Part shown: one piece after another, positions 1 to 64,000 of the stretch
Position numbering within the stretch: position 1 is the stretch's first letter
How the letters are laid out: the number at the start of each line of letters is the position of its first letter
DNA from: Flaccisagitta enflata
Taxonomy: Eukaryota
Length of the DNA: 64,000 nt
Assembly: GCA_965153355.1 (NCBI GenBank)
Contig: OZ231126.1
Coordinates: forward strand, 22,568,001 to 22,632,000
Direction: 5' to 3'
The notes under the pieces: generated by a model
The model's input: the letters and a program-made list of their open reading frames with translations, nothing else
Told to the model about the DNA's origin: nothing
Database searches by the model: none
Position numbers and translations under genes: made by a program

Positions 1-2
1 TT

Positions 3-192
3 TTTGTTGCGTGCATGGAACTCAATAATCTGCTATGTTGGTCAGTCTGTCCGTTGGTCAGTTGGTCACCGTTTGCTTTTTCAGCGTTTTTGGCATTTTT
101 GGGCACTCCTGCCCATATACTTGAGTTAGCTTTTTTCATCACTGTCCCTGCCTATCCACACGCAACTTTGGTAGCCATGTATCCGGCATTGT
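3..192 (+). mobile_element. HINE/DINE-1-like non-autonomous Helentron, diverged copy
   Basis: GTCC/GTTG-type repeat, CCTGCC...CACGCAACT core and 3' GCCATGTATCCGGCATTGTT end shared with other copies. Confidence 0.6.
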
Positions 193-532
193 TTCCTAGT
201 TGAATAGTCTTGGTATTTTATATACAATAATGCATCATGAATATATCAAAGCAGGAGTATCAAAGGCTGTATCTGTAAATCTCTTGCTCTGTTTGCTAAA
301 TGCAAAAATGCCTAACCACTGCAATTCATTCAGCATTTATGTTCGCTTATTTGATTTTACATCAGTTTTCTTTTACAAGAAAAAACATCAAAAATTGGTA
401 ATTCGATTTAACAACATTCAGATTTAACAAGCAAAATTCCCCAGTCCCTTTGAAACCGTTATATTGGGTTTCCACTGTATTTTCAAATATATCGCTTCAT
501 AGTCATCTCCCATAAGTTGTGATGTAGAATTC

Positions 533-633
<101 letters not shown>

Positions 634-1124
634 CACAATGTGAATAGCCGTTTCTGTACTGTTTCAATGATTGTATCTATCAATGGTATTTTATTTTGAT
701 AAAGAATCAACTCTTTATTGGCCCATTTTGCTTTTTTCTACCAACTTTGCCGGATTTATTCCTTCATCACTTACTCCATCATGTCCAATTTTCGATATGT
801 TCCATATCACCTCCCCACTTATTTCTTGATTCTGTCCCGTCCCCAGTCGGTCTGGCCCAACATGTCGCAAATCTTTCAACCTTGTGTTCCTCTTTCTCTC
901 TTTCCTCTTGCTCCTCTTCTTCCTCATTCACTTATTCTATTCTCTGTTTCCATTGCTTCAATTGCTCATCCTCCTCCTCCTCCTCCTCCTCCTTCTCCTC
1001 CTCTTCCTTTTCCTCCAGCGTCGCCTTTTTTGAATTTGCCTCAAATCGTGAGCTGAATTTTTCCTGCGTCGACCTGGAAAAAAAAATACACAACAAACCA
1101 GCGGCGATGTCACGTAACAAAAAC

Positions 1125-1250
1125 GACGACAACAACAACAACAACAACAGCAACAACAGCAACAACAGCAACAACAATAACACCACCACCACCACCACCA
1201 CCACCACCACCACCACCACCACCACCACCACCACCACCACCACCACCACC

Positions 1251-1324
<74 letters not shown>

Positions 1325-1770
1325 AACAACAACAATAACAACAACAATAACAACAACAATAACAACCACAATAACAACAACAATAACAACAACAATAACA
1401 ACAACAATAACAACAACAACAATAACAACAACAATAACAACAACAATAACAAGTGCAACAGCATCAACAGATAACAATTAAGACGCAAGATGACAAACCA
1501 AAATGCAAAATTACACAAAACGTAAGCCAACAACAAAATTCAAGCCATCAACAAAACGCAAGCCAACAACAAAAACCCAAGAAAAGAAAAACAAAAAAAA
1601 AAAAAAAAAAAAAAAACAAAACAAAACAACAACAACAACAATTACAATCAAAAACAACAATTACAACCAAAAACAACAATTACAACCAAAAACAACAATT
1701 ACAACCAAAAACAACAACAGAAGCAACGACAACTACAACAACTACAACAACCATAACATCACCAACAACG
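1125..1770 (+). repeat. Compound (AAC)n/(ACC)n microsatellite
   Basis: Directly visible. Confidence 0.95.
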
Positions 1771-3145
1771 ACAAATACCATAATGAAAACTGACAAAAAC
1801 AATGACAATAAAACTGTAACACAACAGCGACTAAACGTTTCTTGTAACAAGGGAGTTTCATCGACAAATGACTGTCTGAGATCCTCCTATGCCCTCTTCC
1901 CTCCCAGTTAACCGGCATTACTCACTTAAACTGATGTACTGATATACACCTCACACCCACCTCATCTCACCAAAGACAAACACAGAACCGAAAAAAAAGT
2001 TTTGCTCACTTCCAGACAAAGCTTATCTGGCAACAATCGGGTTGAGCTATAGAGAGAGAGGGTGAAACAGTTGCAAAGGGATCGCGCACGAGACTATATT
2101 TTGTTTGAGGTAGAAACGGAGGTTGTAAATCGCGCCGCTTCGGTGGCACTGGCGCATGTCTTACCTCCTTAATTGCACACTTTGCCTTTCTCTTTTTTTG
2201 CTTGTTTATTTCCCTCTCAATTCTTTGCCGGGCCTCTCCCGAGTCGTTTTCAAAAAAAAAAGAAAAAAAAAGAAAGAAAAAAAAAAGCAGAATGAAACTT
2301 TCTTTTTTTTTTTTCTTTTTACTTTTTTTTTCTTTTTGGTTGGTACCTCTTCCCCGTTCATTAGAGTCTTAAAAGCTACCACCGAATAGATAATCCTTGA
2401 CAAGCATCCTATAACATGGGAAAGTGTAGAACAAAGGAAAATACTTTGGAATGACCGAAGGTCAAAACATGAACAAAACTCACCCACCATGGTTTATTTT
2501 TTACCCATCATGATTCGATATGCATTGTTTGTGACATGCCAATTATTATTGTACTAGTTAGTTGACAAAAAAGCAGGCCTGTATAAAGTTGAATGTTCCC
2601 CCCCCCCGGTGGGGGGGGGGAATAAAATCAAAAGGTTTGAAGATGGGGAAAAAATCAAAAGCTGGAAAAGAAGAAAAAAGAAAATTTTTGGAAGATTTTA
2701 CACTTTTGGTAGTTCCAGATGGTAGTATCTGGTTACTACAGCACATTTTAACACTATCTTAACCTATAGAATACTGTTTTATTGCTTTGTGGGGAAGAAA
2801 ATCATTGATTTTGTAAGGCGATGCGCCGCGTCGCGGGGAAGAAAAACAAAGGCCAGGGGGGGGGGGGGAAATCAAAAGCCGCTCAACCATACATATACAC
2901 CCCTGCAAAAAAGGGAGAAGGCATAAACTCTCAAAAAAAGAAGTGTTTTTTTTTAACACAGACGCGGGTTGCCTTAAAGAAAATTTGTATTATCATTCGG
3001 CTTTTTTGGAGGCCATTTATGGAATATTCATGTTTGTGTTAAAATGGTGGCATCTCCATTTCTACCGAGTCGCGACCAACGCTTTCCATCTGAAGATTTA
3101 TGGCTGGCATGTGAGAAGAAAGAAAGAGCGAGAGCGAGAGCGAGC

Positions 3146-3186
<41 letters not shown>

Positions 3187-3348
3187 GAGATCTTCTGAGA
3201 GACACAGACAAAAGGACAGAAAGATTCGCATATAGAAAGACTGAATTATAGATTAAAAGAAAGTAAGAGAAAAAGAAAGAGTGGATGAAGGAAATATGTG
3301 AGGTCGAAAGAAAGACAACATGATGAAAGGCAGAATGAAAAATTGGGA

Positions 3349-3606
3349 TTAAGTGGGAAGGGTAAAAGGAAGGATAAGAAAGAGATCTATGGAAAGACGT
3401 TTTAGTATCATAGTTTCGGAGGCAAGTTGGAATAAGGCTCTTTGTCTGAACAATACTGCATGTGCAACCATGGTTTCGTTTCCTGAATTCTTGATAAGGC
3501 CAAATTGTAATTCTGTTACTATAAGTTGCAGCATGCGCTCCATCGTCCCACGTGGGAAGAACTTGTTAACAAACGTGAGAGTAGCTGGTAGATTCCCCTC
3601 TAGCAT
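3349..3606 (-). pseudogene. Possible degenerate non-LTR retrotransposon RT fragment
   Basis: ERMLQLIVTELQFGLIKNSGNETMV resembles the QxGF...G motif of LINE RT domains. No other RT motifs were recognised nearby. Confidence 0.3.
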
Positions 3607-3881
3607 TTCACATTCTAGCTAGCTTGATCTAGCCTGCCGTCTAAGTTTGCTAAATCAAACCATATGTTTTTTTCTCTTTTTATTTCTCCATTTCCTTCAT
3701 TACCTCATTTTCATTGACTGCTTTGTCTATCTATTGAATTGTGTCTCGTTGCCTTGCTCGTTGCCTTTCTCCATGTATTACCACAATAAACTGGGTAAAT
3801 AAGTTGTGTATTTTGAGCAATAAACATAACGTAACGTTAAGTAAGATTTAGATGTGAAGCAAAAACGAAACATAGACGCGT

Positions 3882-4235
3882 TTTTAGTCGAGGACACGCG
3901 ACTCCACCACCCACTCTGTCAATCTGTCCATCCGTCAGTCCGTCAGTCCGTCCATCACATTTCTAAGTCGCGTGCAACGTGAGTCTACACCCTGCTTTGT
4001 CCGTCCGTCCATCTGTCGGTTGGTCGGTTGGTCGGTCGGTCCCCTTTTTATTTTTTCGGCGTTTTTGTGCGTTTTGAGCTCACTTCTCCTGCCCTAATGC
4101 CCCAGTGACCTTCTCTGTCACTGCCCCTGCCCACCCGCACGCGACTAGGGTATCCTTGTATCCGGCCCTGTTTAATTGCGTGCGGTTTTTGCATTCCTGC
4201 TCCTGCCCAACCATCCACGACTGAATTGCCTTGTT
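3882..4235 (+). mobile_element. Nested HINE-like copies
   Basis: Two AGTCG..CACGCGACT-type heads, GTCC/GGTC microsatellites, CCTGCCCACCCGCACGCGACT core and TATCCGGCCCTGTT end. Confidence 0.7.
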
Positions 4236-5479
4236 TCCTGTGTAAAGTCAGCTTATGTTGATTAAAAAAAAGAAAAGGAACGGTAAAACCCTCATCACGC
4301 GGGATTTTCGCGAATATAAATGTGGTAAAAAAAGAAAAGAGAGAGAGAAAGAACCGAGGAAATATTATACGGGAAATAGAGAAAGAGAGAGAGAGAGAAT
4401 AACAATAGGGTTGGTAGTTATCTGCGATATATCCCAACGAGGAACAAAAGAAAATTGGATGGGTCGTATTTTCCAGACCACAAATGCGGTCGCTCGTAAA
4501 AAGTGGGTCGACGACGTGATTATGGCTCCACTGCGTAGTCAAGAGGAAGCGCGAAAAAAAGGGGGTATGTTTGTAGGCGTCCGATGACGGGGAAGGAAAA
4601 GCGGAAGAGAAATTGAAGGGGGGTTGATTTCCGTTTGATGTGAAATGGAAGTTTCATTCTAGGAAATAGCTGGTATTGGCGAAAAAGAGAGGTGCATGGG
4701 AACATAGAAGTGGAGCAAATGGGGTTTACCGCGGTTGATCCGGGGATGGGAGCTGAAATTTTGGGGAAAAAAAACCCTCATGATGGTCTGTAGGAAAGGC
4801 GGGGGACTGAGATACCGATATGCTTAGAGTGTGAGCTGAATCGATTGGCTCAAGACAAGAGAAACTGGGGTAAAACGCGGGCGTGAACAAGTTTCCGGAC
4901 GACGAGTCGGGTTTGAATAAGTGAAGTATTTGAAGGCAAGTTGAGTCTGAAGATAAAGAACAGACACTGTGATGGTTACAAAAATACAAACTAGTTGTAG
5001 AACAACGATGTAGATACAACCTCAACCAACCATGAAAGTGCCGCCTATGCCACGGTCATGGCTTAAGAAGAGATCCGTTTGGTTCAAGGGATACGGTTGG
5101 TTAGAAGAGCGACCTTGAGACATAATGGCCGATGAGTTGCCATCGCACAAAGTAAGAGTACGGATTATATACTGTGTGATGATTGAACGTCTTCAATGGA
5201 GAAAAGATTATGAAAAGCCAAGGTTAACAGAAATACTCAGAGAGACGGTGTAGTCAAGCCGAGCAAGCTGATCCGGTTGGTTACCTTGTACAACTAGTTG
5301 GAATTATCAACTAGAAGAAGAGGGACAAGTTAGTCGGTAAGTTCATAAAATGATTAAAGGAATGGCATGTGACCGATGGATCATTAAAAAAACGCAATTA
5401 TCTGATATCCAGAACAAAATGATAAGATGCAGACCGTGTCTCTGAAAACGTAGATGCAAATCTACTGAGGGGAATAAAA

Positions 5480-5824
5480 AACAAGGCCAACACCTATAAG
5501 TCGCGTGCGAGACTTACAGACTAAGAATGACTTAAACTGACTTAGAATGAGTTAGAATGACTTTCACTGATTCAAAATGACCTAAAATGACCAAATAGGG
5601 CTTAAAATGACTAAAAAACTTAATGACCAAAAATGACTTAAAAATAACTTAAAATGACATAAAATGACTCAAAATGACTTAGAATAACTATTAATGACTT
5701 AAAATGACTTAAAATGACCAAAGCGTTGACGTTATGTTACAAAATAGTAAAGTGTGACGGACGGATGGACCGACGGACCGACGGACGGACCGACGGACGG
5801 ACGGACGGACGGACCGACTAAAAA
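5480..5824 (-). mobile_element. HINE-like copy with an internal 10-bp AAAATGACTT array
   Basis: AACAAGGCCAACACCTATAAGTCGCGTGC end, AATGACT repeats, GGAC microsatellite, GACTAAAAA end. Confidence 0.7.
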
Positions 5825-6271
5825 TGGTGAACGGGTAAGGGGTGGGAGGAGAACCTATGTTTCTAGAGATGAAAGATGTGTAACCAAAACGTGTCTCACT
5901 GCTGAATACGCTTTCTATGAAAGGTCTGATTTGGAGGAATGGGGAAAAGCTCTGACAGTATGAATGGTGCGTGGACCGTTGGAAAAGTGATTTCTTTTAA
6001 AGGATGTGGTAAGTAAAAGATGGACAAAATGGAGGTGGAAAAACCTACTACCACAAGTGTACACACTAGAAAGTGCTGCAAAAAAAGGGAGGAAAGGCTG
6101 ACATGTAAGGGAAGGATGGAAGTAGGGAGGAAAGGCGTTACCAGAGGCGGAGGACGGCCTTTGTTGAATGAAGTCGTAAATTAGACCAGCGATGAGCCAT
6201 CGCGAGTGGAAATGGCGTCTGTGTGTTCTCAATGCTGCCATCCTCGGCACCATCTCATTCGCGCGCTCTTC

Positions 6272-6354
<83 letters not shown>

Positions 6355-6362
6355 TCTCTCTC

Positions 6363-7277
6363 TATAAATTACGCCCACGAGTTTCAACTGGCACTGTCTA
6401 TGAGCGTCTATCTGACTGACGACTTGTGGTGAAAGAAAGTTGGCCGATTGGAAAATAGGAAGGCGATCGTCTCGTTTATTCCATAAAAATTTCAACAACT
6501 GAAGAGAGGGGGAAAAATGAAAGGGAAAGTGGGCGTTACTTGTGATCAGCAAACGCAAAAGATAACATGAAATCGAGATAGGACACAATAAAGGACAGAA
6601 ACAGCACATGACAACATGTTCATCTTCTTCAGAGCCCATGCCACCTGATAATACCTGCCCCTGCCCCGGCCCATCCCATTAAATTCATCCATATCATCCC
6701 TATAGCAAGCTGATCGGGCAAGCGATAAAACCATACTAAAATCCGGCGATAAAAATGCAAAAGAGCAAAAGACAAAATAACAGACCGGAAAACAAGATAA
6801 AAAACAACGTTAATAAAAGCAAAGACGCGTCTATAAAACTTACTTTTAGGCCCACTTTCGTTGGTTTCAACCCACAGTCTGTCGAAGTCAAATTAACGTT
6901 AATTGTCCGTTCATAAGTTTATCTGCAATAAAAAGATGAGAGATTATTGAAATTAGTGAATTCCAAGGGCGCATTCAAACGATCACGAAAAATCAATCAA
7001 TCACTTTAAGAAGCAATGCCGTAAATAAATAAAATCAATCAATCCAAAAATTGGACGATACGAAAGACGAGTTACGTATGTTCGCCTACGTAATAAAAAC
7101 AAATGGCACAAAATACAAGGCGCAACCATATGGTTACCCATCTAGCGTTCAATATAAAAAATGGCGAGAAACAAAAGACGCGGGCATTGAATAATCGAGA
7201 AAGAGGAAAAGCCAAAAGCACGCAAAAGAGACAAAAGCACACATACTTAAGAAACGGACAGACATACATTTCTAACA
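6363..7277 (-). repeat. 3' LTR of the BEL/Pao element
   Basis: Direct repeat of 18722-19637 with only a handful of substitutions and small indels. The terminal ~8 bp are missing and replaced by the flanking (TC)n tract. Confidence 0.93.
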
Positions 7278-7292
7278 TTCTGCCCCATTTTT
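7278..7292 (-). other. Polypurine tract (plus-strand primer)
   Basis: AAAAATGGGGCAGAA on the minus strand lies immediately before the TGTTAG start of the 3' LTR. Confidence 0.85.
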
Positions 7293-7426
7293 GGAATTTC
7301 ACGAATTTCAAAAATCCGACATCTAGTTTCCAGTCGGGGAAACCCTACTAAAAAACCGATACTACCTTCCTTAAAAAAAATTTACATAGATACAGCCCCC
7401 GCCCCTCCCCCCCCGTCCACCGCCTC

Positions 7427-10400
7427 TTACATCCCCACCCTAACTATCAACAGATCGACGACTGCACGAATGATGATTCCCGTCCGGAAAGGATCCACCA
7501 CCAGCAAATTTTCAACGATCAACGATGACGCGGATGGAGACGAGGCGGCGACGAGGAGGTTGAGGCGCCCGTTCTGTGAAAGTTAAAGGGAAGGGGGGGG
7601 GAAGGGGAACGGGCCTTGGAGCACTCCAAGCCTGGGATTTGACTTGAGAGTGGAAAATAATAAGTGGGGGCATACTACTAAAACATGTCATACGAAAGTA
7701 TTCGTAATAATGACTAAAAAGACCATGTCTAAAACAAACACAACAAAAATGTACATGTTCCAAAGAACCAAACAAAACAAGACAAAATTAAATAAATTAC
7801 TAACTATATAATAAAAACGAATCTGTTAAATAAAAGAAAAATTAGTAAGCATCATGGAACGACCACATCACCTGCGCCTTCTCCATTACAGAGACGAGCG
7901 GGTCATTCCGGCTCCAACATCTCGTCAACTCGTGGGCGAAAGGCGATGAATGATGTCGTCAACGGCGACCGCATCGAAAGGCGCAGGTGGTGCAGCCGTC
8001 TGAGAGTGAATCTCCTCCCCGAAGGGAAGACAAAGAAAGAGAAAGAACAGGGGCAGATTGATTAGTAAAGTTCTTATCGTACACAGATTCAAATTTACCA
8101 CAAAAACTCAACCTCAACCCTTCCCAAACCATGATACTTACGCGGGCGTTTTTCGCCAGGCCCCGGGGCGGACGTCATTCCCACGCCCCGGGTAGCGCCC
8201 CCGACTTGGCCGGCCTGTCCATCGATGGGATGAGGATGTGATGGTGGAATACGATCCTCAGCGAATGGCGGCGCTCTCCACGCCATGTTGCAAATTGGTA
8301 GTTAAATTGAACAGCAACTGGGCGTGGCACCAATCAGCGTTTAGCTGGCGGTCTGATTTTTCCAAGGCCTGGTTCGATTTTTCTTATTCCCAGGCTTGGG
8401 AGCGTCTTTTTGCGACAGGATCTGCTGACCGACTTTTTCTGCAGGAGAAGACGCAGGAGGTGGAGATGCTGCATCGCAATTCGGCGCCAGTCAAAATTTA
8501 GGACGCACAGCGGACGCAGTTTTGAAGTCGACGGCCATAGCCGCCTTTGCGCGTTCCACCGCTTCCTCTTTCTTCTTAGCCTTCATCGCACAGGCCTGCT
8601 TCTCCTTTTCAAGCTGCTTCTCCAGTTCCACGACTCGCTTATTGCCTTTGACCACCTCATTGTCCGCAGCCATTGCTGCTCGACGAGCATCGTCTCTCTC
8701 CTTTTGGATGTTGCGCGAATCCTCTCGTCTAAGACAACGAGCCTTCAACTCGTTGACGCGGAGGAAGCGACGAAGAAGTCTTTTGGAAGCCTTGATGCTA
8801 AATTCTTCACCACCCCCAATGGAGCATTTGAGGTCAGTAAAGAGGCTTCTCGTAGCAATGACTCGGCGATGTGGTGTCCATGCGCAGGATCAAAGGCTGG
8901 ATCCGACGGGGGAGGCGGGTTCTGCACTTGCTGCAGACCTTGGGCAGACTCGGTTTGCTGACGAGGCGCTACACCAGCTTTAACAGATGCTGAAGCACCG
9001 CCAACTAGTTCGCTTCCTACCGCTGCTTTTGATGGCTGCGAGTGAAAGGAAGACGCTCCCGTCTGCTGACCAGAGACTTGAGGTTTAACAGCGGACGCCG
9101 AAGCACCGCAAGTAGAACCTCCCTTGGTTGCTGCTTTATGCTTCTTCCCAGCTCTCTTGGTCTTCTTCCCCTTTGCTGCCGCTGCCCCAGGCGCCTGATT
9201 CAGCTTCTGGGTTGCTGCCAACGTTGCCGTCGACGAACCGCTTGAAGCTTCTCCTTGGCCTTTGGGCGTTACTGCTGCAGGGGGCGCGCCTGGAGGCGCT
9301 TGAAGGGGGCCTTTGCTTTTGGAATTTGGCCCTTTTTGTAGACTCGGCACGTTGCGCGTTTGTGGAGTCTTTCCCCGACGTGATCTCTTCGACTGTTGTG
9401 AGGGAGTGACGTCACGAGGACCCTGTTGCTGCTGATTTGGGGGATGAACCAATCCAGGCGCGATTGACGACTTCCTGATGCTGTAGAGTGAATTGCCGCT
9501 GATGTAGCTGCGGCTGCGTCGAGCACAAATACCGCTGGTGGAGTTGCGGAAGCGTCGACGGAAGTTGCTGCAGATGAATTTGCAGTTGCATCAGGAGGCT
9601 TCGGAGCCGCATTCTTCCTCTTCGTCGCCTGGACCATGCGACGAACCTCCTTATCATGCTCCCTCCTTCTTTTGTTGCTTTGGATTTTGCGCTCCAGAGT
9701 CTCCGAGCCAAGCTCTGTTTGATTAGCCGATGAGCGCATGAGAGTTTGTTTGTTGCAGCATACCGAAAGTTTTTCAAACTCTTTGAAGAGGAGAGATACT
9801 TCGACGTCCGGACTGATGATACGATACCACCAACGCGCCTGCATCCGTTGGTGTTTCTCTTCCGGCGTCGCAGTGTCCACTTCCGGGTCAATGTCTTTCT
9901 CCACCGCCTCCCCATTCACTAACACCTCCTCCTCTGTCTCCATCCCCTCCTCCTCCACTCTTGCTCCATCATTGACCGATCTCTCTCTCTCTTCGCCCCC
10001 GCTGCGTTGACGTGCAGCTGCAGACGCTTGATCACGAGACGCTGGGCGACCGAAATCAAGGCAGAATTGGCGAGGCGATGGGGGCAAATCCGATGATGAT
10101 GACGCCGCCGCAGAAGTGGTGGATAAGTCCGTCGGCGGCCGATTGATCGAGATCCGCCTCGAACCTCCATCTTTGATGACCACCAATGGAGGAAGCGACG
10201 CAGGATCAACGGCTGGATGGCTGTTGACGATTTACCAACGCATCATCTTGTTGGCGCTTTTTATTCGCCATTTTGCGTCTACGACGGAAGGCGAGGTCGC
10301 CATTGAAGGCTGCCAACGCGACAGCCTCCTCCTCCGCCCGAACGACGTCGTGGATGCAGATCCTTCAGTGAGCCGTCGTTGAAGAGTCGATGAAGATCCA

Positions 10401-10549
10401 AGGATCCGTACGACGTCGACACGTCGGCTTCTGCCTCGAGACGCTGCTGACGGGACATCTTGACTCCGACGAGCGACTTCAAGATGCGAACTGACTTCGT
10501 AGATGGAATGACGTCGTCAGCGGAAGCTTTGAAATGTTCGTATTGAGAA
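7427..10549 (-). CDS. Putative accessory gene of the retrotransposon; frameshifted and probably spliced; function unknown
   Basis: Chain of overlapping GC-rich sense ORFs (10279-10578, 9269-10186, 8745-9452, 8491-8748, 8095-8286). Candidate splice sites: acceptor at 10550, donor at 8141, acceptor at 8000 or 8015, donor at 7871, acceptor at 7574. Confidence 0.6.
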
Positions 10550-10808
10550 CTGACAATGGTAAGAACGGATTTTGGCACAATAATATGTACATATAGACAG
10601 AGCGAATGAATCAGTGTTTGATGTGTAAGTGGAAATGGACAACATAATTAACAAGAGGAAAGATGAAAGCATGGATAATCAGAACCAAATATGAATAATA
10701 ACAACTCTTTGTAAATATAACAAGTCAGAGTCTCAATCACTCATATCTATAGTTACTAATGGACAGGCCCATGCGCCTTTTTCTCTCTCTCTCGAAACTT
10801 AGCGTTTT

Positions 10809-12452
10809 TTATGAGTCCAATTCCAGCCGCACGAGCTTCGTGCGGTCTTTCGTCACGATCTTTCCATCTTGGCGCCGGATGTGAGCCCTCCGGACATGGG
10901 CTGACGAACCCTCGACGCCCATGACACGTCCTAAACTCCAATTGTGACGAGGCAGCGTTTCGTCCACGACGATGACCATGTCATCCACCGCAAAGTCTTT
11001 CTCGGATCTCGACCATTTGCTTCGCGCGTGAAGAAGCGACAAATATTCGACCCTCCACGATTTCCAAAATGCATCCACACGCGATTGCGCACGCCTCCAT
11101 TGAATCTTCGCAGAGTCGGCGTCAGAGTTGACGCCTTGTTGCACCAGATCTAGAGGGGCGCGACCGGATGTCGATGGATTGAGGATATGATTCGGTGTGA
11201 GGGCCTCAGAGTCATTTGGATCATCGCTGAGCGCTGTCAGAGGACGGCGGTTGAGAATTCCTTCAACTTCGACAACGGCAGTGTTGAAGGCGTCGACGTG
11301 GAGGATGGCGCCAGTCGAGATGGAAGCAAGATGGCGCTTAAAGAGAGCGACGATTCTCTCCCACACCCCTCCATAGTGGGGTGTTCTCGGCGTGATGAAA
11401 TCCCACCGAAGGCCGCGCCGCTGCAATTCTGGAGTTGACGAGCGGTTCCACGCTTCCATTTCCTTCTTGAGGATATTATTGGCGCCTACTAGATTCGTCC
11501 CGCAATCTGAAGTGAAACGGCGGATTCCTGGGCGCCTTGCTGCAAAGCGGATGATTGCATTTACCATCGCATCGGCTGACATGTTGAAGAGCAATTCCAC
11601 ATGGACGGCGCGTGACACGAAACAGGTGAACACTGCGATCCACACCTTGTGATCAGCACGCCCGTTCATCTTCACCAGGAAATGCCCCATGACATCCAAT
11701 CCAGTCTCTGCAAAGACAGGTGCAGGATTGACGCGATTTGATGGAAGATTGGCCATTTGCTGATTTGCGTTCTTTTTAAAGTTCTTCTGGCATCTGAAGC
11801 ATGTGTTGACGACGCTCTTGACAGCCTGAAGACCTTTGTAATCCACACAAATTGGCAATTGGCACAATGTATGCTTTGCACCCGCGTGAAAATCATTGTG
11901 ATGATAATGGCGAATCAATGATTTCACATTCTTGTCTTTTGGCGGCAGGATGAAGGGAAATTTAGCGTCATGTGCGATGTCGGCGTTTTCCAATCGACTG
12001 CCGACGCGAATGATACCGTCGTCGTCGACGAAGGGATTCAATTTCCGCATCTCTTTATTCTTTATGATGAAGTCATGACGGCTTTCTGGTTTAAAGACTT
12101 TTCCCAACTCCAATTGTTCGAAGATGTCTGAATAATGATGCCGCTGCATTGACTTGACGAGCTGTTTGCGCGCCTCCTCCAAGACGTCTTGCGTCACTTC
12201 CGGTTTAGGAAGGAGATCCTTTGCTGCTCGTGTCTTCGCCCTTGGATACGCTCTCCATCTTTTGACTGCGATAAGAACCATGCCGATGATCCGCAACTTG
12301 TGCATCCATTTTCCCCGAGAAGCTGCTGCAAGAAGTATCGCGTCAGCCACTTGTCTCTTTTCACTTTCAGCCACATACAATGCGGCGACTTGTGCAGAAA
12401 TAGGGCACGTCGCGATGTTCGTCTTTGGCCATTGATCTTCGGGAAGACGCAA
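10809..12452 (-). CDS. pol: Pol: integrase (HHCC, DDE core, C-terminal domain)
   Basis: LNPFVDDDGIIRVGSRL, HHNDFHAG...CFRC, GLDVMGHF, SDCGTNLVGA, GGVWERIV, LTPNHIL, WSLGRV. Confidence 0.95.
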   Translation of the reverse strand: MRLPEDQWPKTNIATCPISAQVAALYVAESEKRQVADAILLAAASRGKWMHKLRIIGMVLIAVKRWRAYPRAKTRAAKDLLPKPEVTQDVLEEARKQLVKSMQRHHYSDIFEQLELGKVFKPESRHDFIIKNKEMRKLNPFVDDDGIIRVGSRLENADIAHDAKFPFILPPKDKNVKSLIRHYHHNDFHAGAKHTLCQLPICVDYKGLQAVKSVVNTCFRCQKNFKKNANQQMANLPSNRVNPAPVFAETGLDVMGHFLVKMNGRADHKVWIAVFTCFVSRAVHVELLFNMSADAMVNAIIRFAARRPGIRRFTSDCGTNLVGANNILKKEMEAWNRSSTPELQRRGLRWDFITPRTPHYGGVWERIVALFKRHLASISTGAILHVDAFNTAVVEVEGILNRRPLTALSDDPNDSEALTPNHILNPSTSGRAPLDLVQQGVNSDADSAKIQWRRAQSRVDAFWKSWRVEYLSLLHARSKWSRSEKDFAVDDMVIVVDETLPRHNWSLGRVMGVEGSSAHVRRAHIRRQDGKIVTKDRTKLVRLELDS

Positions 12453-12960
12453 AAATGCAGGACCGTGATGGAATTGACGCCATTTTTCGGCTTCATGGGC
12501 CTGGATGCCTCTGCTGCAGTGGTCCGCCGGGTTGTTTGACGAATCAACCCAGCGCCACTGTTGAGGATCAGACCGCTATGGATCTTGGAGAGACGATTGG
12601 CGAAAAATACAGGCCTCGGTTTCGCCGGATTGTAAATCATCTTCAGTGCAGATTCAGAATCGGACCAAAATCTGACGACAAGATTGTCCAAATCGATGGT
12701 CCTTCCGACGAAGCGTTTAAGCTGCACTGCTTTTTCTGCGGATACAATCTCGACACGTGGAACGCTGTTGTGATGAGAAGCACGTTTGGGATTAAGTGGA
12801 ATGACGTGGGATTTGGAGCGATGAACGAAATGTGAACATCTCCATCTCGATTGACTTGACGTCGATATGCAACTGCTCCATATCCGCCTTTTGGAGCCGC
12901 ATCGCAAAAGATCTCAATTGTTATTTCCGCAATGTCACTATTGTCGACGCCGCCATTCCT
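12453..12960 (-). pseudogene. pol: Pol RNase H segment, frameshifted
   Basis: IFCDAAPKGGYGAVAYRR, SKSHVIP...VPRVEI...FWSDSESAL...FFANRLSKI and NNPADHCSRG occur in the expected order but in three different frames. Confidence 0.85.
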
Positions 12961-14854
12961 CAGCGTTCAATTGGTATTGTTGTAGAAGAGGCCAAGATGA
13001 AGTGTAGCGGAAGAAGGACTCCTCGACGCTCTCTTCCAAGGGCGAATCCCATCCCACTTCCTGTGGACGACAGAGTTGAAGATGTCGTCTGCCGATGTAT
13101 GCGCTTGGGCTCCAAAATCCCAATGGATCATAAAGTTTGGCTTGCATGGAGACCAATTGACGAGGTGTTTTCGCTCTAAGAGTTTTGAATTCCTCGTCGC
13201 AGATGAAGATGAAGACGTCTTCCGCCGGAAGCCATGAGACGCCCAACACCTTCGTCGGCGCATCATCTTGCTTATCTGAGATGGGAATTGGCACGTTCGG
13301 ATCTCCATCCATCAATTGCCGCGCATTACTTTTCCACTTCACAAGATCCATCCCGCCTTCAGCCATCGCCGCCACTGCATCCACCTTCAACTGCAATGCT
13401 TCGTCGACCGAATCCCCACCCCCACTTCCGTCGTCGACGTAGTAGCAGAAGCGAATAAGATCGTAGTCGTTGTAGGGATATTTGGGCCGGATTACTTCAG
13501 CATGCTTTCTGACGGTGAAAGACGTGACGAATGAGCTGGATTGGCTGCCGAAGACATGTGATAAGAACAGATTCAAAATGGCTTCTCGTAAAGTACGGTC
13601 TTTGAACCAAAAGAATCTGAACAGATCAGCGTCGTCAGGATGGACGCGGATCTGGTGGAAGAACGCCTTTATATCACACATAAAGGCGATCTTCCACTGA
13701 CGAAAACGCATGAGGATGTCCATCAAGCTGTTCATCAAGTTTGGACCTCCGACGAGCAAATCATTGAGTGAGATCCCGTCGGTCGCCGCACGCGCATCGT
13801 GACATACGCGCGTTTTGCCGCGCAATTCAACAATATGAAGCGGCAAGTACCAGCGCGGCTTCTCAATGCCGTCGTCGTCGTCGACATTGTCAATCTCAAC
13901 CGCCACTCCCGTCTCGTAAAACTTCTCGATTTCACGGAAGACTCTTTCTTTGAAGGCTGGATCACGCTTGAAGCGAAAACGTTGGTTACCGAGCCGCTTC
14001 ATCGCAGTCGGTCGTGATTTCACTCTTCTCAGAATTTCCATGATTTTTTCGTGATGAAATTTCCATGTGACGGGAGCAAAGTACTTTTTCACAATTGGGC
14101 AAAAATATGTCTTTTCCTCTAACGTTTTGCACGCTCTGACATTTTCAAGGGAATCACCCATCTCCTCTTGCGAGACGATTGATGATGCAAAGTCATGGTA
14201 GAAGATGCGGTCAATGTTGCTGTTGAGGACGCGATTGTCGAGGATGCGATCGATGTTATCGTTGAGGACGCGATCATCCGTCGCGATAGCGTTGATCGAC
14301 GCAATATCTCGTCCTCTCTTGCCCGTTTTTCCACATACAGTCCAACCGAATAGACATCTGAAGCAAGTCAAAGATCCTGAAGGCCCTCGACGGATTTCTT
14401 GAGCGACGGCGGCATCCGCATGCGCCGCTCCGATGATCATCATCACACCGCCTTCAGCTTCTGGAAATTTTATGCCTTCGATGTGAGGTTGGTCGGATAG
14501 GTCGCGGAGAAAAGGAGGAATGTCGCGTTCACTCGTTAACAAATCACCCACCAATGCGTCGTTGACGTCGACGATGTATTCCTCGTCGACAGATTGCATA
14601 GTGAATGATGCGATGAAACGATCCTCAACAACATGACTTCCCACAGTAATCACCGTCATTTGCACTGTTTTTGTTGGAATCAGAAGACTGCGAATGACGC
14701 TGGTACTGATCACGTCGCGATCAGCGCCTGAGTCGATCATAGCGTATATTGTCCTCTGCGCACCCGAAGAATTGTTTATGATAGTCACTGGAACGATCGG
14801 ACGGACAACGTCGTCGAATGAAGAGACGGACCGCGACGTTGCCGTCGCCGCCAG
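12938..14854 (-). CDS. pol: Pol: aspartic protease, reverse transcriptase and start of the Pao RNase H region
   Basis: YAMIDSGADRDVIS (protease). WYLPLH...RVCHDA...LNDLLVGGPNL...CDIKAFFHQI...YYVDDG (RT). KVLGVSW...LYDPLGFWSP. In frame with gag across a TGA. Confidence 0.95.
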   Translation of the reverse strand: MAATATSRSVSSFDDVVRPIVPVTIINNSSGAQRTIYAMIDSGADRDVISTSVIRSLLIPTKTVQMTVITVGSHVVEDRFIASFTMQSVDEEYIVDVNDALVGDLLTSERDIPPFLRDLSDQPHIEGIKFPEAEGGVMMIIGAAHADAAVAQEIRRGPSGSLTCFRCLFGWTVCGKTGKRGRDIASINAIATDDRVLNDNIDRILDNRVLNSNIDRIFYHDFASSIVSQEEMGDSLENVRACKTLEEKTYFCPIVKKYFAPVTWKFHHEKIMEILRRVKSRPTAMKRLGNQRFRFKRDPAFKERVFREIEKFYETGVAVEIDNVDDDDGIEKPRWYLPLHIVELRGKTRVCHDARAATDGISLNDLLVGGPNLMNSLMDILMRFRQWKIAFMCDIKAFFHQIRVHPDDADLFRFFWFKDRTLREAILNLFLSHVFGSQSSSFVTSFTVRKHAEVIRPKYPYNDYDLIRFCYYVDDGSGGGDSVDEALQLKVDAVAAMAEGGMDLVKWKSNARQLMDGDPNVPIPISDKQDDAPTKVLGVSWLPAEDVFIFICDEEFKTLRAKTPRQLVSMQAKLYDPLGFWSPSAYIGRRHLQLCRPQEVGWDSPLEESVEESFFRYTSSWPLLQQYQLNAEEWRRRQ

Positions 14855-17800
14855 TCATGCCGTGGCGTTAGGAGAGATGATTTCCGTTGGATCGGCTGCC
14901 TCCGTCGTCGACGGAGCTGTTGGTGCTGCTGCAGCCGCATCCTCTGACTTTTTGAAGGGAGCCAGCGGTACTTTATTTCCCTGCTTATTTTCTCCTTTCT
15001 TCTCTTCCTTTTCTTCTTTCTTGTAGGTGCGCCCGTGGAGAATCGTTGCGTGCCGCTTCTTGCAGGTTTGGCAAGTCGGTCTGTTCGCGCATCCTTTGGC
15101 GTTGTGTCCTGGCGCGAGGCAGTGGAAGCAAAGACGACGAGACATGATCTTTTGAACTCTCGCGTCCACTTCCAACTCTAATAGCTGATGACACTCTTCT
15201 GTTTGATGCATTCCACTGCAGACGTTGCAGCGGTCCGTCGACTGCGTCTTTTGCTTGCCATTGGTCAAAGCATCTTCATATGATGATGGCGCTTCTTTCT
15301 CTGTAGTTGCGACTGCTGCCACTGATGCTGTTTTGCAGCTTGCGCCTTTGTTGCGCTGAATCACCGCCCATGTCTCGATCATATTGACCAAGTTGTCAAA
15401 TGAAAATAATTGTCCATTTTGGGCCGCTTCATGTTGCTTTTCCCAGAATTTATCTGCAAGATGAGGGACCCTCTTGTTGAGGATCTCCTGCAGCAGCTCG
15501 TCACGATAGCATTGTTGCACTTCTCCACAGGTCCTCGCAATCTTCTTTGCCTTTTGCAACCTTGCAGACAAATTGAAATGCCTTGCATGGTCAGCCGACT
15601 GGATCTTCGCCTCCGCGACGATTTCGTTGAACAGCGCCGCAATGTTGCAGCGCCTTGCCATAAAGACGACGTCCATTTTTGCGAAGGCGTCGTCAATCTC
15701 TCCTCTTGCTGTCGCTTCAGTTGCATCAATCGTCGCAGTTTCAATGATCTCTTTTGCCGGACCAGCAAACCACTTAGGCAATTCCAATAAGATGTCCATT
15801 TGCGTCAAGCCTTCATGCTTCTCAGCATCTTTGAACTTCCTCTTCCACATCATGAAGTCGGTGGATGAAAGCTCCTGCAGAGGCTTCTCAGGTCTTGCTC
15901 TCTCCAACGCTTTGAGGCCGACCTCCCTTGCTCGCATGAGATCATTGTACGTCGCTCTTTCCAAAAACCTGTCCAGAGCCGGATTGTTGGGCATCTGAAC
16001 GTGGACTTCCGGTTGACGGGCTACTTGATGATGCTCCACTTGATGATACGCTGGGGGTTGTTGGGTAAAGGCGTATTGACCCCCGACTTTTACCGGAGAT
16101 CTCTTTTTGGTGGTTTTTACACTCCACCCAACTTCTTCTTGCTGATTCATCTGTTGTTGACGATCATCTTGATGGAATCGGGGAGCATCAAAATCTTGGC
16201 GGACGTACTGTCGCTGTTGTTGTTCTTCTTTACGTTGTTTCTCTTCTGCTCTCGCTGCGGCAAGGTCAAAGTCTCTCTGCTGAATCTGCATCTTCAAACT
16301 ATCCACTTCTTGCTGCAAACGTTGATTCTGCTGGATGACTTCCGCTTGAGGCGTTGCTAGAGGCGCTTGCGCTACTTTTGGCGCCTTCGGCTGCAATCCA
16401 CTCGTTGTCTTCTTGGGAGCGACTTTTCTCCTCTCCTTATCTTGCAGCTGCTGTGCCAACTTCGCGTCAGCGGCCTCTTGCCTCTGCCTCCTGCGCATCG
16501 CCTCCGTTGCTTCACCTCCGCTTCCGGCTGTGTTGAAGACCTTTTCCTCTTGATGGGGAAGACCAGTCTCCCTTCTAGCAGAACCAATCTGCTTCTCGAA
16601 GATCACTTCCGGTGCGGTAGGGAGAATCGTTGCTGCTGGGGTTTGGTGATGCTGATCTTGATGCTGTTGCTGTTGTTGAAGCCGTTGCTGCTGCCACTGT
16701 TGATGTTGAAGCTGCTGTTGCTGGTCAGGACGCTGTTGCTGTTCATTCTGCTGTTGCAGTTGACGCTGGCGCTGTCCTTGCTGCTGCTGCTGCTCCAACT
16801 GTTGCTGCTGCTGCATCGGCTGCTTGACGGATGTTTCCACTGACTGCACATGACGTTGCTGTATGTTCGAATTGAACAATCCAGGATTGAAATTTCTGAA
16901 GATAGATCGACGGTCTTTTGGCGGATGCTGCGGCTGCTGCTGGTCCAGCTCAGACAGTTGTCTAAGCTTCACATCCCGCTGCTCTAAAGCTCCACCAATG
17001 CCGCCGTCGTTCAGGCTATTCCAGTGCTTTCGTTGCATCTCTGCCGCATTGTTGAATACTCCTGCCCTTCTATCTTCATCTCGTTGCTGCTGCTGGCGAA
17101 AGTTACACATTCTGTCGTATAACTCTTTGTCTTCTTGTGATGAGCTTCGCTGTTGGAATCCCAATGGCACCGCGATCGGCGCCTTTGGAGCTGTTGCTGC
17201 ACCACCACCTTCACCTTCAGCCATCATGCGCAGACGTTGATCTGCAAGGCGTTGCTGTCTCTCTTCTTCTGTCTCCTCACTGACGTTCATGCTTTCGACA
17301 GGATGGTTATTTGAAGCTGGAGGATCCACTACCACCGCTGGGATCGCGGCGGAGGGTTGCTGTTGCTGCTGCAGTTGCTGTTGCATATGTTCTCCTGCAT
17401 CGTTTTGCCGCTGTCGTTGTTGTTCATGCGGCTGCATTGCCGTTTGATGTTGTCGCAGCTCTTGTTGTTGTTGCTGCTGCTGCTGTTGCTGCTGTTGATC
17501 GTGTTGTTGCTGTTGTTGAGCCACAGGTTGTGGCGCCGGCTGCAGGATCTGATGTTGTTGTTGATCTTGTTGACAAAATTGTTGGAGTTGCTGCAACTGC
17601 TGCTGCTGCAACAGCTCTTGCTGCTGCCGTTGAGCCGTAGTTTGCTGCTGCTCCTGTGGCGGTTGGAGTTGACGTTGCTGTTGGAGTTGCTGCTGCTGCA
17701 TCTGCAATTGATGCTGCTGCTGTTGCTCCTGTTGCTGTCGCTGCTCCTCCTCCCGTTGTTGCTGCTGCATGTCGTCAATCAGCCGACGGCCTTGTCGCAT

Positions 17801-18659
17801 TTCCTCCTCCAACTCCCTACCCCATCTGTCTCTCTCAGCACTCCTGTTGACGAGCGTCGCCTCGCCCTCTCCTGCAGCGTCAATCCGTTGATGATCCCGC
17901 GGCCTCTTGCAGGCGTCGGCGTCGTCGAGATCCGCAAGCATGTCGTCAGCTTGCTCCATCGGAGGCGCACGCGCAGGGTTCAATTTCCGAGACCAAATCT
18001 GATACCCATTGATTGGCAGCATCTCCTCTTTGGATCGCGGCAGATTTAAAAATTGACGCCAGTTGGAGATTGCGCACCATGTCGCAGGACCGGAGGTGGT
18101 AGATACTCGGATCCGTCGGGGTTTGGCGAAGACGTTAGCATCCTTGGGTGGGAGCGCGGTAGCATTTGTCACGGGCGGCGTGGGTGTCAGTTGGGAGACA
18201 TTCCATGAGAATTCATTAGCGGGTCTTTGCGATTCCCAATGTCTGTGCACTGCGTTCCACGGTGTCGGCGTTGGAAGGAAAACCCTCTGGATAGTTTTCC
18301 ACGATCAAAGCGCATGGAGTCCCATTCGCGCAGTTCGGCGCAAAGTAGGCGCCGCTGAATCGAGAATTCGCCCGGGCATCGAGTGAGCCATTTGCCTTGC
18401 ATACGATGATGGTAAGCCATATCGAGAAGTCGTGCCGACAGCCAGTTCCTGAAGCGGCGTCGTCGAAGTCGTTCGTTCCTTCGGTTCCAGTAGCTTCGGC
18501 GTCGAAAAGGCGCCGGCATCCTTCCATTTCCGCAGTGATGTCTTTCCTCATTGCGCGCAAACGATTCGACCTCGGACACTGATTCAAACCGAAGTGAGAT
18601 ACACGAGATGACGTTGAAGCGGTCGAGCAGTGTATCGTCGTTGCAGCAACGGCTGCCAT
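14855..18659 (-). CDS. gag: BEL/Pao Gag with a very long Gln-rich N-terminal half; frameshift near 18250
   Basis: ORF 14855-18250 has CNVCSGMHQTEEC, CFHCLAPGHNAKGC and CQTCKKRHATILH, the BEL-type triple zinc knuckle. An upstream ATG at 18659 (MAAVAATTIHC...) lies just after the 5' LTR in a different frame. Confidence 0.88.
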
Positions 18660-18713
18660 TGTCCAATTTCGTTTCGGAGGTCGAGAGACGGAAAGAGTGA
18701 TAGTTTTTAAATT

Positions 18714-19635
18714 TGTTGAAATATAAATTAGCCCCACAGTTTTCAACTGGCACTGTCTATGAACGTCTATCTGACTGACGACTTGTGGTGAAAGAAAATT
18801 GGCCGATTGGAAAATAGGAAGGCGATCGTCTCGTTTATTCCATAAAAATTTCAACAACTGAAGAGGGGGAAAAATGAAGAAAGGGAAAGTGGGCGTTAAT
18901 TGTGATCAGCAAACGCAAAAGATAACATGAAATCGAGATAGGACACAATAAAGGACAGAAACAGCACATGACAACATGTTCATCTTCTTCAGAGCCCATG
19001 CCACCTGATAATTCCTGCCCCTGCCCCGGCCCATCCCATTAAATTCATCCATATCATCCCTATAGCAAGCTGATCGGGCAAGCGATAAAACCATACTAAA
19101 ATCCGGCGATAAAAATGCAAAAGAGCAAAAGACAAAATAACAGACCGGAAAACAAGATAAAAAACAACGTTAATAAAAGCAAAAACGCGTCTATAAAACT
19201 TACTTTTAGGCCCACTTTCGTTGGTTTCAACCCACAGTCTGTCGAAGTCAAATTAACGTTAATTGTCCGTTCATAAGTTTATCTGCAATAAAAAGATGAG
19301 AGATTATTGAAATTAGTGAATTCCAAGGGCGCATTCAAACGATCACGAAAAATCAATCAATCACTTTAAGAAGCAATGCCGTAAATAAATAAAATCAATC
19401 AATCCAAAAATTGGACGATACGAAAGACGAGTTACGTATGTTCGCCTACGTAATAAAAACAAATGGCACAAAATACAAGGCGCAACCATATGGTTACCCA
19501 TCTAGCGTTCAATATAAAAAATGGCGAGAAACAAAAGACGCGGGCATTGAATAATCGAGAAAGAGGAAAAGCAAAAAGCACGCAAAAGAGACAAAAGCAC
19601 ACATACTTAAGAAACGGACAGACATACATTTCTAA

Positions 19636-19637
<2 letters not shown>
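18714..19637 (-). repeat. 5' LTR of the BEL/Pao element
   Basis: On the minus strand it begins TGTTAGAAATG (19637) and ends TTTCAACA (18714), giving TGTT...AACA termini. It matches 6363-7277 and has a minus-strand AATAAA at 18834-18839. Confidence 0.93.
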
Positions 19638-19731
<94 letters not shown>

Positions 19732-20237
19732 TTCTCATTTTCCCGCATATTCATTGTCTTATTCCCCCTACCGCCTATGTGGTTTTTACCGGGAGAAATG
19801 AGGCGCAAAAATGAAAGAAGATGAAAAAAAAAAGAGCAGCCATGAAAGCCTTTTTTTTTCGCGGCTGCCGCCATCACAGGCCATCTAGTGTCCATATGCG
19901 GCAAATGACGTCTGGCTTTTAATGAAAACTCATAAAACGTGGTCGTTAAAAAACTCGCTCACTGGATATCCATAAAAGGTGTTTGCACTCACCGGTAGTT
20001 TATAACTCTCTTTTTTTTTTTTCAATTTCCAACTGTTGAGTTTCAAAAAGATCATTTCGTTCTATAATAGGAAAAGTGTAATTCAGTAAACTTATTTCTC
20101 GGTAGTATCAACAGTTGATTCAACGTGTCATTTGTGAAATAGATAAGGTTTTGTTCCGGGTCCTTCTCCTATATGATAACTGTGTTCGTGAGTGTGAGCC
20201 GCTGTGTGACCTCTTACCTAACTCCTCTCACTCTCAC

Positions 20238-20372
<135 letters not shown>

Positions 20373-20463
20373 CTCCATTGGGTGGATATAGGTTGAACTA
20401 CCTATTAATTTCCCAGATCTGACAGCGGAGGATAGCGGTTTTACCATCAAAACAAAAGAACAC

Positions 20464-20649
<186 letters not shown>

Positions 20650-21487
20650 TTATGCCTTTTGATTTCCTCTTTTCCTGCGACCATAAAACACCCCATACAA
20701 AAGGAGACGAGGTCGTTTGTAAGGTTGTAATCCTTCGTCGTTGTCAGAGGCCTCGTTTCGGCAAAAGAAATTGCGGAACAACTATCTACCAACCCCCCTC
20801 CCCCCCTCCTATCTTTTATCCACATCCTCAAAAGTGCACATACAAACAGCTTCTCGGTCGATCAATGTTTTTTTGGGGGCATTCATGAGCAAAGATATTC
20901 AATGGCACATATCTTAAAAATTGCTAAAACTTTATATCTGAGCATGGAGACATGTGCCCATGAATTGTCTGTGGTGTGATTCGTCATCAAAGGCGCTTTT
21001 AAACGTTTTGAATCACCAGACTAGTTTTGATTTCGTCTCCTACACAAAATATGTTATGGAATATTATGTAGCTAAAAAGTTTACGGACTCAAGAAGTGCT
21101 AGGAGATGAACGGATAAAGAACCTAATAGCTGAGACGGTCGCATTTCCCTCTTCATCATGTCAAGTATGAAATTGTAAACATTGCAATCTTTAAGAGAAA
21201 TCGATTGCATACAGTTTCAAAGAGCTTTGTCCATCGAGGCTAACTTTCTGCACATAAGCACAAAACACATATCACACGCATGCACGCGCAAGTGTTGTTC
21301 ATGCGCGCGCTTACAGCCACCGCGGAGCTATCCAATTTCCGCGAAACGATGTTTTGAGTCTTGGAAAGACCGTTTGGCGCATTTACTGAGCGAGAAAAAG
21401 AGAGGAAAAGGAAGGAAAAATAGGTCCAAAAGACTCCTTTGAAAGGAAAGAAATTTCCCAGCAATCGTCTCTTCAACCACTTAGGAT

Positions 21488-21554
<67 letters not shown>

Positions 21555-22071
21555 AGAAAACTGTGGCTTGTGCTGCGAAATTAGAGTGTCTCTATGCCGC
21601 GACGGAACGGCTCCTAACCAGCTTTTATTTGATCTTTATTCCGTTTTCAGTTTGCCTTTATTTTCTTTACTGCCTATAACTGGTTCCATTAGGTGAATGT
21701 TTGAGTCCAAATACCTACAATTATGGTACAGCGTTGGTAATTTGGCTCAAACATGGAACCTGGTATAAAACTCACTCAGAGGAATTGCTGAGTGTTTTTT
21801 TACCTCATTTTTTCTCTTCTATTTTGATGATTGATTTTGTCGTTCTGCTATTTTGTCCCCTTTCATTCTCGAAAATGTTCTGCTAAAATGGGATGTACCC
21901 TATTTGGCCGCCGGTTTTGTTCCAATTTGGATCAGCTGGGTATGATATATTCCCATACGAGAAGTGTAATCAAATGGCAAGTGGGTATATGTATATGTAA
22001 GCATAAACAGTGGCATACAGGTAGAGGTTTGATAGAGCTGAAACAGTAAAAGCAGTACAGGCCTATCGTCC

Positions 22072-22260
22072 GGCTCATCCCTCTGCCGTGTTCATGTTGT
22101 AGCGGCTGTTTGCCATTTCGGGGCCATTATTCAGCTCATCTTATTGCCGTGTTCATGTCGTAGCGGTTGTTTGCCATTTCGGGGCCACCATTCAGCTCAT
22201 CTTTTTGCCGTGTTCATGTCGTAGCGGCTGTTTGCCAGCTCAGGGCCATCATTCGGCTCT
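22072..22260 (+). repeat. Tandem repeat, ~3 copies of a ~60-bp unit
   Basis: GCTCATC...TGCCGTGTTCATGTYGTAGCGGYTGTTTGCCA is repeated three times. Confidence 0.85.
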
Positions 22261-22530
22261 TTCCACCATTCATTGGCCTCTTTCCTTCTTTTCATTACCC
22301 CCGACGCGTTTTTCTCATTTCCTGGTTTGGCGGAATGTTCGCCGCACTTTTTACCGCTGCCGCTGCCGCCTCCACCACCGTCATTGGCCTCTTCCTCCTC
22401 CTTCTCCGCCCCAGCCGCCATTGCCAGCGAAAAGGGATTAAATAGTTGGTTGTACCCTCGCTTAAATGTTGTAAAGGATCAGTAGTGTTGGAGGGCTTAA
22501 TTTCATCAGTTGGGGTTACAGCAGAGAAGA

Positions 22531-22760
22531 AACAAGGCCGGATACACGGCTTCCCCAGTCGCATGTGGGTGGGCAGGGGCTGTATTTGAGGTCACTTGAT
22601 TATTCGGGCAGGAGCAATGAGGCCAAAGACCGCAAAACCCCAAAAAAGTGAAGTGTGATGGACGGACTGACGGACAGACGGACGGACGGACGGACGGACG
22701 GACGGACGGACGGACGGACCGAAAAAGCGGGATGTAGAGTCGCGTTGCACGCGACTAAAA
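22531..22760 (-). mobile_element. HINE-like copy
   Basis: AACAAGGCCGGATACACGGC...GGGTGGGCAGGGGC...(GGAC)n...AGTCGCGTTGCACGCGACTAAAA. Confidence 0.8.
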
Positions 22761-23415
22761 AGAGAAGGATATTAACATGGAAGAGAAGAAGGAGAAAATT
22801 ATCCAATGAGTCTATCGTAAAAACATGGGTCATCCACCTCATCGGCGCTGCTGTTGGAAGAAAAGGAAGTTTTCCGCCGGAAAAAGCGGAAGTTTTGGGC
22901 GGAAAGACGCCGGTTCGTTTCTGCTCGTTTCCGGCGCCATTTCTAACCAATCTCTTGACGTCCTAATTGCATCATTTCTCTCTTTTTTAACTTTCTTTTT
23001 TTTTCTTCTTTCCGAATTTTTCTTCTTTTTCTTTCCCTTTTCTTTTTCGTTCACGAAACCGTATTTTTTCCAAATTCTTATCTTAGTCGTTTCTACTTTC
23101 TGACGTTGGTTTGAAATGATGTCTTTTCGTTCAACCTCAATCAGTGGGAACTCGTATCCTCGTATCTCACCTGAACCTTGAGTTCTTTTAATGCTCTCTG
23201 ATCAAGCTTCTTATCCTAAAATGTTGTCTGATAATTGAAGGATGTGAATTGATTAACTTTGAATACTAATATAGGTAAAAATCTAGCCCTCATCACGCTG
23301 CACATACCGCAAATATCTCGGAACGACGGAATGACGTCGTTACCACCCTGCTCATTCTAATCTTATGAACTGTATTTCCGACCTACCGACCTACAGTGAG
23401 AGATTCAAACAGACC

Positions 23416-23822
23416 TACTATATGAATCTAAAAAAAAAGACGCACTTTTGAATGGCTGATTGCGCCATTGACAATCAGAAAAATTGATTAAAATCTTAGA
23501 CCATTTTGAAGCTCATGAAAAACCCTTTCATTTGGCGCCAATCTATTTTTTTTTCGTTTAGAAGTGGCATTAGTTTGAGTAGAAATGTTGCCAAATTTGT
23601 TTTTGCAGTTCCTTTGAAAATGATGCAATTCAGCAACATGGTGTCTCACTTTAGAGAGCTTTAGCTCCTAAACCGTTGAAGATACAGATCTAGAATTGGT
23701 CTAGAATGAAAGATAATTTGAAAATCTTCAAAACCACTTTCTCTAAAAAAATTTTTTACACTTTTTAAGTTAGTTTTATCAGCAAATGAAAAGGTGCGTC
23801 TTTTTTTTTAATTCATGTAGTA
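23416..23822. mobile_element. MITE with ~30-45-bp TIRs and TA ends (Tc1/mariner-like)
   Basis: TACTATATGAAT..AAAAAAAAGACGCAC at left and GTGCGTCTTTTTTTTTAATTCATGTAGTA at right; non-coding interior. Confidence 0.7.
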
Positions 23823-24110
23823 TTTGGGGAAGCCGTTGCAACGGCCTTCCCAAACGCGTTGATTTATTCTTACACTAGCCTGTTCTCAAAATTACAGTAA
23901 CATGAACTCATGCAAGCACACAACATCAACAGGAGACGATGAAACAAACGACTCGGATACGATAAAAACATTTACACATCAGTCGGTCCGCTGATAGTTA
24001 TCACGTATTTTCAGTATGATACTTTCCAGAACCCGGAAAAACTGACATTAACATCTATCGCATCAAGAATCTGGTATAGCCAATCGTTGTACACCATACA
24101 TTCTGGGTTT

Positions 24111-24242
24111 TTTTAGTCGCGTGCACGCGACTCTATGACCCACTCTGTCCGTCTGTCTGTCCGTCTGTCGGTCAGTAATACTTAGCTTTTTTTCGCTCCT
24201 GCCCACCCGCACGCGACTTCGGCTCGTGTATACGGCCTTGTT
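24111..24242 (+). mobile_element. HINE-like copy (short)
   Basis: TTTTAGTCGCGTGCACGCGACT palindrome, GTCY repeat, GCACGCGACT subterminal repeat, GGCCTTGTT end. Confidence 0.8.
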
Positions 24243-24360
24243 CAGTCCCAGCACCACTCGCAGTGTTTTCCAACAAATCCGCGATACAAACATTCCATAC
24301 TTACAAATGGCACGGATTCTACTTCCCACTCTTAGTGGATCTCTCTTCTTCCATCTCTGT

Positions 24361-24460
<100 letters not shown>

Positions 24461-24689
24461 CCCCTGCCCCCACATTTGCTGAGTCACTGTTGTGGCTTTG
24501 GTTCCATCGGCGCTTGTTTTTCCCCTTCACTCATTTTTCATTCGTTCCTTGAAAGAAATCTTGTTTCTGTTTCTCATCATTTTTTTCCATTTTTTGAATA
24601 ATGACTTTGTTTATTATCAGAAAATGGAAAGGCCACTTGAGAATTGGAATGGCGCTCTGACTGCGTTTTAAATCGTTTCCCTCTTTTTC

Positions 24690-24734
24690 TCTCATTTCTG
24701 TTCTTTCTTTCTTTCTTTCTCTCTTTCTTTTTTT

Positions 24735-24798
<64 letters not shown>

Positions 24799-24851
24799 TT
24801 TTGGTTCCTTTCTTATTTTCTTTCTTTTTCTTTCTTTTTTCTTTCTTCAGT

Positions 24852-24919
<68 letters not shown>

Positions 24920-24923
24920 TCCT

Positions 24924-25011
<88 letters not shown>

Positions 25012-25028
25012 TCCTCCTTTCTTTCCTG

Positions 25029-25095
<67 letters not shown>

Positions 25096-25100
25096 TTCTT
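24690..25100 (+). repeat. (TTTC)n microsatellite
   Basis: Directly visible. Similar tracts at 29535-29676 (AAAG) and 34255-34600. Confidence 0.95.
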
Positions 25101-25858
25101 CCTTTTTTCTCACTTTCTTTCTTTTTAGGCGCGCCCAAGCACCTCTATAGGTATAACCGGCTGTGTCCGTCGGCTGGTCGGTTGGTTGGTTGGTCGGTAA
25201 CGCAAACGTTTGACGACCTGCATGGCGCGTCTACTTGGTCTCGTTTTCCAACTTGTCCGTCTAACAACATAATGTAAATAGGCTCATCATTGTCAGTTGT
25301 TTTTTCACCACTGAATTCAACAGAGCGAATGCATCATTTGACGAACCACTAAGTTTTTGACCTGAATCATTTTTCCAATGAGAAATCTTTGTTAAGTGGG
25401 AAGTAGAATAGGGAATTTGCTTGCAGCAGAGCGTCAGAAAAATTCAATTTGAAGCCCAACCAACCACCCACCCGTCCGCTACGATAGTGTGACCCCGCGC
25501 CACTTTTTGATATTTTTTTCCGTTGTTCTTTTTTCCTTGCCCATTTTTTTTTTCAATGCTAGATTTCAAGAACGACTTATAGTTGTTTCCTATTATCAAG
25601 GCCGTTGCGTTTCGTCGAAGATATCCGCAGGTCTTAGAGATATCAAGCGATAGTTTGAATGCAAGAATACAAACCATGCATAGAATTTTATCTTTTGTTT
25701 TGTTTTTTCGAACTTTCACTTTCGATAATCTTCATCATTTTATCGATCGTCGTTCAATAGCGTTAGTAGTAGTCGTAGAATCGCCTATCTGCACCGTCTC
25801 TACCCTCAAATAAAACAACATCACAGGACGTAAACGACGATACCAAGAGGGAGATCCA

Positions 25859-25975
<117 letters not shown>

Positions 25976-26150
25976 GACAGATACAGAGAGAGAGATCCAC
26001 GCCACTGTAAATCGCGACATAAAAAAGTCTTATGTCCCTCTTATTCCTTGCCGAAGCACTCTCCTTTGAGAGCAAAGAGCCAAATAAAAAAGAAAGAGAG
26101 AGGGAAAGAGAGGAAAGGAGCAGAGAGGATTTTCCAGTCTCAAGGCGAAG

Positions 26151-26240
<90 letters not shown>

Positions 26241-26260
26241 GACAGACAGGCAGGCGGACT

Positions 26261-26331
<71 letters not shown>

Positions 26332-28598
26332 CGACAGACAGACAGACAGACAGAAAGACCGACAGACAGGCAGAAACAGACATACAGATAGAGATTGAGA
26401 CATTGAGTCTTCTCCGGCTCTGCTTCTTTCTCACTTTGTCTCTGTCTCACTCGCCTCTCGGCCTCCGTTGGTGCTTGAGGCTGGATAAAAGGGCAGGATG
26501 GAACCGAACCCATAATTCTCGTCGGCCACCGACAGCGCCGGTCTCTACTCCTGCTGCAGCAACGAACAGCAGCAACATTACAACAGCATTGCAGCAGCAG
26601 TGCAGAAGCGGAGTGCAGCGGTGAAAATGGAGAGAAATGGGTGGTGGTCTTTTGAGGAAGGGACAGAGATAGGAGCTAGGACGGATCGTGATCCCTACTT
26701 TGCGAAAGATTGGAATACGACGTGGAAAGGAATAAGATGAGGGACAGAAGACAATGTGAGTAGGGTGAGACAAGAGAAGGAGGAGAAGAAGAAATGGAGA
26801 AGAAGAATTAGAGAAGTAGAAGAGAAGAAAAAGTGAAGAAGAAGAAGAAGAAGAAGAAGAAGAAGAAGAAGAAGAAGAAGAAGAAGAAGAAGAAGAAGAT
26901 GAAGAAGAAGAAGAAGAAGAAGAAGAAGAAGACGAAAACAAAATAGATTTCAACCTCAACATTCTTCAGGTTGAAAATTTGGCCAAAAAAAAGATGGCTT
27001 GGGTTGTAACTGTGAACTGAGGATGAGAAACCAGGGCAACGTGAGCTAAAACATGTAAACAATTACTTTTGCATTGCAGGGGTGTACATTATTGAGTCGC
27101 TTTTGATTCCCCCCCCCCCCCCTTCTGCCTTTTGATTTTCTCCCCCGCGACGCATCGCATCGCGTTTTTATATCTATCGTTTTCTTCCCCATATGGCAAT
27201 AAAACAATGCAAGGGTTTGAATAGTGTTAAATTTTGTTTTACTAAATGTGTTTTATGATTTGGCGCTCTCAGAAGTTATATTTTCGCCAAATTTCCTTTT
27301 TTTTTCTCTTTTTTTCCCCCTTTGATTTCCTTCCCCATCTCCAGACGCTTTGATTTCTGGGAACTCAATATTAAACAGGCCTGTACAATTTTATCTCCAC
27401 TAGCGGATGATTGCAAGTCAATCGTTAGACATCGAAATAACCAAGAAGAAACTTGGCCCCCAATCAAACGCATTTTTGTGATGTTTACTCTGAGAAGATT
27501 TCTAATATTGACGTCTTGAAAAGTAGGTGTGAATCCATTAATAAGAAAACAAGTAACTGAATGTAACAACTACATGATAGCCAACTCATTCAGCCGGCTT
27601 GCAAAGGCTTCATATCCTTTGGAATCACGCCGACAACATAATGATTGCACAGACGATGACGACAGTGACGACACTGATGACGACGTAAAGACGACGACGA
27701 CGACGATGACGACGATGTTCACGAAAATAATCAAGCGTGAGATGGAGTCGCCATTAACCATGTCGAGCATCCATGACACGCGGGTCAATATGGGCAACTA
27801 TGGGCAATGGGTGGCTCTGCGTGGCTTTGTGAATGAGGAATGATGGATATTCTCAATGTGGATTGATGGCATCGGCGAATGATCAAACGACCACAAAGAA
27901 AATGCCTGTCGTGCTTTGCAATTAAAACGAAGGAATCTGCCAAGGTCCTTACGCAGGAAAATTTTGGATGTTGCATGGAGTTGTTCTGCGTAAGAAATGA
28001 AATGTCAATAGAAACACATAAATTTCGAATTCATTTCATTTCTTACGCAGAACAACACCATGCAACATCCAGAATTTTCCAGATACTAACGGCGAAATTG
28101 CGAGAAAAAAAGTAGCTGGGAGAGTGGATGAATGCAGCTTAACTGACCTTTATGGATGAAATCATTCATGCTGTCCTGCTAATGTCTAGAAAAATGTTTG
28201 CTCGAATTTCGTCGTAAGTACGAACATGCTAATTTTTAAACCCCTGTGGCCTGTTAGCTTCTCAATCTTTGAAAGGAGAGGAAAAGTAACGAAGAAAGTG
28301 CCGACTTGCAATGGGAATTTTCCGAGTTAATGACGTAATGTTCAAAAACCAGTACATTTTCTTTCTTTTTCTTCCTTGTGACTTGTCTCTATCGGGAAAA
28401 AAGTCTTTACAGTCACAGTTTCTTTGTCTCAACTTAATCATTTCCGGCCATAGCAGAGCTGCACAAAAAGAAGCCACCATAGAAGCGGAAAAAAACAATT
28501 GTCCAATGGTAACAAATGATATTTTGAGCTGTTTGGAAATCCATTGGCAAGAAGCCCAATTGTCTTCCGCTTCATCAGTTGCCAAAAAAATGAGGGAA

Positions 28599-28676
<78 letters not shown>

Positions 28677-29337
28677 GTATATACAGCAAAACTAACTGAT
28701 AAGACGAATGGGCAGACAGACAAACAGAGTTGGGAGATTTTCATTTCTGCATATGTATGAGAGCCGAACAAAGCATCTGCCTTCGACAACGTCTTTTCTA
28801 AAGATTTAGGAACAATCGCACGGAGATTGTTAAAGAATTTCCCAATAACTTTATGCAGACTTCCTTTAGAATCCATGATTTTGAAATTGTCACTTTTACT
28901 CTTTACTTACTCTTTTTCATTCGCCTTTTTTTCTCCCCTCCCAATCACATCATTTTCTGTCCCCTACCTCACCCTTTCTCATTTCATCATATCCCATCCC
29001 TTCACCCTCCATTCTATCTTTCCCATCACCTTTCATTTCATCCCATCCCATTTTATCCCTTGCTATTCCATCCTGGCCTGTCTCATCTCATCCCTCCATG
29101 AAAACGATAAAAAACCTTCGATTCAATTTCAAAGTCTTCTCTAAAGAAAAAGGAAAGACATTAAAAGAGACATTTGGAAAGTGTCACCATCTGCCGAGAG
29201 GAGGAAGAGAGAGAGAGACAGACAGACATACAGACATAAAGCAAGCCGAAAAGACTGAGACTGAGAGACAGATACGAAGGGACAAAAAGGCAAAAAGACA
29301 AGGTGACCGACAAAGGAAGAAAGGAAAAACACAACAA

Positions 29338-29527
29338 AACAAGGCCGGATACACGGCTACCGAAGTCGCGTGCGGGTGGGCAGGGGCCATATTTGAGGTC
29401 ACTAAACCATTTGGGCAGGAGCAGTGAGGTCAAAGGAATAAAATCATAAAAAAAGTAAAACGTGACCGACCGACCGACCAACCGACGGACAGAGCGGGAT
29501 GTATAGTCGCGAGCATGCTACCAAAAA
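29338..29527 (-). mobile_element. HINE-like copy
   Basis: Same termini and core as 22531-22760. Confidence 0.75.
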
Positions 29528-29536
29528 CAAGAATGA

Positions 29537-29620
<84 letters not shown>

Positions 29621-29624
29621 AAAA

Positions 29625-29676
<52 letters not shown>

Positions 29677-29931
29677 ACGGAAGAAAAAGGAATTAGAAGA
29701 CAGAAGAAAAAAGAAAAAGAAGAAGAAAAAAAAGAAAAGAAAGTGAGAAAGACAAGAAAAAATAGTGGGAAGGAAGTGAGAGAGAAGACAGAGAGTAAAG
29801 GTGAAAGAGAGGAAGAGGAGGAATTGCCACTCAAATGGAGGAAGAGCTAAGTTATGAGGGCTCCTATCGCTCTCCTGAGGCACTCTACGACCCATTTAGA
29901 AGGAGGAGCATGATGATGAGAAAGAAGGAAA

Positions 29932-30099
29932 ACGTGGGCAAGGAAATGGGGGATGAGAACGGGGACTGTGAGACAACTGGATATTTGTAAGTCGTTGTAG
30001 CCAAGTAAAGAAGGAGATCGTGGGCAAGGAAATGGGGGATGAGAACGGGGACTGTGAGACAACTGGATGTTTGTAAGTCGTTGTAGCCAAGTAAAGAAG
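29932..30099 (+). repeat. Tandem duplication of ~85 bp
   Basis: CGTGGGCAAGGAAATGGGGGATGAGAACGGGGACTGTGAGACAACTGGAT...GTAAAGAAG occurs twice. Confidence 0.9.
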
Positions 30100-30289
30100 A
30101 TAAAGTTGAGTCCTCGATAAACTTACAACGGTGCTAAAGTACTCTGCTATCTTACGAAGAAAAATACTTAGAATAGAATTTATTTTCCGTAATTTGCATG
30201 GTGCAGTCATAATCTACCTAGATATGGATGATGAACTCACTGACGTTATCTGACCACCGGAAAATGAGCAGCGCACACGCATATCTTAA

Positions 30290-31607
<1,318 letters not shown>

Positions 31608-31978
31608 TCTCTTCGTAAATAGACGATAGCACGATGAAAGCGAGGCGACAAACTTATTTGAAATCGTTAACGACGAAAGCGTCAACAAAAAAGGAAACTC
31701 GGGAAAACATTCCGATGCCATAAAACCTAGAGCACTGAAAGAAACAATCGGAAATCTTTCCCTTTTAATGGCTACTTTCTCGTTTTTTTTCCCTTTCTCT
31801 TTCCTTTTTTCCCCTTTTTACTCTTGCTCCCCCTTTTTTAAGTCATCTAGGGGATTGTAAAGTTTGTCCCTTTTGTTTCCTTTTCCATCAGTCCCCATGA
31901 GTGACTCATGAACAGTTACATCATCATCATTAGTATAACGAACGTCAACGTGTTAACATCATCATCTTCATCATCATC

Positions 31979-32055
<77 letters not shown>

Positions 32056-32087
32056 TAACGTTATCATCGTTATCGTCATCGTCATCG

Positions 32088-32142
<55 letters not shown>

Positions 32143-32153
32143 GATTACTATTG

Positions 32154-32226
<73 letters not shown>

Positions 32227-33267
32227 TGTCATCACCTCATTACCGTCATCATTATCTTCATCATCATCGTCATCATCACCGTCATTCTGTTAGCAGAAAT
32301 GACGATGGTCATCATGAGGCTACGACGCGACGGCTTCTCAAATACAAAAATATTTTAACATGTTTCAAACAATTCTCTTGAGCTGTTGTTATGAAACTTA
32401 TCAGGGAGAAAGTGTTATCGACTTCTGTCCCAAAACAGAACGGAAGTGAAGAAAAAAAGCGGTGCAGTTGAGAATGGTGAAAAAAACAAATATGAGTAAG
32501 GGAGAGTGAATTCGTAGAGCACATTACAGTCGTAAACAAAAGTATACATGTCACTAATTGGAGGTCATCAATGCTCAATAGTGTCAATAAATGTTAATTC
32601 CTCTCCATTAACTACGTAAATGAAACATGAAATTTACAAGTTCTCCCCCTTATTGCGATTTTCATCGTCATCGTCATCGTCATCGTCATCCTATTGCTTT
32701 CTCGGCGTATTTGCCTGACATTTCCCGGCGGGTTTCCGGCGATAAAGATGCGTTGTTCGACTGCTTTATGCTGTTTACGACGTCATCTTCATCGTCTTCG
32801 TCGTCGTTTTCCCCGTCATCGTCGTCGTAATCGTCATCAACGACGTTATCATCGTCCTCATCGTCGTCATCATTGCTTTATGCTGTTTACGACGTCATCC
32901 AGATGCAAAATGTCCCCCGTTTGTCCCCTTCAATTCCACCGCCTTTCGTTTCCCTTCCGTCGCTTCTTCTTTGTTATGTTCTTTCTCTCTCTTCCACGTT
33001 TACACATGCATAAAATCTATTAACTTGCACATGCACTGGAATATGTTTTCTTGGAAATACTTCAATCAGCGCGTGACTTTTTTCACGATCGGTCACATCT
33101 GGTAGCCTCGCAAGTTCATATTTCATTCATAGGACCTCATGATACTGAAGGGACCATCCAAACCCAACCAGGCACAATCCACAGTTTTTTCCACACCCGA
33201 CCCTCGGTCCTCCACCCAAATCCTTCCAGCTAGATACATATCTTTACAGTTGTGTAGATCCTCGAAT

Positions 33268-33467
33268 AACAAGGCCGGATACACGGCTACCAAAGTCTCG
33301 TGCGGGTGGGCAGGGGCAGTGGTAACATAGACCAACCAAGCAGATGGGCGGGAGCAGTAACGCTGAAACCGCATGTAAACGTTGAAAAAGAAAAGTGTGA
33401 CAGCCCGACAGACGGACCGACGGACCGACAAGACGGGATGTAGAGTCGCGTAGCACGCGACTAAAAA
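33268..33467 (-). mobile_element. HINE-like copy
   Basis: AACAAGGCCGGATACACGGC...AGTCGCGTAGCACGCGACTAAAAA. Confidence 0.8.
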
Positions 33468-34254
33468 TAGCCTATTTCGTAAACACGCGTCGATTTTCCC
33501 AATCAAGTGCAATATACAAACAAATTGACTCTCAAAAATTTCTCAAACATAGTTCAAAATACCGCATATTTGCGTTCTTTTTTTTCCTTTCGTCTTTTGA
33601 CAAGTCAATCAAAATTTGGGCATACTTGCTTCTTCATTTTTTCCCCTCCTTTCTCTTGGCTATGTAACTAATACGCGTTGGGGCCATTCATCATAAGAAC
33701 ATCTTTTTCATGTTGCGTTGATTACGTTTGTTGTCAAATCGAGGACACGACTCATTCGTCATGAGTTTTGGGTTTTTGTTGAGCCGGATGAAGGAGAAGG
33801 ACATTCAACAAAGTTCAAAAAATTTAGTTGGTATTTTTCTAATGTTGCTTTTTTCATTTTTTTCACTTTGTCTGCCCCCCCCCCTAAATTTCAATAATTA
33901 TGATTTATTTTCCTGGTTAAATTCCTAAATTCTCCACAATTCTGACAACTTTGAATTGTGAACATAAATCGCGCAGAAGGGGGGTTAAGACCTTAGTTCT
34001 CATGGTCAACTTCTAATCAACCCTTTCACTCCTTCCCTCTGGTGGTCTGAGTGACGAAACTTGAAAAAAAAACGGAAAAAAGAACAATGGCTGATTTAAG
34101 CTTTTGTTTGATGCAAAGAGGATGGGGAAAGTAAACATTAAGCCTGGGAATGATGGGCAGTAAATATGGAAATGGCCGACAAGGGAAAAAAAAGGAACCC
34201 CGGTTTACTTTTTCCTCTCTTTATTTTATCTTCTTCTTTCATTCATTCGATCGA

Positions 34255-34285
<31 letters not shown>

Positions 34286-34289
34286 TTTT

Positions 34290-34349
<60 letters not shown>

Positions 34350-34514
34350 TCCTACTTTCTTTTTCTCTCCTTTTCTTTATTTTTTCCTTTCTTTCTTTCC
34401 TTCTTTCCTACTTTCTTTCTTTCCTACTTTCTTTCTCTCTTCCTTTCTTTCTTTCTCTCTTCCTTTTTTCTTTTCTTTCTTTCCTACTTTCTATCTTTCT
34501 TTCATTCTTTCCTA

Positions 34515-34595
<81 letters not shown>

Positions 34596-35113
34596 TTTCT
34601 TTACCTTGCCCCCTCATCTTTATGACAGAGGTGAAAGGATTTGGGGAAAAGCGGTAAGAAAGAAAAACTGTGCACGATTGCCAATTTAGTTCGTTTTCCC
34701 TCGACGACTTTGTTGCACCATATCATCTTCAAGGCGGCTGATTATGAAAGTGACTAAGTCTTTATAAGTGTGGGTTGGTCTGTTAGCCTATTGGTACACC
34801 GTTTTATTACGGATCCAAGAGTAACAAAAAGCCGCAAATAAAAGATATAATTCTTATATGTACGATTTTGAATCCCTCAAAACCAGATTGAATTTATTGG
34901 TTCTAAGATATCCGTCACTTTGGGGGTCAACTGTAGTTTGGTTTGTCTGTCTGACCATATGACGGAATACAACATTTACATGGTCCTTTACGCCACATCA
35001 CAAATTCCAAATTTGGATCACACATCACTACCCCTGCCCACTCGGACGCAACAACGACCGTCGTATATCTTGCCATGCTTTCCCTTTCCCAGCCTCATAC
35101 TAGACGGTTTTAA

Positions 35114-36130
<1,017 letters not shown>

Positions 36131-36625
36131 TAGGTAACCACAACCATCAAAACATTGACGGCGACTACGACGACCACAGCTAGAAGCGTCACACTCGCGA
36201 CGACGGAACGACATCAAAGGTGGATAGGCTCATCAAAGATTCAGCGGAGGTTATTGCATAATTCAGGCATCTAGTCGCTGCTGCTCGTAATTAGTGACCG
36301 CCTTTAAGAACTCTTTTGATGTGGAATAACCACGAATAACGACGCCGCCGGACATTGCATCAGCACAAGAAGAGCGAAAAGGGATGAGGATAAGGGAAAG
36401 GGCATGTGTAGAGAAGGCATGGAAGCAGTCACGCAGAATGGGGGGGAGGGAACTGGAAGAGATGAAGGGGGGGGGGCGGAAGTTGATAGAAGACATGGAA
36501 ACAGAGAGGAGCAGGAGATTGGAGGGTTTAAGGGGGTAGTTGAGAGAATGACGCGATCTAGGAATGAAATGGACCATAGGCATTGTGAGAGAACCGTGAA
36601 TGAATGTGCTTCACACGATGGACAA

Positions 36626-36973
36626 TACGTCCCGTGAAGCGCCCCAAACTTTGACTATGGCTCTCACCAATCTTACCACAGTTGAGGCTTGGTAAAAAAA
36701 CATTTCATGCAAAATTTTGGGGCTCTGAGATAGCAGGAACCTTCGTCAGGGTGAGGTTGAAGTTTGTATTGAATTAGCATTAGAATCAATATTTCTATCA
36801 TGCAAATTTTGTCTCTGCCATAGGTTTCTATGGAAACTTTATGGTCACCCTGACAAAGGTTCCTGCTGTTCTAGAGGCCTGAAATTTTGCATGAGATGTT
36901 CTTTTACCAAGCCTCAACCATGGTAAAATTGGTGAGAGTCAGCGTCGAAGTTTGGGGCGGTTCATGGGACGTA
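36626..36973. mobile_element. Palindromic MITE with TA ends inside the homeobox intron
   Basis: Imperfect ~125-bp inverted arms, TACGTCCCGTGAAGCGCCCCAAACTT...CAGGGTGA and TCACCCTG...AAGTTTGGGGCGGTTCATGGGACGTA. Confidence 0.8.
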
Positions 36974-38285
36974 ATGGACAAGTTATCAGGAATTAAGAGA
37001 ATGCGAGAAAAACAAGAGACAAGAGAAAATAAACCCTGGCTATTTCTTTTCACTTTATTCCATAATTAATGGTTGATTGATTTTTAGGGGATCTTTTTAG
37101 AAAAAAAATCAGTGTGACCAATCCACATCATGATATCCTAGATCCACGATTCTGCCTCTTTCCCTAGCACTGTCTTCAGCTCACTCGTGTGCGTCCCCGT
37201 TATGCTCAAGAAAATCCTGCTAATAGCAATAGAAGAAGATAGTCATGAAGGGAGAAAAAGGTTTTTGGTCGAAGAGAAAATGGTTTTTGGCCGAAGAGAA
37301 AATGGATTTGGCCGTAGTCTGAACGATGGCAACTATTGCAATCAATCATAAGCCAACGCCCCCATCGCCTCATTTCTTCTTTATTCCTCCGCCGCGTGTT
37401 TGTGGCGTCTCCGCACTGAGATGCAGAGCTGATGTAAGAGAGTGCTCTTTATTGATTGGATATTTACAAGTCTGCATTTTCAAGGCAAAAAAAATGTCAT
37501 GAACACAGCCATTACTATGAAAAAAATCATTCTCAAATCTTTTGATACGGCCATTTTAAAGGCCGGGACATACATAAGGCAGAAGAGCCAATTTTTTTAT
37601 TCAACATCAACTAGTTCGACAAATGTTAACCTCACAAGGATTTTCTAATTTGATCCAAAAAGATGCAATTACACTTATCATGTCCACTGATGCTGTTACA
37701 CTTTTTACTTGTGTCGTAATATTTCAAAGATTAATTCTCATTTAAATTTTTTATCCCCTGAATAAAGTCAATGCATTTGAAACACAGTAATCATCCCAGG
37801 AATCAGGTCTTTCAATCGAAATGGATGATTCTTTAAGAATAATTAAAAAAAACCCAACAACAACAACAACAAAAAAAACAAACCAAAAAAAAACAAAAAA
37901 ACAGAGACCAAGGAGATATACTCTTTGCCGTTTTTCCAATGCTTGTTTATAGAAATTTCTTCAAATTGAAAATGTCCAGTCATTGATCAAAGTTCCAATT
38001 TGTCTCACTGTGCCATTCGAGGCCATATGCCTCCAAGCCCTCCAACCTCCACGTATGCCAAATGTTGCGTATATACACATACCGCGTAGCATCTAGGACA
38101 TCTCTGGCGGTCTCTAAGGTCGAAAGGTTAGTGGGGAGGAAAGACCATTAGATAAAAGATGGTTCTAAGATGCAAGGGTCAGCCGGGTTCTGGCTGAATG
38201 GACAAAATTGGGTCGCAAATGACGAGGAGGACAAAGAAAATGGCAAAGAGATGGCGGCTCGATGGCGCACTAGAGGAAGGCAAGG

Positions 38286-38342
<57 letters not shown>

Positions 38343-38363
38343 ACACACACACACGCACGGACA

Positions 38364-38463
<100 letters not shown>

Positions 38464-39424
38464 ATTAGCCTCCGACAATAAAAAAAAGAAATCCCTTGAA
38501 TGAAAGGCGATATGATAATATAACATAAATTGAGACATTCAAGGCTAAACATTCGACATGGAGCCCTAATCTTGGTCATGGTTGATACCCACTTACTGGC
38601 GAACCTGAAAAACCTAACATTCAAAAATGACCTCTCAAATGTCGATATAAAACGATCAATTTGACCTTTTAGCAACATCCCCCCCACAATATTTCCTTCT
38701 TTATTTCCGTCTGGTTTTCATTTGCAATTTCTCTTTTATTTTTTTCCTTGAACGTGTAACTTGCAAGTCTCCATAAAATAACCATGAGCATGGCCTTTCA
38801 CGTCGACCTCAACGTTAGCCTCGACGTGTCGGCCGCGATCTCGCTTTTCATATACATTCGCCTTCCTGACCATGACCGTGCATTTTTATAACGCCCATTC
38901 ATTTTCCTACACATTCACCTTTTCCTTTTTTATTGACTTTTTACGGTTCTTCTTCTTTTTATTTTTTTTTTTTTTTTTTTTTTTTTATTTCTCATTTTCT
39001 TTTACTTTCTCTTTACTTTTTCAGTTTTTTCATTTTCTTTTGCTTTTACCCTCTCCTCTCTTTCTTTTTCTTTTTTCTTTTTCTTTTTCTCTTGCTTTTT
39101 CTTTTCTTTTTCTTCTTCTTCTTCTTCTTCTTCTTCTTCTTCTTCTTCTTCTTCTTCTTCTTCTTCTTCTTCTTCTTCTTCTTCTACTTCTTCTTCTTCT
39201 TCTCTTTCTTCTGCTCCTGCTCCTGCTTCTTTTTCTTTTTCCTTTTCTTTTTCTTTTTCTTTTTCTTTTTCTTTTTCTTTTTCTTTTTCTTTTTCTTTTT
39301 CTTTTTCTTTTTCTTCTTCTTCTTCCTCTTCTTCTTCTTCTTCCTCTTCTTCTTCTTTTCCTTTTCGTTCTTCTTCAACTTTGTCTTCTCCTTCCTTAAC
39401 TACTTCCCTTTTTCAACCCCTTCT

Positions 39425-39645
39425 TTTTAGTTGTGGACACGCAACATTATCAGAGGCCTTGTCCGTCCATTGGTCAGTTGGTCCGTCCGTTGGTCTCTGG
39501 TGATTGAGTCAAAAAATGTAAAAACGCGCACAATCATGATTGACTATGTATGTGAGCAAGCATTAGATGGGGGAGGGTATGGATGGGGGTTATATGCCTT
39601 TGCCCACCCGTCCGCAACGATATTGTGACCCCGCGTCACTTGTTT
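39425..39645 (+). mobile_element. HINE-like copy, second subfamily, inside the homeobox intron
   Basis: TTTTAGTTGTGGACACGCAAC head and GCCCACCCGTCCGCAACGATATTGTGACCCCGCGTCACTTGTT tail, shared with 42532-42801. Confidence 0.7.
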
Positions 39646-39826
39646 GCTTATGGCCCTGTCTTTCTTTCTCATTCTTTACGCCTGTGTCTCATTTTTTCCC
39701 ATTTCCCCTCCCTCCCTCTTCCTCAACTCTCCCATCTCCCCTCTCTCTTCCTCAACTCTCCCATCTCCCCTCCCTCTTTCTCAACTCTCCCATCTCCCTC
39801 TCATCTCAACCTTCCCACCCTCTCAG

Positions 39827-40168
39827 TTTGGTTCCAGAATAGAAGAATGAAAGAGAAAAAAGAAAAACAAAAGATCTCAGAACTGAACGCTGAAGCCCGC
39901 GCCAAACACAGCAAAGTCAAGACTTCCTCGTCGCCATCTCACGACGAAAACGAGAATCACGACGACGATGACGACGACGACAAAGACTCTTTCGACGACG
40001 CCACGGACGCCCTTTTGGACAGCAACAAAGCAGACCCCAAAAGCAACAACAACAACAACGGCGCTATCGCCCGAGGTCTACCATTACCCGCCTCCAAAAA
40101 CCCACCCACTTCTTTACTCGAACACCAGCTACAACAACAGCAACAACATCAACAACAGCAGCAGCAGC

Positions 40169-40199
<31 letters not shown>

Positions 40200-40416
40200 T
40201 GCCAAGTCAGAGAACTTAGTCAATGAGAATCTCGTCGATCACAAACTGGCGTCATCGGCGTCTCTAATTGGCGGAGGGAATGACGCCGGGATGTCGTCAT
40301 CAGCCAATGAGATGTCGTTGCCGGGCGGCGTCCTCAACAACGGCGTCAATGCCTTGAACCTTCACGAGGTCAATCTCAAATCGGCTTCCGATGCGGCAGT
40401 CGCTTTTACCCAATAG
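39827..40416 (+). CDS. Hox terminal coding exon: end of homeodomain, Ubd-A-like peptide and long C-terminal tail
   Basis: Acceptor ...tctcAG ends at 39826. G+TT TGG TTC CAG AAT restores VWFQNRRMKEKKEKQKISELN. Acidic, poly-N and poly-Q tracts follow, up to TAG at 40416. Confidence 0.95.
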
Positions 40417-41314
40417 TTAAAACAATGAAACAGATTGTAGAATCCTAATCACCATCTGATAGTCAACTTGATTTACACTTTTAGTTTCCTTGTAGTACGC
40501 AAGGTTTGTTATTCTTCTTTTTTTTTCTTTTTGTGTATTTTTTGTGTTTCTTTTTCGAAAAAGTATGATTTAGAGGGGAAATGAGACGCGCTAAAACTTT
40601 TTCTAGCTAATTGTTGTATGTTCTCTTTAAGTTTGCTTGTGTTTGTTTTCCCATGAACTCTGTCCTTTGTCGATGCAACGGCGATCGCTGCAGTCACATG
40701 TTCGTTTTTTAACTACTTTAGTTTCTTTTTCCCCCTTTTTTTATGTATTCTTTTTAGATAGTTTTCTCTTCGATTTGTCTTTTGTCGATATCAAGGCGAC
40801 CGCCGCTTACGCCTCCGGTGATTACTCGAGGAAACAAAAGAAAGAACAAATTATCCTCATTTTATATGGGAAATTTAGAACGTTTTCCTCATTTCGTTGT
40901 AGTTTTGATATCTAACATTCATATTGATGAATTAGATGAATTTCGTCTGTAAACAACTTGAATCACGATGAAAACGATGGTTTTTAGCCACCAACTTTTG
41001 ACGTGGATGTTAAGATTAGATTTTCATCACTTATTCAAATTATTTTTCAACGTTAACATGCTTTACCCCCGAAAAAAGAAACACGTAAGGCGTTAAAAAA
41101 AAACCATAAAAACACGCCATATTGTCTTTTTTCAACCAAGCAGAGGTATTATCTTATCACCCATTTTATTCACTTTATGAGAGTGATTGGATTTTTTCTC
41201 TTATGTGCAATATCAACCCCCAAATGTTATGATCAAACAGTCATAAACATATTGAACTATCTCTCGAGTGCCACATCTTACAAACCGAGGTTATAAAACG
41301 TTTAAAAACGAGGA

Positions 41315-41527
41315 AATAAATGAATTAATAAGCAAAACGCGACACTAACTAACAACCAAACAGCTGAGGTCTTAGTTTCTCTTTTTCTCTCACTTAATCA
41401 CATGTTGATACTACGCGTAGTTCCACGCGCATTTTACTTTCCTGCAAACGAGGTATTATAATACATCGCATCTTACTGCTAGTCTTTGTACAAAACAAAT
41501 ATTTTTTGACAAAAAATCATGAATAAA
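41315..41527 (+). terminator. Candidate polyadenylation signals of the Hox gene
   Basis: AATAAA at 41315 and 41522 after an AU-rich ~1-kb 3' region; T-rich sequence follows. Confidence 0.35.
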
Positions 41528-42465
41528 TAAACAAATGCCCAATTAGCTCCTTTTTTTTCTAACGCGATCGCATCTCGGTAATTTTCCTTCCTGACCTTTT
41601 TTTTTCTGTCTTTTTTACTTCTGTGTTGTCATTGGATAATGAATAGTCATAACCTGAGGAAGAAAAACGCCGGTTTCTATATTTTCACAAGGACTGCCCC
41701 CCCCATCTTTTCCAGAAAGAAAACCTTGTGGTGTGTCATTAGTTATCTCTTATTTATCGATTTATTTTCAACTTGTGGAAAAAATGGACTTCATTGTTCT
41801 TTTATGCTGAAAAAGTCAATCATTTATTCGTATTGTCAATTTGACTGTCCGCCTGTCCATTAAATTGCTTCGAACCACACAATCAAGCTTTATTTCATCG
41901 TGTTTACGTATGATCATCGGGATAATACACAGTTTAATTGACTTCAATTTAGGTTTTTAAAAAGAGAGACTTAAGCATACATCTTTACTTTGTTTTTTAA
42001 ATCAGGCAACCTGCCAAAAACTAAATCTGGACATCTTTTCTTAGCACTTTTTATTTTTAAGAAATGTATTTAAATGGGAAGGAGGCAAAAAAAATTTTTA
42101 CAGAAAAAAAAAGGGAAAAAAAAACTTCCTTCCACACAGACAGACTCGAAGAATTTTTGTAGTTGAACTTTCTTTTCTTTTTTACCAATTGTTTTTCTTT
42201 CTTTTTTCTTTGCCTCTCATTATTTTTTTTTTCACTTTTAAGAATCTTGGTCACATTTCTCTATTGCTTTCTGCTTCACTCCCTTTCTCTTTCTTTTATG
42301 TCTTTTACTATCTTTTTACCCTTATCCTTTTCCATCTTCTTTCTTTTTCTCTTTCTTTGTCTCCTTCTTTTTCTCTTTCTCTTTCTCTTTCTCTCCGCCT
42401 TTTCATCGTCTTTGTTCTCAAGGTCATCGATTTTTAAAACAAATCCTCACCGTATTCTATCATGT

Positions 42466-42876
42466 TTATAGCCGCGTACAAGCGACTCTACACCTTGCCG
42501 TGTGGGTCGGTCGGTATGTCGGTCCGTCACATTTTTAGTTGTGGACACGCAACTCTATACGAGGCTTTGTCCGTCCGTCGGTTGGTCCGTCAGTCTGTTG
42601 GTCCGTCGGTTCGTTAGTCCGTCGGTCCGTCGGTCCGTGAGCACGAGTGGAAAAGTGGAAAAACAAGCGTTTTGAAGCTTTTTGTGTGTGTGTCTGTGTT
42701 GGAAAGGGTGTTGGGTGGGGTGTTAGGTGTTGGGTGTGGATGGGGGTTGGCTGCCCGTGCCCACCCGTCCGCGACGATATTTTGACCCCGCGTCACTTGT
42801 TGAATACCGAGCAGTTTTCGGATTACTGCTCCTGCCCAACCGTCCGCGACTGGATTGCCATGTATCCGGCCTTGTT
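42466..42876 (+). mobile_element. Nested HINE-like copies (two subfamilies)
   Basis: An outer head at ~42466, a complete inner copy at ~42532-42801, and the outer tail ending GCCATGTATCCGGCCTTGTT. Confidence 0.7.
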
Positions 42877-42972
42877 TTTAATTCTTTGACAAAATCGAGT
42901 ATATACGTATGTTTCTGTATGCTAGTCGGTTTGTGACTGTTTTAGCGCCTCTGGAACTGCACATGCTAATCA

Positions 42973-43084
<112 letters not shown>

Positions 43085-43086
43085 AT

Positions 43087-43223
<137 letters not shown>

Positions 43224-43602
43224 GCCCGTATGTAACTTGTCGATATCGAGGTCCCCATTTCAGTATTTGTAGAGCATGCATACCGTATCAGTGTTTACGG
43301 TGGCTGTCTGTCGGTCTTGTCACTGCGGACGACGGCAACATCTAGATGCCGTTATTTATGGACGTTTCCTTGTTGCGGCATGAGGAGGTCCCCTTTCATC
43401 TCATTTTCGCTATATCATAGAATCGGGCTTTAGCCTGTCGATCTGTTTAAATGTCTCCTATCCCTACTCAAACTATCTCTGCCTGTTTGCTTCTGTGACT
43501 GTTCGACTGACTGACTGACTGTTCGACTGTTCGACTGACTGACTGACTGACTGTTTTTGTGTTTAAATGACTTGACGATTGACTGCATCAGTAGAATAAA
43601 CT

Positions 43603-43716
<114 letters not shown>

Positions 43717-44390
43717 GGAATCTTGTATCTGGTACGTGTAGTTACTTCGTTGGTGAACTTTAAGTCATTCTTTGATGTCTCGTTTCCTCTTGAATAGGAT
43801 CAAGCTGACGTTCTTGTAGCTCTACAGCCGTTTTGACTTTTCTCTCTCCATTTTATTATCTTTACATCGGAGCTTCTTTTTTCTGTACTTTCTTCTCCAT
43901 CCCATTTAAATATCTTTTTTTAAAGTCCTTCTCCCGTCTTCCTTTGCCTGGTTTATTCCTATCTTCAGATGAAATTTTTTACTTTCATCTTTTTTCTTAT
44001 CATGGATGGTGACCGCAGATGTTTCAGGGAGCATCCTCAAATTACTATCCAACGGGTGATATTTCGTATTCATTTGTTAAGTTACGAACTTTCCAATGTA
44101 GTAGGCTCGGGAGGTGCGCTCTAGCAAAAAGTGTATCTTGAGTTTATCTTGTTATCTATCGGTGATGGTTTTTTTCCAAAAAGTTTTGAAATTCCAAGAT
44201 AGATATCTAGAGGATAGAAACTTGCTTGAGTGTTGTACCTTATGTCCTTGTTTCATCTTTCTCAACGTTATACTGAAATTTTTTTCATCCCTTCCGTCCA
44301 ATGTTTATTACTTTTTTCCACGCCTACGTGTCTTCTTATTTTCATTCGTTTATTTTCTTCTTGTTCTTTTACACTTTCTCTGTTTTTCTT

Positions 44391-46425
44391 TTTAGTCGCG
44401 TGCATGCGACTCTATAACCCGCTCTGTCGGTCCGTCGGTCGGTCCGTAACACTTAGCTTTTTTTTGTCTTTTTACGTCATTTTAGGGTATTTTACGTCAT
44501 TTTAAGTCATTTTATGTCATTTAAAGTCATTTTAAGTCATTTTCAGTTAATTTTAGTCACTTAAGTCATTTTGTCATTTTTGTCATTTTATGTCATTATG
44601 AGTCATTTTAAGTCATTCTTAGTCATTCTAAATTATTTTAAGTCATTCTAAGTCATTACAAGTCATTCTAAGTCATTCTCAGTCACTCTAAGTTATTTTT
44701 GGCTTTTACAGTTTTTAGTAACACTTTGCTTTTTTGCGTTGTTTTTGATATATTTGGGTCGTCTGGAGTTATTTTGAGTCATTATTTTGTTGTTTTTGGT
44801 CATTTTTGGTTGCTTTTGTTCATTTCTGGTTGCTTTGCACGCGACTCTATAACCCGCTCTGTCGGTCCGTCGGTTGGTCCGTAACACTTAGCTTTTTTTT
44901 GTCTTTTTATGTCATTTTAGGGTATTTTACGTCATTTTAAGTCATTTTATGTCATTTTAAGTCATTTTAAGTCATTTTCAGTTAATTTTAGTCACTTAAG
45001 TTGTTTTGTCATTTTTGTCATTTTATGTTATTATGAGTCATTTTAAGTCATTCTTAGTCATTCTAAATTATTTTAAGTCATTCTAAGTCATTATAAGTCA
45101 TTACAAGTCATTCTAAGTCATTCTCAGTCACTCTAAGTTATTTTTGGCTTTTATAGTTTTTAGTAACACTTTGCTTTTTTGCGTTGTTTTTGATATATTT
45201 GGGTCGTCTGGAGTTATTTTGAGTCATTATTTTGTTGTTTTTGGTCATTTTTGGTTGCTTTTGGTCATTTCTGGTTGCTTTTAGTCATTTTGGATCATTT
45301 TTGATCATTTACGTCACTTTGCTAATTTAAGTCATTTTTTTCTGGTCATCTAGGTTTTTTGGTATGTTTTGGTCATTTTTGTTTTTCGGTATGTTTTGGT
45401 CATATGTGGCATTTCAAGTCTGCTGGTTTAAGTCTGCTGGTTTAAGTCTGCTGGTTTAAGTCTGCTGGTTTAAGTCCACTGGTTCAAGTCTGCTTGTTTA
45501 AGTCTGCTGGTTTAGGTTGGCTGGTTTAGGTCAGCTGGTTTAGGTCAGTTGGTTTAAGATGCTGATTTAGGTCTGTTGGTTTAGGTCTGCAGGTTAAGTC
45601 TGCTGATTTAAGTCTGCTGGTTTAAATCTGCTGATTTAAGGCTGCTGGTTTAATTCTGCTGGTTTAAGTCGGCTGGTTTAAGTCTGCTGGTTTAAGTCTG
45701 CTGGTTTAAGTCTGCTGGTTCAAGTCTGCTGGTTTAAGTCTGCTGGTTTAGGTCTGCTGGTTTAAGTCTGCTGGTTTAAGTCTGCTGGTTTAGGTCAGCT
45801 GGTTTAAGTCTGCTGGTTTAAGTCTGCTGGTTTAAGTCTGCTGGTGAAAGTCTGCTGGTTTAAGTTTGCTGGTTTAAGTCTGCTGGTTTAAGTCTGCTGG
45901 TTTAAGTCTGCTGGTTTGAGTCTGGTTTAATTCTGATTTAAGTCTGGTTTAAGTCTGGTTTAATTCTGATTTAAGTCTGGTTTAAGTCTGGTTTATGTCT
46001 GGTTTAGGTCTTGTTTAAGTCTGATTTAAGTCGGGTTTATGTATGGTTTAGTCTGGTTTAAGTATGGTTTCAGTCTGGTTTGAGTCTGGTTTAAGTCTGG
46101 CGTGAGTCTGGTTTAAGTCTGGTTTAAGTCTGGTTTAAGTCTGGTTTAAGTCTGGTTTATGTCTGGTTCATGTCTGGTTAAGGACTGGGTTAGGTCTGGT
46201 TTGGGTCTGGTTTAGGTCTGGTTTTGGTCTGGTTTTGGTCTGGTTTTGGTCTGGTTTTGGTCAGGTTTAGGTCTGGTTTAATTCTGGTTTGAGTCTGGTT
46301 TGAGTCTGGTTTGGGTCTGGTTTGGGTCTGGTTTAAGTCTGATTTTCGATAAAAAGATACAATAAGGAGTCAGGTCAGTTCAGTTATTTTTGTCCTGCAC
46401 GCGACTTATAGGTGTTGGCCTTGTT
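44391..46425 (+). mobile_element. Expanded HINE-like copy carrying an internal duplication and three tandem arrays
   Basis: Family head and GCACGCGACTTATAGGTGTTGGCCTTGTT tail. ~435-bp duplicated block. Arrays of AAGTCATTTT (10 bp), TGCTGGTTTAAGTC (14 bp) and TCTGGTTTAAG (11 bp). Confidence 0.8.
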
Positions 46426-47002
46426 CTTTTCCTAAACCCTCTTCTCTTCTTTATCTTTATCTTGTTTTTGTTCTTGTTCTTGTTCTTGTTCTTGTTCTTG
46501 TTCTTTTTATGGTTCTGGTTCTGGTTCTTGTTCTTGTTCATGTTCTAGCTTTTGCTTTTGTTTTTGTTTTTGTTTTTGTTTTTGTTTTTGTTTTTGTTTT
46601 TGTTTTTGTTTTTGTTTTTGTTTTTGTTTTTGTTTTTGTTTTTGTTTTTCTTTTCTTCATCTTTTTTTTTTCTTCTTTTTCTTTTTCTTTTTCTTTTTCT
46701 TTTTCTTCTTCTTCTTCTTCCATAGCCTGTTATTTCTTCATTCCTCTCCATTTTCCTGTTTTCTTATTTGCCACCCTATCAAGTCCTCACTTCTTTTACG
46801 ACCTTCTTCCTCTTATTCTCCCCGTGGCCCGCACTTTCCTCCTTTGGGTCCACTTCTTCCTCCTCTCTCTCCTCCACCACGTCAATCCTCCATTTCCTCT
46901 TCCTCTTCCTCTTCTCCGTCCTCCTTCTTTTCTTTCCTCGCCCTTTCATGATTCCGCCAGTTTTGTTCCAGCAGTGATGTGACAATTCAGTCTCTCGAAA
47001 GA

Positions 47003-47077
<75 letters not shown>

Positions 47078-47191
47078 GAAGGATCACAAAGGAAGAGGAA
47101 TATTTCGAGTCAAGCGACCAAAGAGAGGAGGTCAATGTCTACAATCAGGTTTCCTTCCTTTCATCTTTCCGGTCTAGACTCTTCCGCAATT

Positions 47192-47457
47192 TGGCCGTGT
47201 TTCTAGTGAAGATGACAAACGCGTTTGTTCTCATTGAACGCGTTTACAGCGTGAACACATATTTAAGAATTTCAACTGCCCCTAGAGGGAGTGAGCAAAG
47301 TGAGTGAGCGAGCCCATGAACCGAGCGAGCGAACAAAGTGAGCGCAGTGAAGCAGAACGCTGCTGAGCGAGTAAGCGGAGTGAGTGGTGCGAGCGAACGA
47401 ATGTAGCGAGCGAGTGGCCCGTTCAAAACGCGATTGTCTATGACTAGAAACGCCCCC
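47192..47457. mobile_element. Possible small MITE with GAGC/GAGT-rich interior
   Basis: Short inverted ends GTTTCTAGT / ACTAGAAAC, with AAACGCG motifs near both ends. Confidence 0.4.
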
Positions 47458-47690
47458 TTTGACTGGCACGATCCAAAGTCCAAACTCCATAAGACTTTAT
47501 ACAGCGACAGACCGACTTATTGTCCGACGAACTGACCATACATCTTGCCGACTGGCCAACAGACAAGCAGACTCGCAAAGACTGACCGAGATGAGATGAC
47601 AAATAGGACCGACTCAACTGACAGAAGGGGAATTCAATGTTCCGCCTTTAATCTGATGTATTTATCGGTTCATGGAATCGTCTGTCGAGT

Positions 47691-47845
47691 TGATCACGTG
47701 ACTTGGCTGGAACTGTCACATGATCGAGTAGAAGCCGTCACGTGATCTGGTAGAAGCCGTCACGTGATCTGGTAGAAGGCGTCACGTGTTTAAACTATCG
47801 TGGTAAATCGGCGCGCGTGAATTTGCTCACCGACGTCACGTGGAT
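47691..47845. promoter_or_regulatory. 22-bp-period E-box (CACGTG) array
   Basis: CACGTG at 47695, 47739, 47761, 47783 and 47837; CACATG at 47717. Confidence 0.4.
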
Positions 47846-48906
47846 CGATAATAAAATTCATGTGATTTTATATCATTTTATTACATAATATCGCGTGTCT
47901 GAAGCAATGGTTTTGGGTGTACTTTTTTCATATGAACTAATGAAATTTGTGATTCGTAAACCGTATCGCTGATGGCAATTTATTTTAATTTTTTCATAAC
48001 ATAATCATATGAAAGTATGTTGTTTTTTGAAGGAGAACTAGGTTATAAAAGAAATGAGGCCGATATGTAGTCGCTGGCGGGTGGGCACGGGCAGTAATCA
48101 GTAATGAGGGTGGGCAGGGGTAGTTTGAGGCAAGAAGAAATGACGAATAAGAAGAGGAAGAAGTGGAAGAAGAGGAGGAAAGTCACTGAAGTCAGTATTT
48201 AAATCCTCATTTGCATATTGCAGTATCAAGAAGATTGCTCCATTGTAACGTCATTTTTTTTTCAAATTCAGTCAGTTTGAGTTGGAACAACCATATCTTC
48301 CAACTAGATTTTGCTTTAACGTGAAAAAAAGAAAAAACTTATGAGCGTTTAAAAAACATCAACATCGTCTTATATTTCATTTGGCCTACCGCTAATCAGA
48401 TTTATGTTAATGAATAATAATCTGAATAAAACCCGTCACCATGGAGATCATTCATTTTTGCAACTTCAGCGGCCGCGTCAAGATTAGGCCGCTGACTCGG
48501 GTCGTCGTGGAGCCCAGGTGCCGAATGATATCTTGGCCCTACGATACTGATCCCAATCGTATCACATGTTGTGGTGGTGGCTAAGAGAATGGTTGCGTTA
48601 GTTTGAGCCACCTAACTCTTTTGAAAAAGACAAAGCTGGATACACGGCTACCTTACGACAAAAAGGAACTTTGTGACCAACCAGCGAAAAAGTGGCTTTC
48701 AGAGTCGCGTGTGTAGATCTGAAAACCATGCATTGGAATTGTCACACAAGTTTGTCTTCTTGATTTAAAGACACCACTTCACAATGTCCAATGAAAATGA
48801 TATAAGCAAATGAGATAGCCTCGACCTAATTTCAAGTGGGCAGCGTTTAGGGAGAAATTTTTGCTCCTCGGCGGAAAGTACGAATCGGAAGGCCTGCATC
48901 ATCTTT

Positions 48907-49260
48907 TATTCATTCATTCATTCATTCATTTATTCATTCAGTCATTCATTCATTCATTCATTCATTCATTCATGCATTCATTCATTCATTCATTCATTCA
49001 TTCATTCATTCATTCATTCATTCATTCATTCATTCATTCATTCATTCATTCATTCATTCATTCATTCATTCATTCATTCATTCATTCATTCATTCATTCA
49101 TTCTTTCAATCTTTCATTCTTTCATTTTTCCATTCTTTCATTCTTTCATTCTTTCATTCTTTCATTCTTTCATTCTTTCATTCTTTCATTCTTTCATTCT
49201 TTCATTCTTTCATTCTTTCATTCTTTCATTATTCATTCTTTCATTCTTTCATTCATCCAT
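48907..49260 (+). repeat. (ATTC)n / (ATTCTTTC)n microsatellite
   Basis: Directly visible. A complementary (GAAT)n tract lies at ~62760-62965. Confidence 0.95.
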
Positions 49261-50257
49261 TTATTTGCTTGTTTCGTCATGTGATTATTACATGAGGTTC
49301 ACGTGACTGTCTTGTCGTGATCACGAGACAGTCGAGACGAAGATTGATTCCGCTGCCATGATTTTGTATGATTTCACTTTTTGACTTAAGAGGACTTAGG
49401 ATTGACATGGGACATAGGAGCAGGGCTACAGAAAGTGGCCGAGCGCGCGAGCGGGGCTCGTAGGAAGCAAGCTGGGCCAGTAGGAAGGAAGAAAAAAGTT
49501 ACAGAAGAAAAACAAGTAAAAGAAAGATTTTAGAGGAAAAAATAAAGGAAGCAAGCAAAATTATGTGTCTGTATTAGACACCTATTTTTCCAAATTCTTT
49601 CTATTCATATGTGTGTGTGTGCCTTTGTCTTTGTCTCTGCCTCTCTCTGTCTCTCTCTCTTTGGAACCCGTCCTAATTTGCTTATAGAAAAATTAGGCAT
49701 TAAGTGGAAAAAATTAGGTTGAAAAATAATGCAATAATTATTTCATCAAGTATTAAAAAATTGAAAAAAATTGAAAAGACATTTCTTAAAAGAAGTACTA
49801 TGCCAGTACAATATATTATTTGTATTAATGAATAACAAGGCTACCGAAGATGCGTGCGGGTGGGCAGGGGCCATATTTGAGGTCAATAGACCATTTAGGC
49901 GGTAGCAGTGGAGTCAAAAACGTAAAATCATTAAAAGAAGTAGAATGTGACTGACCAACAAACCGATGGACAAAGCGGGTTGTAAGTCACATGCACTCGA
50001 CTAAAATTAACGATCAATATGATATAAAAAGTACAGCTTCAATAGGAAGGTAGACAGGGGCAAATTGCGCTCGTAGGAAGCAAAGAATTTTCTGCAGCCC
50101 TGCATAGGAGGGCCAAAAATTGTGATTTTACGCTCTTTGTGTGACCTGATATATTATGATTCAGTTTTCTATTCTTTTCTATCACCTTTTTGGATTTGTC
50201 TGCCTGTCTGTTTCTGTGTATTTCTATGTCTCTCTCTGTTTGTCTGTCTGTCTGTCT

Positions 50258-50363
<106 letters not shown>

Positions 50364-50783
50364 TTCTTGACAGTAATTTTCAATCTCACTTTCCAGCCCA
50401 GTTTCATTAGTTTTGTTGAGGGGTGGTGGTGGTGGTGATAACTTTCCAACCAGTCACCACCACGTCTTATATTCGGATTTCGACAATTTAACGCCTCACT
50501 TAAAGTCATTTGAGATTAAACATTAACTAGCATCATTGTATGAAAAAAAAACAACTAAAACTCAAGTTTATTTTAACTGTTCAAGAAATTTCTTTCCTTT
50601 ATCTTTTTTAACGAGGTCGACTTGATTATCAATTCATTTTCTGTAATGAAATGGAAATGAAGTTTTTCTTCAGAATAATTGAATTCTTCGACAATTTTTT
50701 TTCCTTTTCGAATGAAAGATTGCTTTTCTCTCTCTTTGCTCTCTCTGTCTCTCTCTGTCTCTTTCTAAGTCTTTTTCTCAGTC

Positions 50784-50846
<63 letters not shown>

Positions 50847-50887
50847 GTCTGTCTGTCTGTTTGTCTGTCTGTGTCTGTGTGTCTGTC

Positions 50888-51000
<113 letters not shown>

Positions 51001-51682
51001 CTGTCTCGACATTTTCCGATGATTTATAAATTTATTTGAAAATAAGAGGCTTAGAATTTCATTCTTCATCGTTTATATTTTTTCTTTTTTAAGTAGACAA
51101 AATCTTCATAACTTTTACTGCTTCTTATTCAATTACAAGAATTCATGTCTCCATAAGATCGAAGGAGCGAACGAGCGAAAAACAAAGCTGGTTAGAATAG
51201 AACATTAGCATTTAAACAAGGAGAGGGAAAAAAAAGTATAGTATTGCTTCAGGGTGATCTTCTATAATCGCCTGCTACACGACTTTACATCCCACTTTGT
51301 CGGGCTGCCCGTCCGTCAATCGGTCTGTCGGTCTGTCGGTCACATTTTACTTCTTTTATGTTTTTAGATTTTTGTCCTCACTGTTCCTGCCCAAATGCTC
51401 AAATACGGCCCCTCAAATACGACCCCTGCCCAGCCGCACGCAATTGGGGTAGCCGTGTATTCGGCCTTGTTTTACTTTCTTGTCACAAAAGTGTTTATGA
51501 ATAGACAATACACTTCATCTAGTCTGTAATACTTGGCCATTTTGATCTAACCATCCCAGCAAACAAAGAGTGGGATCTAAAGATTCATAACGACTTCAGA
51601 AACATGAAAATTTTCCTGATATTACAATCATTATTTGGAATAGCAAACTTTGTCTAACATTTTTAATGCAAGAAGTAGAAAA

Positions 51683-52856
51683 AACAAGGCCAACACCTTT
51701 AAGTCGCGTGCAGGACGAAAATAACTGAACTGACCTGACTCCTTATTGTATCTTTTTATCAAAAATCAGATTCAAACAAGACCCAAACCAGACCCAAACC
51801 AGACTCAAACCAGACTCAAACCAGACTCAAACCAGACTCAAACCAGACTTAAACCAGACTCAAACCAGACTCAAACCAGACTCAAACCAGACTCAAACCA
51901 GACTCAAACCAGACTCAATGCAGACTCAAACCAGATTTAAACCAGATTTAAACAAGTAAAATTAAACCAGACCTATAAGAGACCGAAAGACTAAACCAGA
52001 CCTAAACAGACATAAACCAGACATCAAACAGACATAAACCAGGCATAAGCAGTCATGAACAGGAGCATAAACCAGACATATGCCAGACTCCAAACCGAGC
52101 TTAGCAAGAGACTTAAAGCGGAGCTTTGCCAGACTTAAGCCAGGCTTAAACCAGACTTAAAACCAGACTTAAAACCATGACTAAACCAGACTTAAACCAG
52201 ACTTAACCAGACTTTAGCCAAGACTTAAGCCCAGGAAGCTTAGGCATTTAATTACTAAGGATGACTTACCAGACCCAAACCCGACTCAAACCCGACTCAA
52301 ACCAGACTCAAACCAGACTCAAACCAGACTCAATCCAGGCTCAAACCGACTCCAAACAGACTCAAACCAGACTCAAACCCAGACTCAGAAGCCAGACTTA
52401 AACCAGACATAAACCAGACATAAACCAGACATAAAACAGACATCAACCAGACATAAACCAGACATATACCCGACTTAAACCAGACTTGAACCAGACTTAA
52501 GCCAGACTTAAGCCAGACTTAAGCCAGATTTAAAACCAGACTTTAAGCCAGACTTAAACCAGACTTAAACCAGACTTTATCCAGACTTTAACAAGACTTA
52601 AACCAGACTTAAAATGATTTAAAATTAATAAGAATGACTTAAAATGAATTGAGATGACTTGAAATAACTTAAAATGGTGTAAAATGACAAAAACTTCAAG
52701 AGTTAAAAAATGACTTAGAATGACTTAGAATGACATAGAATGACTTATAATGACTTTGAATGACTTAAAATGACCTAAAATGACTTGAAAAGACATAAAA
52801 CAACAAAAACTTCAAAAGTCAAAAAATGACTTAGAATGACTTAGAATGACTTAGAC
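51683..52856 (-). mobile_element. HINE-like copy with 11-bp and 10-bp arrays; inverted relative of 44391-46425
   Basis: Starts with the reverse complement of the 46340-46425 tail, then (AAACCAGACTY)n and (AATGACTTAR)n arrays. Confidence 0.75.
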
Positions 52857-53157
52857 ATATATGACGCCAGCCCAGTGGCACCCGTTATAAGGTGCCGCGC
52901 AGCGGAAGTTTTAACGGCCCCTCTCTTATAACCTGCTCAAGTTTTCCTGCTATCTGCTCAAGAGACCAACAACGTTATATTTCAGTTAATTATTCCCGCT
53001 ATTAGCTACTGTTGATGCACCCACTTTAATACTTGAATAAGGAATAATTGATGGCCATAGCTCTCTTCCTCCCTTCTATTGTCTTCTTTTCTTTTCCACT
53101 CCATCTCTCATCTTAGCAAGCCCATAGCAACAGGAGGAAGAAGTCTTCTCTCCAAAC

Positions 53158-53244
<87 letters not shown>

Positions 53245-53383
53245 CATAAGAACATCTGTGGCTAATGAGTAAAAATGCAAGAAGCTCGCTGGCTGGCGTG
53301 ACAGTATCTGCAGTTATGATGAAGTCACATGTTGAATATATTCTACGGAGTACAAACACACACTCACATGCATGCATGCAATA

Positions 53384-53448
<65 letters not shown>

Positions 53449-53621
53449 ACATGACGCTATAGAGGAAAAGAGAAAGAACTAAAACATTCAAATTCGTGCT
53501 TCAGTGAAATGGGAAAAAAGAGTTTTTAAATCGGCTGATGTCGTGCTAGTGCTAAAATAGCAATGAAAGGCACTCATTTTTGACCAAGAAATTCTCAATT
53601 TCACCTTCCACTGTGCCTGTT

Positions 53622-53729
<108 letters not shown>

Positions 53730-53758
53730 ATTTCATTTCTGGTTGAACTACAAACAAC

Positions 53759-53973
53759 GTTTTTAGTCGCGTGCTACGCGACTCTACACCCGCTTTTTTG
53801 GTCTGTCTGTTGGTCCATCTGTCTCTCCATCTGTCAGTCCATCCGTTCGTCCGTCACACTTTACTTCTTTTTAGTTTTTTTGGTCTTTGGCCTAACTGCT
53901 CCTGGCCAAATGATCAAGTGACCTCAAATATGGCCCATGTCCACCCTGGGCGACTGGGGTATCCAGCCTTGTT
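53759..53973 (+). mobile_element. HINE-like copy
   Basis: TTTTAGTCGCGTGCTACGCGACTCTACACCC head, GCCTTGTT tail. Confidence 0.7.
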
Positions 53974-56759
53974 TCTCTCAAAGCGCCATAATGTGGTCTG
54001 CAATACCATTGGCAATAGGCTCGGCAGTTAGATATGATATGAATGCGTCGTTTTACACCTGAAAATTCACTATTGGCACAATGGTACTAAAATTATACAT
54101 AAGTCAAATGATAATTTTTTAGGAAAAAACAAAAAAGGATAATCTTAAAAAGGATATATTAAATGGTTGTTTGAGGTTTAACTTAATGCAGGCTTAAATC
54201 TGATTAGAATAGATATTGTTAAGGTACATCAAGTATTTCATCATAAACATAATAAATTTTTTGATCTTTCTGCAATAGAATCTAAAATAATTTGAAGGCA
54301 AAAAATGATTAAAAATGTTTTAAATGAAAATTCAATACACATAATTGATGCAAAAAACTTTTTGATAAAAGAATATCTTTATAATTTCAATGAAAAAAAA
54401 TATATTGCAAAAAAGAATTGGTGCAAAAAAAAGATTGATGCGAAAGGATTAATTTTATAGGGAAAAAAATTTTCATAAAGAAAATAGTGAAAAAATCTAT
54501 TGTTGAAAAAAGATTTTTTGTTAAAGAAAAGATTTTAATAAAAAAAAAGATTTTTACAAAAAAAATTTTTACGCAAAAAAATTTTTTTTGCAAAACAATG
54601 TGTTAAAAAAAATTTTTTATGCAAAGAATATTTTTGCAAAAAAAAAATTTGATAAAGAAAAATTTTTGATTGAAAAACAATGAATTTAAACTTTTTCAAC
54701 TCGATCACCACGGACCGACCAACCAACCGACCAACCAACGGATGGACCGACGGACAAAGCCTCTTATAGAGTCGCTTCTCCGCGACTAAAAAGACATAAA
54801 ACGGCAAAACAGCATTACTAACTAACCAACCAACCAACCTGCCGACCGACCGACAGGCAAACACTGCGGGCTAGAAATTGTAAACTAACAAGGCCGGATA
54901 CACGGCCAATACCAGTCGCAAACGGGTGGGCAGGGGCGGAAATACGCATTTTCACACTTTCAAACTCAATCACCACGGACCAACGGACCAACGGACCAAC
55001 GGACCAACGGACCGACGGACGGACAAAGCCTCTTATAGAGTCGCTTGTCCGCGACTAAAAACCAAATTGATGCAGAAAAATTTTGAAGCAAAAAATTTGC
55101 GTCTATGAAAAAGTGTTAATGAATGACAGCAAAAGCATAGAACCCTACTGACTTAGCAAAAACAGCAACACAAAATTTACGCTAAATTGATATTTCAAAT
55201 CACTCTTTAACTGACTTAATTTAATTTTTCATTGATTTTTCCGAGATGATATATTATTTGACTTTTGGTTTGTTTTTGCTTTAACCAAGCCCATAGTGGA
55301 TTTTGGTGTCATTTCAGCGCACAGTGCGCCACCAATAATCATCGATAATCAACTCTGAAAGTAACAAGGCCAGATACACGGCAATCCAGTCACGGACGGT
55401 TGGGCAGGAGCCAAAACCACTTGGAATTCAACAAGGCCAACACCTATCAGTGGCTAGTCAGAGAGTACACATAGATGGGGTAGGAGCACTGGATATCGAG
55501 ACTCACTCTAGTAGTATTTTTGACCGTAGAATCGATTGGAGGGGTCAAAATGGGTAAAAAATGACCGGATCGCGGCGCGCAATGGACCTGATCGAGCATT
55601 TCGGCCATTTTTCGGTTATTTTGAGATTTTTTCATGCTTATGTGGGCTTCCAAGCCATACCTACACATGTTAAATCAACGTCATGTGGTTTTTTCCATAG
55701 TCTCAAACATGATTTGTAAGGTTAATACCTGATTACAACAAATTTTAGTGTCCTTCCTGTGTAGAATCTGCCTTGGGGCCCCGTATCGAGCATAATTGCC
55801 TGTTATTTGAGTGGGAGCGGAAAGCAAATGATTAACATTTACCTTTACTTTGCAATCGTTTTTCTCTGGTTATGACTGAGCTAGGTTATCATTGTGAAGC
55901 TCAATTGATTTGTCTTTTCATGCTGAATTGTTTGATACCCATTATGACCATTATATTAAAATTTTTGGCTCAGACCCTAGTGTCATTTCCGCAATGTGCG
56001 TCAAAATGCGAAAATACGCGATTTTTTTTTTGTTCGAGGAGCAATGCTGCTCATATTCTCCTCTTGAAAATGGTGTCATGTAGTGGGTGTAGTGGGTGCT
56101 GATAGTCGTAAAAGCGTTACATGGTCAGCGGTACCCGATGCCCCTGTGTTGGTGTGTGAGGATGAGACGATGAAAGGGACAGCGGCCCCGGAGGGGCCGA
56201 TGACCTACAATTCCACACAAGGCAATTCTCTCCAATTTTCCGTCTGTCTGAAAACCTGAACCTGATTTGTTGACCAATGGCCCTGATTTGAGGTCTGAGA
56301 TACCAGATTTGGGGTCTTAGGGACCTCGTTTGAAGCATGAGCTGAGGAGAGTAATTTGTGCCTGGGTGGAGGGGACTTGGACAAACGGTGGTTTGAGAAA
56401 CTGATTTTGGGGGCTAAGATTTTGGGTCAGGGAGGTCTGATTAAGGGAATATGAGACTGCCTTTTTGGCTGGAGAGGCCAGATTTGGGGTCTGAGAGGTC
56501 TGATGGGGGGTCTGAAAGGCCTGCATCAGGGTTTGAGAGGCTTCATTTTGGATCTAGGGCTTCACTACATGATATTTTTTTGCTCAGTCCCTTGAAATGC
56601 GCTCTAGTGAAGCTCAAATGTAATTGAATGGGGACCAACTGACCAACCGACGGAAGGACCAAGCCTGTTGTCGCGCACACGCGACTAAAAAAGGAATTTT
56701 GTTGACATTGAGAAATCGTCATTTTTTGCAGAGAGAGAGAGAGAGAGAGAGGAGAGACC

Positions 56760-61370
<4,611 letters not shown>

Positions 61371-62177
61371 AAACAAACAGGCGTAATCAGTTTATCAAAA
61401 TGGCGACTTTTTTCCTAGTTTTTCCTGTTTTCCTATGTTTTTATGCTCGATGGAGGGCCCTAAACAAGAAAATTGGTTAAAAACACCCTTCCTGACAAAA
61501 AATCCTCATGAAATGGGAATTTACGGGGTTCTAGATCCATATTAAGTCAAGTTGTATCAGTTGCCGAGTACAAGAAAGCTAAAAGACCAGGCCAAGCACC
61601 GGAAATGGATGCAAAATATGGAAAAAAGCGTCATAATGCTCGATCAGGTCCGTTGCGCGCCGCGATCCGGTCATTTTTTACCTATTTTGACCCCTCCAAT
61701 CGATTCTACGGTCAAAAATACTACTAGAGTGAGTCTCGATATCCAGTGCTCCTACCCCATCTATGTGTACTCTCTGACTAATCAGTGGCGTGCGAGACTT
61801 ACAAATTGATTTAGAATGACTCAGAATGACTTAATACACTCTAAAATGACATAAAGAAATAAAATTGATAACAAGGCCAAGTAGGCCATTAACATTTGAA
61901 GTATAGATCGTCTAACAAATGCGTTATCCAACTTACTGACCAACCAACTGACCGACCGACTGACACAGCCAATTATAGAGATGCTTTGTCGCACTAAAAA
62001 AGTAAAATCGACCAACAGACAGACCAACCAACCAACCGACTGACGGACGGACAAAGTGGAGTGTAGAGTCATGTGCACGTGACTAGAAATGTGCAGGTGA
62101 CTAAAAATGTGACGGACAGACTAACGGATTGACCTAGCGACCGACAAGACTAAAAACGCAAGTAAACTGTTATTCAT

Positions 62178-62230
<53 letters not shown>

Positions 62231-62312
62231 CTGAAATCCTCGGATTTTACAATTAGTTGTCCTTAAAAGCTTCACTTTCGGGTATTCGGACCTTCATCAT
62301 CTTTTGAACATG

Positions 62313-62430
<118 letters not shown>

Positions 62431-63460
62431 CAGTACCGAAGCGGCATTTGTTCCATGGAGTTATTTTTTTCGCACGTCATTTTTTGATTTGGTGCAGGCA
62501 GTAGCTTGGATTAGAATGTACGGCGATTGCATTAAGCTAGACCTCAATTCAGTCCTTCAAGGATATGGTTTCTCAACATTGTTGCCTTCAGATATACATA
62601 CCAACTGACACGGCAAGGTGTAGAGTCGCGTGTCCGCCACTAACGATATATCAAAACGAAATAGAGAGACAGAGAAGAGGAAAAAAAAAGAGAATAAAAA
62701 AAGAAAAGAAATATTGAATGAATAAGTAATTGAATGAAATAAAGATAGAATAACAAAAAAAATGAATGAATGAATGAGAGAATGATTGAACGAATAAATG
62801 AATGAATGAATGAATGAATGAATGAATGAATGAATGAATGAATGAATTAATGAATGAATCAATGAATAAATGAAGGAATGAATTGATGGATGAATGAATG
62901 AATGAATGAGTGAATGAATGAATGAATGAATGAATGAATGAATGAATGTATGAATGAATGAATGAAGAAAATCGAAACAGAAGAAACAAGGCTGGATACC
63001 TGGCCAATGCAGTTGCCGGACGAGTGGGCTAAGGGGGCGAAAATGCGCGATTTCACGCTTTCGACCACCGTGTTCCGCCAGACGGGCCAACGAATGACGG
63101 ACAGGCAGACCAGACCAGACAGACGAACAGACCAGACAGACAGACAGACGAACGAACAGACAGACAGACAGACAGACAAAGGCTCTTATAGAGTTGCGTG
63201 TCCTTAACCAAAAATTCAATGAAGCAAAGCAATCCTCAGTGACTCCTTTGATAAAAGTAAAATAACGCCGTAAACTTAAACCCACCATCATCTCGTTAAT
63301 GAAGCCAATCATGCATGCAACAACAACAATTAAGAAAACAACAACAACAACAACAACAATAACAACAACAACAATAATATATACCAACAACCACAAAAAA
63401 CAACAAAAAACAACAACAATAATAACAACAATAACATCAACAACAACAACATCAACAATG

Positions 63461-63539
<79 letters not shown>

Positions 63540-64000
63540 AACTCATTATGCGCTTGTATAAAAAGTGGAACAATATCCCTCACTATACCCAAACTGAAAC
63601 AAATAGAAGGGAGCCTTGTGAACCTTCACTGACAAGATACTGCGCGCATCACTCCTAGTTTTCCATAAAACCGAATTTGAAAAACACTCCCTCTCAATCT
63701 AACCCAAAAGCAAACTTCTTACTAAAAGTAGTTAGGATGATGATTGCTACTTTTTTTACCAGAATTTAACAACGGGCAACATTGCTTAGAAACCATACCC
63801 TTAAGAGGATAGAATCGAGGTCAAGCATAATGCGACCGCCGGACATTCCTTGTATAGTGAAGACCAGCGGACCGCCGGTCATTCCTTAGTGCAGAAAAAA
63901 AATTTGAAAAGAGAGTAGAGAGACGATTGGGCTTATCGCTCAAAAAATTCACAAAAAAAAATTGTCTGCGACACACCCACACACACACACACACACACAC

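What the first reader, a model, noticed from the sequence alone, without database searches (positions are those of the whole stretch)
7427..10578. BEL/Pao retrotransposon carries a ~3-kb non-env, apparently multi-exon accessory gene between integrase and the 3' LTR
Seen: after the integrase stop (10809) and an AT-rich spacer, a pyrimidine-rich acceptor (..CTTACCATTGTCAG| at 10550) opens ~2.4 kb of GC-rich, sense-strand coding-like sequence broken by frameshifts. Stitched together it gives roughly 800 aa, with an acidic patch, a possibly folded segment (RMQARWWYRIISPDVEVSLLFKEFEKLSVCC), basic NLS-like runs, Ala/Ser/Pro linkers and a coiled-coil-like stretch (REDSRNIQKERDDARR...EKQLEKEKQ). Known: extra ORFs at this position in BEL/Pao elements such as roo, Tas and some Cer elements are envelope glycoproteins. 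I see no signal peptide, Cys-rich ectodomain or clear transmembrane anchor in the main body. Inference: an undescribed accessory protein expressed from a spliced subgenomic RNA, possibly nuclear (anti-silencing, targeting or RNA handling).
Basis: partly seen in the sequence, partly recalled or inferred. Interest (0 to 1): 0.85.

Follow-up and report, generated by a model that had tools for sequence, protein, structure and literature searches.

The report
Orphan third gene in BEL/Pao retrotransposon
A very large BEL/Pao-type jumping gene carries, behind its integrase, a decayed copy of a real but unclassified protein gene of about 705 residues that is neither an envelope gene nor split into exons.

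Summary
The element is a 13,274-bp BEL/Pao LTR retrotransposon on the minus strand (6364-19637), inserted in a (CT)n microsatellite. The coding-like sequence behind the integrase is real. It is not multi-exon, not about 800 aa, and does not start at an acceptor at 10550. It is one ORF running from the ATG at 10457 to the stop at 8350-8352. In this copy 7 frameshifts and 1 in-frame stop break it.

Uninterrupted versions of 703-710 aa exist in four 90%-identity clusters with 87, 81, 11 and 4 member sequences. A diverged full-length relative of 673 aa is colinear at 47% identity.

The protein has no Pfam, PDB or fold match beyond generic coiled coils. It has no signal peptide or membrane segment, so it is not Env. 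It is basic (pI 9.8). In the AlphaFold2 model, 447 of 710 residues score pLDDT below 50. It has a conserved helical module and a confident 78-residue helix, which is predicted to pair as an antiparallel homodimer.

Contigs from three RNA libraries cover the gene and run straight across 10550. No splice joint was seen, which does not exclude one.

Verdict: a genuine, lineage-restricted, non-env ORF3, present here as a pseudogene. Its function is inferred only.

The parts
19638..19736 (.). (CT)n microsatellite flanking the 5' LTR (target site context)
   Evidence: TRF; flank read
18723..19637 (-). 5' LTR (915 nt, TGTTAG...AATTTAT(A))
   Evidence: 903 matches, 8 mismatches, 7 gap letters against the 3' LTR
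14855..18304 (-). gag-like frame, 1149 codons stop to stop, with a Gln-rich middle part. No Pfam family. It ends in a stop that is in frame with the next ORF.
12938..14854 (-). pol part 1: protease-like, RVT_1, start of Peptidase_A17
12194..12913 (-). pol fragment in another frame carrying the end of Peptidase_A17 (profile positions 113-162). This shows that pol is frameshifted in this copy.
10809..12575 (-). pol part 3: Integrase_H2C2, rve, DUF5641; stop at 10809-10811
10458..10808 (-). 351-nt AT-rich spacer (GC 0.38) with 5 ATG. It contains the proposed acceptor ...TTGTCAG at about 10550.
   Evidence: crossed without a break by an RNA-library contig
8350..10457 (-). ORF3 pseudogene. 670 of 701 aligned codons are identical to the intact 710-aa relative P0009. 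It is broken by 7 frameshifts (near 10371, 10336, 10214, 9460, 8771, 8737, 8717) and 1 in-frame stop (8493-8491).
9610..9870 (-). Part of ORF3 coding the conserved helical module (P0009 residues about 200-290; nearly invariant Q-A-R-W-x-Y ... F-K-x-F-x-K-L) followed by basic clusters. Coordinates are approximate.
8520..8905 (-). Part of ORF3 coding the C-terminal helical domain (P0009 residues about 521-650), including the 78-residue helix predicted to dimerise. Coordinates are approximate.
7278..8349 (-). 1.07-kb tail between the ORF3 stop and the 3' LTR. No protein match. It ends in a purine-rich tract (AAAAATGGGGCAGAA, 7292-7278) next to the LTR.
   Evidence: covered by an RNA-library contig over 7618-8385
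6364..7277 (-). 3' LTR (914 nt)
6274..6363 (.). (CT)n microsatellite flanking the 3' LTR

Best explanation
The stretch is the third gene (ORF3) of a large, very abundant BEL/Pao LTR retrotransposon family. In intact copies it is one uninterrupted ORF of 703-710 codons, starting at a conserved Met about 350 nt behind the integrase stop. The window holds a pseudogene copy.

Shown: the gene is real, it belongs to the element, and it stays open in many copies and through divergence down to 47% identity. It lacks every envelope hallmark that was tested.

Predicted: the protein is basic and mostly disordered. It has an N-terminal motif, an acidic patch, a conserved helical module next to basic clusters, a long Lys/Pro/Ala/Ser/Gln-rich linker with net charge +21, a C-terminal helical domain whose long helix pairs as an antiparallel homodimer, and a basic tail.

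Inferred mechanism (about 1 in 3): a non-enzymatic, self-associating adaptor that binds nucleic acid. The target would be the element's RNA or cDNA, or chromatin, probably in the nucleus. It would serve the element's own expression, RNA handling or integration, in the way accessory proteins of complex retroviruses and non-env extra ORFs of other LTR retrotransposons are thought to.

How ORF3 is translated (spliced subgenomic RNA, internal promoter or reinitiation) is open.
For: Element membership:
- ORF3 lies between a DUF5641/rve integrase and the 3' LTR.
- P0018 joins this same integrase (107 of 157 aligned positions identical to the window's IN, E 7e-66) in frame to the ORF3 C-terminal domain in another, deleted copy.
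- In DNA run X1, summed contig depth over ORF3 (about 0.29-0.49 million per bin) is of the same order as over pol (about 0.45-0.68 million).

Intact forms:
- P0009 to P0012 (703-710 aa) represent clusters of 87, 81, 11 and 4 members.
- 11 of 15 listed members of cluster 1 are 710 aa, and 9 of 15 of cluster 2 are 703 aa.

Long-term maintenance:
- P0075 (673 aa) aligns end to end with P0009 (338/717 identical, E 8e-149).
- Further subfamilies at 34-55% identity share the start motif and conserved blocks.

Not Env:
- The highest 19-residue Kyte-Doolittle mean is 1.32.
- The N-terminus is hydrophilic.
- There are 6 Cys in 710 aa and the pI is 9.84.
- No Pfam family was found at E<=10.
- No Foldseek hit at E<=0.001 was found in PDB or BFVD.

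Architecture (AlphaFold2):
- Mean pLDDT is 53, with 447 of 710 residues below 50.
- Predicted helices are 201-217, 221-245, 254-284 and 570-647.
- Block-mean pLDDT is 90 or higher for residues 531-640.

Self-association, residues 521-665, two copies:
- Score 0.55, against 0.00 for the best of 3 controls.
- The mark was reached by 21 of 30 proteins solved as pairs of one chain and 0 of 23 solved as single chains (microbes). On eukaryotes it was 17 of 29 and 0 of 30.
- The runs agree in at least 79% of contacts, and partner pLDDT is at least 65.
- Contact pairs such as 621-621, 607-635 and 600-642 indicate an antiparallel arrangement.

RNA:
- Contigs from three RNA libraries of three studies cover ORF3.
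Against: - No DNA of other copies could be fetched, so no dN/dS was computed.
- The selection argument rests on open, colinear frames. Gene callers report only open frames.
- Context is unknown for the diverged relatives. They come from unnamed assemblies.
- Conservation is about equal in the predicted disordered linker and the ordered C-terminal domain (P0014: 93/199 against 66/130 identical). This is not the usual picture for a linker.
- The central module folds with low confidence when predicted alone (mean pLDDT 56.6).
- The dimer prediction is a model score. Coiled coils may pass by likeness to solved ones, and my alignment was not used.
- ORF3 may be dispensable. This copy has 8 breaks in 2.1 kb of ORF3 against at least 3 seen in 7.5 kb of gag-pol. 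DNA contigs that skip nearly the whole ORF exist at low depth (joints 7987/7990 to 10445).
- RNA libraries can contain DNA, and contigs show no strand.
- The nuclear or nucleic-acid role rests on charge and basic clusters only.
Confidence: 0.6

Rival explanations
1. One reading: a multi-exon accessory gene whose coding begins at a splice acceptor at 10549/10550, with the frame changes marking introns or exon joins.
For: A pyrimidine tract plus AG is present at about 10565-10550. ORF3s of LTR retrotransposons are said to be typically expressed from spliced messages (PMC5408684, passage read).
Against: - Natural relatives are continuous across all 7 frame-change sites.
- The conserved start Met lies at 10457, 93 nt below the proposed acceptor.
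- RNA-library contig X16 record 10 lies unbroken over 9087-10774. No RNA joint or listed loose end is at 10549. However, only 22 of 283 loose ends were shown, and contigs drop rare forms.
Confidence: 0.04
2. A degenerate or highly diverged envelope gene, as in other three-gene BEL/Pao elements.
For: - The position between pol and the 3' LTR is where env-like genes of BEL/Pao lie (ICTV profile PMC8742986, passages).
- A long helix and two RxxR motifs are present.
- EIAV gp45 and the SV5 fusion core appear among the tied generic coiled-coil matches (Z 6.4-6.5).
Against: - There is no hydrophobic N-terminus and no segment reaching membrane-span hydropathy in 6 relatives (maximum 1.32).
- There are 2-6 Cys, a basic pI, and mostly predicted disorder.
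- No viral glycoprotein match was found by Pfam, PDB sequence profile or Foldseek.
- The predicted pairing is an antiparallel dimer, not a trimeric hairpin core (a trimer was not tested).
Confidence: 0.04
3. A host gene fragment captured by one element lineage and carried along passively, with no role for the element.
For: - It is an orphan sequence with low-complexity composition.
- ORF3 carries more breaks than gag-pol in this copy.
- ORF3-less deletion derivatives exist.
- Gene capture by LTR retrotransposons is documented (PMC5408684, abstract and passages).
Against: - A passive passenger should not stay open and colinear from the same start to the same C-terminal tail down to 47% identity, nor in four clusters with 87, 81, 11 and 4 members.
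- A profile search of 1.84 billion representatives returned only 22 proteins, all alignable to this family's blocks and none with another architecture.
- No longer fused forms were found, which is weak evidence.
Confidence: 0.12
4. A structural or chaperone partner of the particle rather than a nuclear regulator. It would be a self-associating, basic, RNA-coating protein working like LINE-1 ORF1p or a second nucleocapsid.
For: - A coiled coil plus highly basic disordered regions (net +21 over residues 346-520).
- Predicted self-association.
- The LINE-1 ORF1p coiled coil is among the tied generic structural matches (Z 6.4).
Against: - There is no RRM, zinc knuckle or other RNA-binding domain by Pfam.
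- There is no similarity to the element's own gag (best E 0.5).
- The match to ORF1p is no better than to hundreds of unrelated coiled coils (725 chains with Z>=5).
Confidence: 0.2

Closest known systems
Non-env ORF3s of bdelloid rotifer LTR retrotransposons (Juno, Vesta, TelKA; types GDSL, DEDDy, CC, TM), PMC5408684
   Same: An extra sense-strand ORF between pol and the 3' LTR of an animal LTR retrotransposon. It is family-specific and not an envelope gene. Some of the bdelloid types are defined only by coiled-coil content.
   Different: [quoted passage not shown] That these are Ty3/gypsy-like and not BEL/Pao is my recollection.
- Their best-described ORF3s are enzymes.
- No sequence relation to this ORF3 was found in any search here. 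Their sequences were not compared directly.
Env-like third genes of BEL/Pao elements (Belpaoviridae), as summarised in the ICTV profile PMC8742986 and in PMC3118150
   Same: Same host element class and the same position behind the integrase.
   Different: - No signal peptide, membrane anchor, Cys-rich ectodomain or viral glycoprotein homology.
- The element is 13.3 kb, against the 4.2-10 kb range quoted for the family.
Additional ORFs (aORFs) of plant LTR retrotransposons (PMC7264820; search listing and start of abstract only)
   Same: Conserved extra ORFs of unknown or regulatory function beside gag-pol.
   Different: Plant Ty1/copia and Ty3/gypsy hosts. No homology was tested or expected.
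Accessory or regulatory proteins of complex retroviruses (Rev/Rex/Rec-type, Tas/Bel1-type). Recalled, not tested.
   Same: Encoded near the 3' end. Basic clusters plus an oligomerisation element. They serve the element's own RNA expression.
   Different: Those are much smaller, are made from multiply spliced RNAs, and are unrelated in sequence. The likeness is functional speculation only.

Membership tests
BEL/Pao (Belpaoviridae) LTR retrotransposon | Pao-type pol signature (Peptidase_A17) and DUF5641 integrase tail | tested here: met
   Peptidase_A17 E 7e-08 and DUF5641 E 2e-19. Second half of Peptidase_A17 in a shifted frame. Nearest atlas clusters are DUF5641/Integrase_H2C2, score 0.98.
BEL/Pao (Belpaoviridae) LTR retrotransposon | Domain order PR-RT-RH-IN between two LTRs | tested here: met
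   Order is Asp_protease_2 (weak), RVT_1, Peptidase_A17, Integrase_H2C2, rve, DUF5641 along the minus strand. LTR pair of 914/915 nt at 99.1% identity.
BEL/Pao (Belpaoviridae) LTR retrotransposon | tRNA primer-binding site after the 5' LTR | not tested
   The sequence after the 5' LTR was read but was not compared with tRNAs.
BEL/Pao (Belpaoviridae) LTR retrotransposon | Genome size 4.2-10 kb (descriptive range in PMC8742986 and PMC3118150) | tested here: not met
   13,274 bp from LTR end to LTR end. This is a range of described members, not a criterion.
Retroelement envelope (Env-like) glycoprotein | N-terminal signal peptide | tested here: not met
   The first 30 residues are charged and polar in all subfamilies. 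No dedicated predictor was available.
Retroelement envelope (Env-like) glycoprotein | Transmembrane anchor or fusion peptide | tested here: not met
   Maximum 19-residue hydropathy is 0.64-1.32 in 6 relatives.
Retroelement envelope (Env-like) glycoprotein | Traceable homology to a viral glycoprotein | tested here: inconclusive
   No Pfam family, no PDB sequence hit below E 0.16, and no Foldseek hit at E<=0.001 in PDB or BFVD. The model is mostly low confidence.
Multi-exon (intron-containing) gene | Coding segments separated by introns, with a joined form only in RNA | tested here: not met
   Uninterrupted 703-710-aa ORFs exist in other copies. The window differs by 7 frameshifts and 1 stop. 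No RNA joint lies inside ORF3.
Non-env additional ORF (ORF3/aORF) of LTR retrotransposons | Sense-strand ORF between pol and the 3' LTR, conserved within the element family | tested here: met
Non-env additional ORF (ORF3/aORF) of LTR retrotransposons | Own expression route (spliced or separate transcript) | tested here: inconclusive
   RNA-library contigs cover ORF3 but show no joint. Contigs cannot show starts, strand or rare forms.
LINE-1 ORF1p-like RNA chaperone | Coiled coil followed by RRM and C-terminal domain | tested here: inconclusive
   A long helix is present. There is no RRM by Pfam. The ORF1p coiled coil is only one of many tied matches (Z 6.4).
bZIP transcription factor | Basic region directly before a parallel leucine zipper | tested here: inconclusive
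   No bZIP family by Pfam even at E<=10. The predicted pairing is antiparallel. bZIP chains appear only among tied generic matches.

The most novel reading that the evidence does not exclude
ORF3 founds an undescribed class of retroelement accessory protein. It would be a dimeric, largely disordered, basic scaffold that a BEL/Pao lineage of marine arthropod-like hosts has kept under selection. It would act on the element's RNA or on chromatin (export, transactivation, integration targeting or escape from small-RNA silencing) and contribute to the family's extreme abundance.
Probability: 0.15. Interest if true: 0.7.

Novelty: new variant of a known kind. Interest (0 to 1): 0.45.

Why it matters
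In the texts I read, BEL/Pao elements have one to three genes, and the third is env-like (PMC8742986 and PMC3118150, passages only). Non-env third genes have been documented in animal LTR retrotransposons of bdelloid rotifers (PMC5408684).

This case adds a conserved, orphan, non-env ORF3 to BEL/Pao. The family is 13.3 kb long, which is beyond the quoted size range. It is so abundant that 29,851 DNA contigs of one run lie on it, and its sequence is held by marine metagenome runs of several studies.

If the protein helps the element, it offers a handle on how retroelements without an envelope gain accessory functions. Intact natural sequences exist, so localisation, oligomer state and nucleic-acid binding can be tested directly.

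It does not change any general principle. Its function remains unknown.

Tried and rejected
- **Own genome:** not held.
- **Earlier findings of this scan:** none by place or by sequence.
- **DNA of other copies:** two scans of metagenome contigs and one of viral contigs found no relative. So there is no dN/dS and no context for diverged relatives.
- **Pfam:** nothing above noise on the window pieces, on P0009, P0003, P0012, P0036, P0074 and P0075, or on 15 family members. Seadorna_VP2 appeared in 3 of 15 at E>=0.037. Lin-8, GGDEF and HTH_68 were single weak hits. All were rejected.
- **ESM Atlas on P0009:** best score 0.81, below the lead threshold.
- **PDB sequence profile:** best E 0.16.
- **Foldseek:** PDB best E 3.7 (J-domains), BFVD best E 0.007 with rmsd 57 Å. 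The J-domain lead was rejected: probability 0.04, and no HPD motif seen in the aligned sequences.
- **VIA-align wide:** only generic coiled coils on residues 566-650, Z<=6.7, all tied.
- **Central module folded alone:** mean pLDDT 56.6, too low to search with.
- **Similarity of ORF3 to the element's own gag:** none.
- **Fused longer forms of ORF3:** none found, which is weak evidence.
- **Splice joint at 10549:** not seen in the RNA contigs of X16, X17 and X18. This gives no verdict, because only contigs were available and most loose ends were not listed.
- **Codon-position analysis of contig differences:** not attempted. Only 12 of the listed differences fall in ORF3.
- **Literature:** searches found no paper describing a non-env ORF3 in BEL/Pao. 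The search tool cannot match the slash in 'BEL/Pao'. Subscription journals and supplements were not seen.
Full report
**1. What is at the place**

The window holds one LTR retrotransposon on the minus strand. Its LTRs lie at 6364-7277 and 18723-19637. They align with 903 matches, 8 mismatches and 7 gap letters. Both outer ends abut (CT)n arrays at 6274-6363 and 19638-19736, so the element inserted into a microsatellite. It is 13,274 bp long.

Reading down the minus strand, the parts are:
- A gag-like frame of 1149 codons (18304-14855). It has no Pfam family, and its middle part is Gln-rich.
- A frame carrying protease-like, RVT_1 and the first part of Peptidase_A17 (14854-12938).
- A shifted fragment carrying the end of Peptidase_A17 (12913-12194).
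- A frame carrying Integrase_H2C2, rve and DUF5641 that stops at 10809-10811.

The nearest language-model clusters of the integrase are DUF5641 proteins that are commonest in Arthropoda. That is a lead, not a placement.

**2. The observation**

Behind the integrase stop comes a 351-nt spacer with GC 0.38. After it comes sequence with GC 0.55 whose sense-strand translation is open only in pieces. The pieces are not chance. The 320-residue piece found 8 database proteins (E down to 1e-130). One of these, P0007 (427 aa), runs without a break across places where the window changes frame.

A second search with P0007 returned four full-length proteins: P0009 (710 aa), P0010 (703), P0011 (709) and P0012 (705). 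They represent 90%-identity clusters of 87, 81, 11 and 4 member sequences. Of the 15 listed members of cluster 1, 11 are exactly 710 aa. Of the 15 listed members of cluster 2, 9 are 703 aa. The other listed members are shorter fragments or start further upstream.

**3. State of the window's copy**

tblastn of P0009 finds a single copy in the window, in four pieces in three frames. A frame-aware alignment places P0009 on 10458 to 8344, with 670 of 701 aligned codons identical. It shows 7 frameshifts (near 10371, 10336, 10214, 9460, 8771, 8737, 8717) and one in-frame stop at 8493-8491. P0010 gives the same break places.

The ORF is 10457 to 8350, about 2.1 kb and about 705 codons. It is not about 2.4-3 kb or about 800 aa. 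The remaining 1.07 kb down to the purine-rich tract at the LTR (7292-7278) matched no protein.

RNA-library contigs that span the break places differ from the window by 13, 8 and 9 gap letters (X16 record 10, X17 record 18, X18 record 25). This fits breaks that are not general to the family. The per-site table did not list these places, so I did not verify each one.

**4. Start of the gene and the splice idea**

All subfamilies that reach the N-terminus begin with Met followed by S/P-x-R-x-Q-R/G-L (P0009 to P0012, P0016, P0024, P0027, P0033, P0075). This Met is the ATG at 10457, 93 nt below the proposed acceptor at about 10550. Some database members start further upstream, in the AT-rich spacer (for example P0020, and members of 747-803 aa). 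That extension is Cys/Tyr/Phe/Leu-rich and is not shared by the diverged subfamilies, so I read it as a gene-caller artefact.

I laid contigs of three RNA libraries (three studies) and one DNA run on 7285-19100.
- The RNA contigs cover the whole element, including ORF3.
- X16 record 10 (1693 nt) lies unbroken on 9087-10774 and so crosses 10550.
- X18 record 26 links the integrase end to the spacer (10555-11057).
- None of the 15 joints listed in the table is from an RNA run (4 more rows were not shown); three RNA joint rows appear in the companion table, all within the Gln-rich gag region (16227-17768).
- No listed loose end lies at 10549.

The limits matter. These are contigs, which drop rare forms and carry no strand. 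An RNA library can contain DNA. Only 22 of 283 loose ends were shown. A spliced subgenomic mRNA therefore remains possible but has no support here. Introns inside the ORF are excluded.

**5. Is it a gene kept by selection, and does it belong to the element?**

A profile of the family, searched against 1.84 billion representative proteins, returned 22 proteins at E<=0.001 (16 at <=1e-10, 7 at <=1e-30). All align to blocks of this family, and most are fragments from short contigs. They fall into several subfamilies at 34-55% identity to P0009.

A cluster look-up added P0075 (673 aa). It aligns with P0009 from the first Met to the C-terminal tail, with 338 of 717 positions identical and E 8e-149. 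By inference from how often random changes create stops and frameshifts, a sequence drifting neutrally to that divergence would not stay open and colinear over about 2 kb. I take this as the main evidence for purifying selection. It is indirect, because no DNA of other copies could be fetched.

Evidence that the gene belongs to the element:
- The window itself shows ORF3 inside the LTR pair, behind the integrase.
- P0018 has an N-terminal part that is this same integrase (E 7e-66 to the window's IN; Integrase_H2C2 by Pfam). It is joined in frame to the ORF3 C-terminal domain, so it is a deletion derivative of another copy.
- Summed DNA contig depth over ORF3 is of the same order as over pol.

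DNA joints that skip 7987/7990 to 10445 (depths 2006 and 9338, against about 0.3-0.5 million nearby) show a minority of copies that lack almost exactly ORF3.

**6. What the protein looks like**

- P0009 has pI 9.84 and 6 Cys. Its highest 19-residue hydropathy mean is 1.32, and the six relatives tested range from 0.64 to 1.32. Its N-terminus is hydrophilic. So there is no signal peptide or membrane span by these simple measures.
- Residues 151-200 are acidic (net -12).
- Residues 346-520 are Ala/Gly/Pro/Ser/Gln/Lys-rich with net +21.
- Basic clusters lie at residues 67, 265, 282, 360, 434 and 633.

AlphaFold2 with a 22-row alignment gives mean pLDDT 53, with 447 of 710 residues below 50. The ordered parts are:
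- A short N-terminal helix (3-13).
- Three helices at 201-217, 221-245 and 254-284 (block pLDDT 50-90).
- A confident C-terminal domain (block means 90 or higher for residues 531-640) with short helices at 535-543 and 550-559 and one helix at 570-647.

The three-helix module holds the family's most conserved positions (Q-A-R-W-x-Y, F-K-x-F-x-K-L). Folded alone, from a diverged natural fragment, it reached only mean pLDDT 56.6. Its fold is therefore not established and was not searched.

Two copies of residues 521-665 were predicted to bind.
- Score 0.55, against 0.00 for the best of 3 controls.
- The mark was reached by 21 of 30 proteins solved as pairs of one chain and 0 of 23 solved as single chains (microbes). 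On eukaryotes it was 17 of 29 and 0 of 30.
- The runs agree in at least 79% of contacts, and partner pLDDT is at least 65.
- The least-error contacts (621-621, 607-635, 603-638, 600-642) describe an antiparallel pair centred near residue 621.
- This supports self-association but does not show it. Coiled coils can pass by likeness to solved ones. A trimer was not tested.

**7. Comparison with known families**

No Pfam family was found, even at E<=10 for P0009 and at E<=1 for 15 members. The PDB sequence profile gave nothing below E 0.16. Foldseek gave no hit at E<=0.001 in PDB or in predicted viral structures. The Foldseek-independent aligner returned only tied generic coiled coils (Z<=6.7) on residues 566-650. 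Among these were the ATP synthase b subunit, SNAREs, lamin, the LINE-1 ORF1p coiled coil, EIAV gp45 and bZIPs. None stands out. The protein atlas gave nothing (best 0.81). ORF3 is unrelated to the element's own gag. No longer fused form was found, which is weak evidence. ORF3 is therefore an orphan.

**8. Mechanism**

Shown:
- A conserved third gene of the element.
- Not Env by the tested hallmarks.
- Present in contigs of RNA libraries.

Predicted:
- A mostly disordered, basic protein.
- A conserved helical module.
- A dimerising long helix.

Inferred: a non-enzymatic, self-associating adaptor that binds nucleic acid or chromatin and serves the element's expression, RNA handling or integration. 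The acidic patch, the basic clusters beside the helical module and the +21 linker are what such proteins often look like. This rests on general knowledge, not on a test. I put about 0.9 on 'real, element-borne, single-ORF, non-env gene', about 0.6 on self-association, and about 1 in 3 on the nuclear or nucleic-acid adaptor role. A particle-associated RNA chaperone role gets about 0.2. A passive captured host fragment gets about 0.1. A degenerate env and the multi-exon reading get about 0.04 each.

Three observations sit against a strictly required function:
- This copy has 8 breaks in 2.1 kb of ORF3, against at least 3 visible in 7.5 kb of gag-pol (one in-frame stop at 14855-14857 and at least two frameshifts around 12938-12575). 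The gag-pol count is a lower bound.
- ORF3-less deletion copies exist.
- Conservation is no higher in the ordered C-terminal domain than in the linker.

**9. Novelty**

Passages of the ICTV profile (PMC8742986) and of 'BEL/Pao retrotransposons in metazoan genomes' (PMC3118150) describe one to three genes, with the third env-like, and sizes of 4.2-10 kb. The bdelloid rotifer study (PMC5408684; abstract and passages) shows that animal LTR retrotransposons can carry non-env ORF3s (GDSL, DEDDy, CC, TM types). It also warns that coiled coils and RxxR sites do not make an env. Plant aORFs are a further precedent (PMC7264820; listing and start of abstract only).

Four full-text searches found no description of a non-env ORF3 in BEL/Pao. 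The tool cannot match the slash in the name. Subscription journals and supplements were not seen. I rate this as a new variant of a known kind. It is of moderate interest to transposon specialists and is testable, because natural intact sequences exist.

**10. Occurrence**

The 3.6-kb stretch is held by 20 of 24 listed runs. Of these, 14 hold half or more of its words and 6 are RNA libraries, from 11 studies. Most are marine metagenomes, and two are runs of a coded organism A. In one of those DNA runs, 29,851 contigs lie on the element. The family is therefore extremely abundant in its host.

Noticed in passing
window 6274-6363 and 19638-19736: The element is flanked on both sides by (CT)n arrays of about 45-50 units, so it inserted into a dinucleotide microsatellite. 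The target-site duplication cannot be read inside the repeat.
   Followed up: partly
window 14855-14857: The gag-like frame and the protease/RT frame are in the same reading frame, separated by a single stop codon. This is either programmed readthrough or a mutation of this copy.
   Followed up: no
window 16637-17770 (minus): The 1149-codon gag-like frame has no Pfam family and contains a long Gln-rich region (runs of Q with interspersed E, R, L, H). Together with ORF3 and the 1-kb tail, this makes the element 13.3 kb, beyond the 4.2-10 kb quoted for BEL/Pao.
   Followed up: partly
window 9915-9412 (minus), overlapping ORF3: A second frame over ORF3 is open for 167 codons here. It appears as Arg/Lys-rich database proteins of 230-238 aa that start MGRRWRK or MTRKW (P0004, P0005, P0006; clusters of 9, 3 and 6 members). 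It is probably a by-product of composition, but an overlapping ORF was not excluded.
   Followed up: no
window 7987/7990 joined to 10445 (DNA run X1): DNA contigs skip 2454-2457 nt with 7-10 other letters between. This removes ORF3 from just after its start codon to about 360 nt past its stop (depths 2006 and 9338, against about 0.3-0.5 million nearby). It is a minority ORF3-less derivative.
   Followed up: partly
window 8350-10457 versus 10809-18304: Breaks are concentrated in ORF3: 8 in 2.1 kb, against at least 3 seen in 7.5 kb of gag-pol. This copy may descend from a lineage whose ORF3 was already dead, or the GC-rich sequence may be indel-prone. The gag-pol count is a lower bound.
   Followed up: partly
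protein P0018 (database): An in-frame chimera of this element's integrase (zinc-binding and core region, with an internal gap) and the ORF3 C-terminal domain. It is a deletion derivative of another copy.
   Followed up: yes
window 35114-36133 and 39556-40416 (plus strand): Two open frames carry the two parts of a homeodomain: profile positions 1-45 (E 1.7e-11) and 38-57 (E 7.5e-05). This looks like a host homeobox gene with an intron inside the homeobox, about 15 kb from the element.
   Followed up: no
window, for example 1032-1538, 24632-25200, 30207-31800, 45330-45966: The window is crowded with long arrays of short tandem repeats (periods 8-14). These create spurious open frames on both strands.
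   Followed up: no

What the first reader, a model, noticed from the sequence alone, without database searches (positions are those of the whole stretch)
7574..8141. Two canonical-looking spliceosomal introns in sense orientation inside the retrotransposon
Seen on the minus strand: donor GC|GTAAGT at 8141, then a TACTAAT branch-like motif, a long polypyrimidine tract and AG at 8015 or CTCTCAG at 8000. A ~130-nt GC-rich exon follows, then donor CAG|GTGATG at 7871, an AT-rich interval, a strong C/T tract ending TTTCACAG| at 7574, and a last GC-rich exon. Inference: sense introns should be lost during retrotransposition unless unspliced genomic RNA is selectively packaged, so retention would imply regulated splicing or export as in complex retroviruses.
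Basis: partly seen in the sequence, partly recalled or inferred. Interest (0 to 1): 0.7.

Follow-up and report, generated by a model that had tools for sequence, protein, structure and literature searches.

The report
Conserved introns in a retrotransposon tail
A very abundant jumping element of a marine animal keeps a chain of intron signals in its non-coding tail, shared with distant sister families and never lost from its copies, which suggests it makes one RNA for protein and another for copying, though splicing itself has not yet been seen.

Summary
They lie not in gag-pol but in the non-coding tail behind a third, ~700-residue ORF. They are the first two of four intron-like units: 8141-8000; 7871-7823 or -7574; 7430-6923, which spans the polypurine tract; 6843-6499 in the LTR. 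All four named sites are kept in a sister family about 65% identical in this tail. A family with pol only 54-57% identical has the same layout, including a donor ~200 nt behind the ORF3 stop and a hairpin before the acceptor. Donor-like words are depleted in the coding sense strand. No intron-less copy was found (0 of 285 at donor 1). Against: contigs of three shallow RNA runs show no junction and read through unspliced. Best reading (0.55): real, partly used 3'-UTR introns that mark a translated RNA pool while unspliced RNA is copied. In passing: the element lacks a tRNA-type primer site; its primer site pairs with the bases right after the last acceptor in all three families (Tf1-like self-priming candidate). 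Retained sense introns are known in retrotransposons; this tail arrangement was not found in my searches.

The parts
18722..19637 (-). 5' LTR (916 nt, TG...TA), inserted in a (GA)n tract
   Evidence: 16 substitutions in 915 columns against the 3' LTR
18848..18857 (-). candidate self-primer, starting at the first base after the LTR acceptor A4
   Evidence: perfect 10-nt complement of 18722-18713
18713..18722 (-). primer-binding site, not of tRNA type (no TGG); pairs with the self-primer
14855..18304 (-). gag, Q-rich, with three zinc knuckles of BEL/Pao type (pattern recalled)
   Evidence: no Pfam hit
10809..14854 (-). pol: protease, RT, Pao A17 region, integrase, DUF5641; in this copy broken into three frames
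8341..10458 (-). ORF3, about 700 residues, mostly disordered, basic stretches, C-terminal helical and coiled-coil part; broken at several places in this copy, open in many natural copies
   Evidence: (57 of 63 best matches without a stop)
8142..8340 (-). non-coding exon part between the ORF3 stop and donor 1, with conserved GC-rich blocks
   Evidence: 199, 201 and 210 nt in families A, B, C; blocks
8000..8141 (-). intron-like unit 1 (142 nt): GTAAGT, branch motif 8067, pyrimidine tract, hairpin, CAG
8012..8030 (-). hairpin between tract and acceptor that hides the GAG at 8015; loop UUCG type in A, GCGA in B, C-rich in C
   Evidence: folds of each variant
7872..7999 (-). non-coding exon 2 (128 nt, GC 0.59)
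   Evidence: 46 nt in B, 69 nt in C
7574..7871 (-). intron-like unit 2b (298 nt), same donor, distal acceptor
7431..7573 (-). non-coding exon 3
6923..7430 (-). intron-like unit 3 (508 nt), spanning the polypurine tract and the first 355 nt of the 3' LTR
   Evidence: donor lost in 9 of 87 A sequences
7278..7292 (-). polypurine tract
6499..6843 (-). intron-like unit 4 (345 nt) inside the LTR; its acceptor may double as, or be, the transcription start
6363..7277 (-). 3' LTR (915 nt)

Best explanation
The two intervals are real spliceosomal introns in the 3' UTR of a BEL/Pao element with a third ORF, used in only part of the transcripts. The element makes two RNA pools. In the translated pool (ORF3 mRNA, perhaps gag-pol mRNA) the tail is spliced, which would load exon junction complexes 200 nt and more behind the ORF3 stop and so tune export, translation and decay. 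A fully spliced RNA also loses the polypurine tract and most of U3 and cannot be copied. The unspliced pool, whose 5' end carries the self-primer, is the one reverse transcribed, so every new copy keeps the introns. Shown: the signals, their conservation in three families, the non-coding character of the exons, the position of unit 3 across the polypurine tract, the absence of intron-less copies. Inferred: that splicing occurs, that it is partial, the two pools, junction-complex effects, and any role of ORF3 in export.
For: Family B (pol 75-81% aa identical, tail 65% nt) keeps all four donors and all five acceptors (6 to 8 of 8 copies per site; the last acceptor is shifted by one column), while tracts turn over among pyrimidines (tract of unit 1: 50% identity, 90-95% pyrimidine). 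Family C (pol 54-57% aa; tail not alignable by blastn) has the same order of units, the same CCCGC|GTAAGT donor 63 nt behind a shared 12-nt block, and a unit across its polypurine tract (7 to 11 of 11 copies per site). Within family A the cores hold in 78 of 80, 80 of 80, 79 of 80, 92 of 94, 89 of 94, 90 of 94 and 88 of 94 copies, and the free -4 base of acceptor 7574 is T, A or G. A hairpin sits 9-13 nt before the acceptor of unit 1 in all three families with different sequence. GTRAG on the sense strand of the coding body: 1 against 15 expected in the window, 3 against 12 in B, 1 against 10 in each of two C copies; antisense 11, 7, 10, 9. Intron-less copies: 0 of 285 at donor 1, none among 8 non-G copies at donor 2, no such joint among 19,349 contigs of a DNA run.
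Against: No joint at any predicted site in contigs of three RNA runs; one contig runs unspliced 7618-8385, another 8040-8337, and a third run covers positions inside unit 1. These are contigs at depth about 10-50 from plankton libraries that may hold DNA. Exons are no better conserved than introns (0.58-0.71 against 0.55-0.81). Motif counts in the tail alone are near chance. A deletion subfamily of 40 copies lacks ORF3 and unit 1 and still spread, so unit 1 is not needed in cis. Donor 3 is lost in 9 of 87 A sequences. Donor depletion is weaker against synonymous-codon shuffles (7 against 14.3, P 0.014), absent in ORF3 of C (5 against 3.8), and many other TA-containing words are depleted too. 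All three families come from one assembly, whose repeat copies show patchy errors.
Confidence: 0.55

Rival explanations
1. The sites are bound by U1 and U2 but hardly ever complete splicing. They act as decoys, like the negative regulator of splicing of Rous sarcoma virus (recalled), to hold RNA in the nucleus, steer 3' end formation in the LTR or shield the RNA from decay.
For: Conserved signals with only unspliced RNA contigs; branch point about 60 nt from the AG with a hairpin between; a 32-nt block before donor 1 identical between A and B.
Against: Complete donor, branch, tract and AG sets in correct order and spacing, four times over, in three families; a decoy would not need five intact acceptors.
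Confidence: 0.2
2. The spliced tail is a product in its own right: a multi-exon non-coding RNA or short peptide, or the acceptors take a trans-spliced leader, and the last acceptor sets the 5' end of the genomic RNA next to the self-primer.
For: The self-primer begins exactly at acceptor 4 in 11 of 11 five-prime ends where both parts were found, with different sequence in A, B and C; exon 3 has one frame without a stop.
Against: No conserved reading frame between A and B; no Rfam match; no loose end at 6499 among those listed (129 not shown); the same spot reads as an initiator-like TCAGT in A, so it may simply be the start site.
Confidence: 0.13
3. The signals are never used: T-rich spacers of the tail, or relics of a captured gene piece, conserved for other reasons such as packaging or promoter structure.
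For: Motif counts near chance in the tail; no junction; introns as conserved as exons; 13 of 136 GT sites have 9 of 9 bases kept, only 3 of them predicted donors.
Against: Same layout in family C without alignable sequence; tract turnover with fixed branch motif and CAG; perfect donors kept here while such words are depleted in the coding strand.
Confidence: 0.12

Closest known systems
BEL/Pao LTR retrotransposons with an extra ORF after pol (Roo, mosquito BEL elements with glycoproteins; PMC13524379, passages)
   Same: LTRs, gag, pol with Pao A17 and DUF5641, third ORF in the env position
   Different: ORF3 is mostly disordered, has no Pfam or fold match and nothing that looks like a fusion glycoprotein; an intron chain follows it; no tRNA-type primer site
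Ogre, EVADE and BARE plant retrotransposons (PMC12786077 and PMC6317226, passages; PMC3735527, abstract)
   Same: sense introns kept through retrotransposition because only part of the RNA is spliced; BARE has separate translated and packaged pools
   Different: there the intron lies in or between coding regions and sets the Gag to Pol balance; here four units lie in the non-coding 3' tail and U3, and splicing is unproven
Cer1 and its CERV protein in C. elegans (PMC10309623, abstract and passages)
   Same: animal LTR element with a lineage-restricted ORF in the env position, not like Env; unspliced RNA must leave the nucleus
   Different: Cer1 is Ty3/gypsy; CERV is assembled from coding exons by splicing and its export role is shown; here ORF3 is one exon, introns are downstream, no function tested, no homology found
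Arc mRNA (PMC5934489, abstract)
   Same: two conserved introns in a 3' UTR that trigger decay and raise translation; Arc descends from a retrotransposon gag (recalled)
   Different: Arc is a host gene that no longer transposes; here the introns ride in a mobile family of hundreds of copies
Penelope-like elements (bioRxiv 10.1101/2021.04.23.441226, passages)
   Same: retroelements that retain UTR introns after retrotransposition
   Different: another class, no integrase, intron in the 5' UTR
Tf1/sushi self-priming elements (PMC4600332, PMC5341516, PMC6317226, passages)
   Same: primer site next to the 5' LTR complementary to a short LTR segment; in Tf2 a downstream start gives RNA that cannot be copied
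   Different: described there for Ty3/gypsy and some Ty1/copia groups; here a BEL/Pao element, and the segment starts at an acceptor-like site

Membership tests
BEL/Pao LTR retrotransposon | direct LTRs, polypurine tract, short target duplication | tested here: met
   5-bp duplications visible in B and C copies; the window copy lies in a (GA)n tract
BEL/Pao LTR retrotransposon | pol order protease, RT, RNase H region, integrase, with Pao A17 and DUF5641 domains | tested here: met
   homologues with the same domains
BEL/Pao LTR retrotransposon | placement in a named BEL/Pao clade by tree | not tested
   no tree built
U2-type spliceosomal intron | GT donor, branch motif, pyrimidine tract, YAG in order | tested here: met
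   host Hox intron in the window has GTGAG...CTCTCAG
U2-type spliceosomal intron | signals conserved while the surroundings diverge | tested here: met
U2-type spliceosomal intron | junction or lariat reads in RNA | tested here: inconclusive
   no joint in contigs of 3 RNA runs, depth low, DNA not excluded, no raw reads
Complex retrovirus-type regulated splicing (Rev/RRE, CERV) | regulatory protein encoded by spliced coding exons | tested here: not met
   exons are non-coding; ORF3 is a single frame upstream
Complex retrovirus-type regulated splicing (Rev/RRE, CERV) | element protein needed for export of unspliced RNA through a structured RNA site | not testable with these tools
   the GC-rich block before donor 1 folds no better than shuffles (z 0.17, -0.09, -0.53)
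env-carrying BEL/Pao | third ORF is a membrane fusion glycoprotein | tested here: not met
   no Pfam family, 462 of 703 residues at pLDDT under 50, rest helical, no fold match
Tf1-type self-priming | primer site complementary to an LTR segment rather than to a tRNA end | tested here: met
   10, 11 and 12 nt in A, B, C; 19, 6 and 0 of 2000 shuffles reach this; host tRNA set not compared
Tf1-type self-priming | segment lies at the RNA 5' end and is cleaved to prime | not testable with these tools
   no start-site data

The most novel reading that the evidence does not exclude
A clade of animal BEL/Pao elements uses a conserved four-intron non-coding tail as a switch between translation and replication: splicing licenses and time-limits the ORF3 mRNA and cuts out the polypurine tract, while the last acceptor in the LTR marks the 5' edge of a Tf1-like self-primer, so that host splicing decides which RNA can prime its own reverse transcription.
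Probability: 0.2. Interest if true: 0.85.

Novelty: new variant of a known kind. Interest (0 to 1): 0.58.

Why it matters
Every LTR element must split its RNA between translation and packaging. Known solutions put an intron in coding sequence or use two start sites. A chain of 3'-UTR and U3 introns held across families whose pol is little more than half identical would be a further solution, testable with plain RNA work, and would parallel the 3'-UTR introns of Arc in a still-mobile element. The self-priming signature in BEL/Pao, which my searches did not turn up in print, widens a mechanism described for Ty3/gypsy and Ty1/copia groups.

Tried and rejected
RNA junction test: no joint at any predicted site in three RNA runs; runs X17 and X18 have no cover at 7378-7713, which is no evidence either way. 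Peptide from the small exons: longest ATG frame 61 codons, ATG 8286 absent in B; rejected. AG at 8015 as acceptor: a GAG in a stem; rejected. Deletion subfamily 10445>7993 as a spliced copy: no donor at the 5' break, the break removes the acceptor and comes with deletions in pol; read as a deletion derivative. L090, an 84% copy with that junction sequence inside a full-length element, is patchy and may be an assembly chimera; it and seven other low-identity copies were left out but are in the counts. Structured export element before donor 1: not more stable than shuffles. Rfam: one chance match, E 0.3. ORF3 relatives: 6 proteins at 85-98%, 7 clusters for the N-terminal domain, nothing at 0.9 in the atlas, no fold match. 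Other hosts: metagenome scan with ORF3 found no relative; a motif scan gave one chance hit in a bacterial gene. P0022 as bait gave no fourth family. L032 missed its target, L157 is truncated before the tail, and 9 of 20 five-prime stretches lacked one part needed for the primer test. Some regular expressions were mis-spaced for family B; one search gives the counts used. Earlier scan notes: none. No host exon with a hexapeptide motif was found 10 kb upstream.

Full report
Setting. The finding lies in a BEL/Pao LTR retrotransposon on the minus strand: 5' LTR 19637-18722, gag 18304-14855, pol 14854-10809 (protease, RT, Pao A17, integrase, DUF5641), 3' LTR 7277-6363, with 16 substitutions in 915 LTR columns. 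The genome (G000, 794 Mb, 9 contigs) holds hundreds of copies: 824 first-look candidates, of which 40 were scored at 95-100%. Between pol and the 3' LTR is a third ORF, ATG 10458 to TAA 8341. It is broken at several places in this copy but open in many natural copies (57 of the 63 best matches have no stop, a selection biased to intact ones). It is about 700 residues, mostly disordered with helical blocks, 44% and 24% identical to ORF3 of two sister families, with third codon positions least conserved against family B (0.57, 0.62, 0.44). It has no family, fold or distant relative in the libraries searched.

Observation. Three corrections. The AG at 8015 is a GAG in the 3' arm of a hairpin and is changed in 8 of 87 sequences. 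A second branch motif and CAG just behind donor 2 define a 49-nt intron ending at 7823. Two more units follow: 7430-6923, across the polypurine tract, and 6843-6499, inside the LTR. All lie downstream of the ORF3 stop. The exons do not code: stops in most frames, longest ATG frame 61 codons in the computed spliced tail, and the ATG and frame are not kept in family B. By themselves the motifs are near chance for so T-rich a stretch.

Conservation within the family. I aligned 94 other copies (105 loci fetched, 10 duplicates and the window removed). Cores hold in 78 of 80 (donor 1), 80 of 80 (branch 1), 79 of 80 (acceptor 8000), 92 of 94 (donor 2), 89 of 94, 90 of 94 (acceptor 7823) and 88 of 94 (acceptor 7574); donor 3 in only 76 of 94. 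Tracts vary in length and in C/T content, and the -4 base at 7574 is T, A or G. With about 12% of sites variable between subfamilies this is only modest evidence.

Sister families. Baits brought out families B and C in the same genome. All nine sites are present in 6 to 8 of 8 B copies. C (pol 54-57%; tail not alignable) shows the same layout by motif: a shared 12-nt block, 63 nt, CCCGC|GTAAGT 210 nt behind the ORF3 stop (199 in A, 201 in B), branch motif, tract, hairpin, CAG (169 nt); a 69-nt unit with a second acceptor 48 nt on; a unit of 618 nt across the polypurine tract; a 101-nt unit in the LTR (7 to 11 of 11 copies per site). I picked the C sites after the first one by eye, so units 2-4 of C are weaker evidence than unit 1. 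The hairpin before acceptor 1 has different stems and loops in A, B and C, which points to function as RNA. Against this: exons are no better conserved than introns.

Donor depletion. On the sense strand of the coding body GTRAG occurs once against 15 expected in the window, 3 against 12 in B and once against 10 in each of two C copies; antisense counts are near expectation. Against synonymous-codon shuffles the effect is smaller (7 against 14.3, P 0.014), ORF3 of C shows none, and TA avoidance is a confounder. It suggests that the spliceosome sees this RNA and that perfect donors in the tail are kept on purpose.

Intron loss. Of 285 copies with the exact 19 bases before donor 1, none is followed by anything but G. 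Eight copies with a non-G at donor 2 all keep the intron sequence (denominator not counted). A DNA run with 19,349 contigs laid shows eight joints, none at a predicted site. One joint marks a deletion subfamily of 40 copies that lacks ORF3 and unit 1 but keeps unit 2 (14 of 15 loci fetched show the join). So unit 1 can be lost without stopping spread, yet is not lost precisely: RNA spliced there is not being copied, or is not made.

RNA. Three RNA runs of three studies (contigs only) show no joint at any predicted site; contigs run unspliced over 7618-8385 and 8040-8337, and a third run covers bases inside unit 1. Depth is about 10-50, the libraries are mixed plankton and may hold DNA, and contigs drop rare forms. 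This does not support splicing and only weakly opposes it.

Self-primer. No TGG-type primer site follows the 5' LTR in A, B or C. The bases there pair perfectly with those that start right after the last acceptor: 10 nt in A (including the last LTR base), 11 in B, 12 in C, in 11 of 11 five-prime ends where both parts were found, of 20 examined; 19, 6 and 0 of 2000 LTR shuffles reach such a match. This is the signature of Tf1-type self-priming (PMC4600332, PMC5341516, PMC6317226; passages). The junction may be an acceptor, a start site or both. An initiator-like TCAGT also sits 57, 56 and 60 nt before the LTR end in A, B and C, downstream of the primer, and 37 nt before the ORF3 ATG in A and B; RNA from these starts would lack the primer.

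Mechanism. Most likely (0.55) the tail introns are spliced in a translated pool and retained in the copied pool. A fully spliced RNA lacks the polypurine tract and most of U3; RNA from the downstream starts lacks the primer; either would be a dead end for reverse transcription, which explains retention without a special packaging filter. Junctions 200 nt behind the stop would expose the mRNA to decay and could raise its translation, as reported for Arc (PMC5934489, abstract). A CERV-like export role for ORF3 (PMC10309623, passages) is possible but has no support beyond position and basic stretches. Rivals: decoy sites that bind snRNPs but seldom splice (0.2), a tail RNA or trans-spliced 5' end as the product (0.13), unused sequence (0.12).

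Comparison and novelty. Retained sense introns are known from Ogre and EVADE (PMC12786077, PMC6317226; passages), BARE (PMC3735527; abstract), Cer1 and Penelope-like elements (bioRxiv 10.1101/2021.04.23.441226; passages). Known third ORFs of BEL/Pao elements are fusion glycoproteins (PMC13524379; passages). Ten library searches listed nothing on a 3'-UTR intron chain or on self-priming in BEL/Pao; most listed papers were seen as listings only, the library lacks most subscription journals and Repbase, and no supplements were read. Verdict: a real, conserved feature, a new variant of a known kind, with the central step unproven. Interest 0.58.

Noticed in passing
window 18857-18848 and 18722-18713 (minus); L180, L181, L182, L184-L188, L193, L194: Primer-binding site is complementary to an LTR segment, not of tRNA type, with covarying sequence in three families; Tf1-like self-priming candidate in BEL/Pao.
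   Followed up: partly
window 35448-35600 and 39827-40413 (+): Two homeobox exons of a central-class Hox gene (Antp-like, recalled) on the opposite strand, 16-28 kb from the element; the intron between them is GTGAG...CTCTCAG. The first exon was not found, so whether the element sits in its intron is open.
   Followed up: partly
L081-L095; window equivalent 10445>7993: Non-autonomous deletion subfamily, 40 copies by exact junction pattern, with shared deletions in integrase, lacking ORF3 and intron unit 1; the junction joins the first ORF3 codons to exon 2.
   Followed up: partly
window 6363 and 18722; L001-L030: LTRs of families A and B end in TA rather than CA in most copies; family C ends in CA.
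   Followed up: no
window 10458-8341; L155, L158: ORF3 family of about 690-780 residues with two short conserved helical blocks, no relatives outside this clade.
   Followed up: partly
window 10535-10455 (minus); L155: 21 bases (with an AG) and an initiator-like TCAGT 37 nt before the ORF3 ATG are shared with family B; possible internal promoter or acceptor.
   Followed up: no
window 8221-8142 (minus): GC-rich blocks before donor 1 nearly identical in A and B, with a 12-nt word also in C; can form a stem but no more stable than shuffles.
   Followed up: partly
L043:3161-4069: A copy with an extra LTR joined directly to the integrase region, a tandem or recombined arrangement.
   Followed up: no
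window 45330-46330, 51680-52550: Minisatellite arrays of 14 and 11 nt; the 11-nt arrays form an inverted pair.
   Followed up: no

What the first reader, a model, noticed from the sequence alone, without database searches (positions are those of the whole stretch)
14789..14860. gag and pol are in frame, separated by one UGA-C stop plus a GNRA hairpin: candidate programmed readthrough
Seen: the minus strand reads ...AAC GCC ACG GCA TGA CTG GCG GCG ACG GCA ACG TCG CGG..., and the frame stays open through VVRPIVPVTII into the protease. Six nt after the stop is a perfect stem-loop GCGACG-GCAA-CGTCGC (14848-14833). Known: UGA followed by C is the leakiest stop context, and 3' stem-loops stimulate readthrough in viral and cellular cases; most BEL/Pao elements have one fused gag-pol ORF. 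Inference: the stop falls exactly at the Gag/protease boundary, which fits a signal setting the Gag:Pol ratio better than a random nonsense mutation.
Basis: partly seen in the sequence, partly recalled or inferred. Interest (0 to 1): 0.75.

Follow-up and report, generated by a model that had tools for sequence, protein, structure and literature searches.

The report
Conserved gag-UGA-pol stop in BEL/Pao clade
A retrovirus-like jumping gene of a marine animal keeps one in-frame UGA stop between its capsid and enzyme genes, the stop is shared by a whole branch of related elements, and so it most likely acts as a leaky stop that sets how much enzyme is made.

Summary
On the minus strand a BEL/Pao LTR retrotransposon (LTRs 18722-19641 and 6363-7281) has gag and pol in one frame, separated by a single TGA (14857-14855) followed by C. 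A perfect GCGACG-GCAA-CGTCGC hairpin lies at 14848-14833.

The stop is not a private nonsense mutation.
- A 97%-identical metagenome contig keeps it. Divergence on both sides is mostly synonymous (dN/dS 0.07 and 0.16).
- Every related Gag call that reaches the junction ends there, down to 59% identity. No Pol call starts upstream of it (0 of 66).
- A frame-shifted relative shows YGA at the stop position, in the pol frame, in a 72%-identity family. This is TGA if it matches its cluster mates, which stop there.
- On a protease tree, the 46 proteins from elements with separate gag and pol calls form one branch (SH-aLRT 99). The 40 single-ORF gag-pol proteins lie on the other side.

Two strands of the modelled protease fold lie between the stop and the first AUG, so the stop must be bypassed. 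Programmed UGA readthrough is the best explanation (about 0.7).

The GNRA hairpin is doubtful: about 10% of the predicted ensemble, a 6-nt spacer, and a loop not kept in the 72% family. A 47-nt stem-loop starting at +12 is a better candidate, but no covariation data support it. This window copy is itself decayed. No readthrough product has been shown.

The parts
18722..19641 (-). 5' LTR. It starts TGTTAG and is flanked by a (GA)n repeat.
   Evidence: Self-BLAST gives 98.27% identity over 923 nt to 6363-7281. The ends were read.
14858..18304 (-). Gag open frame of 1149 codons. It is Q-rich, with a Cys-His box (CFHC...C at 15130-15089) and CQTCKKRH (15073-15050) near the C-terminus. The likely start region upstream, near 18551, is out of frame in this copy.
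   Evidence: Pfam gives no family. Related Gag proteins P0001-P0004 align here.
14855..14857 (-). The in-frame TGA that ends gag. It is preceded by GCA and followed by C (14854), giving the context GCA UGA CUG.
   Evidence: It is identical in L001. Gag calls of relatives end here. YGA preceded by GCA is inferred in the 72% family.
14833..14848 (-). It is mutually exclusive with the extended stem-loop below.
   Evidence: Pair probability is about 0.10. The loop is not GNRA in the 72% family.
14800..14846 (-). Predicted extended stem-loop from +12 to +58: 16 base pairs, two 1-nt bulges and a 13-nt loop. Its 3' arm encodes the conserved F-D-D-V-V-R motif. It is a candidate readthrough stimulator.
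   Evidence: -22.2 kcal/mol, z -3.41, and 1 of 200 shuffles folds as well. Pair probabilities are 0.55-0.66. It is one of 6 equally stable places among 13,233 windows of 47 nt. There is no covariation evidence.
14741..14854 (-). Post-stop stretch without any AUG. It comprises a variable linker (modelled as disordered) and then the conserved RPIVPV strand (14803-14786) of the protease. The first AUG is at 14740-14738.
   Evidence: The RP[IV] motif lies about 23 residues before the catalytic Asp in 34 of 39 relatives.
12941..14854 (-). Pol part 1: retropepsin (DSGA at 14734-14723), reverse transcriptase (YVDD at 13441-13430) and the start of the Pao A17 region.
   Evidence: Pfam Peptidase_A17 at 7e-8; RVT_1 at 2e-4, below its cut-off. 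The fold model matches retroviral proteases.
10809..12940 (-). Pol part 2: RNase H region and integrase (H2C2, rve, DUF5641). The frame is broken at about four places between 12,975 and 12,570 in this copy. Pol ends with TAA-A at 10811-10809.
   Evidence: Length differences from other copies are seen in laid contigs.
7282..10808 (-). About 3.5 kb between the pol stop and the 3' LTR. It holds low-complexity open frames of 320 and 281 codons with no family match. A purine-rich tract lies just before the LTR.
6363..7281 (-). 3' LTR.

Best explanation
The element is a BEL/Pao-type LTR retrotransposon belonging to a deep branch of that superfamily. In this branch gag and pol, fused in the other relatives sampled here, are separated by one in-frame stop. 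The stop is UGA-C in this family, and YGA (TGA if like its cluster mates) in a family 72% identical in Gag.

Most ribosomes terminate at the UGA and make Gag. A small fraction decode UGA with a near-cognate tRNA and continue into a short flexible linker and the protease-RT-RNase H-integrase polyprotein. The stop therefore sets the Gag:Gag-Pol ratio, as the gag UAG does in gammaretroviruses.

Shown: the stop, its frame, its conservation, its single origin on the protease tree, purifying selection on both sides, and protease-coding sequence between the stop and the first AUG.

Inferred: that the bypass is translational readthrough, that the +4 C context contributes, and that the +12 to +58 stem-loop stimulates it rather than the small GNRA hairpin.

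The window's own copy is decayed, with frame breaks in pol and in the 5' part of gag. It is a fossil carrying the family's signal.
For: 1. Frame and context. TGA at 14857-14855 followed by C, with both flanks open in the same frame. By contrast pol ends in TAA-A.

2. Another copy. L001 differs at 39 of 1165 nt but keeps TGA and the next 58 nt unchanged. Changes are 18 synonymous to 5 non-synonymous in gag (dN/dS 0.07) and 10 to 5 in pol (0.16). The excess of synonymous changes has p = 5.7e-11. The two lineages therefore diverged under selection on both ORFs with the TGA in place.

3. Gene calls of relatives. No close relative spans the stop: 0 of 13, 0 of 6 at 45-98% identity and 0 of 7.
- In the window's family, 23 of 28 listed cluster members end ...VIS[PS]N[AV]TA. 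The other 5 do not reach the junction.
- The 72% and 59% families end ...PP[VI]EA and ...SP.V[ET]A.
- Among all 176 proteins fetched up: 64 are gag-only, 66 are pol-only, 45 span the stop (only 20.6-31.3% identical) and 1 is unclassed.
- 0 of 66 pol-only calls start before residue 252. The stop is residue 251.
- The 30 gag-only calls whose alignment reaches the tail have implied ends at residues 240-264.

4. Same frame in a second family. P0209 is frame-shifted just before the stop, and its tail aligns to the window's +1 frame (E 1.9e-8). Its codon constraints give GCA-YGA-Y and no indel over 70 nt. They are compatible codon by codon with the pol N-terminus of P0173.

5. Single origin. On a protease tree of 87 rows and 200 columns that exclude the junction, the 46 split rows lie on one side of a branch with SH-aLRT 99. 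One change of state is needed; shuffled labels need 28.6 on average, and 0 of 500 shuffles were as low.

6. Bypass is needed. There is no AUG between the stop and 14740. Strands at model residues 19-25 and 32-39 of a confident retropepsin model (pLDDT 83.6) lie upstream of or at that AUG. The RP[IV] motif is kept in 34 of 39 relatives.

7. Intact Pol in relatives. Uninterrupted Pol ORFs of about 1300 residues exist at 98%, 66% and 51% identity. The family was therefore functional with the stop present.

8. Structure. The stem-loop from +12 to +58 has -22.2 kcal/mol and z -3.41, and is one of the 6 most stable 47-mers in 13.2 kb. Its 8-nt spacer matches MoMLV, VEEV and CTFV (table in PMC13517186).
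Against: No readthrough product, ribosome footprint or peptide has been seen.

One polyA RNA run of the coded organism laid 0 reads, with only about 6% of the run read. RNA-library contigs hold the element, but DNA carry-over is not excluded.

The read pile-up did not show the letters at 14855-14857; 291 of its 331 rows were hidden.

DNA of relatives was obtained only for L001, so frame and stop identity are direct for one family and indirect for one more. For the rest of the clade only the ORF break is known. A frameshift site there is not excluded.

The hexanucleotide UGA-CUG is neither of the classical type II motifs UGA-CGG or UGA-CUA.

The stem-loop has no covariation support. In the 72% family one pair (18-51) probably becomes C.C. 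A 90-nt window after the stop ranks only 454th of 4393 in folding energy.

In the yeast element Tca2 a gag-UGA-pol junction alone did not give readthrough in a reporter (abstract of PMC2194720).
Confidence: 0.7

Rival explanations
1. The stop is conserved and functional, but Pol is made by another bypass route. Candidates are termination-reinitiation, internal entry at a non-AUG codon, a separate spliced or internally promoted pol mRNA, or frameshifting in part of the clade.
For: For the Tca2 retrotransposon, the gag-UGA-pol junction was insufficient for readthrough in a reporter, and non-canonical bypass was proposed (abstract of PMC2194720). UGA-CUG is not a canonical type II hexanucleotide. 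Frames are unknown for most of the clade.
Against: There is no AUG between the stop and the protease strands in the window. No Met position is conserved across the clade. The first residues of the pol calls scatter over residues 254-272, as expected for chance ATG/GTG/TTG codons after a stop, and at least one 'M' is a GTG codon. The same frame in two families is what readthrough needs and what frameshifting excludes.
Confidence: 0.17
2. The TGA is a chance nonsense mutation in a decaying copy, and the hairpin is coincidence.
For: This copy is decayed. Its LTRs differ by 1.7%, and the frame is broken at about four places in pol and again in the 5' part of gag. L001 carries a private nonsense codon elsewhere.
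Against: The same stop is in L001. It closes all 23 window-family Gag calls that reach it, as well as Gag calls of the 72% and 59% families. The ORF break maps to one branch of the protease tree with SH-aLRT 99. dN/dS is 0.07 and 0.16 across it.
Confidence: 0.02
3. UGA is read as an amino acid here, either as selenocysteine or because the host's code reassigns UGA. In that case there is no stop at all.
For: The stop in the window's family is UGA. That of the 72% family is YGA, and TGA if P0209 matches its cluster mates.
Against: No SECIS or any other Rfam family was found at E up to 1 in 6300-19700. Gene calls made with UGA as a stop give uninterrupted Pol ORFs of 1300-1332 residues and Gag ORFs up to 1321 residues in relatives. 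UGA is therefore absent from about 2600 other codons, which would not be expected if it were a sense codon.
Confidence: 0.03
4. Readthrough occurs but needs no RNA structure. The UGA-C context alone gives enough leak, and neither the GNRA hairpin nor the extended stem-loop is functional.
For: The structure is only conditionally required for UGA-CUA signals, and is not stimulatory in PSIV (passages of PMC13517186). There is no covariation data. Pair 18-51 is probably broken in the 72% family. The 111-nt context gives z -0.81.
Against: The 47-nt stem-loop is unusually stable for its composition (z -3.41) and for the element (6 such places in 13.2 kb). It starts exactly at +12.
Confidence: 0.35

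Closest known systems
Gammaretrovirus gag-UAG-pol readthrough (Moloney murine leukaemia virus)
   Same: gag and pro-pol are in one frame, separated by a single stop. A downstream structure starts at +12, after an 8-nt spacer. A few percent readthrough sets the Gag:Gag-Pol ratio (table and passages of PMC13517186; abstract of PMC4178896 in the listing).
   Different: That stop is UAG-G (type III) with an H-type pseudoknot. Here it is UGA-C with a predicted simple stem-loop. The retroelement family also differs: Retroviridae there, BEL/Pao here.
Type II UGA-C readthrough of alphaviruses and coltiviruses (VEEV, SINV, CTFV)
   Same: A UGA followed by C. An extended stem-loop starts at +12 to +16, with arms lying in conserved coding sequence. 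Here the 3' arm encodes the conserved FDDVVR motif.
   Different: Those are RNA viruses with the hexanucleotide CGG or CUA, against CUG here. Their stem-loops are 78-177 nt, against 47 nt here. Their function has been shown by mutagenesis; here it is only predicted.
Tca2 (Ty1/copia) of Candida albicans, gag-UGA-pol
   Same: An LTR retrotransposon with an in-frame UGA between gag and pol and a predicted 3' structure (abstract of PMC2194720).
   Different: It belongs to a different superfamily and has a fungal host. Its junction alone did not direct readthrough in S. cerevisiae, so an in-frame stop does not by itself prove readthrough.
Typical BEL/Pao elements with a fused gag-pol (for example Atlas virus, and the 45 fused relatives and L002 found here)
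   Same: LTRs, a Cys-His box Gag, the Pao A17 protease region, RT with YVDD, and an integrase with a DUF5641 tail in the same order. The protease is homologous.
   Different: Those read gag-pol as one ORF (L002: 1844 codons; Atlas: a single polyprotein, passage of PMC9094657). The window's branch has a stop at the boundary.

Membership tests
BEL/Pao (Belpaoviridae-like) LTR retrotransposon | Two long terminal repeats flanking the coding region | tested here: met
   The repeats at 18722-19641 and 6363-7281 are 98.27% identical over 923 nt.
BEL/Pao (Belpaoviridae-like) LTR retrotransposon | Pao-type peptidase A17 region and an integrase with a DUF5641 tail, in the order PR-RT-RH-IN | tested here: met
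   Peptidase_A17 at 7e-8 (33 bits, cut-off 22.3). DUF5641 at 2.1e-19. rve and Integrase_H2C2 are weak and below their cut-offs. The order is as expected.
BEL/Pao (Belpaoviridae-like) LTR retrotransposon | Reverse transcriptase domain with a YxDD motif | tested here: inconclusive
   YVDD is present at 13441-13430. RVT_1 scores 21.6 bits, below its cut-off of 29.6. Relatives P0016 and P0017 carry PF00078.
BEL/Pao (Belpaoviridae-like) LTR retrotransposon | Retropepsin fold of the protease | tested here: met
   The model has pLDDT 83.6. The best Foldseek matches are the HTLV-1, RSV and HIV proteases and Ddi1 (probability 0.96-1.0, E 8e-4 to 2e-2).
BEL/Pao (Belpaoviridae-like) LTR retrotransposon | Primer-binding site and target-site duplication | tested here: inconclusive
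   Both flanks are (GA)n, so a duplication cannot be read. No tRNA-complementary site was looked for beyond reading the sequence.
Programmed stop-codon readthrough signal (Beier-Grimm type II) | An in-frame UGA with C at +4 between two ORFs that must both be translated | tested here: met
   Protease strands are encoded between the stop and the first AUG.
Programmed stop-codon readthrough signal (Beier-Grimm type II) | Hexanucleotide UGA-CGG or UGA-CUA | tested here: not met
   The window has UGA-CUG. The 72% family has YGA-Y-Y-U. The motif definitions come from passages of PMC13517186.
Programmed stop-codon readthrough signal (Beier-Grimm type II) | Stop conserved among relatives, with coding constraint downstream | tested here: met
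Programmed stop-codon readthrough signal (Beier-Grimm type II) | Stimulatory RNA structure about 8 nt downstream, supported by covariation or mutagenesis | tested here: inconclusive
   A stable stem-loop is predicted from +12. The only comparative data, from the 72% family, give one pair kept (G-U to A-U), one probably broken, and 14 undetermined but possible.
Programmed stop-codon readthrough signal (Beier-Grimm type II) | A measured readthrough product | not testable with these tools
   This needs a reporter assay, ribosome profiling or proteomics.
Programmed -1/+1 ribosomal frameshift between gag and pol | pol in another frame, overlapping the end of gag | tested here: not met
   The frame is the same in the window, in L001 and in the 72% family. 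None of the 66 pol-only calls extends upstream of the stop position.
Selenocysteine recoding | A SECIS element in the transcript | tested here: not met
   No Rfam match of that kind at E up to 1 in 6300-19700.

The most novel reading that the evidence does not exclude
A whole, anciently diverged branch of BEL/Pao retrotransposons, found in marine plankton metagenomes, gave up the superfamily's fused gag-pol. It instead expresses Pol by UGA readthrough, stimulated by a stem-loop at +12 whose 3' arm is the coding sequence of the protease's conserved N-terminal motif. This would be convergent with gammaretroviruses and alphaviruses. My searches found no report of such a readthrough lineage in this superfamily.
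Probability: 0.4. Interest if true: 0.7.

Novelty: new variant of a known kind. Interest (0 to 1): 0.6.

Why it matters
How a retroelement sets its Gag:Pol ratio is a core feature of its biology. Among LTR retroelements, readthrough is well established mainly for gamma- and epsilonretroviruses. BEL/Pao elements are usually described with a fused gag-pol.

A monophyletic, diverse BEL/Pao branch with a conserved in-frame stop would add an independent origin of stop-codon recoding in retroelements. It would supply many natural sequence variants for studying UGA-C contexts and downstream structures in invertebrate translation.

It also gives annotators a rule: in this clade an in-frame stop at the gag/protease boundary is not a sign of decay.

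Tried and rejected
- **Whole genome.** None is held for this window, so other genomic copies could not be fetched directly.
- **Read pile-up (the only one allowed).** It showed very many copies (12,511 contigs laid from one DNA run) but listed only 40 of 331 variant rows, none at 14855-14857. This gives no conclusion on those letters. A polyA RNA run laid 0 reads with about 6% of the run read, so it is no test of expression.
- **DNA of relatives.** Two scans of viral contigs and one of genome contigs found none. Covariation in the RNA structures therefore could not be tested with aligned DNA.
- **Invariant block around the stop.** The 84-nt block shared by the window and L001 is not unusual. 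With 39 differences in 1165 nt, gaps of that length are expected, and a 125-nt identical block lies nearby.
- **Alternative-frame search.** A tblastn search for further frame-shifted gene calls crossing the junction returned only low-complexity noise apart from P0209.
- **Earlier findings of this scan.** Nothing by place, sequence or words.
- **Literature.**
  - Searches for readthrough or a stop codon between gag and pol in BEL/Pao gave nothing relevant. One of these searches used a phrase form that cannot match the slash spelling.
  - De la Chaux and Wagner 2011 (PMC3118150), Llorens et al. 2009 (PMC2774666) and the Sinbad paper (PMC554778) had no passage on it.
  - Gao et al. 2003 (RNA 9:1422), which I recall as the survey of gag/pol recoding in LTR retrotransposons, is not held. 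It may already list BEL elements with an in-frame stop.

Full report
**What is there**

The minus strand of the window carries a 13.3-kb LTR retrotransposon. Its LTRs lie at 18722-19641 and 6363-7281 and are 98.27% identical over 923 nt. The element sits in a (GA)n repeat.

Between the LTRs the order of parts is as follows.
- A 1149-codon, Q-rich Gag frame (18304-14858) with a Cys-His box near its end.
- One TGA (14857-14855).
- In the same frame, a retropepsin (DSGA at 14734-14723), a reverse transcriptase (YVDD at 13441-13430), the Pao A17 region, and an integrase with a DUF5641 tail.

Pfam places the element in BEL/Pao: Peptidase_A17 at 7e-8 and DUF5641 at 2e-19. A model of the 194 residues after the stop (pLDDT 83.6) matches retroviral proteases and Ddi1.

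**The observation**

Taken alone, the hairpin is mildly unusual. It is the only GNRA-capped one among 5 perfect 6-bp/4-nt-loop hairpins in the element. About 2% of sites would have any perfect 6-bp stem within 9 nt.

**This copy is decayed, but the stop is not part of the decay**

The pol frame of the window copy is broken at about four places between 12,975 and 12,570, and the 5' part of gag is also out of frame. At those pol places, contigs of other copies differ in length from the window. A private nonsense mutation was therefore a fair null hypothesis. Six lines of evidence reject it.

1. *Another copy.* A metagenome contig, L001, differs from the window at 39 of 1165 nt but keeps TGA-C and the following 58 nt.
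   - Differences are 18 synonymous to 5 non-synonymous upstream of the stop (dN/dS 0.07) and 10 to 5 downstream (0.16).
   - The excess of synonymous changes has p = 5.7e-11.
   - The two lineages thus diverged while both ORFs were under selection, with the TGA between them.

2. *Searches with a query spanning the stop.* I used a 501-residue query with the stop read as X.
   - No protein covered both sides among 13 hits of similar length or 7 shorter hits.
   - Among 8 longer hits, the 6 at 45-98% identity covered one side only. The two that spanned were 22% identical.

3. *Cluster members of the window's family.* 23 of 28 listed end ...VIS[PS]N[AV]TA, exactly where the window's Gag ends. The other 5 do not reach the junction. 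Families 72% and 59% identical in Gag end ...PP[VI]EA and ...SP.V[ET]A.

4. *All 176 proteins fetched up.*
   - 64 match only gag, 66 only pol, and 45 span the boundary. One was unclassed.
   - The spanning proteins are 20.6-31.3% identical to the query.
   - None of the 66 pol-only calls begins before residue 252. The stop is residue 251. Of them, 39 begin at 254-272 and 22 begin at 285-291, which includes the Met beside the active site.
   - The 30 gag-only calls whose alignment reaches the tail end at implied positions 240-264.
   - If pol lay in another frame and overlapped gag, some calls should have started upstream. None does.

5. *A frame-shifted relative.* One member of the 72% family, P0209, is frame-shifted just before the stop, and its tail reads across the junction. 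That tail aligns to the window's +1 frame (E 1.9e-8). The codon constraints it imposes show the following.
   - The junction reads GCA, then YGA, then a pyrimidine. YGA is TGA if P0209 matches its cluster mates, which stop there.
   - There is no length difference over 70 nt.
   - The constraints are compatible codon by codon with the pol N-terminus of P0173.
   - gag and pol therefore share a frame in this family too.
   - All seven base differences after +31 are synonymous in frame 0.

6. *A protease tree that excludes the junction* (87 rows, 200 columns). The 46 split rows lie on one side of a branch with SH-aLRT 99 and the 40 fused rows on the other. One change of state is needed, against a mean of 28.6 for shuffled labels (0 of 500 shuffles as low).
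   - "Split" is inferred from gene calls, not from DNA.
   - L002, a 26%-identical relative, has one 1844-codon gag-pol frame.

**Why the stop must be bypassed**

The first AUG after the stop is at 14740-14738, two codons before the catalytic Asp.
- In the model, the 13 residues after the stop are disordered. Residues 19-25 (IVPVTII) and 32-39 form strands of the fold.
- The RP[IV] motif lies about 23 residues before the Asp in 34 of 39 relatives whose calls start early enough.
- No Met position is conserved. At least one 'M' of a relative's call is a GTG codon.
- Uninterrupted Pol ORFs of about 1300 residues exist at 98%, 66% and 51% identity.

Pol can therefore only be made as an extension of Gag or by some unusual initiation. 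The same frame in two families points to readthrough.

Pol itself ends in TAA-A, whereas gag ends in TGA-C. That UGA-C is a leaky context and UAA-A a tight one is established knowledge that I recall. The review passages I read list UGA-CGG and UGA-CUA as the type II motifs. No SECIS was found. UGA is also absent from the other roughly 2600 codons of intact relatives, so a reassigned UGA is unlikely.

**The RNA structure**

The GNRA hairpin is probably not the stimulator, for three reasons.
- Its pairs have probability of about 0.10 in the ensemble.
- It starts at +10, inside the 11-12 nt that the ribosome's entry channel covers. [quoted passage not shown]
- In the 72% family +18 is C, so the loop is no longer GNRA.

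The dominant fold uses the same 5' arm in a 47-nt stem-loop from +12 to +58 (window 14846-14800).
- It has 16 pairs, two bulges and a 13-nt loop, with -22.2 kcal/mol and z -3.41 (1 of 200 shuffles folds as well).
- Only 6 places in the 13.2-kb element are as stable.
- Its 3' arm encodes the conserved FDDVVR motif.

This is a post hoc choice of window and has no covariation support. In the 72% family one pair goes from G-U to A-U, one probably becomes C.C, three changes fall in the loop, and 14 pairs remain possible but undetermined. I rate the stem-loop as functional at roughly one in three to one in two.

**Expression**

Contigs from three RNA-library runs of two studies hold 39-49% of the sampled words. 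One of these runs, when laid, covers 12000-15397 almost continuously, including a 296-nt piece across the stop. DNA in those libraries is not excluded. One polyA run of the coded organism laid nothing.

**Comparison and novelty**

The arrangement works like the gag-UAG-pol of gammaretroviruses and, in its context, like the UGA-C signals of alphaviruses and coltiviruses. It is not a member of either signal class by motif, since the hexanucleotide is CUG rather than CUA or CGG.

Tca2 is a caution. There an in-frame UGA junction alone did not give readthrough (abstract of PMC2194720).

My searches found no paper describing readthrough or an in-frame gag stop in BEL/Pao. The 2003 survey by Gao and colleagues could not be read. 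I therefore rate this a new variant of a known kind, not a new kind.

**Verdict**

- The stop is a conserved, clade-defining feature.
- Programmed UGA readthrough is the best explanation, with confidence about 0.7.
- The GNRA hairpin is probably incidental.
- Interest: 0.6.

Noticed in passing
window 12570-12975 and about 18300-18450: The window's copy is a fossil. The pol frame is broken at about four places and the 5' part of gag is out of frame relative to relative P0004. Contigs of other copies differ in length at the pol places.
   Followed up: partly
window 7282-10808: About 3.5 kb lie between the pol stop and the 3' LTR. They hold low-complexity open frames of 320 and 281 codons on the element's strand, with no Pfam family. 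There is no recognisable env, and the function is unknown.
   Followed up: partly
window 15600-18300; P0004, P0204, P0208: Gag is very long, with an 1149-codon open frame here and up to 1321 residues in relatives, because of glutamine-rich CAG/CAA stretches. These stretches are shared by relatives, so they are not a private expansion.
   Followed up: no
window about 14230-14290 (residues DDRVLNDNIDRILDNRVLNSNIDRIF): This copy has a short tandem duplication and a two-residue insert between protease and RT. The seven relatives aligned lack both.
   Followed up: no
C-termini of gag-only proteins: Across the split clade the otherwise variable Gag tail often ends in a short motif right before the stop. 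The motif is NP[TVIM][IL], E[ST][VIM]L or P.V[ET]A. It might be an upstream readthrough context or a protease cleavage site. It was not tested.
   Followed up: no
L001, position homologous to window 14470: The metagenome copy L001 has its own private TAA inside the protease region, so it too is a dead copy.
   Followed up: yes
window 19642-19680 and 6335-6362; whole window: The element is inserted in a (GA)n microsatellite. The 64-kb window is packed with short tandem repeats with units of 8-14 nt, CAA/CAG runs and GACG-type repeats.
   Followed up: no
P0006, P0199: Two database proteins end in the same unrelated tail (…SYTHLTLPTI…). This looks like a library-adaptor chimera in the source contigs, and their ends should not be read as biology.
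   Followed up: no
window 14861-14849 around the stop: The bases just before and just after the stop (CGCCA ... UGGCG) are predicted to pair with probability of about 0.8, enclosing the UGA in a small loop. A translating ribosome would open this, and its relevance is unknown.
   Followed up: no
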